Source: Pristiophorus japonicus (Eukaryota). Taken from it: a DNA stretch of 64,000 nt. The position numbers and the translations under genes were made by a program. Below the pieces are notes generated by a model that was not told where the DNA came from, did no database searches, and was given only the letters and a program-made list of their open reading frames with translations. The stretch covers positions 135,594,001-135,658,000 of the forward strand of contig NC_091990.1 in assembly GCF_044704955.1 (NCBI RefSeq), given 5' to 3'. Positions 1 to 64,000 of this stretch are shown here, in pieces; position 1 is the first letter of the stretch; every line of letters begins with the position of its first letter.

Positions 1-1528
1 AACACCAATGCTTCATCCCGCATCCAAAGATGGGCACTAAAGTTATTTGCGTATGATTATGTAATCCGCCACAGACCTGGCACTGAGAACTGTGCTGAAA
101 CCCTCAGTCGGCTACCATTGCCCACCACCGGGGTGGAAATGGCGCAACCCGCAGATTTGCTTCTTGTAATGGATGCTTTTGAGAGCGAGGGGTCACCCGT
201 CACGGCTCGCTAGATGAGGACCTGGACTGCCAGGACCCGATGCAATCACTAGTAAAAAGCTGCGTCCTCAATGGGAGCTGGTCGGCGGGACCAGGGGAAT
301 GCAAGACGAAATTAAGCCGTTCCACCGACGCAAGGACGAAATGTCCATCCATTCGGACTGCCTCCTATGGGGGAATTGTGTAATTTTGCCAAAAAAAGGC
401 AGGGAAACATTTATACGCGACCTTAATAGTACCCACCCAGGCATAGTCATGATGAAGGCTATTGCCAGGTCGCACATTTGATGGCCCGGCATTGACTCGG
501 AATTGGAGTTGTGTGCACACCAATGTAATAATTTCTCACAGTTGAGCAACGCACCAAGGGAGGCCCCACTGAGTCTGTGGTCATGGCCCTCCAAACCGTG
601 GTCAAGGGTCCACGTAGATTTCGCAGGCCCCTTTCTAGGAAAGATGTTCCTAGTAGCAGTGGACGCTTACTCTAAATGGATTGAATGTATAATAATGTCG
701 TCATGTACGTCCACTGCCACCATTGAAAGCCTCCGGGTCATGTTTGCCACCCATGATTTGCCTGATGTCCTTGTTAGTGACAATGGACCATGCTTCACCA
801 TCTCGGAATTTAACGAGTTCATGACCCGCAATAGCATCAAACAGGTCAGGTCTGCGTCGTTTAAGCCCGCATCCAATGGTCAAGCGGAACGGGCAGTCCA
901 AATCATCAAGCAGAGCTTGAAACGCGTGACGGACGGTTCCCTGCAGACCCGGTTATCTCAGATTCTGCTCAGCTACCGGACGCGACCCCACTCACTTACC
1001 GGGGATCCCCCTGCAGAACTGCTAATGAAGAGAGCGCTCAAAACCAGGCTCTCCTTAGTCCACCCGGATCTCAATGATCATGTAGAAACCCGGTGTCACC
1101 GGCATAATATGTACCATGATTGCGCGGCTGTATCACGTGACATTAAGGTCAATGACCCTGTGTTTGTTCTTAATTATGGTCATGGTCCCAAACGGGTTGC
1201 TGGCACTGTGTTAGCCAAAGAGGGGAATAGAGCTGTCAAACTTTTGAATGGACAAACGTGCAGAAAGCACTTGGATCAGACCAAACTGCGGTTCACTGAA
1301 AACCAAGAACAGTTTGAAGAGGACTTTACCATCATTGATCCACCCACACACACCCAACCAGCAATCAACCTTGCAGTCAACCACGAGGATGAACCCACCA
1401 TGCCCAACAATCCAATCAGACCAGCCCCACCGCAGTGCAGCAATGATCCGACCGACTCACCCATGCCAGGACTTCAACTCAGGCGATCGACCCGGGAACG
1501 CAGAGCCCCGGATCGCCTCAACTTGTAA
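1..1528 (+). mobile_element. Gypsy/Ty3 LTR retrotransposon pol 3' part (RNase H end, H2C2 zinc finger, integrase), disrupted
   Basis: Translations give RIQRWALKL..YDY.IRHRPG.EN..A..LSR, HPGIVMMK..AR..WPGID, and an integrase core VHVDFAGP / VDAYSKW / VSDNGP / SNGQAER.VQ. In-frame stops near 211 and 482. Confidence 0.92.
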
Positions 1529-1576
1529 ATAACTTGTACATAAGACTTTTGGGGGGGGGGGGGGGGGGGGGAATGC

Positions 1577-1789
1577 TGTTATGTATGTAAACACTACCAA
1601 TGTGTAAGACTTTCCACCAGGGGGCACACCTGTGGGAGACCCAAGGGTCATCTGCACACCCTGGGCAAGCAGGTATAAAAGGCAGACTACCATGCTGCCT
1701 TCTCACTCTGGCGTTACAATAAAGAGACCACGGTCACAACAGTGTGAGCTGAAGATGCACCGTCTTGTGGAGTTATTCTAAACGTAACA
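1577..1789 (+). mobile_element. 3' LTR of the Gypsy element (~213 bp), preceded by a polypurine tract
   Basis: Poly-G PPT at 1551-1573; TGTTA...TAACA inverted termini; TATAAAA at 1674-1680; AATAAA at 1718-1723. Confidence 0.85.
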
Positions 1790-1794
1790 CTTTG

Positions 1795-2183
1795 CACTGG
1801 GACACAGGTCTTATCCTGGTTCAGGTGGAGCCCATCCCATTGGTGCAGCTCCTTTCAGTCCCAGTACTGGTGCCAGTGTCGTATGAAAAGGAACCCCTCT
1901 TTCCCACACCAGCCCTTTAACCACGTGTTAATTCTCCTGATTTGCTTCTATGCCAATTTGCATAAGGCTCGGACAATAATCCAGAGATTATTAACCTCGA
2001 GGTCCTGCTTTTTAATTTCGCCCCCAACAGCTCCTCCTCCCTGTTCCTACCGATGTCGTTTGTTCCGACATGGCCGACAACTGGATTTACCGCCTCCCTT
2101 TCCAAATTTCTCTCCAGCCGCCTGGAAATATCCCATACTCTGGCACCGAGTAGGCACAGTACCGAGAGAGATCCCCCGTTCAA
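1795..2183 (-). mobile_element. CR1 LINE ORF1 (SGNH esterase-like) fragment
   Basis: ORF 1917..2183(-) reads VVGHVGTNDIGR...LKSRTSRLIISGLL, typical of the CR1 ORF1 esterase domain. Confidence 0.75.
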
Positions 2184-2379
2184 CTATCTTTCCCCTTTTC
2201 AATGCAATACAATCTGCTGCATATTTCCAGCAGTTTCTCTTTTTACTTCAAATTGTCAGCATTGGGAGGCTCTTCCCCTCCCCTTTTTGAACACTAGATT
2301 TTAACTTTGGCTCATTTCAAGCTAACGGCGTGGTTGTAACAATAAATCCATGCGAGTGAATGAATAAACGAGAAAAAAA

Positions 2380-3210
2380 AGGTGAAATATTGCGAAAGAA
2401 GGCAGCGCACGGAGAACGAGGGTTGGCTGGAGCGGAGTGGACCGCTGGCAAACCGGCTGCATTTGATCCCGTCTTCTGCCTGAGCCCGGCCGGGCCGGTG
2501 CCCAACATCGGCGGCAGAGGGATTGGGGAGAAAGCGCAACAATAAGTCGGACTGGTAGCGATTACAGAGTGGGGGAGTGGAAATCCCCAACCCGGGGCCC
2601 GAGATACTCTCAGTAGAACAGGCGGAGGCAGCGCCCCTCACACTCGGTGCTGGAATTTATCGAAGGTGAATCTAAAACACTCCCCCGTCACTAAAATGTC
2701 AGCCTTTACCTTTAACAATCTGCCTGGAACGGCGGTGGCCAATTCCGCGTCCGTTGGAGGGAACAGAGAGAAAAGGGGCGGCGGGGGGGAAGAATTAGGC
2801 CGAGGCACGCTGCTGGGGCTGCAGGGAGGGATGAGCGAGCGGACACACCGGGCTGTTTCCGCTTCCGTTGCCATGGCGGCCAGGCTCGTGAGTTTGGCCC
2901 GCGCCAGCTTTCAGGGATGTTTCCGGAATCGGGGTGAGGAGCTGCGGCCGGGGCGGCAGCAGGAGGGGGGGCAGGGAGAGCGCCGGCTGGGGCGGCGGGT
3001 CCTGGAGCGTGTCGGCGCGGGAGGGGAGCGTGCCACCGCGCCGCTGTTTGACCTTCTCACGGTGACAGCGCTGACTCCCACCACCGGCACACCGCTGAGG
3101 GCTAGCAGGATTACATACACAGGGTATATAGGGCAGAAACCGGCCATTCCGACCAACCGGTCCTCGGCGGCGTTTATGCTCCACTCGAGCCTGCCCCTGC
3201 CTTTCCTCAT
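2380..3210. promoter_or_regulatory. CpG-island promoter of NDUFS3, probably bidirectional
   Basis: CpG-dense, GC-rich tract. GC-rich Sp1-like box near 2775. Tandem ETS/GABP-like TTCCGCTTCCG at 2857-2867. YY1-like GCCATGGCGGC over the start codon. Confidence 0.8.
2873..2933 (+). CDS. NDUFS3: NDUFS3 coding exon 1 (mitochondrial transit peptide)
   Basis: Kozak GCCATGG; MAARLVSLARASFQGCFRNR; donor G|GTGAGG, phase 1. Confidence 0.88.
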
Positions 3211-5412
3211 CTGAACTTAAGGAAAGGTAACTTCGACGGTATGAGGCGTGAATTGGCTAGAATAGACTGGCAAACGATACTTAAAGGGTTGACGGTGGAT
3301 AAGCAATGGCAAACATTTAAAGATCGCATGGATGAACTTCAGCAATTGTACATCCCTGTCTGGAGTGAAAATAAAACAGGGAAGGTGGCTCAACCGTGGC
3401 TAACAAGGGAAATTAAGGATAGTGTTAAAGCCAAGGAAGAGACATATAATTCGACTAGAAAAAGCAACAAACCTGAGGACGAGGAGAAATTTAGAATTCA
3501 ACAGAGGAAGATTAAGGGTTTAATTAAGAGGGGAAAAATAGAGTACGTAAGGAAGCTTGCAGGGAACATAAAAACTGACTGCAAAAGCTTCTATAAATAT
3601 GTGAAAAGAAAAAGATTAGTGAAGACAAACATAGGTCCCTTGCAGTTGGACTCAGGTGAATTTATAATGGGGAACAAAGAAATGGCAGACCAATTGAACA
3701 AATACTTCGGTTCTGTCTTCACGAAGGAAGACACAAATAACCTTCCGAATGTACTAGGGGACAGTGGGTCTAGTGAGAAGGAGGAACTAAAGGATATCCT
3801 TATATGGTGGGAAATTGTGTTAGGGAAATTGATGGGATTGAAGGCCAATAAATCCCCGGGGCCTGATGGTCTGCATCCCAGAGTACTCAAGGAAGTGGCC
3901 CTAGAAATAGTGGATGCATTGGTGATCATTTTCCAACAGTCTATTGACTCTGGATCAGATCCTATGGACTGGAGGGTAGCTAATGTAACACCACTTTTTA
4001 AAAAAGGAGGGAGAGAGAAAACGGGTAATTATAGACCAGTTATCCTGACATCAGTGGTGGGGAAAATGTTGGAATCAATCATTAAGGATGAAATAGCAGC
4101 ACATTTGGAAAGCAGTGACAGGATTGGACCAAGCCAGCATGGATTTATGAAAGGGAAATCATGCTTGATGAATCTTCTGGAATTTTTTGAGGATGTAACT
4201 AGCAGAGTGGACAAGGGAGAACCAGTGGATATGGTGTATTTGGACTTTCAAAAGGCTTTTGACAAGGTCCCACACAAGAGATTGGTGTGCAAAATCAAAG
4301 CGCATGGTGTTGGGGGTAATGTACTGACGTGGATAGAGAACTGGTTGGCAGACAGGAAGCAGAGAGTCGGGATAAACGGGTCCTTTTCAGAATGGCAGGC
4401 AGTGACTAGTGGAGTGCCGCAGGGCTCAGTGCTGGGACCTCAGCTCTTTACAATATATGTTAACGATTTAGATGAAGGAATTGAGTGTAACAGCTCCAAG
4501 TTTGCAGATGACACTAAACTAGGTGGCGTTGTGAGGAGGACGCTAAGAGGCTGCAGGGTGACTTGGACAGGTTAGGTGAGTGGGCAATTGCATGGCAGAT
4601 GCAGTATAATGTGGATAAATGTGAGGTTATCCATTTTGGGGGCAAAAACACGAAGGCAGAATATTATCTGGATGGCGGCAGATTAGGAAAAGGGGAGGTG
4701 CAACGAGACCTGGGTGTCATGGTTCATCACTCATTAAAAGTTGGCATACAGGTAGAGCAGGCGGTGAAGAAGGCAACTGGCATGTTGGCCTTTATAGCTA
4801 GGGGATTTGAATATCGGAGCAGGGAGGTCTTACTGCAGTTGTATAGGGCCTTAGTGAGGCCTCACCTGGAATATTGTGTTCAGTTTTGGTCTCCTAATCT
4901 GAGGAAGGACGTTCTTGCTATTGAGGGAGTGCAGCGAAGGTTCACCAGATTGATTCCAGGGATGGCTGGGCTATCATATGAGGAGAGACTGGATCAACTG
5001 GGCCTTTATTCACTGGAGTTTAGAAGGATGAGAGGGGATCTCATAGAAACGTATAAGATTCTGACGGGACTGGACAGGTTAGATGCGGGAAGAATGTTTC
5101 CGATGTTGGGGAAGTCCAGAACCAGGGGACATAGTCTTAGGATAAGGGGTAGGCCATTTAGGACTGAGATGAGGAGAAACTTCTTCACTCAGAGAGTTGT
5201 TAACCTGCCGCAGAAAGTTGTTGATCCCAGTTCATTGGATCTATTCAAGAGGGAGTTAGATATGGCCCTTACGGCTAAGGGGATCAAGGGGTATGGAGAG
5301 AAAGCAGGAAAGGGGTACTGAGGGAATGATCAGCCATGATCTTATTGAATGGCGGTGCAGGCTCGAAGGGCCGAATGGCCTACTCCTGCACCTATTTTCT
5401 ATGTAAATCTAT
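3211..5412 (+). mobile_element. CR1 LINE, 5'-truncated, RT region nearly intact (one frameshift)
   Basis: ORFs 3241..4575 and 4563..5321 with [56 protein letters not shown]; CR1 3' UTR with TTCTATG-type tail. Confidence 0.95.
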
Positions 5413-5479
5413 CAGCATAACTCTCTATTCCCCTCTCCCTCAAATGCGTGTCTAGCCTCCTCTTAAATCACCTATACCA

Positions 5480-6855
5480 TTGTGGTTTTATGACTGGAGG
5501 GCTGTTTCCAGTGGGGTTCCGCAGGGCTCAGTACTAGGTCCCTTGCTTTTTGTGGTGTGTGTATATATATCAATGATTTCGACTTGAATGTAGGGAGTAT
5601 GATTAAGAAGTTTGCAGATGATACTAAAATTGGCCTTGTGGTTGATAATAAAGAAGAATGGTGGTGTTCCCATGCGTCTGCTGCCCATGTCCTTCTAGGT
5701 GGTAGAGATCATGGGTTTGGGAAGTGCTGCCGAAGAAACCTTAGCGAGTTGCTGCAGTGCATCTTGTAGATGGTACTCACTGAAGCCACGGTGCGCTGAT
5801 GGTGGGGGAAATTAATGTTTAAGGTGGTGCATGGGGTGCCAATCAAGCGGGCTGCTTTGATCTGGATGGTGTTGAGCTTCTTGAGTGTTGTCGGCATCCT
5901 TTACCTGGATGGCGACAACACTCAAGAAGCTCGACACCATTTAGCACAATTAAAAAGTTTGCAGATGATACAAAAATTGGCCATATGGTTAACAATGAAG
6001 AAGAAAGTTGTAGACTGCAGGAAGATATCAATGAACTGGTCAGGTGGGCGGAACAGTGGCAAATGGAATTCAATCCTGAGAAATGTGAGGTAATGCATTT
6101 GGGGAGGGCTAACAAGGCAAGGGAATACACATTAAATGATAGGACACTGAGAAGTGTAGAGGAACAGCGGGACCTTGGACTGCATGTCCACAGATCCCTG
6201 AAGGCATATCAGGTAGATAAGGTGGTTAAGAAGGCATGCGGGATATAAGAGCATAGAATATAAGAGCAGGGAGGTTATGCTTGAATTGTATAAAACACTC
6301 GTTAGGGCCTAGCTTAGAGTACTGCGTGTAGTTCTGATCACCACATTACAGGAAAGATATGATTGCACTAGAGAGGGTATTGAGGATATTTATGAGGAAG
6401 TCGCCTGGACTGGAGAATTTTAGCTAAGAGGAAAGATTGGATAGGCTGGGGTTGCTTTCTTTGGAACAGAGGAGGCTGAGGGGGGACCAAATTGAGGTGT
6501 ATAAAATTATGAGAGGCCTAGATAGAATGGATAGGAAGGACCTATTTCCCTTAGCAGTGAGGTCAACAACCAGGGGACATAGATTTAAAGTAATTAGTAG
6601 GAAATTTAGAGGGGATTTGAGGGGAAATGTTTTCACCCAGAGGGTGGTGGGGATCTGGAGTGCACTGTCTGAAAGGGTGGTAGAGACATAAACCCTCACC
6701 ACATTTAAAAAGTACTTGGATCGGCACATGAAGTGCCGTAACCTACAAGGCTACAGACCAAGAGCTGGAAAGTGGGATTAGGCTGGATTGTTCTTTGTCG
6801 GTCGGAGCGGACACGATGGGCCGAAATGGCCTCCTTCCGTAAATTTCTACGATTG
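5480..6855 (+). mobile_element. Older CR1 fragment interrupted by an antisense LINE fragment (5659-5940)
   Basis: [43 protein letters not shown] motifs. Confidence 0.85.
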
Positions 6856-7274
6856 TTTCGCTTCAACCACTCCCTGTGGCAGCAAGTTCCACAATCTCAC
6901 CACTCTGCATACAGAAGTTTCTTCTGAATTCCCTGTTTGATCTCTTGGGGACTGTCTTATAATGTTGATGGCCTCTAGTTTTGCTAGAGGAGCGAATTCC
7001 AGAGTTTAGGGTCTGGACAGCTTAAGGCACGGGGGACAATGGTGGGGCGAGGGAAGTCCAGGCTGCACAAGAGCGGGCAGGGGTGGAGGAAAGCAGAGTC
7101 CTCGCGGGGCTGCAGGAGGATTGAGTTATAGGGTGAAAGTGATCAAGAGTCTGGATTACTCTCCAACAACCTCTGGTAGAAACATGTCTTTGTTGAGGAC
7201 AGGATATGACTTGGCTTTGATGCCTCCATGGTCAAATAGCCAGTTGACAGTGCCAAGGCTTTAGGCATAATGGC

Positions 7275-7822
7275 CAGCTAGAGTACTGCGTACAGTTTTG
7301 GTCTCCGTATTTAAGGAAGTATATACTTGCATTGGAGGCTGTTCAGAGAAGGTTCACTAGGTTGATTCTGGAGATGAGGGGATTGACTTATGAAGAGAGG
7401 TTGGGCCTATACACATTGGAGTTCAGAAGCATGAGAGGTGATTTTATCGAAACATAAGATAATGAGGGGGCTCGACAAGGTGGATGCAGAAAGGATATTT
7501 CCACTCATAGGGGAAACTAAAACTAGGGGATATAGTCTCAGAATAAGGGGCCGTCCATTTAAAACTGAGATGAGAAATTTCTTCTCTTGGAGGGTTGTAA
7601 ATCTATGAAATTCTTTGCCCTAGAGAGCTGTGGATGGGTCTTTGAATATATTTAAGGCGCATAAGGACAGATTTTTGAGCGACAAGGGAGTAAAGGGTTA
7701 TGGGGAGCGGGTAGGGAAGTGGAACTGAGTCTATGATCAGATCAGCCATGATCTTAGTGAATGGCGGAGCAAGCTCGATGGGCTGAATGACCGAATCCTG
7801 CTCCTATTTCTTACATTCTTAT
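7275..7822 (+). mobile_element. CR1 3' end
   Basis: Clear similarity to 4860-5400 and 17290-17840, including the 3' UTR. Confidence 0.85.
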
Positions 7823-8329
7823 CTTGTGTTGAAGAGATACTGGAGAGGACCAGCAGATTGTATCCCAGCAAGGAATCAATACCTTCATGAGAAAAGAGAG
7901 GCATAATGTTGTTGTAGGAAAATCGGTAATGTTAAGTTAAGCTCATTTTAAAAATGAATAAATCTATTGGTGGGGGCTCCTCCAAAGAGTGATAGAGCTT
8001 CTGTCCATTATTGATTTATGAACACTCTTTCCCCAATTTGAGCTTTCAAGACTGTGATAGATTTTTGTTAGGGAATCAATGGGTATGGAGCAAAGGCTGA
8101 TAAACAGAGTTGAGGTTGCAGATCAGCCATGATCTAATTGAATGACTGAGCAGGCCCCAGGAGCTGAATGGCTTACTGCTGTTCCTAATGTTCCCATGAT
8201 TCTTGTTGTTTGGCTATTAGTGTTTTGCTCTACATTACAATATGGGGATTTTTGGCTGTGTATGAGCAAGAATGATGTTCAGGAAATTTGTAAAAAGCAG
8301 AATTATTTATCATTCAATCAACATCACTA

Positions 8330-8492
8330 AAATAGAGTATCTGATTATTAATCTCATTGCTGTTTGTGAGACTACTGTGCACAAATTGGCTTCTGCGTTT
8401 GCATATATGACAACAGTGACTATACTGCAAAAGTAATTAATTGACTGTGAAATGTTTTGGGTCATGAGGTTGCTATATAAATGTAAGTATTT
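8330..8492 (+). mobile_element. DeuSINE (SacSINE/AmnSINE-like) 3' fragment
   Basis: CTCATTGCTGTTTGTG...AAATTGGCT...ACAACAGTGACT...GCTATATAAATG pattern, shared with 28020-28420. Confidence 0.65.
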
Positions 8493-8639
8493 TTTAATTT
8501 TATTTAATGTATTACAGTAGTTGAACTACAAAATAGCTGTTATACAGATGTGACAATTCATGTGGCTTTAGCGATGTCTCCTGCTGTGTCCTTGTCTGGC
8601 TGAGCCTGGTAAATTGCAGCCTCGGTGTTTTGTTTGACT

Positions 8640-9312
8640 GCATTTTGTTTCATGGCATAACTAAGAGCGTCTATTTCCACCTCTAACATTGTCAGTCCCC
8701 GCCCTTGCCTTAGCTCATCCACTGCTGAAACACTCTTCCTTGCCTTTGTTATCTCTAGACATGACTATTCCAACGCACTCCTGGTTGACCTTCCTCGTTC
8801 TAACCTACATAAACCTGAAGTCATCCAAAACTCGGCTGTCCGTGTCTTAACTCGCACCAAATCCCATTCACCCATCACCCCTGTGCTCGCTGACCTACAT
8901 TGGCTCCCAGTTAAGCAACACATTAATTTCAAAATTCTCATCCTTGTTTTCAAATCCCTCCATGGCCTCCCCACTCCTCCCCCCGCCCCCCCTTCCTATC
9001 TCTGTAATCACCTCCAGCTCCAGAACCCTCCCTGAGATATCTGCGTTCCTTTAATTCTGCCCTCTGAGTAGCCATGATTAGAATCGCTTCACCATTGGTG
9101 ACCATGCCTTCTGTTGCCTAGGCCCTAAGCTCTGGAATTCCCTGCCTAAACCTCTCTTTCCTCTTTTTAGACGCTCCTTAAAACCTACCTCTTTGCCTGC
9201 CCTAATTTCCTGTGTGGCTCAGTGTTAAATTTTTTGTCTTGTACTACTTCTGTGAAGCACCATGGGACATTTTACTATGTTAAAGGTGCTATATAAATCT
9301 AAGTTGTTGTTG
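8640..9312 (+). mobile_element. L2 LINE 3' end
   Basis: Encodes DYSNALL, IQNSAVRVLTRT, PITPVLADLHWLPV, FKILILVFKSLHG; GCTATATAAAT..GTTGTTG tail. Confidence 0.85.
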
Positions 9313-10059
9313 CATCTGATTTGTTAAGACTGCTGTGTGCTAGCACTGGACCCTATGGCCATACCCATTTCATTGCTGTATGTGAGAATGTTAATACGGA
9401 TTCTTTTTCCCTCAATCTGTTTCAGCGAATACACTGAAATGCGAACACCTCTTGCCTTTTCTGTAAAGGACCTTTATTGAAGATTCCCCGGCCGGGACTT
9501 GTCAAGACAAAGGGACCCTCTCAATCAGAGCCTGTTTACCTTCCCCTGGACAAGTCCCTTTTCAGTGCGAAAAGCACAGTAGATATACATTTTCAAAACA
9601 GAACACATTTGATTAGCACTTGGTCTATCCAATCTCTTTCTGCCTCCCCCCCCCCCCCCGCGAGTATGTCCAATGGCAGGCAAGAAAGTCTCCCAATTAG
9701 GGCTGGTGTCAGGTAGGTTAGTTATAGCTTTGCTACACTGTCTTCCCTTATCAGTAAAGAACCCAATTAGTTTCTCTTCCTCCTTATCAGTAGAAGCTAT
9801 TACTTTTCCCTTCCTATCTAGGATTGCTTTCTTTCTTTGTACTGCCTTGGGCTTTCTCATGACCCGTGTCTAACCTCAACTTCAACTCTTGGTAACCCCT
9901 TTTTTTTCTGTTGATTCTGCAGTTGTCTGCATCTTGACCATTTCTTTAGCTATTTTCCCATGATTCCCTATCTCCATCCTTTTGCCACCTTCTCTAGCCA
10001 TCTACCACTTTCGCAACCCTTTTACACATTCTCAAGACCTTGCTGTATTGAAATTAGGA

Positions 10060-11520
10060 AGATGAGTCGTGCCTGTTCTGCCATTTGGTTTGTTCATTGC
10101 TGATCTGTATCTTAACTCCATTTACCCACCTTGGTTCCATATCCTTTAATACCATACTATAAGAAAATAAGAATTTGGAGCAGGAGTAGATCATTTGGCC
10201 CCTCGAATCTGCTCCGCCATTTAATAAGATCATGGCTGATCTGATCTTGGGCTCAACTCCACTTTCCTGCCCGCTCCCCATAACCCTTCACTCCCTCATT
10301 GCTCAAAAATCTGTCTATCCCCACCTTAAATATATTCAATGACCCAGCCTCCACAGCCCTCTGGGACAAAGAGTTCCACAGATTTACAACCCTCTGAGAG
10401 AAGAAATTCCTCCTCATCTCAGTTCTAAATGGGTGACCCCTTATTCTTAAACTATGCCCCCTAATTCTGGATTCCCCACGAGTGGAAACATCCTCTCTGC
10501 ATCTACCTTGTTGAGTCCCCTCAGTATCTTGTATGTTTCAATAAGATCACCTCTCATTCTTCTGAACTCCAATGAGTAGAACCCCGACCGGCTCATCCTT
10601 TCTTCATAAGTCAACCCTCTCATCTTCGGAATCAACCTCGTGAACATTCTCTGATCTGCCTCCAATGCAAGTATATCCCTCCTTAAATATGGAGACTAAA
10701 ACTGTACGCAGTACTCCTGGTGTGGCCTCACCAATACCCTGTACAGTTATTTAACAAAAATCTATCAATCTCAGTTTTGAGATTTTCAATTGACCTAGAC
10801 TCAACAGCTTTTTGGGTGAGTTTGAGATTTCCACTCCCCTTTTGTGTGAAGTACTTCCTGATATCACTCCTGAACAGCTCAGTTCTAATCTTAACGTTAT
10901 TCTCCCTTGGTATGCACTTCCCCCACTAGAGGAAATAGAATAGATTGAGAGAAACTATCAAATCCTTTAATCATAAATACCTCAGTTAGATCACCCTCTT
11001 ATCAAAGCTTTATATAACTATAACATAACTTCCATCCCTTTTAATTCCAACTCCCTTGAGATAAAAGTTAACATTCCATCAGCCTTTTAAATTAATTTTT
11101 TGAACCTGTCCACTAGTTTTTAGTGATTTCTGTACATGGTCCTCTAAATCTCTCTGCTCCTCCACAGTTCTTTCCTTCTCACCATTTAGAAAATATTCTG
11201 CTCCAAAGTTGATGACCTCACACTTCCCACATTCAACTCCATCTGCCCCAGTTTTTCTCACTCAAACTATTAATGTATCTTTGCAATCTCCATTGTAGCT
11301 CCCATCTACATTATTTACTGTGCCACCAAACTTCGTCATCAAACTTGATATATAGCTCTCTATTTCTTCATAAATATAGTGAAAAGCTGAGGCCCCAGTA
11401 CAGATCCCTGGTGACTCCATGAATGACATTCTGCCAATTGGAGTACATACCTATTATTCGTACTCTTTGTCTCCTACCTTCCTCCCAACCAGTTCCCTAC
11501 CCATGTCAATAGGTTGCCAT
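10060..11520 (-). mobile_element. Nested CR1 fragments (younger copy 10160-10750 within an older copy)
   Basis: Minus-strand ORFs LEFRRMRGDLIETYKI and VEEQRDLEDHVQKSLK. Confidence 0.8.
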
Positions 11521-11544
11521 GAGCTTTCATTTTTGCGAACAATC

Positions 11545-11770
11545 TGTATTATCTCGTGGGATAAATGTTGGCCAGGATACTGGGACAACTCTCCTTCTTG
11601 ATATAATGCTATGGAATTGATTACACCCAGCTGTGCAGCAAAATGGGGCCATGGTTTAACGTCTAATCTGACAGTGCTGCACTGTAGTGTCAGCCTAGAT
11701 TATGCACAACATTCCTGGAGTGGAGCTTGAACCGATGACCTTTTGTCTCGGGTGAGCCAAGGCTGACGAC
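11545..11770 (-). mobile_element. DeuSINE 5'/central fragment
   Basis: Reverse complement resembles 28030-28260. Confidence 0.5.
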
Positions 11771-12062
11771 CTTATTAAGGAGCTCTTTCATTTTTCACTT
11801 CTGACAAAAGGTACAGGCTCAAAATGTTAACCTGTCTGTTTTCTGATGGCTCTTGCTATTTATTTACATTTTCAATTTGTAATTCAGATTCCACTAACGA
11901 TAACTTTTTAACCCTTTTAGAATTATTTTAGTTTTACTTTATCAAACCAGTTTCTGATTCATGTCGCAATCTTCCCATAATTCCTTGAAACTTAACCTAC
12001 AGTGTTTAGGGTTATGTAAAACACATGGGCTCACTATCTTGAATTTTTTTTGTTTTATTTCT

Positions 12063-12840
12063 ACATAGAATCATAGAAATTTACGGCACATAAGGAGGCC
12101 ATTTGTATCTGTGCCGGCCGCAAAAGAGTTATCCAGCTAACTCATTTTCCAGCTCTTGGTCCATAGCCTTGTAGGTTACAGCACTTCAAGTGCATTTCCA
12201 AGTATTTTTAAATGCGCTTGAGGGTTTCTGCCTCTACCACCCTTTCAGGCAATGAGTTCCAGACCCCCACTACCTGCTGGGTGAAGAAAGTTCATCTCAA
12301 TTCCCCTCTAATTTCTACCAATTATTTGCAATCTATGCCCCGTTATTGAACTCACTGCTAAGGGAAATAGGTAATTCCTATCCACTATATCTAGGCCCCT
12401 CGTGATTTTATACACTTCAATTAGGTCTCCCCTCAGCCTCCTATGTTCCAAAGAAAACAATTCCAGCCTATCCAATCTTTCCTCATAGCTAAAATTCTCC
12501 AATCCTGGCAACATCCTCGTAAATCTCCACTGTGCCCTTTCTAGTGCAATCACATCTTTCCTGTAATATAGTGACCAGAACTGTACACAGTACTCTAGCT
12601 GTGGTCTAACTAGTGTTTTATACTGTTCAAATATAACCTCCCTGCTCTTGCCTTTATTAGCCAAGGCATAGAATACAAGTATTTTGTATGCCGCCTTAAC
12701 CACCTTATCTACCTGTCCTGGTACTTTCAGGGATCTTTGGACATGCACTCCAAGGTCCTTCTATTTCTCTACACTTCTCTGTGTCATTTATTGTGTATTC
12801 CTTTGCCTTGTTAGCCTTCCTCATATGCATTATCTCATAT
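12063..12840 (-). mobile_element. CR1 3' end
   Basis: ORF 12308..12748(-) LVRPQLEYCVQFWS...LEHRRLRGDLIEVYKI. Confidence 0.88.
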
Positions 12841-12878
12841 TTGAAGTGTAAAGTCTTGCTCTTGTGTTTACATTATAG

Positions 12879-12941
12879 CTCCTGGCCATCGTGTTTTAGT
12901 GTCGCAGACCAGGTTTGAGGGATCCGTTTCTGAGACCCGAC
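12879..12941 (+). CDS. NDUFS3: NDUFS3 coding exon 2
   Basis: TTATAG| acceptor and |GTAAGT donor; (A)PGHRVLVSQTRFEGSVSETR(P); phases match exons 1 and 3. Confidence 0.85.
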
Positions 12942-13010
12942 GTAAGTAAATACCAACCAGTATTTTAATTATATGTTCAATTTAATATTATGCTATCCAT
13001 GTATGACACT

Positions 13011-14553
13011 GGGCTAGAAATTCGGTTCTCAGCGATAACGGTATTTTTTCACCAAAATTACCGTTATCGATTCGCAATCGCTATCGAGCCGGAAATTCAA
13101 GCTTTAATTTGCGCAGCGGTAAAAATCAGTGTGGAACGCAAACCGCGATCTTAACCAACTTTAGTCCAAGGCCGGATACCGCTGCAAGTTGGGTCTTGGG
13201 AGGGCGGAACAACACCTAAAAATAAATTGGAATTTTTTTTTTTTAAATTCACACATTTATAAGACACTTATCTATCGAATCACTGCAAAAAAATAAAAAA
13301 TGGATGCGTTTATTTGTACTAACCAAATTGCAGCCGTTTCTCTGGCTCTCCATTATCACGTGATCTATTGCTGATTGGTCCCCTTTGAGGATAAGACACA
13401 CCCTGAAGTTTCTCTGGAGTGTGTAAATGGAACCGCCCAGCCTCACTTTGCACATTGTAACATGATGCATTTGGACTTCAGAAGTCCGAAAGGGCCCATC
13501 CCTCCCCCAGCCGAAGTCTCCCCTTACTCCAGCACAAGTGCATCCCTCCCCAAGCCAAAGTCCATTACCCCAGCGCAAGTGACCTTACCCCCCCCCCCCC
13601 CCCCCCCCCACAGCCATAGTAAGAGCGTTGTGTGCAGATTAAGAGGTTTATTGGGTATGAAGTGAATAGCGACAGTGTTGTTACTATTTCATCCAAAAAA
13701 GAAACGATGTCCCTGGCGCGCTGAGCTTTCCGAGAAATCGGGTGTGGGTGTAAAGGGGGTTGGAAGAACGGGATCTGCCTTGCCTGAGTTCCCTCTCTTT
13801 CCCCCTGCCACCCCCCACCCTGTCTCTTCTCTCCCACCAGGCCCCCCCCCGCCCTGCCAATAATCAGGCTCTCCCTCTCTCTTTCCCTTCCCTCCCAACA
13901 CCCGGGCTCTCTCTCTCTCTCTCTCTCTCTCCCCCATCCCCCCCATCCCCCCCCAAACAACCAGGCTCTTCACCTTCCCCATCCCCCCCAAACAACCAGG
14001 CTCTTCACCTCCCCCATCCCCCCCAAACAACCAAGCTCTCATCTCCCCCCCAAACCAGACTCTCTCTCTTCAGCGCTCTCTTCCCCTTCACGGCTCAGCG
14101 GGGGCAGGAGGCGGGGTTTAAGGCTTGTCGGCTCAGTGGGGGGCTCCACGGGGGAATCGGCGGCCGGTGGGGCAACGTGGTCAGAATCAGCGTGGCCAAT
14201 TGCGGGGCCCCACTTCCGGGCGGAGTCCAGAGGACCAAAGCGCAAAAGGACGAGAAAATCGTTAGTACAAATAGTCACATCACTAAAAAATAAAAACTTT
14301 AACTGACCTTTTTCCAAGGGCTGCAACACAGCTTTTTATATGTCGGTATTTTTCGTGCAAAATACGGGTGTGCACAAAGCCAAATTTTGGTGAAAATGCT
14401 ATTTCGGCTCTTGCACGGCAGCGCTCCTCTCTCCAATGGTATTTGAAAACTGCCGCTGCAAAATGTCACCGGATTTTCCGCCGACCAGGTTTTTGCCAAA
14501 AAAGGTGAAATAGCACCAAAAACCTGGTCGCAAAATCGCCGAATTTCTAGCCC
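13011..14553. mobile_element. Non-autonomous Harbinger-type MITE carrying a nested TIR element
   Basis: Perfect 15-bp TIR GGGCTAGAAATTCGG / CCGAATTTCTAGCCC, resembling the TIR of the 21059-25708 Harbinger. The 3-bp TSD is not preserved (ACT vs TAA). Confidence 0.75.
13302..14283. mobile_element. Unclassified non-autonomous TIR DNA element nested in the MITE
   Basis: 13-bp perfect inverted core TATTTGTACTAAC (13311-13323) / GTTAGTACAAATA (14261-14273) within ~21-bp imperfect TIRs; candidate 8-bp TSD TAAAAAAT (13294-13301, 14284-14291). Confidence 0.6.
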
Positions 14554-14774
14554 TAAGCTTTCTACATAAATTAGCACCTTTTATAGGGAAGGATGTGGTT
14601 ATGGTTCTTTATTGGAGAAAGAAATAGGAAAGTTATCAGTCTTTAAAGAAGCCATGACTATAGCTGATGTGGAGAGTAATAAGGGATACTTTGTGAAATT
14701 ATAGTTAATAAGCATGTTATTGGTGCAGAATTAATGGACATTAGCTTATCTAACCTGTGAAATACCTGACTTGG

Positions 14775-15375
14775 GAAATTTTCGGGATGAGGGTATCGCT
14801 GGCATGGCTGGCATTTATTGTCAATCATTAGTTGCCTTTGAGAAGGTGGTGTTGGGACTATTTCTTGATCTGCTGCTGCCCATGTGGTGAAGGTACTCCC
14901 AATATGCTGTTGGGTAGAAAGTTTCAGGATTTTCACCCTGCGACAATAAAGAAACGGCAATATATGTCCAAGTCAGGATGGTGTGTGTCTTTGAGGGGAG
15001 CTTGGAGGTGATGGTGCTCCCATAAACCTGCTGTCCTAGTCCACTTCGGTGGTGGAGGTCACGGGTTTGGGAGGTGCTACTGGTTGAGCCTTGGCGAGTT
15101 GCTGCTGTACATTCTATAGATAGTACACACTGCAGCCATGGTACACCGGTGATGGCAGATGGGGGTGTTTAAGCCAGTGGATGGGGTGCCAATCAAGCAG
15201 ACTACTTTGTCTCAGATGGTGTTGAACTCCTTGAGTGGTGTTGCAGCTACACCCATCCAGATGTGGAGAACATTCCATTAGACTCCTGATTTGTGCCTTG
15301 TAGTTGATGGAAAGGCTTTGGGGAGTCGGGAGGTGAGCCACTCGCCACAGAATACCCAGCCTCTGACCTCCAGTA
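14775..15375 (-). mobile_element. CR1-group (Crack/Daphne-like) LINE 3' end
   Basis: Minus strand encodes a degenerate YKAQ(I/V)RS.MEYS motif; homologous to 5659-5900 and 37390-38030. Confidence 0.65.
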
Positions 15376-15556
15376 GCCACACCATTTTCTGATGCTGAGA
15401 TCATTTGTAAAAAATTCCAATCTGTTGCATTGATGTTCACCTCACCGCAAAATACACCAAGAAGTGTGTGCTTTCTTAATTGGGGGGTGGGGGGAGAGGT
15501 ATGATAGAACTTGGATAAATGAAGTTTACTTAGCAATGATTCACCTTATCTTGCAG

Positions 15557-15654
15557 CTACTGTCCGACCACAGAATGAACTACAGCATAACCAGCTGTCT
15601 GTCTTTGGTGAATATGTTGCTGAAATGCTTCCCAAATATATCCAACAGGCGCAG
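15557..15654 (+). CDS. NDUFS3: NDUFS3 coding exon 3
   Basis: TTGCAG| ... |GTAAGA; (P)[32 protein letters not shown]. Confidence 0.96.
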
Positions 15655-16169
15655 GTAAGACTTGTTGGCAGTTTGACTGGTACATTGACATAAATTGGGC
15701 TACTGAGTTTTATAAATCAGTTATGTATCTGTGTATTGTATGGTCAAGTATTGGAATGTGAAATTAGGCGTTTCCTAGGAAATCTCTACCATTGTGTTAT
15801 TTGGTCTAATAAATAGTTTTCTGATACCTGCATTAGAATATAGCACTGTGTCATTACTAAAATGGTTATTAAGTAGGAGGCAAACATCTTCTAAAATAAC
15901 AAGTAAAATGTCTCGTCCAAGGAATTTTTTAATAAGATATCTCACCGTAGCAATTTTACACAAACACCAGTTGGGTAATGCTGTACAAACTTTTCTTCTT
16001 CCCAATTCCTTCAATTTGGCATATTTGGCCTCCATGTGCTGCCAGCATAACTGATGGTGAAAGTAACAGTGATAAAATGAAATGGAAAATAAATTTCGGC
16101 CATTAAATTGTTTTGCTTGCCCAGTAGTATATCCTGTAATGCTATTATTTTTCAGATCACCTGGTAATG

Positions 16170-17842
16170 GACACTAACAATATTCCAACAGTGGATAGTC
16201 ATGGGGCTATAGGTGGGAGGAGGAACTTAACACAATCACAATCACTAAGGAGGTGGTACTCAGTAAGATAATGGGGCTAAAGGCAGATAAATCCCCTGGA
16301 ATCCTAGGGTCTTAAGAGAAGTAGCGGCAGTGATTGTGGATGCATTGGTTGTAATTTACCAAAATTCCCTGGATTCTGGGGAGGTCCCAGCAGATTGGAA
16401 AACTACAAATGTAACGCCCCCATTTAAAAAAGAAGGCAGACAAAATGCAGGAAACTATAGACCAGTTAGCCTAACATCTGTGGTTGGGAAAATGTTGGAG
16501 TCCATTATTAAAGAAGCAGTAGCAGGACATTTGGAAAAGCAAAATTCCGTTGGACAGAGTCAGCATGGATTTATGAAGGGGAAGTCATGTTTGACGAATT
16601 TGCTGGAATTCTTTGAGGATGTAATGAACAGGGTGGATAAAGAGGAACCAGTGGATGTGGTGTATTTGGACTTCCAGAAGGCATTTGACAAGGTGCCACA
16701 TAAAAGGTTACTGCGCAAGATAAAAGTTCACGGGGTTGGGGGTAATATATTAGCATGGATAGAGGATTGGCCTACTAACAGAAAAAAAGAGTCGGGATAA
16801 ATGGTTCATTCTCTGGTTGGCAACCAGTAACTAGTGGGGTGCCGCAGGGATCAGTGCTGGGACCCCAACTATTTACAATCTATATTAACGACTTGGAAGA
16901 AGGGACTGAGTGTAACGTAGCCAAGTTTGCTGACGATACAAAGATGGGAGGAAAAGCAATGTGTGAGGAGGACACCACAAATCTGCAAAAGGACATACAG
17001 GCTAAGTGAGTGGACAAAGATTTGGCAGATGGAGTATAATGTTGGAAAGTGTGAGATCATGTACATTGGCAGAAAAAAATCAAAGAGCAAGTTATTATTT
17101 AAATGGAGACAGATTGCAAAGTGCTGCAATACAGCGGGACCTGGGGGTGCTTGTGCATGAAACACAAAAGGATAGTATGCAGATACAGCAAGTGATCAGG
17201 AAGGCCAATAGAATCTTGGCCTTTATTGCAAAGGGGATGGAGTATAAAAGCAGTGAAGTCTTGCTACAGCTATACAGGTATTGGTGAGGCCACACCTGGA
17301 ATACTGCGTGCAGTTTTTGTTTCCATATTTACGAAAGGATATACTTGCTTTGGAGGCTGTTCAGAGAAGGTTCACTAGGTTGATTCTGGAGATGAGGGGG
17401 TTGACTTATAAGGAAAGGTTGAGTAGGTTGGGCCTCTATTCATTGGAATTCAGAAGAATGGGAGGTGATCTTATCGCAAAGTATAAGATTATGAGGGGAC
17501 TTGACAAGGTGGATGCAGAGAGGATGTTTCCACTGATGGGGGAGACTAGAACTAGAGGGCATGATCTTAGAATAAGGGGCCGCCCATTTAAAACTGAGAT
17601 GAGGAGAAACTTTTTCTCTGAGAGTTGTAAATCTGTGGAATTTGCTGCCTCAGAGAACTGTGGAAGCTGGGACATTGAATAAATTTAAGACAGAAATCGA
17701 CAGTTTCTTAAATGATAGGGGTTATGGGGAGTCGGGAGGGAGGTGGAGCTGAGTCCATGATCAGATCAGCCATGATCTTATTGAATGGCGGAGCAGGCTC
17801 GAGGGGCCATATGGCCTATTCCTATTTCTATTTCTTAGGTTC
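16170..17842 (+). mobile_element. CR1 LINE, 5'-truncated, frameshifted (NDUFS3 intron 3)
   Basis: ORFs 16330..16800 and 17281..17682 carry RT motifs; CR1 3' UTR. Confidence 0.93.
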
Positions 17843-17918
17843 TAACCCCATATGTCAATACATCATGGGTGTTGGATCGTACACAAGTTAATATCTTTGC
17901 CTTGTCTTTATTAAACAG

Positions 17919-18068
17919 GTGACATGTTTCAATGAGTTGGAGATTTTTATCCATCCAGAAGGCATAATACCAGTGCTGACATTCCTGCGGGATCACACCA
18001 ATGCCCAGTTCAAATCACTTGCTGACGAGACTGCAGTGGATGTCCCTTCTCGCCCGTTTAGATTTGAG
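17919..18068 (+). CDS. NDUFS3: NDUFS3 coding exon 4
   Basis: AAACAG| ... |GTAATA; [50 protein letters not shown]. Confidence 0.97.
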
Positions 18069-18715
18069 GTAATAGGGGAGGGGTCAGGGGAGAGGAAATA
18101 GTAAAATTGTGCTTTAAAAATATTACATTTATAGCAGCTTTCAAAATGTGCACATTTGTAGTAGCAATTTAAAATTACTTTGCAAATATTAAATGTTAGA
18201 TTTTATATGGAGGACTATTTCTTGGTTTGTTGAGCTATTTTAGTGCAGCAATAATGTATTGTTTCCTCAAAGATGATAATGATGGCATAAATACTAAGCT
18301 TCTAAGTCTTAGACTCCCATTTGCTAACAATGGTGGTGTGAGAGTAGAGAACTGATGTACCTTTTCATGGCATAATGATTTTTTCACATAGTCTCACTGT
18401 GCTGGAAAACTAACTATAGAGTTAATTAGTCAAAAAAAAACTCCTGAAAACAATAGCTTACAAAATGCCAAATCACTTGCTTAATTTCATGTGTTACAAT
18501 AAATGTGTTGTAAAATATATGCGTTGACCAGCATAGTTTTGGAAACATCGACAAATTGTGGAAGAGCCTCACATTGTTTGCTGAGTTTTATAAATCTGTT
18601 ATATATCTGCGTATTGTGTGGTCAAGTATTGGAATGTGAAATTAAGCTTTTCATAATGTACTGATACTGTAGTCAAGATTTAATTTTAAAATATTTTCTG
18701 TTACCTTTCCAACAG

Positions 18716-18841
18716 ATTGTATATAACTTGCTTTCACTGCAATTTAACTCTCGTATCCGCGTGAAGACTTACACTGATGAGTTGACGCCACTGGATTCCT
18801 TAGTACCTGTATTCCAGGCTGCAAACTGGTATGAGAGAGAG
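18716..18841 (+). CDS. NDUFS3: NDUFS3 coding exon 5
   Basis: CAACAG| ... |GTAAGC; [42 protein letters not shown]. Confidence 0.97.
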
Positions 18842-20013
18842 GTAAGCTGAAGCAAATGGAGGAAATGTTCTGGCCAGTTCTTTTTTATCTCCAAAAAAGC
18901 CAAGTTCAAGTGCAGTCTTCAAAGTGAAGTGAGGTTAGAGAGTGGAAGATAATTGAACCAAGGGCAAGGGAGTATTAAACATTAGAGGCCTGAGGGTGCA
19001 GATAGAGTGGGTGGACTGGGGGAGAAGACACAGTGACATGAATATGTGCAGCAAATTCTTAGCAAAAGCAGTTTATGCTATGTAAATCTAAATTTGAAAA
19101 AAGGCATGAAGTATCTAGTTGTGAGCAGGATTAGAGATAGAAGGAAAAACTGCAAATAACTACTGAGGCTCAACATCTGAAAGGCAAAGGTAGGCTGCGT
19201 TGCATTTGAGACTCTTCATTTGTTCTGACAAAGGGTTGTACCCAAAATATTATCTTTCCTTTTCAGATGCTCACTGAGCTACTATGTATTTCCTGTGTTT
19301 CTATTGAAGATTGTATACACAGAGACCAGGATGATTGTTATGCTTATGCTGGTTGGGTTGTGGGGGAAAGAGTTGTCTGTGGATGCTAACAGGCCAGAGC
19401 TGAATCGTTGAGATGGATAAATGTTTTGTGGTTTGACTTGAGGTTTGGGGATAGCTGGGGTTGAGTCCAAGATTGAGTGAATGTATGTTGTATGTGGAAG
19501 GAGCAGAATTGATGAGCCAAATGACATTTTATCCATTCATGTTTTATGTCCTTGATTTCAATAGAGAAAGATCATGAGGCTTTCACAGAGTAGTCAAAAC
19601 ACTGATTATTGTGTGCTATATTATAAGGGGCTAAATTCCCCCAAATTGTCATGTGATTAACAGTATTGCGATTTGAAACTATTGTACTGTGCTTATGGCC
19701 ATTCAAATTGCATAAAATATAGGACATTACATGAAACTGAGATATAATTTATTATTTTGCAAGTTACATAATTTTGCTCTTGGTACTTTTACGAAAAAAC
19801 TAGTATAACCATCTTACAAATACACTCAATACTGTATTTGTATGTAAAATTTAACACAAGATTGTAATATTTTCCCAAAATACAAGCACCTGCTGGATGA
19901 ATGGTGTAATATTTCTAAATCTTTGGCATTAAATTGACGGCAAGACCAATTCTTTTAAAACAAATTGGAATAAGTTTATTAAATACACACACACATGTAG
20001 CCTATCTAACACA

Positions 20014-20604
20014 TCATCATCATCATAGGCAGTCCCTTGAACGAGGAAGACTTGCTTCCACATGGGTTCACAGATGTTTCAACGAAGGACCCGATATTCC
20101 AGTCCTGAACTCCAATTGAAGGGGTGGACGATGTCTGTGCGTGGATTTTTTTAATGTGAGGTGACCGTTGCACACCTGCCACCGCACGGGCTCAACAGAG
20201 CTAGGTCTTTATCCGGTGGCAAGGATTAACCAGGATGACTGGAGACCTGCTCTGCTGCATGGACCTAGTGTGCACACATGTCTTTTTTTTTTAAAGCTAT
20301 GTTGATAGATCTGTTGAAGGGGGATTACTTTTGTTTGCGGCGATGATTTCAGTTGAAAGAGGCTCGTGCTCGGAACTTGCCGGTTGGGTTTAAATATTTA
20401 TTGTTTTACGGGCATAAATCTTTGCCCCTGTGAGCGGGCGCAGGGGTTTGCTGCTGTGATTGGCGGGGGTCAATAGGTCAGTATATGAGGAATATGAGGT
20501 GCAGCGAGAGATCGTGGCGGAGGTGCAGCAAATGAGGGTACGGGGCCCAGAAGAGCCGAGGGCCCAGAGGCAGCACGGGCCAGCGCACACTAGGTCTGTG
20601 CAGC
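20014..20604 (-). mobile_element. RTE-tailed non-autonomous retroelement with an inverted 5' part
   Basis: (ATC)n tail and GAGGAAGACTTGCTTCCA, the reverse complement of the RTE 3' end at 33365-33410; 10-bp TSD ATCTAACACA (20004-20013, 20605-20614). Confidence 0.8.
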
Positions 20605-21507
20605 ATCTAACACAACAGCATTCTATTAGTATCCTATGGACTCTACTTAATTACAACAGGTAAGGTAATGAGTTACAGATTTACAGAGACATATACTTCC
20701 CTCTGAGTCAACTAAAGCACGCGGCCACCTTCCTTGCTTCTTGGTCTGGTCTGTGAAGAGGGAGGTCACCTGCTTTGTCGCATGGTCCGAAAAGAGAAAA
20801 GAGAGCGAGCAGGCTTTGCGCTTGCATTTTTATTCTCATAAAGTCCATTGTTTCTCAACATAAGTTGCTAAAGCCCCAGGATTGGGTCTTGGTTCCAAGG
20901 TAGTTCCTTATTGGCTTTCCTCACACATGCGACTGTCTGCAGGAATTGGAGCCGCTCCTTGATTAGGTTAATCGCTTTCCCATTAACACCTTTTCTAGTT
21001 TGGTGAGTTTCAACACCATGTTCCTTTTGTTAATCTTCGCCCAACCAGAGAAGACATGGGGCTAGACTTTCCACCTCACATTGCCCATATATCGCCTAAA
21101 ACTGACGTCTATCGCCCATTTTGAGCAAAAAAATGGAAACTCAGGCCTCAACATCGCCGGAAAATTAAGCCCCCAAATTTCAGCTCACTTTGCCGAGCTG
21201 ATCGCCTGCACATCGCCGATTTGAACTTCTGGCACATTGCCGGGCTGATCGCTCGCCGAGAACATCGCTGGACAATAGTTGCTTTTCCCGGGCTTTCCTG
21301 ACCGAACTGGGCACTACATTTTGAATTTCGGAGGAAGGGAGGAGGCAGCTAAAAAACTCGAGCTAAGATATTTGAGAGTTATTTAAGGGTCTTTTATAGA
21401 TCCGCTCAGATTTATACATATTTAATTGCACTAATAATAGCTTAGTAGATTAGGCATTTTTTACTGAAAAGTGCATTTATAACAAGTAAAAATAAATATT
21501 GATAGTG

Positions 21508-22883
21508 ATGGGGCCTATGCTTTCTGTGCCATTACTTGTAACTGCTCACACGCTGGTTTCTGAAAGGATCAATCGAAGAGGTGGCAGAGTCATCATCATA
21601 GGCGGTCCCTCGAACGAGGATGACTTGCTTCCACGAGTTCGCAGGTGTTTCGATGACGGACCCGATGTTCCAGTCCTGAACTCCAATTGAGGGGGTGGAA
21701 GACGCCTGTGTGAGAGAGCAGCTCCACGGGTCGGGCTATAAAAGAGCTGGAGCGGTGGGCCCTGGGATGTCGTGGCCCCCCTGACCTGCGAGAGAACAGC
21801 TCCGTGGGTCGGGCTATCAAAGAGCTGGAGCGGTGGGCCAGGGACGTCGTGGTGGCAGAGTAATGTGTAGACAGAGACAGAGGAGGCGAAGGTACAAAGA
21901 AACACAATCTTACCTCAACTTGTCTGAAAACGCATGTCTTAGGAGGCTGCGCTTCTGGAAGGAGATCATTGATGAGATTTGTCATCTTAAGGGGGACCTG
22001 CAGCTTTCCAGCACCATCAGAACCGCACTGCCCATTGAGGTCAGGATCCTTTCAGGCTTCAGCTGGCGATATCTAGTATCTCTCAGCACGCCACGCACTG
22101 CTGCATTCGTCGGGTGACTGAAGCCCTTTATGCTCGCAGGAAGGCTTTGGGTTTCTCGAGAGTAGCAAACTTCCCCAAGGTGCAGGGAGCAATAGACTGC
22201 ACGCACATTGTCCTGAAAGCACCTTTACAGAATGCAGAGGTGTTTTGTAACAGAAAGGGATTCCCACTCCCTGAATGTGAAGCTTGTCGACCACAACCAA
22301 ATAATCATGACAGTAAATGCTACATTTCCTGGCAGCATCCATGATGTGCACATCCTACGTGAGAGTGTTACCCCTGACCTGATTGTCAATCAGCCAGAAG
22401 GTCACGGGTTGGATGTTGGGGGATAAGGGATATGGCCTTGCCAGCTGGCTGATGACCCCACTGTGTAATTCCGTCACCGAAGCAGAGAAACGTTACAACG
22501 AAAGCCACATAGTGACACGCAACATCGTCGAAAAGACAATTGGAGTCCTAAAGCAGCGCTTCAGATGCCTGGACCACCCTGGTGGCAGTCTACAGTACCA
22601 CCCTGACCAGGTCGCTGAGTTTATTGTGGTGTGTTGCATGCTGCATTACCTAGCTATAAGGAGAGGACAACTAATGCCAGAAGGGGCTGCATGTCCACCT
22701 CCAGAAAGAGGGAAGCAATAGGAGGAGGAAGCTGGTGAGGACCTCTGGGAGGTCAATCAGCCTGGTGATCTAGCCATGGTCCCACTGACCACCGACCGCC
22801 CTCCCCCGAAGACCAGTACCCCGTGCGAGTTACGCGGCTGCAAAGCTGTTGCGTCAGTAGCTCATTTATGAATGGTTTGCATG
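21508..22883 (+). pseudogene. Harbinger DDE transposase (HARBI1-like), frameshifted and interrupted
   Basis: [62 protein letters not shown] motifs spread over several frames. 3' end approximate. Confidence 0.9.
21591..21850 (-). mobile_element. RTE-tailed insertion inside the transposase gene
   Basis: 11-bp TSD GGTGGCAGAGT (21580-21590, 21851-21861); removing it rejoins the frame RRGGRV|MCRQ. Confidence 0.85.
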
Positions 22884-23554
22884 AAATTACATTGGGAATC
22901 GTCACATTTACATTTACAGTTACGGTTAAACAAAAGTTGCATTTGCATTGAGTTACGTTTTAGCCTTGCCTGCACTGGCCTGGCCTTTGTTGTACAACAT
23001 TTGCATTAATGCTTAACTTAAGTAAACTTATGTTATTATAAGAGAATGCACAACAAATGCAAAACAATTGTTAAAATGGTAAATTTAAAAAATGCTCAAC
23101 TGTAAGAGAATGCATAATTGTTAAATTCAGTAAAAAAAATTATTGTAAACAACGCATTTTTACATTTTTTTAATTAACATCCTCTCTTTCCCCACATCCT
23201 CTCTTTCCCCACCCACAACTATGAACGCACATTAGCAGCAACAAATTAACTAAATAATTTAACATCAACATGAACTATAAAAAATTTAACATGAACATTG
23301 CAAAAATAACCCTTCTCCCTACCAGCGCCACATTTCCCTCCAGGTCCTTTACCCTCTTTGCCCCCCCCCTCCCACCCCGTGTTTTAGCACCACCCGCCCG
23401 CTTTGGTCCCCACAGACCAAGACGACGCTGGCGTGCAGCGGGCGACGGCAAGACTTCCTGCTATGGTGGAGGTATTGCAGTGGAAGACGAAGCTGGCTGT
23501 TCGTCTTCTGAGTCAAGAGGAAGTGTATCCTCCGTACTCGCTTGAGTGCTCGGG

Positions 23555-23740
23555 GTTGTATATTCAAAAAGGAGTTAGATGAGGTCCTTACTGCTAGGGG
23601 GATCAAGGGGTATGGCGAGAAAGCAGGAATGGGGTACTGAAGTTGAATGTTCAGCCATGAACTCATTGAATGGCGGTGCAGGCTAGAAGGGCCGAATGGC
23701 CTACTCCTGCACCTATTTTCTATGTTTCTATGTTTCTATG
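23555..23740 (+). mobile_element. Short CR1 3' tail inserted in the Harbinger
   Basis: GGGATCAAGGGGTATGG..GAAAGCAGG, CR1 3' UTR and (TTTCTATG)3 tail. Confidence 0.85.
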
Positions 23741-24719
23741 TACTCAGACCCAACACAACACTTTGGGGTGCAGGGTCGTGTTCAACCAGCAACTCGTGCT
23801 GAAGGGCATTGGTTGCGGCGGTCTGCTCACGCATCTCTTCTAGTGTCTGCCGTGCTACCTCCAATGCATAGCCGACATCTGGGGAAAGTCAGACACGAAC
23901 TGAACGAACCCCTGGAGAAGCTCACGACCTATCGCGACCATCTCGAGCACAGGGAGATCAAGCCCTCCAAGTGACTGTCCGAGGGAGGCGATTTCTGACC
24001 TCGCTGACCCGGCCTCCGTGGGGTCGGTGTGTGCAATATGATGTGCCTTAGTGTTGCCAGCTGCACACTGCTTGGTCCCGGTACCTCTTCAATCTCAAGT
24101 GAGATGACCGCAGGTTCACCGCCCCCCACCCCGCTGCTGTTGATGATCCTCCTCCTCCTCTTCCTCCTCTAGCTCAGTGGTGGTGATGGTGTTGTCGAGC
24201 TCCTCCTCCTGCTCTTGAACAGGTGCTGGTTGCACCTCGACCAGCGTCTCAGGATGACCTTAAAAACACATTACCTTATTACAGAGCTTATTAGAACATA
24301 ACGGTGCACATTAACGAGAGACGTTACATATCAATACATTTCACTACACCAGAAAGCTGTAGTGGCTGCATGCCCTGTTTCTTATGCACAAAGTCTGCAT
24401 GCATGACATGACATTCATATATTGCATTATAATTACAGGACATTACATTACTCACGAGACGCATAGCTGGGCTCCGCCAGACCACGGGTGGTGGCCGAAC
24501 TGATTTCATGGCCCACGAGCGCAGTTTCACACTCCTCGAGGTCCGTCAGTGGTTGCAGCTGAGCAGAGCCCCCCCCCCCCCCCAGGTGCGCCTCTGCTCA
24601 GCCCGATTGATTGATATCATCTTCTGCAAGCGTATTAGCATATGCTAATTGACTAGGTAGTATGATGGAGTCACAACAGTTTAAAGTTACATGCTACATA
24701 TATACATCTCTCTATAACT

Positions 24720-24877
24720 GCAGCAGCAAGAGTAAAGCTCCCTCCACACTCACAGGGCAGCTGCAGCATGGGGTTATTGACAGAGTAAAGCTCCCTCCAC
24801 ACTGTCCCATCAAACACTCCCAGGGCAGCTGCAGCAAGGGGTTATTTACAGAGTAAAGCTCCCTCCACACTGTCCCA
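24720..24877. repeat. Short tandem repeat (~52-68-bp units, about 2.5 copies)
   Basis: AGAGTAAAGCTCCCTCCACACT occurs three times, separated by CAGGGCAGCTGCAGCA..GGGGTTATT. Confidence 0.85.
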
Positions 24878-25330
24878 TACATAGTCCCAGGTTCTTAACA
24901 TGGAGTTTAATGTAAAACATTTATGAGTAAAAAAACTTAAATTCAATACAGGAGATTCATTATTATAAATAAAATTTGCATCAGTACAATATAAAATGCA
25001 ACTTACTCTTGCTCCAGCTACCAAGCTGTTCCAGCGTTTCCAGCACTGTTCCGACCCCCACATCTCATGGGATGCGGAGGACACCACTGCAGCGATCTCT
25101 GCCCAAATTTTTCTGTAAACTTGGGGTGGGGGTTTCCTGTGTGCACCCCAAGTCAGTTTTCCCCACCGGGAATGCACCTCATTTACCAGGGCCTCATTCG
25201 CCTCGTCACTAAAGAGCTTTTCCCTCTTCCTCTCCCCTTCAGCATCATGATGCATTTCTGACATAGTTTAAATTATGAATTCAAGCCTGCTCTGTTGTCT
25301 TTTCTGCTTCTCTGCTTCACTACCTTCTCG

Positions 25331-25418
25331 GTGTGTGTGTGTATATATATATATGTATCTCTCTCGCGCTCGCTCTCGCACTCTCTCTTCCCCACACACA
25401 CACACACACACACACACA
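25331..25418. repeat. Compound (GT)n(AT)n(CT)n(CA)n microsatellite
   Basis: Directly visible. Confidence 0.9.
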
Positions 25419-25906
25419 CCCCCGTGCCTTCTGCGTATATGTGGATGACCCCTGACCTCCCGAAACGCTGGAAAAGCAGTCAAGAAAACAAAGAAAAAAA
25501 AATCGCATGCATAGTAGGCCGTTGCTAGGGAAGCTTTGGCCTCCAACATCAATGGGCGAACGTCGCATCGCTGGCCTACCGCCGAGTGGAAAATCGATAT
25601 CCAAAAAATGGGCTATGTCCCAGCAATCAGTAAGGCTGAGACATCGTACATCGCTGGTCCATCGCCCATTTTTTGGGGGCCAAAGACAGCAAAGTGAAAG
25701 TCTAGCCCATGAACTTTGATGTATCCATTTTGTCTTTTCAAACCGCAGCCTGTCTAATCTGCACTTTTAACATTGATTCAGTGTGTATGTATAAATGTCA
25801 TCATTAATATACACTTTTATTCTTACAATGGACAAACATTTTGATGCTTTTTGTTTAAATCTTACAACTGTCAATTTTTTAATTTCAAGTTCTTAATGAA
25901 GCCTAA

Positions 25907-26059
<153 letters not shown>

Positions 26060-26302
26060 TAAAATAATCTGGTTTCTTTAATGATGTATATCTATTGAGT
26101 TTTTTGTTTCTCTTCCTCCTTTCTCCCTCCCCAAGTCATCTCCGTAAGTATTGGAGTGAAAATCTCTTGTGACAATTGCTAATGTGCTTTTATTACATTA
26201 GTCTGAAATAATTGCAAATCAAATCCCGGTGTTCAATGTCCTATCCCATCAAGTATTATAACCACTGACATGTCTTTGTCTAACTATTGCTCTTCTTTCT
26301 AG

Positions 26303-26470
26303 GTACGCTATGACGATGAGGTAAAGCGTGTTGTTGCTGAGCCTGTTGAACTTGCCCAGGAATTCCGCAAATTTGACCTCAACAGCCCATGGGAAGTGTT
26401 CCCAGCACACCGTGAGCCAACTGAACTGTCAAAAATTGAGGCGGGAGAGAAAAAATCTGAGACAAAATGA
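26303..26470 (+). CDS. NDUFS3: NDUFS3 coding exon 7 (to stop codon)
   Basis: TTCTAG| acceptor; [55 protein letters not shown]. Summed CDS is 786 nt. Confidence 0.97.
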
Positions 26471-26574
26471 ACAGGGACAGCTGAATCTTTGGGAAAATCT
26501 TGACTGATGTCACTTTTAATGTGGACCTAAATTGCTGTTTTCTGTAATACCTAATGGTTTGTGAGATTTATGTA

Positions 26575-26580
26575 AATAAA
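26575..26580 (+). terminator. Putative NDUFS3 polyadenylation signal
   Basis: AATAAA ~105 nt after the stop codon, followed by a T/GT-rich tract. Confidence 0.75.
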
Positions 26581-28019
26581 TTATATGTATACGGTTATTT
26601 TTTGTTGCAGTTTTAATTATATTACAACTCTTAATGTATGTGTGTCCAGAAAGAACAGTTTTAAATTGGGCCTTTAAACAATAGTGAGGCAGAGATGCAG
26701 ATCTTTTGACTCAGCCCACGAAGCTCCCACTGGTTCCTTTCTTTGTATTCTTTAACGTTCCTGTGGACTGGATAAAGCTGCTCCCTGATTGATGGATTGT
26801 GACCAATCCGGAATCAGCCTTTACTAGTGTTTCAAGCATGGGAATTTTAAAATTGCTGGAGCTTCCAAATTTTCAGGCTTTATAGAGAAGAGGGGGATTG
26901 GGGTGGGTGGGGGAAAGCTTATTTTATGGTGGGATCTTGCCTTTTTGTTTGTATGGGGAGTCTTGCATTTTTGTGTGTATGGGGGAGGTTAATTTTGTCC
27001 ATGGGGATTTAAATCGCTACGTAAACATATGCGGCCCACTCATTGGTTTTGACGCATGTTTCTGACTCTAGCTCTAAAAAGTTAGCTATCCCTGTAGCAA
27101 GTCACAGAGTATAAACTTGTTAGTCATTTGCTTTTTGGGTTTTAATATTGGATTTGGTGGCCAGTGTATTGGGTTATTTAATGCTTTGGTAGGATGGGTA
27201 AAATTGGTACAATAACACGACAAGTAATCGACATCCAGTTGAAAACTTTGTAGGCCTAATTTTGCAGGTTCAGCATATTGTATCTGAACAAATTATTTTA
27301 TAATTTAAGATAAAAGGAAAAAAACTCCAAATCTGAACTATGCTCGAAGTAGGAGATCAATCATCTTGGAAAAGATACATTAATGGTTAAAGTATAGACC
27401 ATTTGTCAGAACTGAAGTGAAAAATAAATGCGCTGCTTTTATAGGCCTTGAACAATTGGTGGAGCTGTGGAGCACAACAGAAAAGCCAAGAGTTGGGTGT
27501 TCTAACTACAACCACAAAGGGTTTTTTTTAAAGAGAGAGAGAAAGAGGTTGAAAGAGGTTGGATGGTATACAAAGATCAACTCAGGCAGTGCATGGAGGT
27601 TAGAAAAGCAAGAGTTCAACAACTCCAAAATAGAAAATGATGTCATCACTGGATGGAGGAAACAAGTAGGAAAATGGAGTCAGACAGCTAAGGTCTGAAC
27701 TTGCCCAAGTCAATATTCAAACTTCAGTACTGTATAGTGCCAAGGAGGGAGATGAAACCATGTTCCTGAAGTTATATGTTATACAAATACAATTTTAGAA
27801 GAGACTGTGCTAAATGGAATGTAGAATATATCATACATGGTATGAAATTAGGCTTTGATTAATTCAGTGAAGAAAAACGATTTTGCTGCCAAAATAATGC
27901 CGCGTTTAATGCGCACACCATTATTGTGTAAATCGTTCAACTAGTAGCATGGAAGAGATATTAAGAGGTAAAGTCAATCTCTTAAGATTATCTAAGCCAT
28001 ATGCTAATCATCAAACATG

Positions 28020-28420
28020 CTTCTGTCAGTTTAGCTCACTTGGTAGTACTTTTGCCTCTGAGTCACTGGTTGTGGCATTTAACCCTATTTCAGGATTCGA
28101 GCACACAATCCAGGCTGACTGCACTAAAGTGAGGAGTGCTGCGGTATTTGAGGTGCTGTTTCTTGGATGTGGCATTAAACCATTCAAGTGGATCTAAAGG
28201 ATTCCATGGCACTATTTGAACAAGCACAGGGGGTTCTCTCCATGTACTGGCTCAGCTATCACCACTAACAGATTAGGCATTTGTCTCATTTGCTGTTTGC
28301 TTTAACGTGTATAAATTGTCTGCTGTGTTTGCACTTGTAACAGTGACTTCATAATCAATAAATTATTTTTGTAGTGCTATGGAACATCCTAAGGATATGA
28401 TAAGGGACTATATAAATAAA
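28020..28420 (+). mobile_element. DeuSINE, near full length, degraded
   Basis: tRNA-like head (GCTCA.TTGGTAG.ACT.TTGCCTCTGAGTCA..GGTTGTGG), central Deu-like domain, CTATATAAAT tail. Confidence 0.65.
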
Positions 28421-28771
28421 AAATTGTGTTGTGGTCCTACATACTAGTGCTCAAATACACTTGTTTTCCTGTTGATTTTCATGTTTCTCATTTCAGTCGA
28501 CTGCTGAAGTGTCCTCTTTTTTAATTTTAAATGAAATATATAGAGTGAATAAGATGATGTTGGTGTGCATGTTTACAGAGATGTGCATTAATTTTAAGTT
28601 TGTTTACCTTTTGAGACACTTGAAAATGGTTGCTTCTGCATTAACAGACTGACTACTATTTTAATATTGGCTTTGGTTTGGTCAAGCTTTGGGTGTGAGA
28701 AATAAAAAACATAAAATAACCAGCATACTCCAGGTCAGGCAGCATCTGTGGAGAGAGAAACAGAGTCAATT

Positions 28772-29555
28772 AGGCCCAAGTTTCCCCAGGAGTTGCTCTG
28801 TTGTTTTTGGAGTAACTTAAAAATCACAATTCTCCCCATTTAAGTTGCTCCAGTGTAAGTGAGTTAGTTAGGTTTTTTTTTAGTTCAATTTATTTTTCAG
28901 AAGGGGGCGTTACCAGCCACTTACGCCTATTTTGGCCATTTAAGCAAGTTTAGCCAGCTAAAACTTACTCCAAACTAAATTAGGCCAGAGTAAGTGGCCA
29001 CTTTTGTGCGTTCTGAAAAACCCTGTGGTGAATTAAGAGATCAGCGTAGGTAACTTTCAAATGACAGTGTTATGATAGGAATGCTAGTTTTTTTTTAAAT
29101 CCCAAGCTGTGAGACTGGACAGAGTGTAGGTGCTATCAGCCTCATTAAACTGAGTATATTTTTAGTAAAGATAGCTAGATATTAAAGTCCTGGAAAATCT
29201 TTAAAGATTATTTTCTCGTTCCCCTCTTTTTCCCCCCCCCCCCCCCCAACCTGTCTTTTGTAGCCCTCTGCGCGGGAAGGCAGAGGCTGGCCTGTGCGAC
29301 AGGCCACTCTGCCCGGGATAGGGACGGCAAGCATCAGCCCCTCCCACACAGCCTGCATCACACACACTCAGATTGTGGGGGCTAGGACTGTTTTCAGTGC
29401 CAGGATCTGGCTTCGCCCCCGAATTCAGTTGCCATGCTATGCCGCCATGGAGGAGAGGCTGGGGAGTGGCCAAACTCGGCCCGAAGATTTTTGTCGCTCT
29501 TGGCGTTCTACAAGACTGAGTGCGCCAGAAATCTGTTCTGGCCAAATTTGGGCCC
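28772..29555. mobile_element. MITE with GGGCCCAARTTT-type TIRs inserted in a Penelope terminal repeat
   Basis: AGGCCCAAGTTT ... AAATTTGGGCCC; splits GAGAAACAGAGTCAAT|AATGTTTCAGGTCG. Confidence 0.7.
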
Positions 29556-30809
29556 AATGTTTCAGGTCGTTGACCTTTCATCTGAACTTGCAAAAGTTAG
29601 AGACGTAACAGATTTTAAGCAAGTACAGAGGCAGGGAAAGGGGGTGTGGGAGGGGTAGAAAGAACAAAAGGGAAAGTCGATGACAGGGTGGTAGACAGCA
29701 GTGATTAAATAACACGAGATGATGGCACTTTACAGCTTTCTGGACTCAACATCGATTTCAACAATTTCTGTCATAACCACTGCTCCCATTTTCTTCGAAC
29801 AGCAGCTACTGGTAATGGTTCAGCTGTTGCCATTTAGTTTCTCTTGACCCATCTTTTTAATTCTTGCTCCAAACCACTTCCTTTTGCCTTGCACCATCAT
29901 CCCTTTTGTCAGTTAAAATTAGAGAAATCCAATTCACAAAATTCTGATTTTGAGTAAAATTAATACATTGTATATATTAATTCCAACGAATACCTGTGCT
30001 TGTAGTTATAGAAATAGAACCCATGTCCCAAAATCAATAGATACAGTTCAATTATTGGAATGTAAAATTAAACAACATTTTCCCTTTGTGTCCAGGATGC
30101 TAATGTTGTAAGATCAGAGCGAGAAACATGTTCTTTTTATATCTCTATCTTCCTGGGTGTCTCACCTGATCATTTATCAAATTTCACTGCTGGCAAGAGG
30201 TACTGGTTACATCTGATTTTGTTGCTTTCCATTAACCTGTATGAACTCATTCCTTCCTTCAGTACCTATCTCCTTTGAGAGAGGAGAGAGAAAATTGAGA
30301 AACTTGCTATATAACTGGTTTGCATTTCTATTTCCAATAAAAATAATAGAAAATATGTAGTTTGTGAAATTAGTTTTACCAGTGACACTAGCCTTGTATA
30401 TTTGCCATTGATGGTCGTCTATATATCTTTGATTACATATATATACACCTGTTTAATATATAGGGGTATGATGCAAGTAATGAATGAAGGGAGCCACAGA
30501 ACATTCTCAAAGATGACTCCTACAATTTTGATTATTTTGCTTGGGAATGAACTGCAGGGCTACACATTTAATTGTTATGTGAGACACACAATATTCATGG
30601 CACAATTAATGCTGGGAGCTCCCTCCTTTTGCTTACCCTGCCCCTGCTCCTCAAAGGAATTGGAGCGAGTGGGAATTAAGTTGGTCTATTTGCTCTAATC
30701 ACAGTTGCAATGTAAAAATAGTTAAATCTGAGAAATTGTAATTTTGCACATGCATTTTAAATTAAATTGATTGCATTTTATCTGATTTAGAATTATGATG
30801 TCATTCTAT

Positions 30810-31452
30810 GGGCCCAATTTTGGCCATGACTTGTGTCAATTTTTTTGGAGTAAGTTTTTTCTGGCGTAAATTTTAAAAATGTCATTTTCCCCAAAAAATT
30901 TGCTCCAGAGTAAGTCAGTTAGGTAAGATTTTTTTTCAAAAGTGGATGTTCCCAGACACTTACGCCAGTTTTAGCCATTTACGCCACTTTGGCCAGCTAA
31001 AACTTACTCCAAATCGACTTGGGTCAGCTCTGAAAAACCTTGCGAGCAGTTAAGAAATTTGTGCAGGTTAGTACATTTAAAGCACCAAGACTTACAAAGC
31101 ACTAAACAAACCACAAAGGAATAAGCAATCAATCAATAACAAATAAAAAAAAATAGAAGTCCTACCTTTATGCCAGAATCAAGTTTTTTTTAAAGTCCCC
31201 CACTCACCCATCAAAACACTCTTTCTCCTCTCTTTCCCCCCCCCCCACCCCCGCATCAAAACACTTTCTCTCTCTCTCTCTCTCTCTCTTTCCCCCCCCC
31301 CCCCAATCAAAACACAGTTTATTTTCTCCCCCACCCACCAAAAAAAAACTCCTCTTTCTCACCCCCCCCACCCCCAATCAAAACTCTCAAGCGCAGTCAT
31401 CAATGAAGAAAAAATAAAACTGAAGTCCTACCTCGGCCTGGAACTCAGCCAG
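30810..31452. mobile_element. Truncated MITE of the same family as 28772-29555
   Basis: Starts GGGCCCAATTTTGGCC; shares TTGCTCCAG.GTAAGT.AGTTAG and GCCAGCTAAAACTTACTCCAAA with 28840-28980. Confidence 0.7.
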
Positions 31453-31454
31453 CC

Positions 31455-32312
31455 GGACAGGTTAGGTGAGTGGGCAAATGCATGGCAGATGCAGTATAAT
31501 GTGGATAAATATGAGGTTATTCACTTTGGGGGCAAAACCACAAAGGCAGAATATTATCTGAATGGTGGCAGATTAGGAAAAGGGGAGGTGCAACGAGGCC
31601 TGGGTGTCATGGTTCATCAGTCATTGAAATTTGGCATGCAGGTACAGCAGGCGGTGAAGAAGGCAAATGGTATGTTGGCCTTCATAGCTAGGGGATTTGA
31701 GTATAGGAGCAGGGAGGTCTTACTGTAGTTGTACAGGACCTTGGTGAGGCCTCACCTAGAATATTGTGTTCAGTTTTGGTCTCCTAATCTGAGGAAGGAC
31801 ATTCTTGCTATTGAGGGAGTGCAGCGAAGGTTCACCAGACTGATTCCCGGGATGGCGGGACTGACCTATGAGGAGAGACTGGATCAACTGGGCTTTTATA
31901 CACTGGATTTTAGAAGGATGAGAGGGGATCTCATAGAAACTTCTAAGATTCTGACGGGACTGGACAGGTTAGATGCGGGACGAATGTTCCCGATGATGGG
32001 GAAGTCCAGAACCAGGGGACACAGTCTTAGGATAAGGGGTAGGCCATTTAAGACTGAGATGAGGAGAAACTTCTTCACTCAGAGAGTTGTTAACCTGTGG
32101 AATTTCCTACCGCAGAGAGTTGTTGATGCCAGTTCATTGGATATATTCAAGAGGGAGTTAGATATGGCCCTTAGGGCTAAAGGGATCAAGGCGTATGGAG
32201 AGAAAGCAGGAAAGGGGTACTGAGGGAATGATCAGCCATGATCTTATTGAATGGTGGTGCAGGTTCGAGGGGCCAAATGGCCTACTCCTGCACCTATTTT
32301 CTATGTTTCTAT
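31455..32312 (+). mobile_element. CR1 3' end, same subfamily as 3211-5412
   Basis: ORFs 31489..31728 and 31729..32223 are nearly identical to 4563..5321. Confidence 0.93.
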
Positions 32313-32779
32313 CCAGTACGCTCAGCCGTTTCTTGATATCACATGGAGTGAATTGAATTGGCTGATGACTGTAATGGTGGAAGCCTCAGGAGGACACCGA
32401 GATGTAACATTCACTCAGCCCTTTTGGCTGAAGATGGTTGCAAACCGTTCAACCTTGTCTTTTACACTCATGTGCTGTGCTCTGCATCATTGGGGATGTT
32501 CGTGGAGCCTCCTCCTCCCGTTAGTTGTTTAATTGACAACCACCATTCACGACTGGAGCTTTGATCTGATACAAATAAAGCAATGATACATAAGAAATGA
32601 AAATGCTTTATTTTTGTTCGTGATTCCTAGTGGATGTGAGCACGCAGTTACATAGGAACTTGCACTACATTTGGTAGCACACTCAGGCCACAAAGATGTT
32701 TGTGTGAAAATGGAATAATTCCCTCTGGTAAGCTCTTCTACCTTTACGCTTTGGGTGGCTACAATATGCATAGTCTTGA

Positions 32780-33412
32780 AGACTCGCCCTCCTGTATGGC
32801 TCAGAGACATGGACCATGTACAGTAGACACCTCAAGTCGCTGGAGAAATACCACCAACGATGCCTCCGCAAGATCCTGAAAATCCCCTGGGAGGACAGAC
32901 GCACCAACATCAGTGTCCTCGTCCAGGCAAACATCCCCAGCATTGAAGCACTGACCACACTTGATCAGCTCCGCTGGGCAGGCCACAAAGTCTGCATGCC
33001 AGACACGAGACTCCCAAAACAAGTGCTCTACTTGGAACTCCTTCATGGCAAACGAGCCAAAGGTGGACAGAGAAAACATTACAAGGATACCCTCAAAACC
33101 TCCCTGATAAAGTGCAACATCCCCACTGACACCTGGGAGTCCCTGGCCAAAGAGCGCCTTAAGTGGAGGAAGTGCATCCGGGTGGGCACTGAGCGCCTCA
33201 AGTCTCATCACCGAGTGCATGCAGAAGACAAGCGCAGGTAGTGGAAAGAACGTGCAGCAAACCTGTCCCACCCTCCCTTCCCCTGAACGACTATCTGTCT
33301 CACCTGTGGCAGGGACTGTGGCTCTCATATTGGACTGTTCAACCACCTAAGGACTCATTCTAAGAGTGGAAGCAAGTCTTCCTCGATTCTGAGGGACTGC
33401 CAATGATGATGT
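32780..33412 (+). mobile_element. RTE (BovB-like) LINE 3' end
   Basis: LEKYHQRCLRKIL.I.WEDRRTN..VL, QLRWAGH, RLPKQVLY.EL..GKR..GGQRK; C-terminal zinc knuckle; (GAT)n tail. Confidence 0.9.
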
Positions 33413-33649
33413 CTTGAAGTACTCTGACACTTGGAACACCTTACTACTTTTGCCATTTCCCAAAGCCTACTTGAATAGACACAAAACTGTATAATTAAAA
33501 TATAAATTTTAATCACCAGAGGGCACCCTTGGGCTAGTTCTACTTAAGGTGTGAGTGAATGCTGGAGTGAGTCTGGTGAGGGTTTAATGTTGCAGTTTTT
33601 ATTCAGCAATGTTCTTGTTGAGAGGTTAACTAGCCCTGTTGAGGGCTTA

Positions 33650-36600
33650 AACTAATTTGGCAGGCAGAGAGGAACCAGAAAATATCAGAAATGAGGACAG
33701 AGAGATATAAACAGCAGTAAAATTAGAATTATCCCAAAAATTGCAGGGAACAGATTGAGGAAAATAACAAAACTGATAAAGGAGGTATTCAATTGAATGT
33801 ATGTCAATGTCAGTAGTGTAACTAATAAGGTTTGTGAGCTGCAGGCACAAATTGCCACATGAGTTTATGATGTTGCATTAACAGACATGGCTTAAACAAG
33901 GCCATGAATGGATTCTTAATATTCCTGGTTACCAAGTATTCAGGAATGATAGAGAATTGATAAGAGGAGGGGGCGTGGCAGTATTGATTAAGGGCTATGT
34001 TACAGTTCTAAATAGAAAAGATTTAATCGATGATTCTGTGACTGAATCTATTTGTCTTGAGTTGAGGAACTGGGGGGGGTGGGGGGAGCTGTTAAATTGT
34101 TGGGAGGTTTTTTTTATAGAGCTCCCAACAGTGAGAAGGAGATAGATGGGCAAATTTGTCAACAAATTTCAAAGGCATGCAACAAAAATAGTCATAATAT
34201 AAGGAAACTTTAATTACCCTAATATTAACTGGAAAAAACATAGGTAGGGAAGGAGAAGAATTTCTGATATGTGCGCAGGAGAACTTTCTCGATCAATATG
34301 TCTCCAGTCCAACAAGGATGGAAGCAGTGTTGGATCTGGTTCTGGTAAATGAAGTAGGGCAAGTGGAGTGTGTTACAGTCAGAGATCATCTAACAGTGAT
34401 CACAGCATAATTTGGTTTAATGTAATTATGGAAAGAGATCAGAAAATATCAAAGGTAAAAATTCTCAACTGGAGAAGAGCTAATTTCAGTGATTTAAGAA
34501 GGGACCTAACACAGGTAGATTGGAAAAGGCGATTGCAGGTTAATGCAATAATGGAGCAATGGAGGGAATTCTGGGAAGATAGTTCAGGTACAAACTAGGC
34601 ATATTCCTCTGAAGGGAAACGGTGGAGCATCCAAAGCTAAAGCACCCTAGATGACAAAGGAAATAAAAGTTAAAATAAAACAGAAAAAGGAAGCTTATGA
34701 TAAATGTTAGGAGCAAGATTCAGTTAATAACTAGGAAGATTATGGAAAGTACAAGAGGGAACTGAAAACGTTAATACAGGAGCCAGAGAGAGGTTACGAG
34801 AAAAGATTAGCTGGCAACATTAAATTGAACCCTAAAACATTTTATAAACATATAAAGTGTAAGTGGTTAGGGAAAAAGTTGGGCCTATTAAGGACCCAAA
34901 GGGAAATCTTCATCTAGAGACAGAGGACATGGCAAAAGTATTAAATGAGTACTTTGCATTAGTCTTCACAAAGGAAGTGGTAGATGTGAAGGTTGCACTA
35001 AAAGCGGAGAGGGAAGTTATGGACAGGATAGTAATAGAGAAGACATACTAAAAAGATTAGCATTACTGAAAGTTGGTAAGTCACAATGTCCAGATGGAAT
35101 GCACCCGAGATTGCTGAAAGAAGCAAAGACAGAAATAGCAGAGGCATTGGTCACAATCTTTCGATCCTCATTGGGTTCATGTAATGCTGGAGGACTGGAG
35201 GGTTGCTAATGTTGCACCACTATTCAACAAAGGGGAGAGGGAAAAACAGGAAACTCCAGGCAGCCAGCCTTACATCAGTGGTGGGGAACTTATTGGATGC
35301 CATTATCAGGGACAAAATAAACTTTTGTTTGGAAAGGCGTGGATTAATCAAGGAGAGCCAGCATGGATTTATTTAAAGGCAAATTGTGTCTGACTAACTT
35401 GATTGAATTATTTAATGCAACGGAGAAGGTTGATCAAAGTAGTGCGGTAGATGTTGTGGATATATGGACTTTCAGAAGACATTTGACCGTGCCACACAGG
35501 AGATTTATTAAGATGATGCAAGCCCATAGAATTAAGGGGAAAGTGGCAGTATGGATACAAAATTGGCTCAGTGACAGGAAGCAAAGTGTGTGGTGGATGG
35601 ATGTTTTTCAGACTGGGAGGCAGTGTTCCCCACAGGTCAGCTCTGGGTCTGTCAATTTTCAATTTTTATGAATGACTTGACTTGGGTGTAGGGAGCAGCA
35701 TTATAATGTTTGCAGTTGATACGGAAATTGGCAAAGTAGTACATTGTGATGAGGATAGTTATAGGCTTCAGGATGACATAGACAGGATGGTGAAATGGGC
35801 AGAAGCATAGCAGATGCGGAGAAGTGTGAAGTGATGCAGTTTGGGAAAACTAATATGGAAAGACAGCGGGGCTGAATTTGCTGTTGGAGGCTTCCCTTGG
35901 GCAGATGCCTCCGACCTGCAAAATATCTATGCGAGTACCCCTGGGATCACGCGGGCCAGCCCAACCAATCAAAGAAGGGAATCCCCATTCATACTTATGG
36001 GGATTCCATATGCATGGAACTCCGATAAGTATGAATGGGGATCACACAAAAAGTACCTCTACACATTAAATACATTTAAAAAAAACATTATATATTTAAA
36101 ATTAATTAAAATGGCATTTAATTAATTATTTAAAGCAAAAATGTAATTTTTTGAAAAATAAATTTCCATGTTTTAACAGGGCTCAAAATAAACTTAACTT
36201 ATTGCACAGGGTTTTGAACGTATAAATGAATGAAAAAAATTTATGTTTATGTTTTTTAAAACTCTTAGGCTGGCAGCGTAAGAATTTCACGGGCATTTGC
36301 TGGGCAGGCCCTTCTCCCGGGGATTTGTATGATCTGTCAAGAGAATTCTTATCAGATTGCAAGTTACTTGTTTTAGCGCATGTGCAGCGCATGCCTAAAC
36401 CCGGAACTTGCATGGCCCCTACGGGCGTGTGCGCACCTTGCACACCACGTTTAGGGTTAGGGGCCACAAATTCGGCCCTCGTATGCTATAAATGGCACAA
36501 TTTTGAAAAGTGTAGATAAACAGAGTGACCTTAGTGTCCATATACACAAATCCTTAAAGGTGGGCAAGTTGGTGGTTAAAAAAGCACATGGGTTACTTAG

Positions 36601-37205
36601 GTTTATGAATAGAGGAATAGAATATAAAAGCAAAGAGATAATGCTTGAACTTTATAAATCACTGGTTACGCCTCAGCTGGAGTATTGTGGGCAATTTTGG
36701 GCACCATACCATGAAAGATGTAAAGGCCTTAAAAAGAGTACAGAGGAAGTTTACTAGCATGTTACCAGGGATGGGGGACTTCACTTATGAATCGAGGTTA
36801 GAAAAGTTAGGACTGTTCTCCTTGGAACTGAGGTGACCTAATAGAGGTTTTCAAGATGATGAGAGGATTTGATACAGTAGGTAGAGAAAAGCTCTTCCCT
36901 CTGGCGAGTCGGTCAATAACCAGACATCATAGATTCAAAATCATTGGCAGAAGATCTAGAGAAGAGTTGAGGAGAATTCTTTTCACTCAGAGAGTTGTCG
37001 GGATCTGGAATGCTCTACCTGAAAAGGTGGTGGAAGCTGATTTCATAAGTGATTTTAAAAGGGAGTTGGAAAGGTACTTGAAGATGGGGAAACATATAGG
37101 TTTAAAGTTAGGGTGTGGGATTAAGCATGACTGGTCTTTCAAAGAGCCAGCACAGACACAACAGACTGAATGGCCTCCTTCTGTGCTGTACATTTCTATG
37201 ATTTT
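33650..37205 (+). mobile_element. Old, heavily decayed CR1 (endonuclease to 3' UTR)
   Basis: Fragments GGGVAVLIK, SDHSIIWF, DWRVANVAPLF, CLTNLIELF, LEYCGQFWAP. Confidence 0.85.
35869..36478. mobile_element. MITE with GGGCTGAATTTG-type TIRs inserted in the old CR1
   Basis: GGGCTGAATTTG / CAAATTCGGCCC (1 mismatch); CR1 sequence resumes on both sides. Confidence 0.7.
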
Positions 37206-37389
37206 AACCCTGTCTCGTGCAACTGTTCACATCAAAAAGTGGGGGAAAGTTTAAATAATAATAAACTGCTGATGTGTGCTTAATTGCCATGCACTACTTC
37301 ACTAACAACAATAATATGACATAAATGTATTAAACTGTCTCATGTCATACAATAGTTTGTTATTTTCTGATACATTAAAAAAATATATT

Positions 37390-38028
37390 TCTTGGGACAT
37401 CAGCGTTGCTGACATTTATTGCCTAGTTGCCCTTGAGAAGTTGGTGGTGGACCTCCTTCTTAAACTGCTGCAGTCCATGTGTTGCAGGTACTCCCACAAT
37501 GCTGTTGGGTAGGGAGTTCCAGAATTTTAACCCAGCGCCGATGAAGGAACGGTGATATAGATCCAAGTTGGGATGGAGGAGAACTTGGAGGTGATAGTGT
37601 TCCCATGCATCTGCTGCCTATGTCCTTCTAGGTGGTGGAGGTTACATGTTTAGGAGGTGCTGCTGAAGAAATCTAGCTGATTTGTTGCAGTGCATCCTGT
37701 AGATGATTCACACTGCAGCCCGTGGTGGAGGGAGTGGATTAGATGCGTTTCTAGCGGTGTCCTGAATCAAGTCGAACATTTTGAATGTTGTTGCAGTTGC
37801 TGCTGTCCAGGCAAGTAGAGAGTTTTTCATCACACTCCTGACTTGTGCCTTGTAAGTGGTGGAGAAGCTTTGGGGTGTCAGGAGGCAACTCAGCCTCTGA
37901 CCTGGTCTTGAAGCCACAGCATTTATGTTGCTGTCCAGTTGAGTTTCTGGTCAATGGTGATTCCCCAGCATGTTGATGCCAGGGAATTATCGATGGTCAT
38001 GCCATTGAAGGCCCAAGGGAGGTGGTTA
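37390..38028 (-). mobile_element. CR1-group (Crack/Daphne-like) LINE 3' end, continuing at 41350-41476
   Basis: ORF 37708..37917(-) TTYKAQVRSVMKNSLLAW. Confidence 0.65.
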
Positions 38029-38029
38029 G

Positions 38030-41000
38030 GGTTCTCTTGTTGGAGAAGCAAAAGTCAGAAAGAAGATGAGTAAAAGTGGAGGGCAGAGAAACCCAGGGCA
38101 AAAAACAAAAAGGGCCACTGTACAGCAAAATTCTAAAGGGTCAAAGTGTAATAAAAAGGCAAGCCTGAAAGCTCGGTGCCTCAAGACAAGGAGTATTCGG
38201 AACCCAGGAGAGGGCTCTGAGCTAGTTAGAATGGGTGAGAGCGCAGATGAACAAGACCCCAAGAAAGAATGCAAAAGGCAGGAGGCAACAGAGCAGAGTA
38301 GCACTGGGGTAAATGTAAACCACAAGGTGATAGGAAAGGACAATATGTATTTATATAAAGGGGCTGCAGGAGGGTCAAAACTAAAAATCATGGTTTAAAA
38401 ACTAGTATTAAAACACTCTACCTAAATGCACGCAGCATTCGAAATAAAGTAAATGAGTTGATGGCACAAATCATTACAAATGGGTATGATTTGGTGGCCA
38501 TTACAGAAACGTGGTTGCAGGGTGGCCAAGACTGGGAATTAAAAATACAGGGGTATCTGACAATTCGGAAGGATAGACAAGAAGGGAAAGGAGGTGGGAT
38601 TGCTCTGTTAATAAAGAATGATATCAGGGCAGTTGTGAGAGATGATATTGGCTCTAATGAACAAAATGTTGAATCATTGTGGGTGGAGATTAGAGATAGT
38701 AAGGGGAAAAAGTCACTGGTGGGCGTAGTTTATAGGCCCCCAAATAATAACTTCACGGTGGGGCGGACAATAATCAAGGGAATAATGGAGGCGTGTGAAA
38801 AATGAATGGCAGTAATCATGGGGGATTTTAACCTACATATCGACTGGTCAAATCAAATCGCACGGGGTAGCCTTGAGGAGGAATTCATAGAATGCATATG
38901 GGATTGTTTCTTAGAACAGTATGTTACAGAACCTACAAGGGAGCAAGCTATCTTAGAACTGGTTCTGTGTAATGAGACAGGAATAATAAACGATCTCCTA
39001 GTAAAAGATCCTCTCGGAATGAGTGATCACAGTATGGTTGAATTTGTAATACAGATTGAGGGTGAGGAAGTAGTGTCTCAAACGAGCGTACTATGCTTAA
39101 ACAAAGGGGACTACAGTGGGATGAGGGCAGAGTTGTCTAAAGTAGACTGGGAACACAGACTAAACGGTGGCACAATTGAGGAACAGTGGAGGACTTTTAA
39201 GGAGCTCTTTCATAGTGCTCAACAAAAATATATTCCAATGAAAAAGAAGGGCGGTAAGAGAAGGGATAACCAGCTGTGGATAACCAAGGAAATAAAGGAG
39301 AGTATCAAATTAAAAACCAATGCGTATAAGGTGGCCAAGGTTAGTGGGAAACTAGAAGCTTGGGAAAATGATAAACGACAGCAAAGAATGACTAAAAAAG
39401 GAATAAAGAAAGGAAAGATAAATTACGAAAGTAAACTTGCGCAAAACATAAAAACAGAAAGTAAAAGCTTTTACCGATATGTAAAACGGAAGAGAGTGAC
39501 TAAAGTAAATGTTGGTCCCTTAGAAAATGAGAAGGGGGATTTAATAATGAGAAATGTGGAAATGGCTGAGACCTTAAACAATTATTTTGCTTCCGTCTTC
39601 ATAGTGGAAGACACAAAAACCATGCCAAAAATTGCTGGTCACGGGAATGTGGGAAGGGAGGACCTTGAGACAATCACTATCACTAGGGAGGTAGTGCTGG
39701 ACAGGCTAATAGGACTCAAGGTAGACAAGTCCCCTGGTCCTGATGAAATGCATCGCAGGGTATTAAAAGAGATGGCGGAAGTTATAGCAGATGCATTCGT
39801 TATAATCTACCAAAATTCTCTGGACTCTGGGGAGGTACCAGCGGATTGGAAAGCAGCTAATGTAACGCCTCTGTTCAAAAAAGGGGGCAGACAAAAGGCA
39901 GGTAACTATAGGCCGGTTAGTTTAACATCTGTAGTGGGGAAAATGCTTGAAGCTATCATTAAGGTAGAAATAGCGGGACATCTAGATAAGAATAGTGCAA
40001 TCAAGCAGAGGCAACATGGATTCATGAAGGGGAAATCATGTTTAACTAATTTACTGGAATTCTTTGAGGATATAATGAGCATGGTGGATAGAGGTGTACC
40101 GATGGATGTGGTGTATTTAGATTTCCAAAAGGCATTCGATAAGGTGCCACACAAAAGGTTACTGCAGAAGATAAAGGTACGCGGAGTCAGAGGAAATGTA
40201 TTAGCATGGATCGAGAATTGGCTGGCTAACAGAAAGCAGAGAGTCAGGATAAATGGGTCCTTTTCGGGTTGGAAATCGGAGGTTAGTGGTGTGCTACAGG
40301 GATCGGTGCTGGGACCACAACTGTCTACAATATACATATGTGACCTGGAAGAAGGGACAGAGTGTAGTGTAACAAAATTTGAAGATGACACAAAGATTAG
40401 TGGGAAAGCGGGTTGTGTAGAGGACACAAAGAGGCTGCAAAGAGATTTAGATAGGTTAAGCGAATGGGCTAAAGTTTGGCAGATGGAATACAATGTTGGA
40501 AAATGTGAGGTCATCCACCTTGGGGAAAAAAAAACAGTAAAAGGGAATATTATTTGAATGGGGAGAAATTACAACATGCTGCGGTGCAGAGGGACCTGGG
40601 GGTCATTGTGCATGAATCCCAAAAAGTTAGTTTGCAGGTGCAGCAGGTAATCAGGAAGGCGAATGGAATGTTGGCCTTCATTGCAAGAGGGATGGAGTAC
40701 AACAGCAGGGAGGTCCTTCTGCAACTGTACAGGGTATTGGTGAGGCCGCACCTGGAGTACTGCATGCAGTTTTGGTCACCTTAGTTAAGGAAGGATATAC
40801 TAGCTTTGGAGGGGGTACAGAGACGATTCACTAAGCTAATTCCGGAGATGAGGGGGTTACCTTATGATGATAGATTGAGTAGACTGTGTCTTTACTCGTT
40901 GGAGTTCAGAAGGATGAGGGGTGATCTTATAGAAACATTCAAAATTATGAAAGGGATAGACAAGATAGAGGCAGAGAGGTTGTTTCCACTGGTCGGGGAG

Positions 41001-41350
41001 ACTAGAACTAGGGGGCACAGCCTCAAAATACGCGGGAGCCAATTTAAAACCGAGTTGAGAAGGAATTTCTTCTCCCAGAGGGTTGTGAATCTGTGGAATT
41101 CTCTGCCCAGGGAAGCAGTTGAGGCTAGCTCATTGAATGTATTCAAATCACAGATAGATAGATTTTTAACCAATAAGGGAATTAAGGGTTACGGGGAGCG
41201 GGCAGGTAAGTGGAGCTGAGTCCATGGCCAGATCAGCCATGATCTTTTTGAATGGCGGAGCAGGCTCGAGGGGCTAGATGGCCTATTCCTGTTCCTAATT
41301 CTTATGTTGTTATGTTCTTATATTCTTATGTTCTTATGTTCTTATGTTCA
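38030..41350 (+). mobile_element. CR1 LINE with ORF1 tail and nearly complete ORF2 (APE endonuclease + RT)
   Basis: YLNARSIRNK, AITETW, GVVYRPP, MGDFN, SDHSMV and RT motifs; stops at 38803-38805 and 40782-40784, frameshift at an A-run near 40530; (TTCTTATG)n tail. Confidence 0.95.
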
Positions 41351-42066
41351 TATGGCTATTGCCTGGCACTTGTGTGGCACAAATGTTATTTGCCACTTAT
41401 CAGTCCCAGCCTGGATGTTCTCCAGATCTTGCAGCATGCTGGCATTGACTGCTTCATTATCTTGGGAATTGTGAATGGACAAATTGAAAATAGATACAGA
41501 TCATTCCAACTCAACGGTTTTAAAATAGGAAAAACTGGCGACTATATCGTAGAACGTCGGTTGGACCTCAAAGATATTTAATTACGGAATGCTAGGACAC
41601 AGGTTCATGTCTGAGATCACCCACATGGTCAGTCCCAGTTCTCAGATAATGACATCGGTGAGATGTCAACTGGAGACTTCCTCCCCATAGCAATGGAGGG
41701 AATTGAGCTGTAGAGTCACTTGGGACAGCTGAGACACAGCTCCCAGTGCCCCATCACACAGACGCATTGACAGTCACCTGTAAAAGGTTGCTTGCTGGTC
41801 CCTTAGCCATAGTATAGTGTGAGGCTAATTGAGAACCAAGAGAAAAATAAATAGAAAACAGGAGAAAATTACAAGACATGAGCAAATATTGTGGATCAGC
41901 AAAAGTCTCAGGTCAATCTAATATCTGAAGACATTCTACAGCTTTCAGAAACATGTATTCTGGAATAGAAATCAAAGGCTGGAAATGCACAGCATTGTCA
42001 GCATCTGAAATGGGGGAACAATGGAGACCCTTCCGAATAAGTGGGATGAATCACTATTTATTCTAA

Positions 42067-43995
42067 CAGAAAATGCTGGAAATACTCCATAGGCCAGGCA
42101 GCAATCTGTGGAGAAAGAAGCAGAGTTAACGTTGCAGGTCAATGACCCTTCATCAGAACTGGAAGAAGTTAGAGATTTAACAGTTTATAAGCAAGCAGCG
42201 AAAGAAAGGGATGAAGGAGAAGGGGTGGAAAGAACAAAAGGGAAGGTGTTTGAAAATGTGGAGGGCAGCACTCAGTAAATGACAAAAGAGGGCGGTAATG
42301 GGACTACAGCAGATCAGGTCTCCAGTTGTCTTGGGTAATCTTGCCACTGGACCAAGACCTAGCTCTGTCAAGCCCGTGTGGTGGCTGGTGTGCAACGGCC
42401 ACCACACGATAAAAAAATCCACGCACAGGCGTCTTCCACTCTTGAGGATGTAGCTCGGGTTCTTCATTCGAAATACCTGTGAACTCATCCTTTTTTTTGG
42501 TGTGGAAGCACGTCATCCTTGTTTTGAGGGACCGACTATGATGATGATGAATAAAGAAACAAAAGCTGGGTCTAGAGGAGCTGTAAATGGCAACAGCGAA
42601 ATAATTCCAGCACCTGCTGTCTGAAAAAATGGGAGCAATAGTTATGATCTGAAGTTGTTGAAATCAATGGAAGGAAGTAAAGTGCCTAAGTGTAAGCAGA
42701 GGTGCGATTCCTTGAGCTTCCAAGAGCTTCATTAGAACAGTGTAGGAGGATGAGGTCAGAGTGGGAGTGGCATGGAGAATTAAAATGGCAAGCGACCGGA
42801 AGCTCAGGGTCACGCTTGCGGATTGAATGGAGATGTTCAGTAAAATGATCAACCAATCTGCATTTAGTCTCCACAATGTAGAGAAGACCACATCGTGAGG
42901 AGTGAATACAGTATACTAATTTAAAAGAAGTACAAGTAAATCGCTGTGTTACCTCCAAGGAGTGTTTTGGGGCCCTGAACAGTGGGCAGTGAGATGGTAA
43001 AAAGCCAAGCATTGCATCTTCTGCACTTGCATAGCATGGTGCTGTGGGAAGGGGAGCGGGCATTGGGGGCTAATGGAAGAGCAGACCAGGGTGTCATGGA
43101 GGAAATGGTCCATTTAGAATGCTGAAAGGAGAGGGGAAGATGTGTTTGGTAGCGGCATCATGCAGACAGTGATGGAAATGGTGGTGGATGATACGTTGAC
43201 TGTAGAGGCTGGTGTAGGGGAAGGTGAGGACAAGGGAGGAGAAGGCGTGAGGGCAGAAGTCTGGGAAATGGGACGGACATGGTCAGGAGCCCTGTCGACC
43301 ACTGTGGAGAGGAATCCTCGGTTGAAGAAAAAGGAAGATATAGCAGAAGCACTGGTGTGGAAGGTGCATTGTTGGAACAGATGTGATGGAGACGGAGAAA
43401 CTAGGAAAATAGAATAGAGTCTTACTGGAAGCATTGTGGGAGGAAGTGTACTCAAGGTAGCTGTGGAACTCAGTAGGCGTATAATAGATATTGGGGAATA
43501 GCCTATCCCCAGAAGCCCCGAGTCTCATTGCCGAGAGCATGCAGAAATCAAGTGCAGGCAGCGGAAAGAGCATGTGGCAAACCAGTCCCACCCACCCCTT
43601 CCCTCAACGACTATCTGTCCCACCTGTGACAGGTACTGTGGTTCTCGTATTGGACTGTTCAGTCACTTAAGGACTCAGTTTTTAGAGTGGAAGCAAGTCT
43701 TCCTCGATTCCGAGGGACTGCCGATGATGATGATGATGATGATCCCCAGAAATGAAGAGAAAGAATTTGGGGAAGGGAAGGTAAGAGTTGGAGATGGACC
43801 ATCTGAAGGCGAGGGAGGGATGACAATTGGAGGCAAAGTTGATATTTTCCAGTTCGGGGCGAGAGCAGGAAGCGATCATCGACCTGAAACATTAACTCTG
43901 TTTCTCTCTCCACAGATGCTGTCTGACCCGCTGAGCATTTCCAGCATTTTCCGTTTTTATTTTAGATTTTCAGCATCCGCAGTAGTTTGCTTTTG
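42067..43995 (-). mobile_element. Penelope-like element fragment (RT C-terminus and GIY-YIG endonuclease); repeated at ~45506-47432 and ~48943-50869
   Basis: FTCTSFKLVYCIHSSRCGLLYIVETKCRLVDHFTEHL...PVACHFN (GIY-YIG) and YYTPTEFHSYL.YTSSH; interrupted by RTE-type tails at 42306-42549 and 43515-43743. Confidence 0.85.
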
Positions 43996-44410
43996 TACTA
44001 TTTATTCTAACTGGATTGACATAAGAACATAGGAATATACAGAACTTGAAAAGTCTACTGCAGGTCAGGCAGAATCTGTGAAAGATCAGAAGTCAGTCAG
44101 TCGATGTTTCAGATATTTAATCAAAAAGTAGAGGGGTGATCTTATAGAAACATTCAAAATAATGAAAGGGATAGACAAGATAGAGGCAGAGAGGTTGTTC
44201 CCACTGGTCGGGGAGACTAGAACTAGGGGGCACAACCTCAAAATACGGGGGAGCCAATTTAAAACCGAGTTGAGAAGGAATTTCTTCTCCCAGAGGGTTG
44301 TGAATCTGTGGAATTCTCTGCCCAAGGAAGCAGTTGAGGCTAGCTCATTGAATGTATTCAAATTACAGATAGATAGATTTTTAACCAATAAGGGAATTAA
44401 GGGTTATGGG

Positions 44411-44661
44411 TGTAAAGTCCTGTCCCCTCAGTACAGATTCACACGAGGCATGTAGTGAAGTCAAGGTCACTCTGGACCTGCACCTTTTATTTCACAGCTC
44501 TGGAATGCTGCACTTGCCTGAGACCTGTCCTTGTATATCTCTCTCTCTTGCAAGTACACCCCCAGTGGTAAGGTATGCTGGTGGTTACAGGTCATATCTT
44601 ATTACAGTCATGAATAGCATGTTGGGATACAGTTATATAGAATAATGTAAGATACATGACA
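44411..44661 (-). mobile_element. Solo LTR (251 bp) in triplication copy 2
   Basis: TGTAA...TGACA termini; 5-bp TSD ATGGG (44406-44410, 44662-44666); minus-strand AATAAA. Confidence 0.88.
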
Positions 44662-47600
44662 ATGGGGAGCGGGCGGGTAAGTGGAGCTGAGTCCACGGCC
44701 AGATCAGCCATGATCTTTTTGAATGGCGGAGCAGGCTCGAGGAGCTCGATGGCCTACTCCTGTTCCTAATTCTTATGTTCTTATGTTCATATGGCTATTG
44801 CCTGGCACTTGTGTGGCACAAATGTTATTTGCCACTTATCAGTCCCAGCCTGGATGTTCTCCAGATCTTGCAGCATGCTGGCATTGACTGCTTCATTATC
44901 TTGGGAATTGTGAATGGACAAATTGAAAATAGATACAGATCATTCCAACTCAACAGTTTTAAAATAGGAAAAACTGGCGACTGTATCGTAGAACGTCGGT
45001 TGGACCTCAAAGATATTTAATTACGGAATGCTAGGACACAGGTTCATGTCTGAGATCACCCACATGGTCAGTCCCAGTTCTCAGATAATGACATCGGTGA
45101 GATGTCAACTGGAGACTTCCTCCCCATAGCAATGGAGGGAATTGAGCTGTGGAGTCACTCGGGACAGCTGAGACACAGCTCCCAGTGCCCCATCACACAG
45201 ACGCATTGACAGACACCTGTAAAAGGTTGCTTGCTGGTCCCTTAGCCATAGTATAGTGTGAGGCTAATTGAGAACCAAGAGAAAAATAAACAGAAAACAG
45301 GAGAAAATTACAAGACATGAGCAAATATTGTGGATCAGCAAAAGTCTCAGGTCAATCTAATATCTGAAGACATTCTACAGCTTTCAGAAACATGTATTCT
45401 GGAATAGAAATCAAAGGCTGGAAATGCACAGCATTGTCAGCATCTGAAATGGGGGAACAATGGAGACCCTTCCGAATAAGTGGGATGAATCACTATTTAT
45501 TCTAACAGAAAATGCTGGAAATACTCCATAGGCCAGGCAGCAATCTGTGGAGAAAGAAGCAGAGTTAACGTTGCAGGTCAATGACCCTTCATCAGAACTG
45601 GAAGAAGTTAGAGATTTAACAGTTTATAAGCAAGCAGCGAAAGAAAGGGATGAAGGAGAAGGGGTGGAAAGAACAAAAGGGAAGGTGTTTGAAAATGTGG
45701 AGGGCAGCGCTCAGTAAATGACAAAAGAGGGCGGTAATGGGACTACAGCAGATCAGGTCTCCAGTTGTCTTGGGTAATCTTGCCACTGGACCAAGACCTA
45801 GCTCTGTCAAGCCCGTGTGGTGGCTGGTGTGCAACGGCCACCACACGATAAAAAAATCCACGCACAGGCGTCTTCCACTCTTGAGGATGTAGCTCGGGTT
45901 CTTCATTCGAAATACCTGTGAACTCATCCTTTTTTTTGGTGTGGAAGCACGTCATCCTTGTTTTGAGGGACCGACTATGATGATGATGAATAAAGAAACG
46001 AAAGCTGGGTCTAGAGGAGCTGTAAATGGCAACAGCGAAATAATTCCAGCACCTGCTGTCTGAAAAAATGGGAGCAATAGTTATGATCTGAAGTTGTTGA
46101 AATCAATGGAAGGAAGTAAAGTGCCGAAGTGAAAGTGGATGTGCGATTCCTTGAGCTTCCAAGAGCTTCATTAGAACAGTGTAGGAGGATGAGGTCAGAG
46201 TGGGAGTGGCATGGAGAATTAAAATGGCAAGCGACCGGAAGCTCAGGGTCACGCTTGCGGATTGAGTGGAGATGTTCAGTAAAATGATCAACCAATCTGC
46301 ATTTAGTCTCCACAATGTAGAGAAGACCACATCGTGAGGAGTGAATACAGTATACTAATTTAAAAGAAGTACAAGTAAATCGCTGTGTTACCTGCAAGGA
46401 GTGTTTTGGGGCCCTGAACAGTGGGCAGTGAGATGGTAAAAAGCCAAGCATTGCATCTTCTGCACTTGCATAGGATGGTGCTGTGGGAAGGGGAGCGGGC
46501 ATTGGGGGCTGATGGAAGAGCAGACCAGGGTGTCATGGAGGAAATGGTCCATTTAGAATGCTGAAAGGAGAGGGGAAGATGTGTTTGATAGCAGCATCAT
46601 GCAGACAGTGATGGAAGTGGTGGTGGATGATACGTTGACTGTAGAGGCTGGTGTAGGGGAAGGTGAGGACAAGGGAGGAGAAGGCGTGAGGGCAGAAGTC
46701 TGGAAAATGGGACGGACATGGTCGAGAGCTCTGTCGACCACTGTGGAGAGGAATCCTCGGTTGAAGAAAAAGGAAGATAAAGCAGAAGCACTGGTGTGGA
46801 AGGTGCATCATCGGAACAGATGCGACGGAGATGGAGAAACTAGGAAAATAGAATAGAGTCCTTACTGGAAGCATTGTGGGAGGAAGTGTAATCAAGGTAG
46901 CTGTGGAACTCAGTAGGCGTATAATAGATATTGGGGGATAGCCTATCCCCAGAAGCCCCGAGTCTCATTGCCGAGAGCATGCAGAAATCAAGCGCAGGCA
47001 GCGGAAAGAGCATGTGGCAAACCAGTCCCACCCACCCCTTCCCTCAACGACTATCTGTCCCACCTGTGACAGGTACTGTGGTTCTCATATTGGACTGTTC
47101 AGTCACTTAAGGACTCAGTTTTTAGAGTGGAAGCAAGTCTTCCTCGATTCCGAGGGACTGCTGCTGATGATGATGATGATCCCCAGAAATGAAGAGAAAG
47201 AATTTGGGGAAGGGAAAGTAAGAGTTGGAGATGGACCATCTGAAGGCGAGGGAGGGATGACAATTGGAGGCAAAGTTGATATTTTCCAGTTCGGGGCGAG
47301 AGCAGGAAGCGATCATCGACCTGAAACATTAACTCTGTTTCTCTCTCCACAGATGCTGCCTGACCCGCTGAGCATTTCCAGCATTTTCCGTTTTTATTTT
47401 AGATTTTCAGCATCCGCAGTAGTTTGCTTTTGTACTATTTATTCTAACTGGATTGACATAAGAACATAGGAATATACAAAACTTGAAAAGTCTACTGCAG
47501 GTCAGGCAGAATCTGTGAAAGATCAGAAGTCAGTCAGTCGATGTTTCAGATATTTAATCAAAAAGTAGAGGGGTGATCTTATAGAAACATTCAAAATAAT

Positions 47601-47847
47601 GAAAGGGATAGACAAGATAGAGGCAGAGAGGTTGTTCCCACTGGTCGGGGAGACTAGAACTAGGGGGCACAACCTCAAAATACGGGGGAGCCAATTTAAA
47701 ACCGAGTTGAGAAGGAATTTCTTCTCCCAGAGGGTTGTGAATCTGTGGAATTCTCTGCCCAAGGAAGCAGTTGAGGCTAGCTCATTGAATGTATTCAAAT
47801 TACAGATAGATAGATTTTTAACCAATAAGGGAATTAAGGGTTATGGG

Positions 47848-48098
47848 TGTAAAGTCCTGTCCCCTCAGTACAGATTCACACGAGGCATGTAGTGAAGTCA
47901 AGGTCACTCTGGACCTGCACCTTTTATTTCACAGCTCTGGAATGCTGCACTTGCCTGAGACCTGTCCTTGTATATCTCTCTCTCTTGCAAGTACACCCCC
48001 AGTGGTAAGGTATGCTGGTGGTTACAGGTCATATCTTATTACAGTCATGAATAGCATGTTGGGATACAGTTATATAGAATAATGTAAGATACATGACA
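47848..48098 (-). mobile_element. Solo LTR in triplication copy 3
   Basis: Apparently identical to 44411-44661, with the same TSD. Confidence 0.88.
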
Positions 48099-51000
48099 AT
48101 GGGGAGCGGGCGGGTAAGTGGAGCTGAGTCCACGGCCAGATCAGCCATGATCTTTTTGAATGGCGGAGCAGGCTCGAGGAGCTCGATGGCCTACTCCTGT
48201 TCCTAATTCTTATGTTCTTATGTTCATATGGCTATTGCCTGGCACTTGTGTGGCACAAATGTTATTTGCCACTTATCAGTCCCAGCCTGGATGTTCTCCA
48301 GATCTTGCAGCATGCTGGCATTGACTGCTTCATTATCTTGGGAATTGTGAATGGACAAATTGAAAATAGATACAGATCATTCCAACTCAACAGTTTTAAA
48401 ATAGGAAAAACTGGCGACTGTATCGTAGAACGTCGGTTGGACCTCAAAGATATTTAATTACGGAATGCTAGGACACAGGTTCATGTCTGAGATCACCCAC
48501 ATGGTCAGTCCCAGTTCTCAGATAATGACATCGGTGAGATGTCAACTGGAGACTTCCTCCCCATAGCAATGGAGGGAATTGAGCTGTGGAGTCACTCGGG
48601 ACAGCTGAGACACAGCTCCCAGTGCCCCATCACACAGACGCATTGACAGACACCTGTAAAAGGTTGCTTGCTGGTCCCTTAGCCATAGTATAGTGTGAGG
48701 CTAATTGAGAACCAAGAGAAAAATAAACAGAAAACAGGAGAAAATTACAAGACATGAGCAAATATTGTGGATCAGCAAAAGTCTCAGGTCAATCTAATAT
48801 CTGAAGACATTCTACAGCTTTCAGAAACATGTATTCTGGAATAGAAATCAAAGGCTGGAAATGCACAGCATTGTCAGCATCTGAAATGGGGGAACAATGG
48901 AGACCCTTCCGAATAAGTGGGATGAATCACTATTTATTCTAACAGAAAATGCTGGAAATACTCCATAGGCCAGGCAGCAATCTGTGGAGAAAGAAGCAGA
49001 GTTAACGTTGCAGGTCAATGACCCTTCATCAGAACTGGAAGAAGTTAGAGATTTAACAGTTTATAAGCAAGCAGCGAAAGAAAGGGATGAAGGAGAAGGG
49101 GTGGAAAGAACAAAAGGGAAGGTGTTTGAAAATGTGGAGGGCAGCGCTCAGTAAATGACAAAAGAGGGCGGTAATGGGACTACAGCAGATCAGGTCTCCA
49201 GTTGTCTTGGGTAATCTTGCCACTGGACCAAGACCTAGCTCTGTCAAGCCCGTGTGGTGGCTGGTGTGCAACGGCCACCACACGATAAAAAAATCCACGC
49301 ACAGGCGTCTTCCACTCTTGAGGATGTAGCTCGGGTTCTTCATTCGAAATACCTGTGAACTCATCCTTTTTTTTGGTGTGGAAGCACGTCATCCTTGTTT
49401 TGAGGGACCGACTATGATGATGATGAATAAAGAAACAAAAGCTGGGTCTAGAGGAGCTGTAAATGGCAACAGCGAAATAATTCCAGCACCTGCTGTCTGA
49501 AAAAATGGGAGCAATAGTTATGATCTGAAGTTGTTGAAATCAATGGAAGGAAGTAAAGTGCCGAAGTGAAAGTGGATGTGCGATTCCTTGAGCTTCCAAG
49601 AGCTTCATTAGAACAGTGTAGGAGGATGAGGTCAGAGTGGGAGTGGCATGGAGAATTAAAATGGCAAGCGACCGGAAGCTCAGGGTCACGCTTGCGGATT
49701 GAGTGGAGATGTTCAGTAAAATGATCAACCAATCTGCATTTAGTCTCCACAATGTAGAGAAGACCACATCGTGAGGAGTGAATACAGTATACTAATTTAA
49801 AAGAAGTACAAGTAAATCGCTGTGTTACCTGCAAGGAGTGTTTTGGGGCCCTGAACAGTGGGCAGTGAGATGGTAAAAAGCCAAGCATTGCATCTTCTGC
49901 ACTTGCATAGGATGGTGCTGTGGGAAGGGGAGCGGGCATTGGGGGCTGATGGAAGAGCAGACCAGGGTGTCATGGAGGAAATGGTCCATTTAGAATGCTG
50001 AAAGGAGAGGGGAAGATGTGTTTGATAGCAGCATCATGCAGACAGTGATGGAAGTGGTGGTGGATGATACGTTGACTGTAGAGGCTGGTGTAGGGGAAGG
50101 TGAGGACAAGGGAGGAGAAGGCGTGAGGGCAGAAGTCTGGAAAATGGGACGGACATGGTCGAGAGCTCTGTCGACCACTGTGGAGAGGAATCCTCGGTTG
50201 AAGAAAAAGGAAGATAAAGCAGAAGCACTGGTGTGGAAGGTGCATCATCGGAACAGATGCAACGGAGATGGAGAAACTAGGAAAATAGAATAGAGTCCTT
50301 ACTGGAAGCATTGTGGGAGGAAGTGTAATCAAGGTAGCTGTGGAACTCAGTAGGCGTATAATAGATATTGGGGGATAGCCTATCCCCAGAAGCCCCGAGT
50401 CTCATTGCCGAGAGCATGCAGAAATCAAGTGCAGGCAGCGGAAGGAGCATGTGGCAAACCAGTCCCACCCACCCCTTCCCTCAACGACTATCTGTCCCAC
50501 CTGTGACAGGTACTGTGGTTCTCATATTGGACTGTTCAGTCACCTAAGGACTCAGTTTTTAGAGTGGAAGCAAGTCTTCCTCGATTCCGAGGGACTGCTG
50601 CTGATGATGATGATGATCCCCAGAAATGAAGAGAAAGAATTTGGGGAAGGGAAGGTAAGAGTTGGAGATGGACCATCTGAAGGCGAGGGAGGGATGACCA
50701 TTGGAGGCAAAGTTGATATTTTCCAGTTCGGGGCGAGAGCAGGAAGCGATCATCGACCTGAAACATTAACTCTGTTTCTCTCTCCACAGATGCTGCCTGA
50801 CCTACTGAGCATTTCCAGCATTTTCCGTTTTTATTTTAGATTTTCAGCATCCGCAGTAGTTTGCTTTTGTACTATTTATTCTAACTGGATTGACATAAGA
50901 ACATAGGAATATACAGAACTTGAAAAGTCTACTGCAGGTCAGGCAGAATCTGTGAAAGATCAGAAGTTAGTCAGTCGATGTTTCAGATATTTAATCAAAA

Positions 51001-51489
51001 AGTAGAAGTTTATTTCAATGTTTGAAATTGCTTATCTAGACTAGTTTAATGCGAGACTTTTTAATTGAAAACTTTGTAAATCAGGTTTCTTTGAGCAGTG
51101 CTGACCTGCTGAGAGTTTCCAACATTTTCTGTGTAAAAGAAAGCTTTTGGATTCAATAGTTGCTTTGTTCTGTTGTCTTTATCAGAAAACTGCCCATTCA
51201 ATCCTCTGGCAGTGATGTGAAAACAGTTAACAGATTGAAAAGACTGCTTATTTGTTCCATTCTGCACACATACTGTTTCTTTCATGCTGAAGGAGCTGTG
51301 AAATTAATCATACAGGAATCTGCTAGAATTGTGCCATTTATCAGATTTCAGATAATCAACTGTCTGGGAACAGAACAATGAAACAGTGAGAAGATCATCG
51401 GGCAGTTCTTCCAGTGCCCTGTTCAACATTTATCCCTCAATCAACGGACTAACTGGACATTAATATTGTGGATGTAATGATTTGCACTC

Positions 51490-52025
51490 CCCAAAATCCT
51501 GCAAATTCATTGGCAGGATAGGGACAACAATGTCAGCGTTCTCTCTCTCTCTCACCAACATCCCGAGCATCGAGGCATTGACCATGCTCAATCAGTTCCG
51601 GTGGGTGGGCTACATTGTCTGCATGCTCGATGCTAGACTCCTGAAACAAGCACTCTACTCCGAGCTCTGTCATGGCAGGCGCGTCCCAGGAGGACAGAGA
51701 AAATACTTCAACAGCACTCTGAAAACCTCCTTGAAAAAAATGCAACCTCCCCACAACTCTTGGAAATCCCTGGCCCCGCTCAAAGTGGAGGAGGAGCATC
51801 CGAAGAGACACCGAACACTTCGTGTCACTTCGCCGGGAGCACCCGGAAGCCAAGTACAAAAAGCGGAAGGAGCGTACGACAAATCAAACACTCCAACCAG
51901 CATCCGCCCCACCTGTGACAGAGACTGTAGTTCCTGCATTGGTCTCATCAGTAACCTTAGAACTCATCTTAGTGTGGAATCTAGTCATCCTCGACTCCGG
52001 GAGACTGCCTAAGAAGGAGGAGAAG
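51490..52025 (+). mobile_element. RTE LINE 3' end, degraded
   Basis: NIPSIEAL...QFRWVGY...RLLKQALYSEL..GRR.PGGQRK; CDRDC..CIGLIS.LRTH. Confidence 0.85.
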
Positions 52026-52650
52026 GGATGTAGCTATTTGCACTGGAAAATGCTCTGACAGGCTCTCCATGATCACACGACTTGATTACTGATTGATCCC
52101 CTTGAAGAATAAGCCACACCCAGAAGTTTTTCTGGAATTGGAACTGCCCAGCCGAAGTTCTGAGTGACTTTGCAAAGTGCAATTCGACCCATTCTGATTT
52201 CAGACCGCAGACAGGATAGAGTTCTCCCAGCACAAGTTCCTGACAACCCTAGCCCAAGTTCCTGACCCACACCAGCCCAAGTTCCTGACTTCCAAGCTGA
52301 AATTCCTTATCCCCACAGGCCAAGTTCATGCCCCCCACCTCCCAGCCTAAATTCGTGCTTCCACCAGCCGAAGTTCCTTATCCCCCAACCCATGTTCCTT
52401 GCCCCCACTGCCCCGCCATAGATGAGGCATTGTGTGTAAGTCAAGGATTGTTAACAGGTTTATTGGATATGAGGTGAATAGTGACAGTGTTGTGACTTTC
52501 GGATTTCATCCACTCCAATGATGTCCCTTGTCACACATGCACTGAGCTTTCCGAGAAATCGGGTGTGGGTGTAATAGGGGTTGGAAGAATGTGATCCGCC
52601 TTCCCTGAGTTACCTCTCTTTCCTCTGATCCCCTCTCCTGCTTCCTCTCT

Positions 52651-55600
52651 CGTTCCCCCAGTCCTGGCTCGCTCCCCTAGTCCGTGGCTCGCTCCCCCAG
52701 TCCGTGGCTCGCTCCCCCAGTCCGTGGCTCGTTCCCCGAGTCCGTGGCTCGTTCCCCCAGTCCGTGGCTCGTTCCCCCAGTCCGTGGCTCGCTCCCCCAG
52801 TCTGTGGCTCGTTCCCCCAGTCCGTGGCTCGCTCCCCCAGTCCGTGGCTCGCTCCCCCAGTCCGTGGCTCGCTCCCCCAGTCCGTGGCTCGCTCCCCCAG
52901 TCCGTGGCTCGCTCCCCCAGTCCGTGGCTCGTTCCCCCAGTCCGTGGCTCGTTCCCCCAGTCCGTGGCTCACTCCCCCAGTCCGTGGCTCGCTCCCCCAG
53001 TCCGTGGCTCGTTCCCCCAGTCCGTGGCTCGCTCCCCCAGTCCGTGGCTCGTTCCCCCAGTCCGTGGCTCGTTCCCCCAGTCCGTGGCTCGCTCCCCCAG
53101 TCCGTGGCTCGTTCCGCCAGTCCGTGGCTTGCTCCCCCAGTCCGTGGCTCGCTCCCCCAGTCCGTGGCTCGTTCCCCCAGTCCGTGGCTCGCTCCCCCAG
53201 TCCGTGGCTCGTTCCCCCAGTCCGTGGCTCGTTCCCCCAGTCTGTGGCTTGCTCCCCCAGTCCGTGGCTCATTCCCCCAGTCCCCGGCTCGCTCCCCCAG
53301 TCCGTGGCTCCTTCCCCCAGTCCGTGGCTCGCTCCCCCAGTCCGTGGCTCGTTCCCCCAGTCCGTGGCTTGCTCCCCCAGTCCGTGGCTCGCTCCCCCAG
53401 TCCGTGGCTCGTTCCCCCAGTCCGTGGCTCGCTCCCCCAGTCCGCGGCTCGTTCCGCAGTCCCCGGCTCGCTCCCCCAGTCCGTGGCTCGCTCCCCCAGT
53501 CCGTGGCTCGCTCCCCCAGTCCGTGGCTCATTCCCCCAGTCTGTGGCTCGCTCCCCCAGTCCGTGGCTCGTTCCCCCAGTCCGTGGCTCGTTCCCCCAGT
53601 CCGTGGCTCGCTCCCCCAGTCCTTGGCTCGCTCCCCCAGTCCCCGGCTCGCTCCCCCAGTCCGTGGCTCGTTCCCCCAGTCCCCGGCTCGCTCCCCCAGT
53701 CCGTGGCTCGCTCCCCCAGTCCGTGGCTCGCTCCCCCAGTCCGTGGCTCGCTCCCCCAGTCCGTGGCTCGTTCCCCCAGTCCGTGGCTCGCTCCCCCAGT
53801 CCGTGGCTCGCTCCCCCAGTCCTTGGCTCGTTCCCCCAGTCCCCGGCTCGCTCCCCCAGTCCGTGGCTCGCTCCCCCAGTCCGTGGCTCGTTCCCCCAGT
53901 CCGTGGCTCGCTCCCCCAGTCCGTGGCTCGCTCCCCCAGTCCGTGGCTCGCTCCCCCAGTCCGTGGCTCGCTCCCCCAGTCCGTGGCTCGCTCCCCCAGT
54001 CCGTGGCTCGCTCCCCCAGTCCGTGGCTCGCTCCCCCAGACAGCGGCTCGTTCCCCCAGTCCGCGGCTCGCTCCCCCAGTCCGCGGCTCGCTCCCCCAGT
54101 CCGCGGCTCGCTCCCCCAGTCCGCGGCTCGTTCCCCAGTCCCCGGCTCGCTCCCCCAGTCCGTGGCTCGCTCCCCCAGTCCGTGGCTCGCTCCCCCAGTC
54201 CGTGGCTCGCTCCCCCCGTCCGTGGCTCGCTCCCCCAGTCCGTGGCTCCTTCCCCCAGTCCGTGGCTCGCTCCCCCAGTCCCCGGCTCGCTCCCCCAGTC
54301 CGTGGCTCGCTCCCCCAGACAGCGGCTCGTTCCCCCAGTCCGCGGCTCGCTCCCCCAGTCCGCGGCTCGCTCCCCCAGTCCGTGGCTCGCTCCCCCAGTC
54401 CGCGGCTCGTTCCCCAGTCCCCGGCTCGCACCCCCAGTCCGTGGCTCGCTCCCCCAGTCCGTGGCTCGCTCCCCCAGTCCGTGGCTCGCTCCCCCAGTCC
54501 GTGGCTCGTTTCCCCAGTCCGTGGCTCGTTCCCCCAGTCCGTGGCTCGCTCCCCCAGTCCGTGGCTCGTTCCCCCAGTCCGTGGCTCGTTCCCCCAGTCC
54601 GTGGCTCGCTCCCCCAGTCCGTGGCTCGTTCCCCCAGTCCGTGGCTCGCTCCCCCAGTCCGTGGCTCGCTCCCCCAGTCCGTGGCTCGCTCCCCCAGTCC
54701 GTGGCTCGTTCCCCCAGTCTGTGGCTCGCTCCCCCAGTCCGTGGCTCGCTCCCCCAGTCCGTGGCTCGTTCCCCCAGTCTGTGGCTCGCTCCCCCAGTCC
54801 GTGGCTCATTCCCCCAGTCCCCGGCTCGCTCCCCCAGTCCGTGGCTCCTTCCCCCAGTCCGTGGCTCGCTCCCCCAGTCCGTGGCTCGTTCCCCCAGTCC
54901 GTGGCTCGCTCCCCCAGTCCGTGGCTCGTTCCCCCAGTCCGTGGCTCGCTCCCCCAGTCCGCGGCTCGTTCCCCAGTCCCCGGCTCGCTCCCCCAGTCCG
55001 TGGCTCGCTCCCCCAGTCCGTGGCTCGCTCCCCCAGTCCGTGGCTCGTTCCCCCAGTCTGTGGCTCGCTCCCCCAGTCCGTGGCTCGCTCCCCCAGTCCG
55101 TGGCTCGTTCCCCCAGTCCGTGGCTCGCTCCCCCAGTCCTTGGCTCGCTCCCCCAGTCCCCGGCTCGCTCCCCCAGTCCGTGGCTCGTTCCCCCAGTCCC
55201 CAGCTCGCTCCCCCAGTCCGTGGCTCGCTCCCCCAGTCCGTGGCTCGCTCCCCCAGTCCGTGGCTCGCTCCCCCAGTCCGTGGCTCGTTCCCCCAGTCCG
55301 TGGCTCGTTCCCCCAGTCCGTGGCTCGCTCCCCCAGTCCGTGGCTCGCTCCCCCAGTCCGTGGCTCGCTCCCCCAGTCCGTGGCTCGTTTCCCCAGTCCG
55401 TGGCTCGTTCCCCCAGTCTGTGGCTCGCTCCCCCAGTCCGTGGCTCGCTCCCCCAGTCCGTGGCTCGTTCCCTCAGTCTGTGGCTCGCTCCCCCAGTCCG
55501 TGGCTCATTCCCCCAGTCCCCGGCTCGCTCCCCCAGTCCGTGGCTCCTTCCCCCAGTCCGTGGCTCGCTCCCCCAGTCCGTGGCTCGTTCCCCCAGTCCG

Positions 55601-58600
55601 TGGCTTGCTCCCCCAGTCCGTGGCTCGCTCCCCCAGTCCGTGGCTCGTTCCCCCAGTCCGTGGCTCGCTCCCCCAGTCCGCGGCTCGTTCCCCAGTCCCC
55701 GGCTCGCTCCCCCAGTCCATGGCTCGCTCCCCCAGTCCGTGGCTCGCTCCCCCAGTCCGTGGCTCGTTCCCCCAGTCCGTGGCTCGTTCCCCCAGTCCGT
55801 GGCTCGTTCCCCCAGTCCGTGGCTCGCTCCCCCAGTCCGTGGCTCGCTCCCCCAGTCCGTGGCTGGTTCCCCCAGTCCCCGGCTCGCTCCCCCAGTCCGT
55901 GGCTCCTTCCCCCAGTCCGTGGCTCGCTCCCCCAGTCCGTGGCTCGCTCTCCCAGTCCGTGGCTCATTCCCCCAGTCCGTGGCTCGTTCCCCCAGTCCGT
56001 GGCTCGTTCCCCCAGTCCGTGGCTCGCTCCCCCAGTCCGTGGCTCGTTCCCCCAGTCCGTGGCTCGCTCCCCCAGTCCGTGGCTCGCTCCCCCAGTCCGT
56101 GGCTCATTCCCCCAGTCCGTGGCTCGTTCCCCCAGTCCGTGGCTCGCTCCCCCAGTCCGTGGCTCGCTCCCCCAGTCCGTGGCTCGTTCCCCCTGTCCCC
56201 AGCTCGCTCCCCCAGTCCGTGGCTCGCTCCCCCAGTCCGTGGCTCATTCCCCCAGTCCGTGGCTCGTTCCCCCAGTCCGTGGCTCGCTCCCCCAGTCCCC
56301 GGCTCGCTCCCCCAGTCCGTGGCTCGCTCCCCCAGTCCGTGGCTCGTTCCCCCAGTCCGTGGCTCGTTCCCCCAGTCCCCGGCTCGCTCCCCCAGTCCCC
56401 GGCTCGCTCCCCCAGTCCGTGGCTCATTCCCCCAGTCCGTGGCTCATTCCCCCAGTCCGTGGCTCGCTCCCCCAGTCCGTGGCTCGCTCCCCCCCTCCCC
56501 CAGTCCGTGGCTCGCTCCCCAGTCCGTGGCTCGCTCCCCCAGTCCGTGGCTCGCTCCCCCAGTCCGTGGCTCGTTCCCCCAGTCCGTGGCTCGCTCCCCC
56601 AGTCCGTGGCTCGCTCCCCCAGTCCGTGGCTCGCTCCCCCAGTCCGTGGCTCGCTCCCCCAGTCCGTGGCTCGCTCCCCCAGTCCGTGGCTCGCTCCCCC
56701 AGTCCGTGGCTCGTTCCCCCAGTCCCCGGCTCGCTCCCCCAGTCCGTGGCTCGTTCCCCCAGTCCGTGGCTCGTTCCCCCAGTCCGTGGCTCGCTCCCCC
56801 AGTCCGTGGCTCGCTCCCCCAGTCCGTGGCTCGCTCCTCCAGTCCGTGGCTCGTTCCCCCAGTCCGTGGCTCGTTCCCCCAGTCCGTGGCTCGTTCCCCC
56901 AGTCCGTGGCTCGTTCCCCCAGTCCGCGGCTCGCTCCCCCAGTCCCCGGCTCGCTCCCCCTGTCCGTGGCTCGCTCCCCCAGTCCGTGGCTCGCTCCCCC
57001 AGTCCGTGGCTCGCTCCCCCAGTCCTTGGCTCGCTCCCCCAGTCCCCGGCTCGCTCCCCCTGTCCGTGGCTCGCTCCCCCAGTCCGTGGCTCGTTCCCCC
57101 AGTCCGTGGCTCGCTCCCCCAGTCCGTGGCTCGCTCCCCCAGTCCGTGGCTCGCTCCCCCAGTCCGTGGCTCGCTCCCCCAGTCCGTGGCTCGCTCCCCC
57201 AGTCCGTGGCTCGCTCCCCCAGTCCGTGGCTCGCTCCCCCAGACAGCGGCTCGTTCCCCCAGTCCGCGGCTCGCTCCCCCAGTCCGCGGCTCGCTCCCCC
57301 AGTCCGCGGCTCGCTCCCCCAGTCCGCGGCTCGTTCCCCAGTCCCCGGCTCGCTCCCCCAGTCCGTGGCTCGCTCCCCCAGTCCGTGGCTCGCTCCCCCA
57401 GTCCGTGGCTCGCTCCCCCAGTCCGTGGCTCGCTCCCCCAGTCCGTGGCTCCTTCCCCCAGTCCGTGGCTCGCTCCCCCAGTCCCCGGCTCGCTCCCCCA
57501 GTCCGTGGCTCGCTCCCCCAGACAGCGGCTCGTTCCCCCAGTCCGCGGCTCGCTCCCCCAGTCCGCGGCTCGCTCCCCCAGTCCGTGGCTCGCTCCCCCA
57601 GTCCGCGGCTCGTTCCCCAGTCCCCGGCTCGCACCCCCAGTCCGTGGCTCGCTCCCCCAGTCCGTGGCTCGCTCCCCCAGTCCGTGGCTCGCTCCCCCAG
57701 TCCGTGGCTCGTTTCCCCAGTCCGTGGCTCGTTCCCCCAGTCCGTGGCTCGCTCCCCCAGTCTGTGGCTCGTTCCCCCAGTCCGTGGCTCGTTCCCCCAG
57801 TCTGTGGCTCGCTCCCCCAGTCCGTGGCTCGTTCCCCCAGTCCGTGGCTCGCTCCCCCAGTCCGTGGCTCGCTCCCCCAGTCCGTGGCTCGCTCCCCCAG
57901 TCCGTGGCTCGTTCCCCCAGTCTGTGGCTCGCTCCCCCAGTCCGTGGCTCGCTCCCCCAGTCCGTGGCTCGTTCCCCCAGTCTGTGGCTCGCTCCCCCAG
58001 TCCGTGGCTCATTCCCCCAGTCCCCGGCTCGCTCCCCCAGTCCGTGGCTCCTTCCCCCAGTCCGTGGCTCGCTCCCCCAGTCCGTGGCTCGTTCCCCCAG
58101 TCCGTGGCTCGCTCCCCCAGTCCGTGGCTCGTTCCCCCAGTCCGTGGCTCGCTCCCCCAGTCCGCGGCTCGTTCCCCAGTCCCCGGCTCGCTCCCCCAGT
58201 CCGTGGCTCGCTCCCCCAGTCCGTGGCTCGCTCCCCCAGTCCGTGGCTCGTTCCCCCAGTCTGTGGCTCGCTCCCCCAGTCCGTGGCTCGCTCCCCCAGT
58301 CCGTGGCTCGTTCCCCCAGTCCGTGGCTCGCTCCCCCAGTCCTTGGCTCGCTCCCCCAGTCCCCGGCTCGCTCCCCCAGTCCGTGGCTCGTTCCCCCAGT
58401 CCCCAGCTCGCTCCCCCAGTCCGTGGCTCGCTCCCCCAGTCCGTGGCTCGCTCCCCCAGTCCGTGGCTCGCTCCCCCAGTCCGTGGCTCGTTCCCCCAGT
58501 CCGTGGCTCGTTCCCCCAGTCCGTGGCTCGCTCCCCCAGTCCGTGGCTCGCTCCCCCAGTCCGTGGCTCGCTCCCCCAGTCCGTGGCTCGTTCCCCCAGT

Positions 58601-60533
58601 CCGTGGCTCGTTCCCCCAGTCTGTGGCTCGCTCCCCCAGTCCGTGGCTCGCTCCCCCAGTCCGTGGCTCGTTCCCTCAGTCTGTGGCTCGCTCCCCCAGT
58701 CCGTGGCTCATTCCCCCAGTCCCCGGCTCGCTCCCCCAGTCCGTGGCTCCTTCCCCCAGTCCGTGGCTCGCTCCCCCAGTCCGTGGCTCGTTCCCCCAGT
58801 CCGTGGCTTGCTCCCCCAGTCCGTGGCTCGCTCCCCCAGTCCGTGGCTCGTTCCCCCAGTCCGTGGCTCGCTCCCCCAGTCCGCGGCTCGTTCCCCAGTC
58901 CCCGGCTCGCTCCCCCAGTCCATGGCTCGCTCCCCCAGTCCGTGGCTCGCTCCCCCAGTCCGTGGCTCGTTCCCCCAGTCCGTGGCTCGTTCCCCCAGTC
59001 CGTGGCTCGTTCCCCCAGTCCGTGGCTCGCTCCCCCAGTCCGTGGCTCGCTCCCCCAGTCCGTGGCTGGTTCCCCCAGTCCCCGGCTCGCTCCCCCAGTC
59101 CGTGGCTCCTTCCCCCAGTCCGTGGCTCGCTCCCCCAGTCCGTGGCTCGCTCTCCCAGTCCGTGGCTCATTCCCCCAGTCCGTGGCTCGTTCCCCCAGTC
59201 CGTGGCTCGTTCCCCCAGTCCGTGGCTCGCTCCCCCAGTCCGTGGCTCGTTCCCCCAGTCCGTGGCTCGCTCCCCCAGTCCGTGGCTCGCTCCCCCAGTC
59301 CGTGGCTCATTCCCCCAGTCCGTGGCTCGTTCCCCCAGTCCGTGGCTCGCTCCCCCAGTCCGTGGCTCGCTCCCCCAGTCCGTGGCTCGTTCCCCCTGTC
59401 CCCAGCTCGCTCCCCCAGTCCGTGGCTCGCTCCCCCAGTCCGTGGCTCATTCCCCCAGTCCGTGGCTCGTTCCCCCAGTCCGTGGCTCGCTCCCCCAGTC
59501 CCCGGCTCGCTCCCCCAGTCCGTGGCTCGCTCCCCCAGTCCGTGGCTCGTTCCCCCAGTCCGTGGCTCGTTCCCCCAGTCCCCGGCTCGCTCCCCCAGTC
59601 CCCGGCTCGCTCCCCCAGTCCGTGGCTCATTCCCCCAGTCCGTGGCTCATTCCCCCAGTCCGTGGCTCGCTCCCCCAGTCCGTGGCTCGCTCCCCCCCTC
59701 CCCCAGTCCGTGGCTCGCTCCCCAGTCCGTGGCTCGCTCCCCCAGTCCGTGGCTCGCTCCCCCAGTCCGTGGCTCGTTCCCCCAGTCCGTGGCTCGCTCC
59801 CCCAGTCCGTGGCTCGCTCCCCCAGTCCGTGGCTCGCTCCCCCAGTCCGTGGCTCGCTCCCCCAGTCCGTGGCTCGCTCCCCCAGTCCGTGGCTCGCTCC
59901 CCCAGTCCGTGGCTCGTTCCCCCAGTCCCCGGCTCGCTCCCCCAGTCCGTGGCTCGTTCCCCCAGTCCGTGGCTCGTTCCCCCAGTCCGTGGCTCGCTCC
60001 CCCAGTCCGTGGCTCGCTCCCCCAGTCCGTGGCTCGCTCCTCCAGTCCGTGGCTCGTTCCCCCAGTCCGTGGCTCGTTCCCCCAGTCCGTGGCTCGTTCC
60101 CCCAGTCCGTGGCTCGTTCCCCCAGTCCGCGGCTCGCTCCCCCAGTCCCCGGCTCGCTCCCCCTGTCCGTGGCTCGCTCCCCCAGTCCGTGGCTCGCTCC
60201 CCCAGTCCGTGGCTCGCTCCCCCAGTCCGTGGCTCGCTCCCCCAGTCCCCGGCTCGCTCCCCCTGTCCGTGGCTCGCTCCCCCAGTCCGTGGCTCATTCC
60301 CCCAGTCCATGGCTCGCTCCCCCAGTCCGTGGCTCATTCCCCCAGTCCCCGGCTCGCTCCCCCAGTCCGTGGCTCGCTCCCCCTGTCCGTGGCTCGCTCC
60401 CCCAGTCCGTGGCTCGCTCCCCCAGTCCGTGGCTCGCTCCCCCGGCTCGCTCCCCCCTCCCCCAGTCCCCGGCTCGCTCCCCCCCTCCCCCAGTCCCCGG
60501 CTCGCTCCCCCAGTCCCCGGCTCACTCCCCCCC
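52651..60533. repeat. 20-bp minisatellite (CCCCCAGTCCGTGGCTCGYT)n, ~395 units
   Basis: Directly visible; variant units recur with a 3203-bp period. Confidence 0.99.
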
Positions 60534-61099
60534 ACCCCACCCCGTCTCTCACATTTGCAATCGAAAAATGCGCTGTTTCGATCCCATTGATCACATGACC
60601 TGATTGGTCCCCTTGGAGGATAAGACACACCCAGCAGTTTCTCTGGAATGTGTCATTAGAACCACACAGCCCAAGTTCTTAGTGACTTTACATCGTGCAA
60701 TTCGAGCCATTCTGACTGTCGACTTCAGACAGGAGAGAGCTCCCCATCCCAGCCCAAGTTCCTGACAATCCCCCCAGCCCAAGTTCCTGACACCCGCCTC
60801 CCCCCCCAGACCAAGTTCCTGAAGCACCCCCCCAGCCTAAGTTCATGTCCCCCCCAGTCAAATTTCCTAAATTCCTCCCACACCACAAGTTCCTGCCAAA
60901 TCCCAGCCCAAGTTCCTGACCGCCCCCCCACCCCGCCGCGTAAGTTCATGCCCCATCCCAGTCCAAGTTTGTTGCTTTTCGAACGCTAACCCAAAAACCC
61001 TAGTAGCTGACAATAGATACTGACCCAAATAATGCAGGATGAATCAAACACATGGCAGAAATAATGTAAAAAATGTAATGACATTTATTGTCGCGGTCG

Positions 61100-62273
61100 G
61101 CAGCAGCTCTGGGGTCGGACTTGCAACGCTCCGGGGTCAGACTAGCAAAGCTCTGGGGTCGGACTGGCAACGCTCCGGGGTCGGACTGGCAACGCTCCGG
61201 GGTCAGACTAGAAAAGCTCTAGGGTCGGACTGGCAACGCTCCGGGGTCGGACTGGCAAAGCTCTGGGGTCGGACTGGCAAAGCTCTGGAGTCGGACTGGC
61301 AACGCTCCGGGATCGGACTAGCAACGCTCCGGGGTCGGACTAGCAAAGTTCTGGGGTCGGACTGGCAAAGCTCTGGGGTCGGACTAGCAAAGCTCTGGGG
61401 TTGGACTGGCAAAGCTCTGGGGTCGGACTAGCAAAGCTCTGGGGTCGGACTGGCAACGCTCCGGGATCGGACTAGCAAAGCTCCGGGATCGGACTAGCAA
61501 AGCTCCGGGATCGGACTAGCAAAGTTCTGGGGTCGGACTGGCAAAGCTCTGGGGTCGGACTAGCAAAGCTCTGGGGTTGGACTGGCAAAGCTCTGGGGTC
61601 GGACTAGCAAAGCTCCGGGGTCGGACTGGCAAAGCTCTGGGGTTGGACTGGCAAAGCTCTGGGGTCGGACTAGCAAAGCTCTGGGGTCGGACTGGCAAAG
61701 CTCTGGGGTCGGACTAGCAAAGCTCTGGGGTCGGACTGGCAACGCTCCGGGATCGGACTAGCAAAGCTCCGGGATCGGACTAGCAAAGCTCCGGGGTCGG
61801 ACTGGCAAAGCTCTGGGGTCGGACTGGCAAAGCTCCGGGATTGGACTAGCAAAGCTCCGGGATCGGACTAGCAAAGCTCCGGGGTCGGACTGGCAAAGCT
61901 CTGGGGTCGGACTGGCAAAGCTCCGGGATCGGACTGGCAAAGCTCTGGGGTCGGACTGGCAAAGCTCTGGGGTCGGACTAGCAAAGCTCTGGGATCGGAC
62001 TGGCAACGCTCCGGGATCGGACTAGCAAAGCTCCGGGATCAGACTAGCAAAGCTCTGGGGTCGGACTGGCAAAGTTCTGGGGTCGGACTGGCAAAGCTCT
62101 GGGGTCGGACTGGCAAAGCTCCGGGATCGGACTAGCAAAGCTCCGGGGTCGGACTGGCAAAGCTCTGGGGTCGGACTGGCAAAGCTCCGGGATCGGACTG
62201 GCAAAGCTCTGGGGTCGGACTGGCAACGCTCCGGGGTCGGACTGGCAACGCTCCGGGGTCAGACTAACAAAGC
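61100..62273. repeat. 22-bp minisatellite (GCAAAGCTCYGGGRTCGGACTR)n, ~53 units
   Basis: Directly visible. Confidence 0.98.
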
Positions 62274-62440
62274 AATGCAGTCGGCAGCAGCACAGCTCCT
62301 CATGATGCAGGCCCCACTTCTGTTTTCGGATTCGAGGAGTCTGCGCATACACGGGATAGAGGGGGGCGGAGTCCAGAGCGGTCGTGCGCATGCGTAGCAC
62401 GTCGGGGGTGGAGTCCTGGGCGCACATGCGTTGAAGGACA

Positions 62441-63933
62441 TAAGAATATAAGAAATAGGAGCAGGAGTTGAAATTGCAGCAGCAGTAGGCAATTTGGCCC
62501 TTCGAGTCTGCTCCGTCATTCAATAAGATCATGGCTGATCTAATCATAGACTCAGCTCCATTTTTCCCTGCCTGCTCCCCATAACCCTTTACTCCCTTAT
62601 CGCTCAAAAATCTGTCTATCTCTGCGTTAAATATATTCAATGACCCAGCCTCCACAGCTCTCTGAAGCACAGAATTCCATAGATTTACAACCCTCTGAGA
62701 GAAGAAATTTCTCTTCATCTCAATTTTTAATGGGCGGCCCCTTATTCTGAGACTATGCCCCTAGTTTTAGTTTCCCCTATGAGTGGAAATATCCTCTCTG
62801 CATCCACCTTGTCGAACCCCCTCATTACCTTATGTTTTAATAAGATTACACCTCATTCTTCTGAACTCCAAAGTGCATACTCAACCTATCTTCATAAGTC
62901 AACCCCTCATTTTCAGAATCAACCGAGTGAACCTTCTCTGAACAGCCTCCAATGCATGTATATCCTTCCTTAAATACGGAGGCCAAAACTATATGCAGTA
63001 CTCCAGGTGTGGCCTTACCAATGCACTGTACAGTTGTAGCAAGACTTCTCTGCTCTAACCCCCTTGCAATAAAGGCCAACATTCCATTTGCCTTCCTGAT
63101 TACTTACTGTACCTGCATCCTAACCTTTTGTGTTTCATGCACAAGGACCCCCAGGTCCCTCTGTACTACAGCACTTTGCAATTTTTCTCCATTTAAATTA
63201 TAATTTGCTTTTCTATGTTTTCTGTCAAAGTGGATAACCTCACATTTTCCCACCTTATACTCCATCTGCCAAATTTTTGCCCACTCACTTAGCCTGTCTA
63301 TATCCCTTTGCAGATTTTTTTGTGTCCTCCTCACAATTTGCTTTCCCACCCATCTTTGTATCATCAGCAAACTTGGCTACATTACACTCGGTCCCTTCAT
63401 CCAAATCATTAATATAGATTGTAATAGTTGAGGACCCAGCACCGATCCCTGCGGCACCCACTAGTCACTGTTTGCCAACCGGAAAATGACCCATTTATCC
63501 CGACTCTCTGTTTTCTGTTAGTTAGCCAATCCTCTATCCATGCTAATAGATTACTCCCAACCCTGTGAACTTTTATCTTGTGCAGTAACCTTTTACGTGC
63601 CACCTTATCGAATACCTTCTGGACATCCAAATACACCACATCCACTGGTTCCCCCTTATCCACCCTTCTTGTTACATCCTCAAAGAATTCCAGCAAATTT
63701 TTCAAACATGATTTTCCGTTTCATAAAACCATGCTGACTTTGCTTGACGGTACTATGATTTTCTAAATATCCCATTACTGCTTCCTTAATAATGGACTCC
63801 AGCATTTTCCCGACGACAGATGTTAGGCGAACAAAAAAAAAACAATTTTATCAGTCTTTCTGTGGAATTGGTTTGAAATTAAACACAAACTGGTCTATAG
63901 TTTCTTGCTTTCTGTCTGCCTCCTTTTTAAAAT
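62441..63933 (-). mobile_element. CR1 LINE, 5'-truncated
   Basis: Minus-strand RT motifs ([29 protein letters not shown]); candidate 7-bp TSD AAGGACA (62434-62440, 63934-63940). Confidence 0.92.
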
Positions 63934-64000
63934 AAGGACACACAAAAAACTGTTGCAAATAATCACTGATAATACAGAAAAAGACATTTTACTAATTTTA

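Follow-up and report, generated by a model that had tools for sequence, protein, structure and literature searches.

The repetitive DNA described here belongs to a decayed Mutator-like element (MULE) family of the cartilaginous fish Pristiophorus japonicus, in whose genome the same termini also bound broken copies that carry the transposase. We consider it likely, with a probability of roughly 80%, that short repeats built into this family became long tandem arrays in single copies after insertion, by way of the repeat expansion of the host. Short direct repeats and low-complexity tracts would serve as slippage seeds, and gene conversion or unequal exchange would then lengthen and homogenise the array. 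The window, the whole stretch of 64,000 nucleotides that was analysed, holds a complete small copy and a 12-kb unit, the latter a modest example of array growth and not the best one.

Termini, target site duplication and transposase

Genome-wide copies with consistent termini and target site duplications (TSDs) bear out the first-pass annotation in its recognition of a dispersed DNA-transposon family with terminal inverted repeats (TIRs). The sample comprised 114 anchored copies, the best 29–30 matches per search, with L050 and L051 left out as duplicates of L018 and L016. The TIRs are about 22–24 bp long, imperfect, and common to coding and non-coding members. Among 75 end pairs from this sample, picked on terminal sequence alone, the 9-bp TSD was exact in 21 and within one mismatch in 45, and the 9-mers matched at a rate of 0.80, as against 0.46 at 8 bp, 0.40 at 10 bp and 0.38 in a cross-pair control. 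The 8-bp duplication claimed earlier, found in only 3 of the 75 pairs, is ruled out by this tally and by the first position of the 9-mer, which matches at 0.79, the same as the other positions; the base past the terminus varies among copies. The duplications are 85% AT. Non-autonomous members fall into three subfamilies, A, B and C, and every subfamily carries degenerate subterminal repeats of about 22/44 bp, which were seen at one end only, the one that lies 3' of the transposase. The CTGAGC...GTAA core is present in 43 of the 114 copies and hence is not universal. An Rfam search of the conserved middle block gave no match near the gathering score, and a non-coding RNA there is ruled out by these scores.

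The family had been left unclassified, with Merlin and MULE/MuDR as candidates and no transposase to decide between them, and a search for a coding copy with the same termini had been proposed. That search succeeded, although the copies found are decayed. Family termini and the 9-bp TSD bound 7 of 24 transposase loci (six exact, one at 8/9), and a 250-kb copy is the eighth; L146, with 24% identity to protein P0001, is unrelated and was left out of the 24, and the left block in L147 is part of a separate copy beside the transposase element, so that it does not enter the count as an end of the latter. Three catalytic-region fragments of the eight scanned matched PF10551 at 35.6–70.9 bits (cut-off 27.6), with PF21056 also above its cut-off, and the other five had no Pfam match. 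The DGTY, DKD and CLFH motifs are present, the third acidic residue being read from separate frames. The MULE half of the earlier guess therefore stands, whereas Merlin, which is tied to an IS1016-like transposase (bioRxiv 2021.09.26.461848), is ruled out because the transposase between the family termini matches MULE families only. A SWIM-like Cys/His pattern is visible in the genome's fragments without a Pfam match, and the homologue P0005 lies narrowly over the PF04434 cut-off. A PHD-type Cys/His pattern, seen in 9 of 17 loci, aligns to the C-terminus of P0005 (E 4e-4); it too lacks a Pfam match in the genome's fragments, and P0005 and P0006 match PF00628 below the cut-off. The middle block shared by subfamilies A and B occurred in none of the 17 transposase loci tested, so that the direct parent of A and B is identified only in part.

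Composition of the 12-kb unit

The small copy (13302–14282, minus strand, given as the transposase strand of coding relatives) is a complete non-autonomous element of subfamily A, 981 bp long, with imperfect TIRs of about 22 bp and flanking 9-bp TSDs at 13293–13301 and 14283–14291 that match at 8/9. It contains a C-rich low-complexity tract (13800–14080; a 35-mer repeated 3.1 times), and its right arm matches the 250-kb transposase copy at the 5' end (E 6e-12 and 4e-8).

The first-pass annotation had read 52026–63966 as a single 12-kb copy collinear with this small one. Instead, the unit is a fusion of a subfamily-B left arm, which carries a 20-mer array, with a subfamily-C copy, which contains a 22-mer array and a LINE. 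The B arm (52026–52648, minus strand) comprises the terminus, the CCAAT/E-box block, subterminal repeats of about 22 bp (52227–52420) and the middle block (52420–52625). Its shared blocks are real: between 52026 and 52623 the CCAAT/E-box block matches the small copy at 77% (E 1.5e-15) and the CTGAGC...GTAA block at 80% (E 4.7e-41). The 20-mer minisatellite (52649 to about 60531, plus strand; some 392 units, 92% match) begins, as had been noticed, at the same point as the C-rich tract of the small copy. After this array the order is broken, since a second left arm begins at 60553, with 74% identity to 52036–52288. It opens the C copy, without that copy's first 11 or so bases, and its left part (60553–61104, minus strand) contains, besides a left block and subterminal repeats, a block similar to the 3' region of transposase copies. 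A 22-mer minisatellite of 53 units follows (61105–62273, plus strand), and then a right block with GC-box motifs (62274–62440, minus strand), which we infer to be the promoter end of the parent element. The stretch at 62441–63933 (minus strand) is a 5'-truncated LINE of about 1.5 kb with reverse-transcriptase motifs and a 7-bp duplication on both sides, a later insertion foreign to the DNA transposon; it is named a LINE on account of its motifs, and we take it to be CR1-like. The C copy ends at 63934–63967 (minus strand), where the last bases are damaged; the earlier identification of this end as a true family terminus holds, as related copies show the same letters straight after the right block. 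The proposed right-arm correspondence survives in part: the motifs GCCCCACTTC and GGCGGAGTCCAGAG occur in both copies, but blastn gave no significant right-arm alignment.

That the 12-kb unit is nevertheless one intact element, moved as a whole, is very improbable. It does start with the family's left terminus and end with its right terminus, in the correct orientation. However, the flank of the right terminus disagrees with that at 52017–52025, as only 2 of 9 positions match under either placement of the damaged end, and no displaced TSD was seen upstream of the repeat adjoining 52025 when 50500–51760 was scanned by eye. The left end is B-type while the right terminus is C-type and differs from that of the 14 TSD-bounded B copies; a second left arm lies inside; and the order left-middle-left-C-right recurs in none of the 114 sampled copies. 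Nesting of the C copy within a B element, with the B right arm beyond, is ruled out, as no B-type right arm occurs in the window or within the 19 kb or so downstream of it. The fused structure could be explained by a deletion that joined neighbouring B and C copies, after which each part would have grown its own array and the LINE would have landed in the C arm.

Sites, seeds and growth of the arrays

Arrays arise at no fewer than five sites of the family, and L138 carries three different arrays between exact TSDs. The notion of one internal slot that seeds different arrays is thus correct in that copies do seed different arrays, but the sites are several; likewise, the "minisatellite nursery" proposed earlier does yield arrays that differ between copies, but from resident family motifs and not from arbitrary units. 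In subfamily A, the C-rich tract has expanded in further copies (L002 and L044). The 20-mer unit is a variant of a subfamily-B tract motif, three to four changes away, and the 22-mer unit occurs once at the same junction in 7 of the 8 C copies compared; in L092, the nearest relative, it is partly duplicated. In the N-terminal region of the transposase, the repeat number is 2 (five loci), 3, 5, 28 and an estimated 10,000 or so. The last of these is the 250-kb copy (C11:129,879,979–130,130,254), which spans 250,276 bp between both ends in the assembly, with an exact TSD, and is filled with a 23-mer from that region; the array occupies 246 kb, of which about 78 kb was read. The unexpanded repeats are spaced at 24 bp, whereas the 23-bp array unit breaks the transposase frame. 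A G-quadruplex would be a conceivable cause of the growth; some array units have no G-runs.

Both arrays in the window are private to their locus, which accounts for 128 of 128 exact genome matches of a 34-base probe for the 20-mer and 9 of 9 matches of a 33-base probe for the 22-mer. The arm hosting the 20-mer array is 83–87% identical to its best relatives, and array units are in general much more alike than element copies. The 20-mer array retains CpG at one site in 300 of 318 units. Judging from such sequence comparisons, both arrays likely grew in place after insertion.

The excess of long arrays in the family is modest: 10 of 114 copy insides against 2 of 114 own flanks (paired p = 0.039), or 11 against 3 at a 75% cut (p = 0.057). 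Compared with GC-matched DNA the excess is not significant (10/114 versus 1/47, p = 0.18), and a family-specific excess over such DNA is not shown. This null result, together with a long array near the unrelated locus L146, favours the view that the genome expands any GC-rich or low-complexity repeat, the MULE being one abundant substrate. We give this view a little less than an even chance, as arrays of at least 250 bp occur in 45 of 114 insides but only in 7 of 114 flanks and 10 of 174 distant windows, and the same homologous sites expand again and again. It is compatible with host expansion of built-in seeds and differs from it in emphasis only. Another proposal, which we regard as unlikely, is that transposon activity builds the arrays, either by slippage in excision-gap repair or through selection for subterminal transposase-binding repeats, and that transposition then spreads them. 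The subterminal repeats present in all subfamilies would fit, as would their typical occurrence in mosquito MULEs as described in PMC5225508 and the reported increase of foldback excision with repeat number, cited in bioRxiv 2024.12.02.626372. However, both window arrays are confined to one locus, arrays also lie within the transposase with a unit that disrupts its frame, and the similarity of array units far exceeds that of element copies. Transposon activity may be the source of the short seeds, but not of the long arrays.

Relation to known transposons and satellites

The family shares with the MULE superfamily, as described in PMC6446971 and for Muta1 of Aedes in PMC5225508, a MULE DDE transposase domain, a 9-bp TSD (8–11 bp in the superfamily), and many non-autonomous derivatives with common ends and subterminal tandem repeats, here at one end only. 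Its TIRs are within the 14–500 bp given in PMC6446971, though below the typical length. The same survey, Dupeyron et al. 2019, reports limited evidence for MULEs in chordates, and the present family adds termini, TSD and transposase evidence in a vertebrate group about which that survey was doubtful.

Transposon-born arrays are already known from Rehavkus, Tetris and miDNA4. Rehavkus, in the accounts of PMC6446971 and bioRxiv 10.1101/2024.12.02.626372, likewise has a 9-bp TSD and a minisatellite before the 3' TIR, and it has a PHD-like C-terminal finger to which the PHD-type pattern noted above may correspond. In Tribolium, repeats that Rehavkus elements carry in 2–12 copies have grown in a sister species into an array of 80.5 kb. 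Those repeats lie within long inverted termini, whereas here the TIRs are short, arrays arise at several places within the element, the transposase among them, and the array of 250 kb is still enclosed by both ends and an exact TSD. One listed Rehavkus has a 26-bp TIR, which softens the criterion of long termini. No named Rehavkus protein appeared among the listed protein matches of the transposase. We have not filed the family as Rehavkus, from which it differs in termini and array sites.

Internal monomers or variable arrays within DNA transposons are also described for miDNA4 and Xstir/Xmix of Xenopus (reviews PMC9659126 and PMC12628747), Tetris of Drosophila virilis and DTC84 of a clam; for Xstir, two adjacent elements are described as having formed a hybrid, as in the B–C fusion. 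These accounts focus on a single repeat in each family, whereas here there are many units at several sites, and every long array that was tested is confined to its own locus. Short direct repeats have been proposed as seeds for satellites born from MITE or foldback elements, as here, and in the Haber-Louis model for Alu-, B1- and MaLR-derived minisatellites (PMC6947457) a unit between short direct repeats is likewise duplicated and then expanded; those minisatellites are retroelement-derived, whereas the present arrays attain satellite scale.

As a rule, the origin of a satellite has to be guessed from its partial resemblance to a transposon whose ends have decayed. In this family, the same site of sister copies shows the unexpanded state, intermediate states and an end state of 250 kb, with ends and TSD still intact, so that seed and starting point are known and the copies form a natural series for the study of how satellite DNA is born. 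A bolder interpretation, which we advance tentatively and think somewhat doubtful, is that a genuine vertebrate MULE lineage would, time and again, give rise to a disproportionate share of the mini- and full-scale satellites of shark genomes, from pre-seeded sites that include transposase coding sequence. These sites would provide, within one genome, a graded series that starts at 2 units and ends at about 10,000, the ends and TSD around the 250-kb array proving birth in place. If true, satellite birth rates per seed type would become directly measurable.

Proteins annotated as "ZSWIM3-like" in sharks (Heterodontus, Carcharodon and Pristiophorus; NCBI/UniRef), compared as proteins alone, show about 52% identity to the transposase and have their domains in the same order. 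One shark has several paralogues, and P0001 lacks the first catalytic D. The present family suggests that there may be transposon copies among the "ZSWIM3-like" gene models of sharks.

A shark MULE family and its transposase

The family is a MULE by its transposase, its target-site duplication (TSD) and its termini, which bears out one of the two guesses, Merlin or MULE/MuDR, made in the first-pass annotation. A search of the genome with PF10551 gave 17 loci, a protein search added further broken copies, and the transposase fragments exceed the cut-off for both PF10551 and PF21056. Transposase-bearing copies with the family termini and a 9-bp TSD were found at 7 of the 24 loci examined, the shortest so bounded being 3,836 bp; no intact transposase copy was seen among these 24. 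The gene points from the window's right end toward its left end, and the right arm of the small element (window 13302-14282, subfamily A), whose inverted ends are imperfect and ~22 bp long, matches the 5' end of one transposase copy (E 6e-12). A C-terminal PHD-like Cys/His pattern, without Pfam support, is present in 9 of 17 loci. The nearest named proteins are from sharks first, then from molluscs and a crayfish, and on this basis the host is taken to be shark-like. In one other shark, close homologues of the transposase are 'ZSWIM3-like' or uncharacterised gene models (P0001, P0003, P0008, P0009 and P0156), which may be transposon copies.

Searching the 5.9-Gb genome with the two left ends as queries gave 3,565 and 2,514 first-look candidates, which are not copy numbers and of which 40 per end were scored; the family likely has thousands of copies. 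We examined 114 anchored copies (116 minus 2 duplicates), 58 of them extended to 10 kb. In 75 end pairs picked by terminal sequence only, flanking 9-mers matched at 0.80; the value was 0.46 at 8 bp and 0.40 at 10 bp, and crossed pairs gave 0.38, so that the TSD of 8 bp proposed earlier should be replaced by one of 9 bp. Target sites are 85% AT, and 57 TSD-bounded copies range from 581 to 4,700 bp.

The non-autonomous copies fall into three recurrent architectures, subfamilies A, B and C. Subfamilies A and B have a middle block (window 52420-52625 and 13625-13800) and a C-rich tract, and C has a block of the 3' region of the transposase-bearing parent joined directly to the right arm. The A/B middle block, which contains a minus-strand AATAAA, is absent from 17 of 17 transposase loci tested; it may be captured sequence or may derive from an unsampled parent. 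In two sampled loci, L073 (122-1756) and L071 (10-kb stretches L173 and L171), two family left arms face each other, in L073 near enough for a foldback-like unit.

Make-up of the 12-kb unit

The 12-kb unit (window 52026-63966) had been described as a collinear, array-bearing homologue of the small element, an observation that we confirm in part and an interpretation that is supported in part. Alignments of the small element at 52061-52153 (77%) and 52451-52623 (80%) uphold the shared blocks, but another at 60600-60671 (88%) indicates that the large unit starts over with a second left arm past the 20-mer array. Both arrays match the earlier description, with ~392 units of the 20-mer (52649-~60531) and 53 of the 22-mer (61105-62273). 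The reported right terminus is a genuine family end, since related copies run straight from the right block into it, but here it is separated from its arm by a LINE (62441-63933) with reverse-transcriptase motifs and many paralogues within the window.

The left end of the unit is B-type and its right terminus is C-type, unlike that of 14 bounded B copies; the C copy is without its first ~11 bases. The block order recurs in 0 of 114 copies, no B right arm lies within ~19 kb downstream, and the flanks of the unit showed no match to each other. A deletion fusing two adjacent copies would be the simplest reading.

Several smaller features adjoin these parts. The LINE inside the C copy is broken at 63830-63880 by a short unrelated insert with an A-run at its start. 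Just left of the B arm, window 41193-51006 holds nearly three tandem copies, 97-98.6% identical, of a ~3.44-kb segment, and this region may be locally unstable. Window 51487-52025 is the 3' end of another LINE-like repeat, presumably RTE-like by motif, whose short repeat tail adjoins the B terminus; the window has paralogues of it at 32864-33401 and in other places.

Array sites, seeds and a possible mechanism

In paired 1.4-kb windows, arrays of at least 250 bp occurred in 45/114 copy interiors and 7/114 flanks, and arrays of at least 400 bp at 80% match in 10/114 and 2/114, respectively. By the latter measure arrays were rarer in distant windows (1/174) than in interiors at p = 0.0005, but for the GC-rich subset of these windows (1/47) the difference was not significant (p = 0.18). 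Instead of the single internal slot envisaged at first, several sites give rise to arrays: the subterminal repeats, the C-rich and G-rich tracts, the C junction and, within the transposase, two places. Their units resemble motifs resident in the family: the 20-mer differs from the B tract motif by 3-4 changes, and other C elements contain the 22-mer once. By exact-probe genome search, both arrays of the window are unique to the locus.

The termini, TSD, parents and seeds are observed, as are arrays private to one locus; from the model summarised in PMC6947457 we infer duplication followed by extension. The first duplication would come about when short direct repeats slip or exchange unequally, and unequal exchange or conversion would then lengthen the array. 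Seeds may originate in repair during the active phase. Expansion after insertion is favoured because the arrays are unique to their locus, CpG decay in the 20-mer array is low, and the 23-bp unit found in transposase copies breaks the reading frame.

The family works in like manner to Rehavkus and MITE-born satellites, but differs from Rehavkus in having no long inverted termini. For this reason, and because the PHD finger is a candidate without Pfam support, we do not file it as Rehavkus. In the parts consulted, PMC6446971 gives limited evidence for MULEs in chordates, and PMC4350176 mentions MuDR as low-copy in human and does not mention shark; further comparison drew on bioRxiv 2025.06.08.657570, PMC13359780, PMC10236294, bioRxiv 2021.09.26.461848, bioRxiv 2024.12.02.626372, PMC5225508, PMC9659126 and PMC12628747. 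In the mainly open-access literature covered we saw neither this family of shark elements nor a TSD-bounded element so inflated described; a prior entry, for instance in Dfam or Repbase, is possible.

Arrays in transposase copies outside the window

The strongest array cases lie outside the window, and the main value of the case is in a graded repeat series and a 250-kb copy. The N-terminal part of the transposase carries a short direct repeat, in two copies at five loci; three further loci have 3, 5 and 28 copies of it. One copy of 19,592 bp with an exact TSD (L138, G000:C8, with L244-L245) has three arrays (16-mer x778, 34-mer x58 and 23-mer x28), one of them 12.3 kb long and within the transposase.

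The transposase-bearing copy L145 (G000:C11:129,879,979-130,130,254; stretches L275, L261-L274, L241-L243, L214 and L145) spans 250,276 bp, inflated by a 23-mer, with both ends intact (left terminus at C11:130,130,254, right at C11:129,879,979) and an identical 9-mer on either side as an exact TSD. Its array was sampled over 44 contiguous kb and at 15 further places; motif density was 40-43/kb in 14 of these and 15/kb in the fifteenth, which suggests an interruption there. The unit number, ~10,000, is an estimate from ~78 of 246 kb. A probe gave 424 exact matches, and 100 of the 100 matches listed fall in the L145 span, recurring at offsets of ~11-11.6 kb that hint at higher-order duplication. 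A gap of ~3.5 kb lies near 129.884-129.887 Mb of C11.
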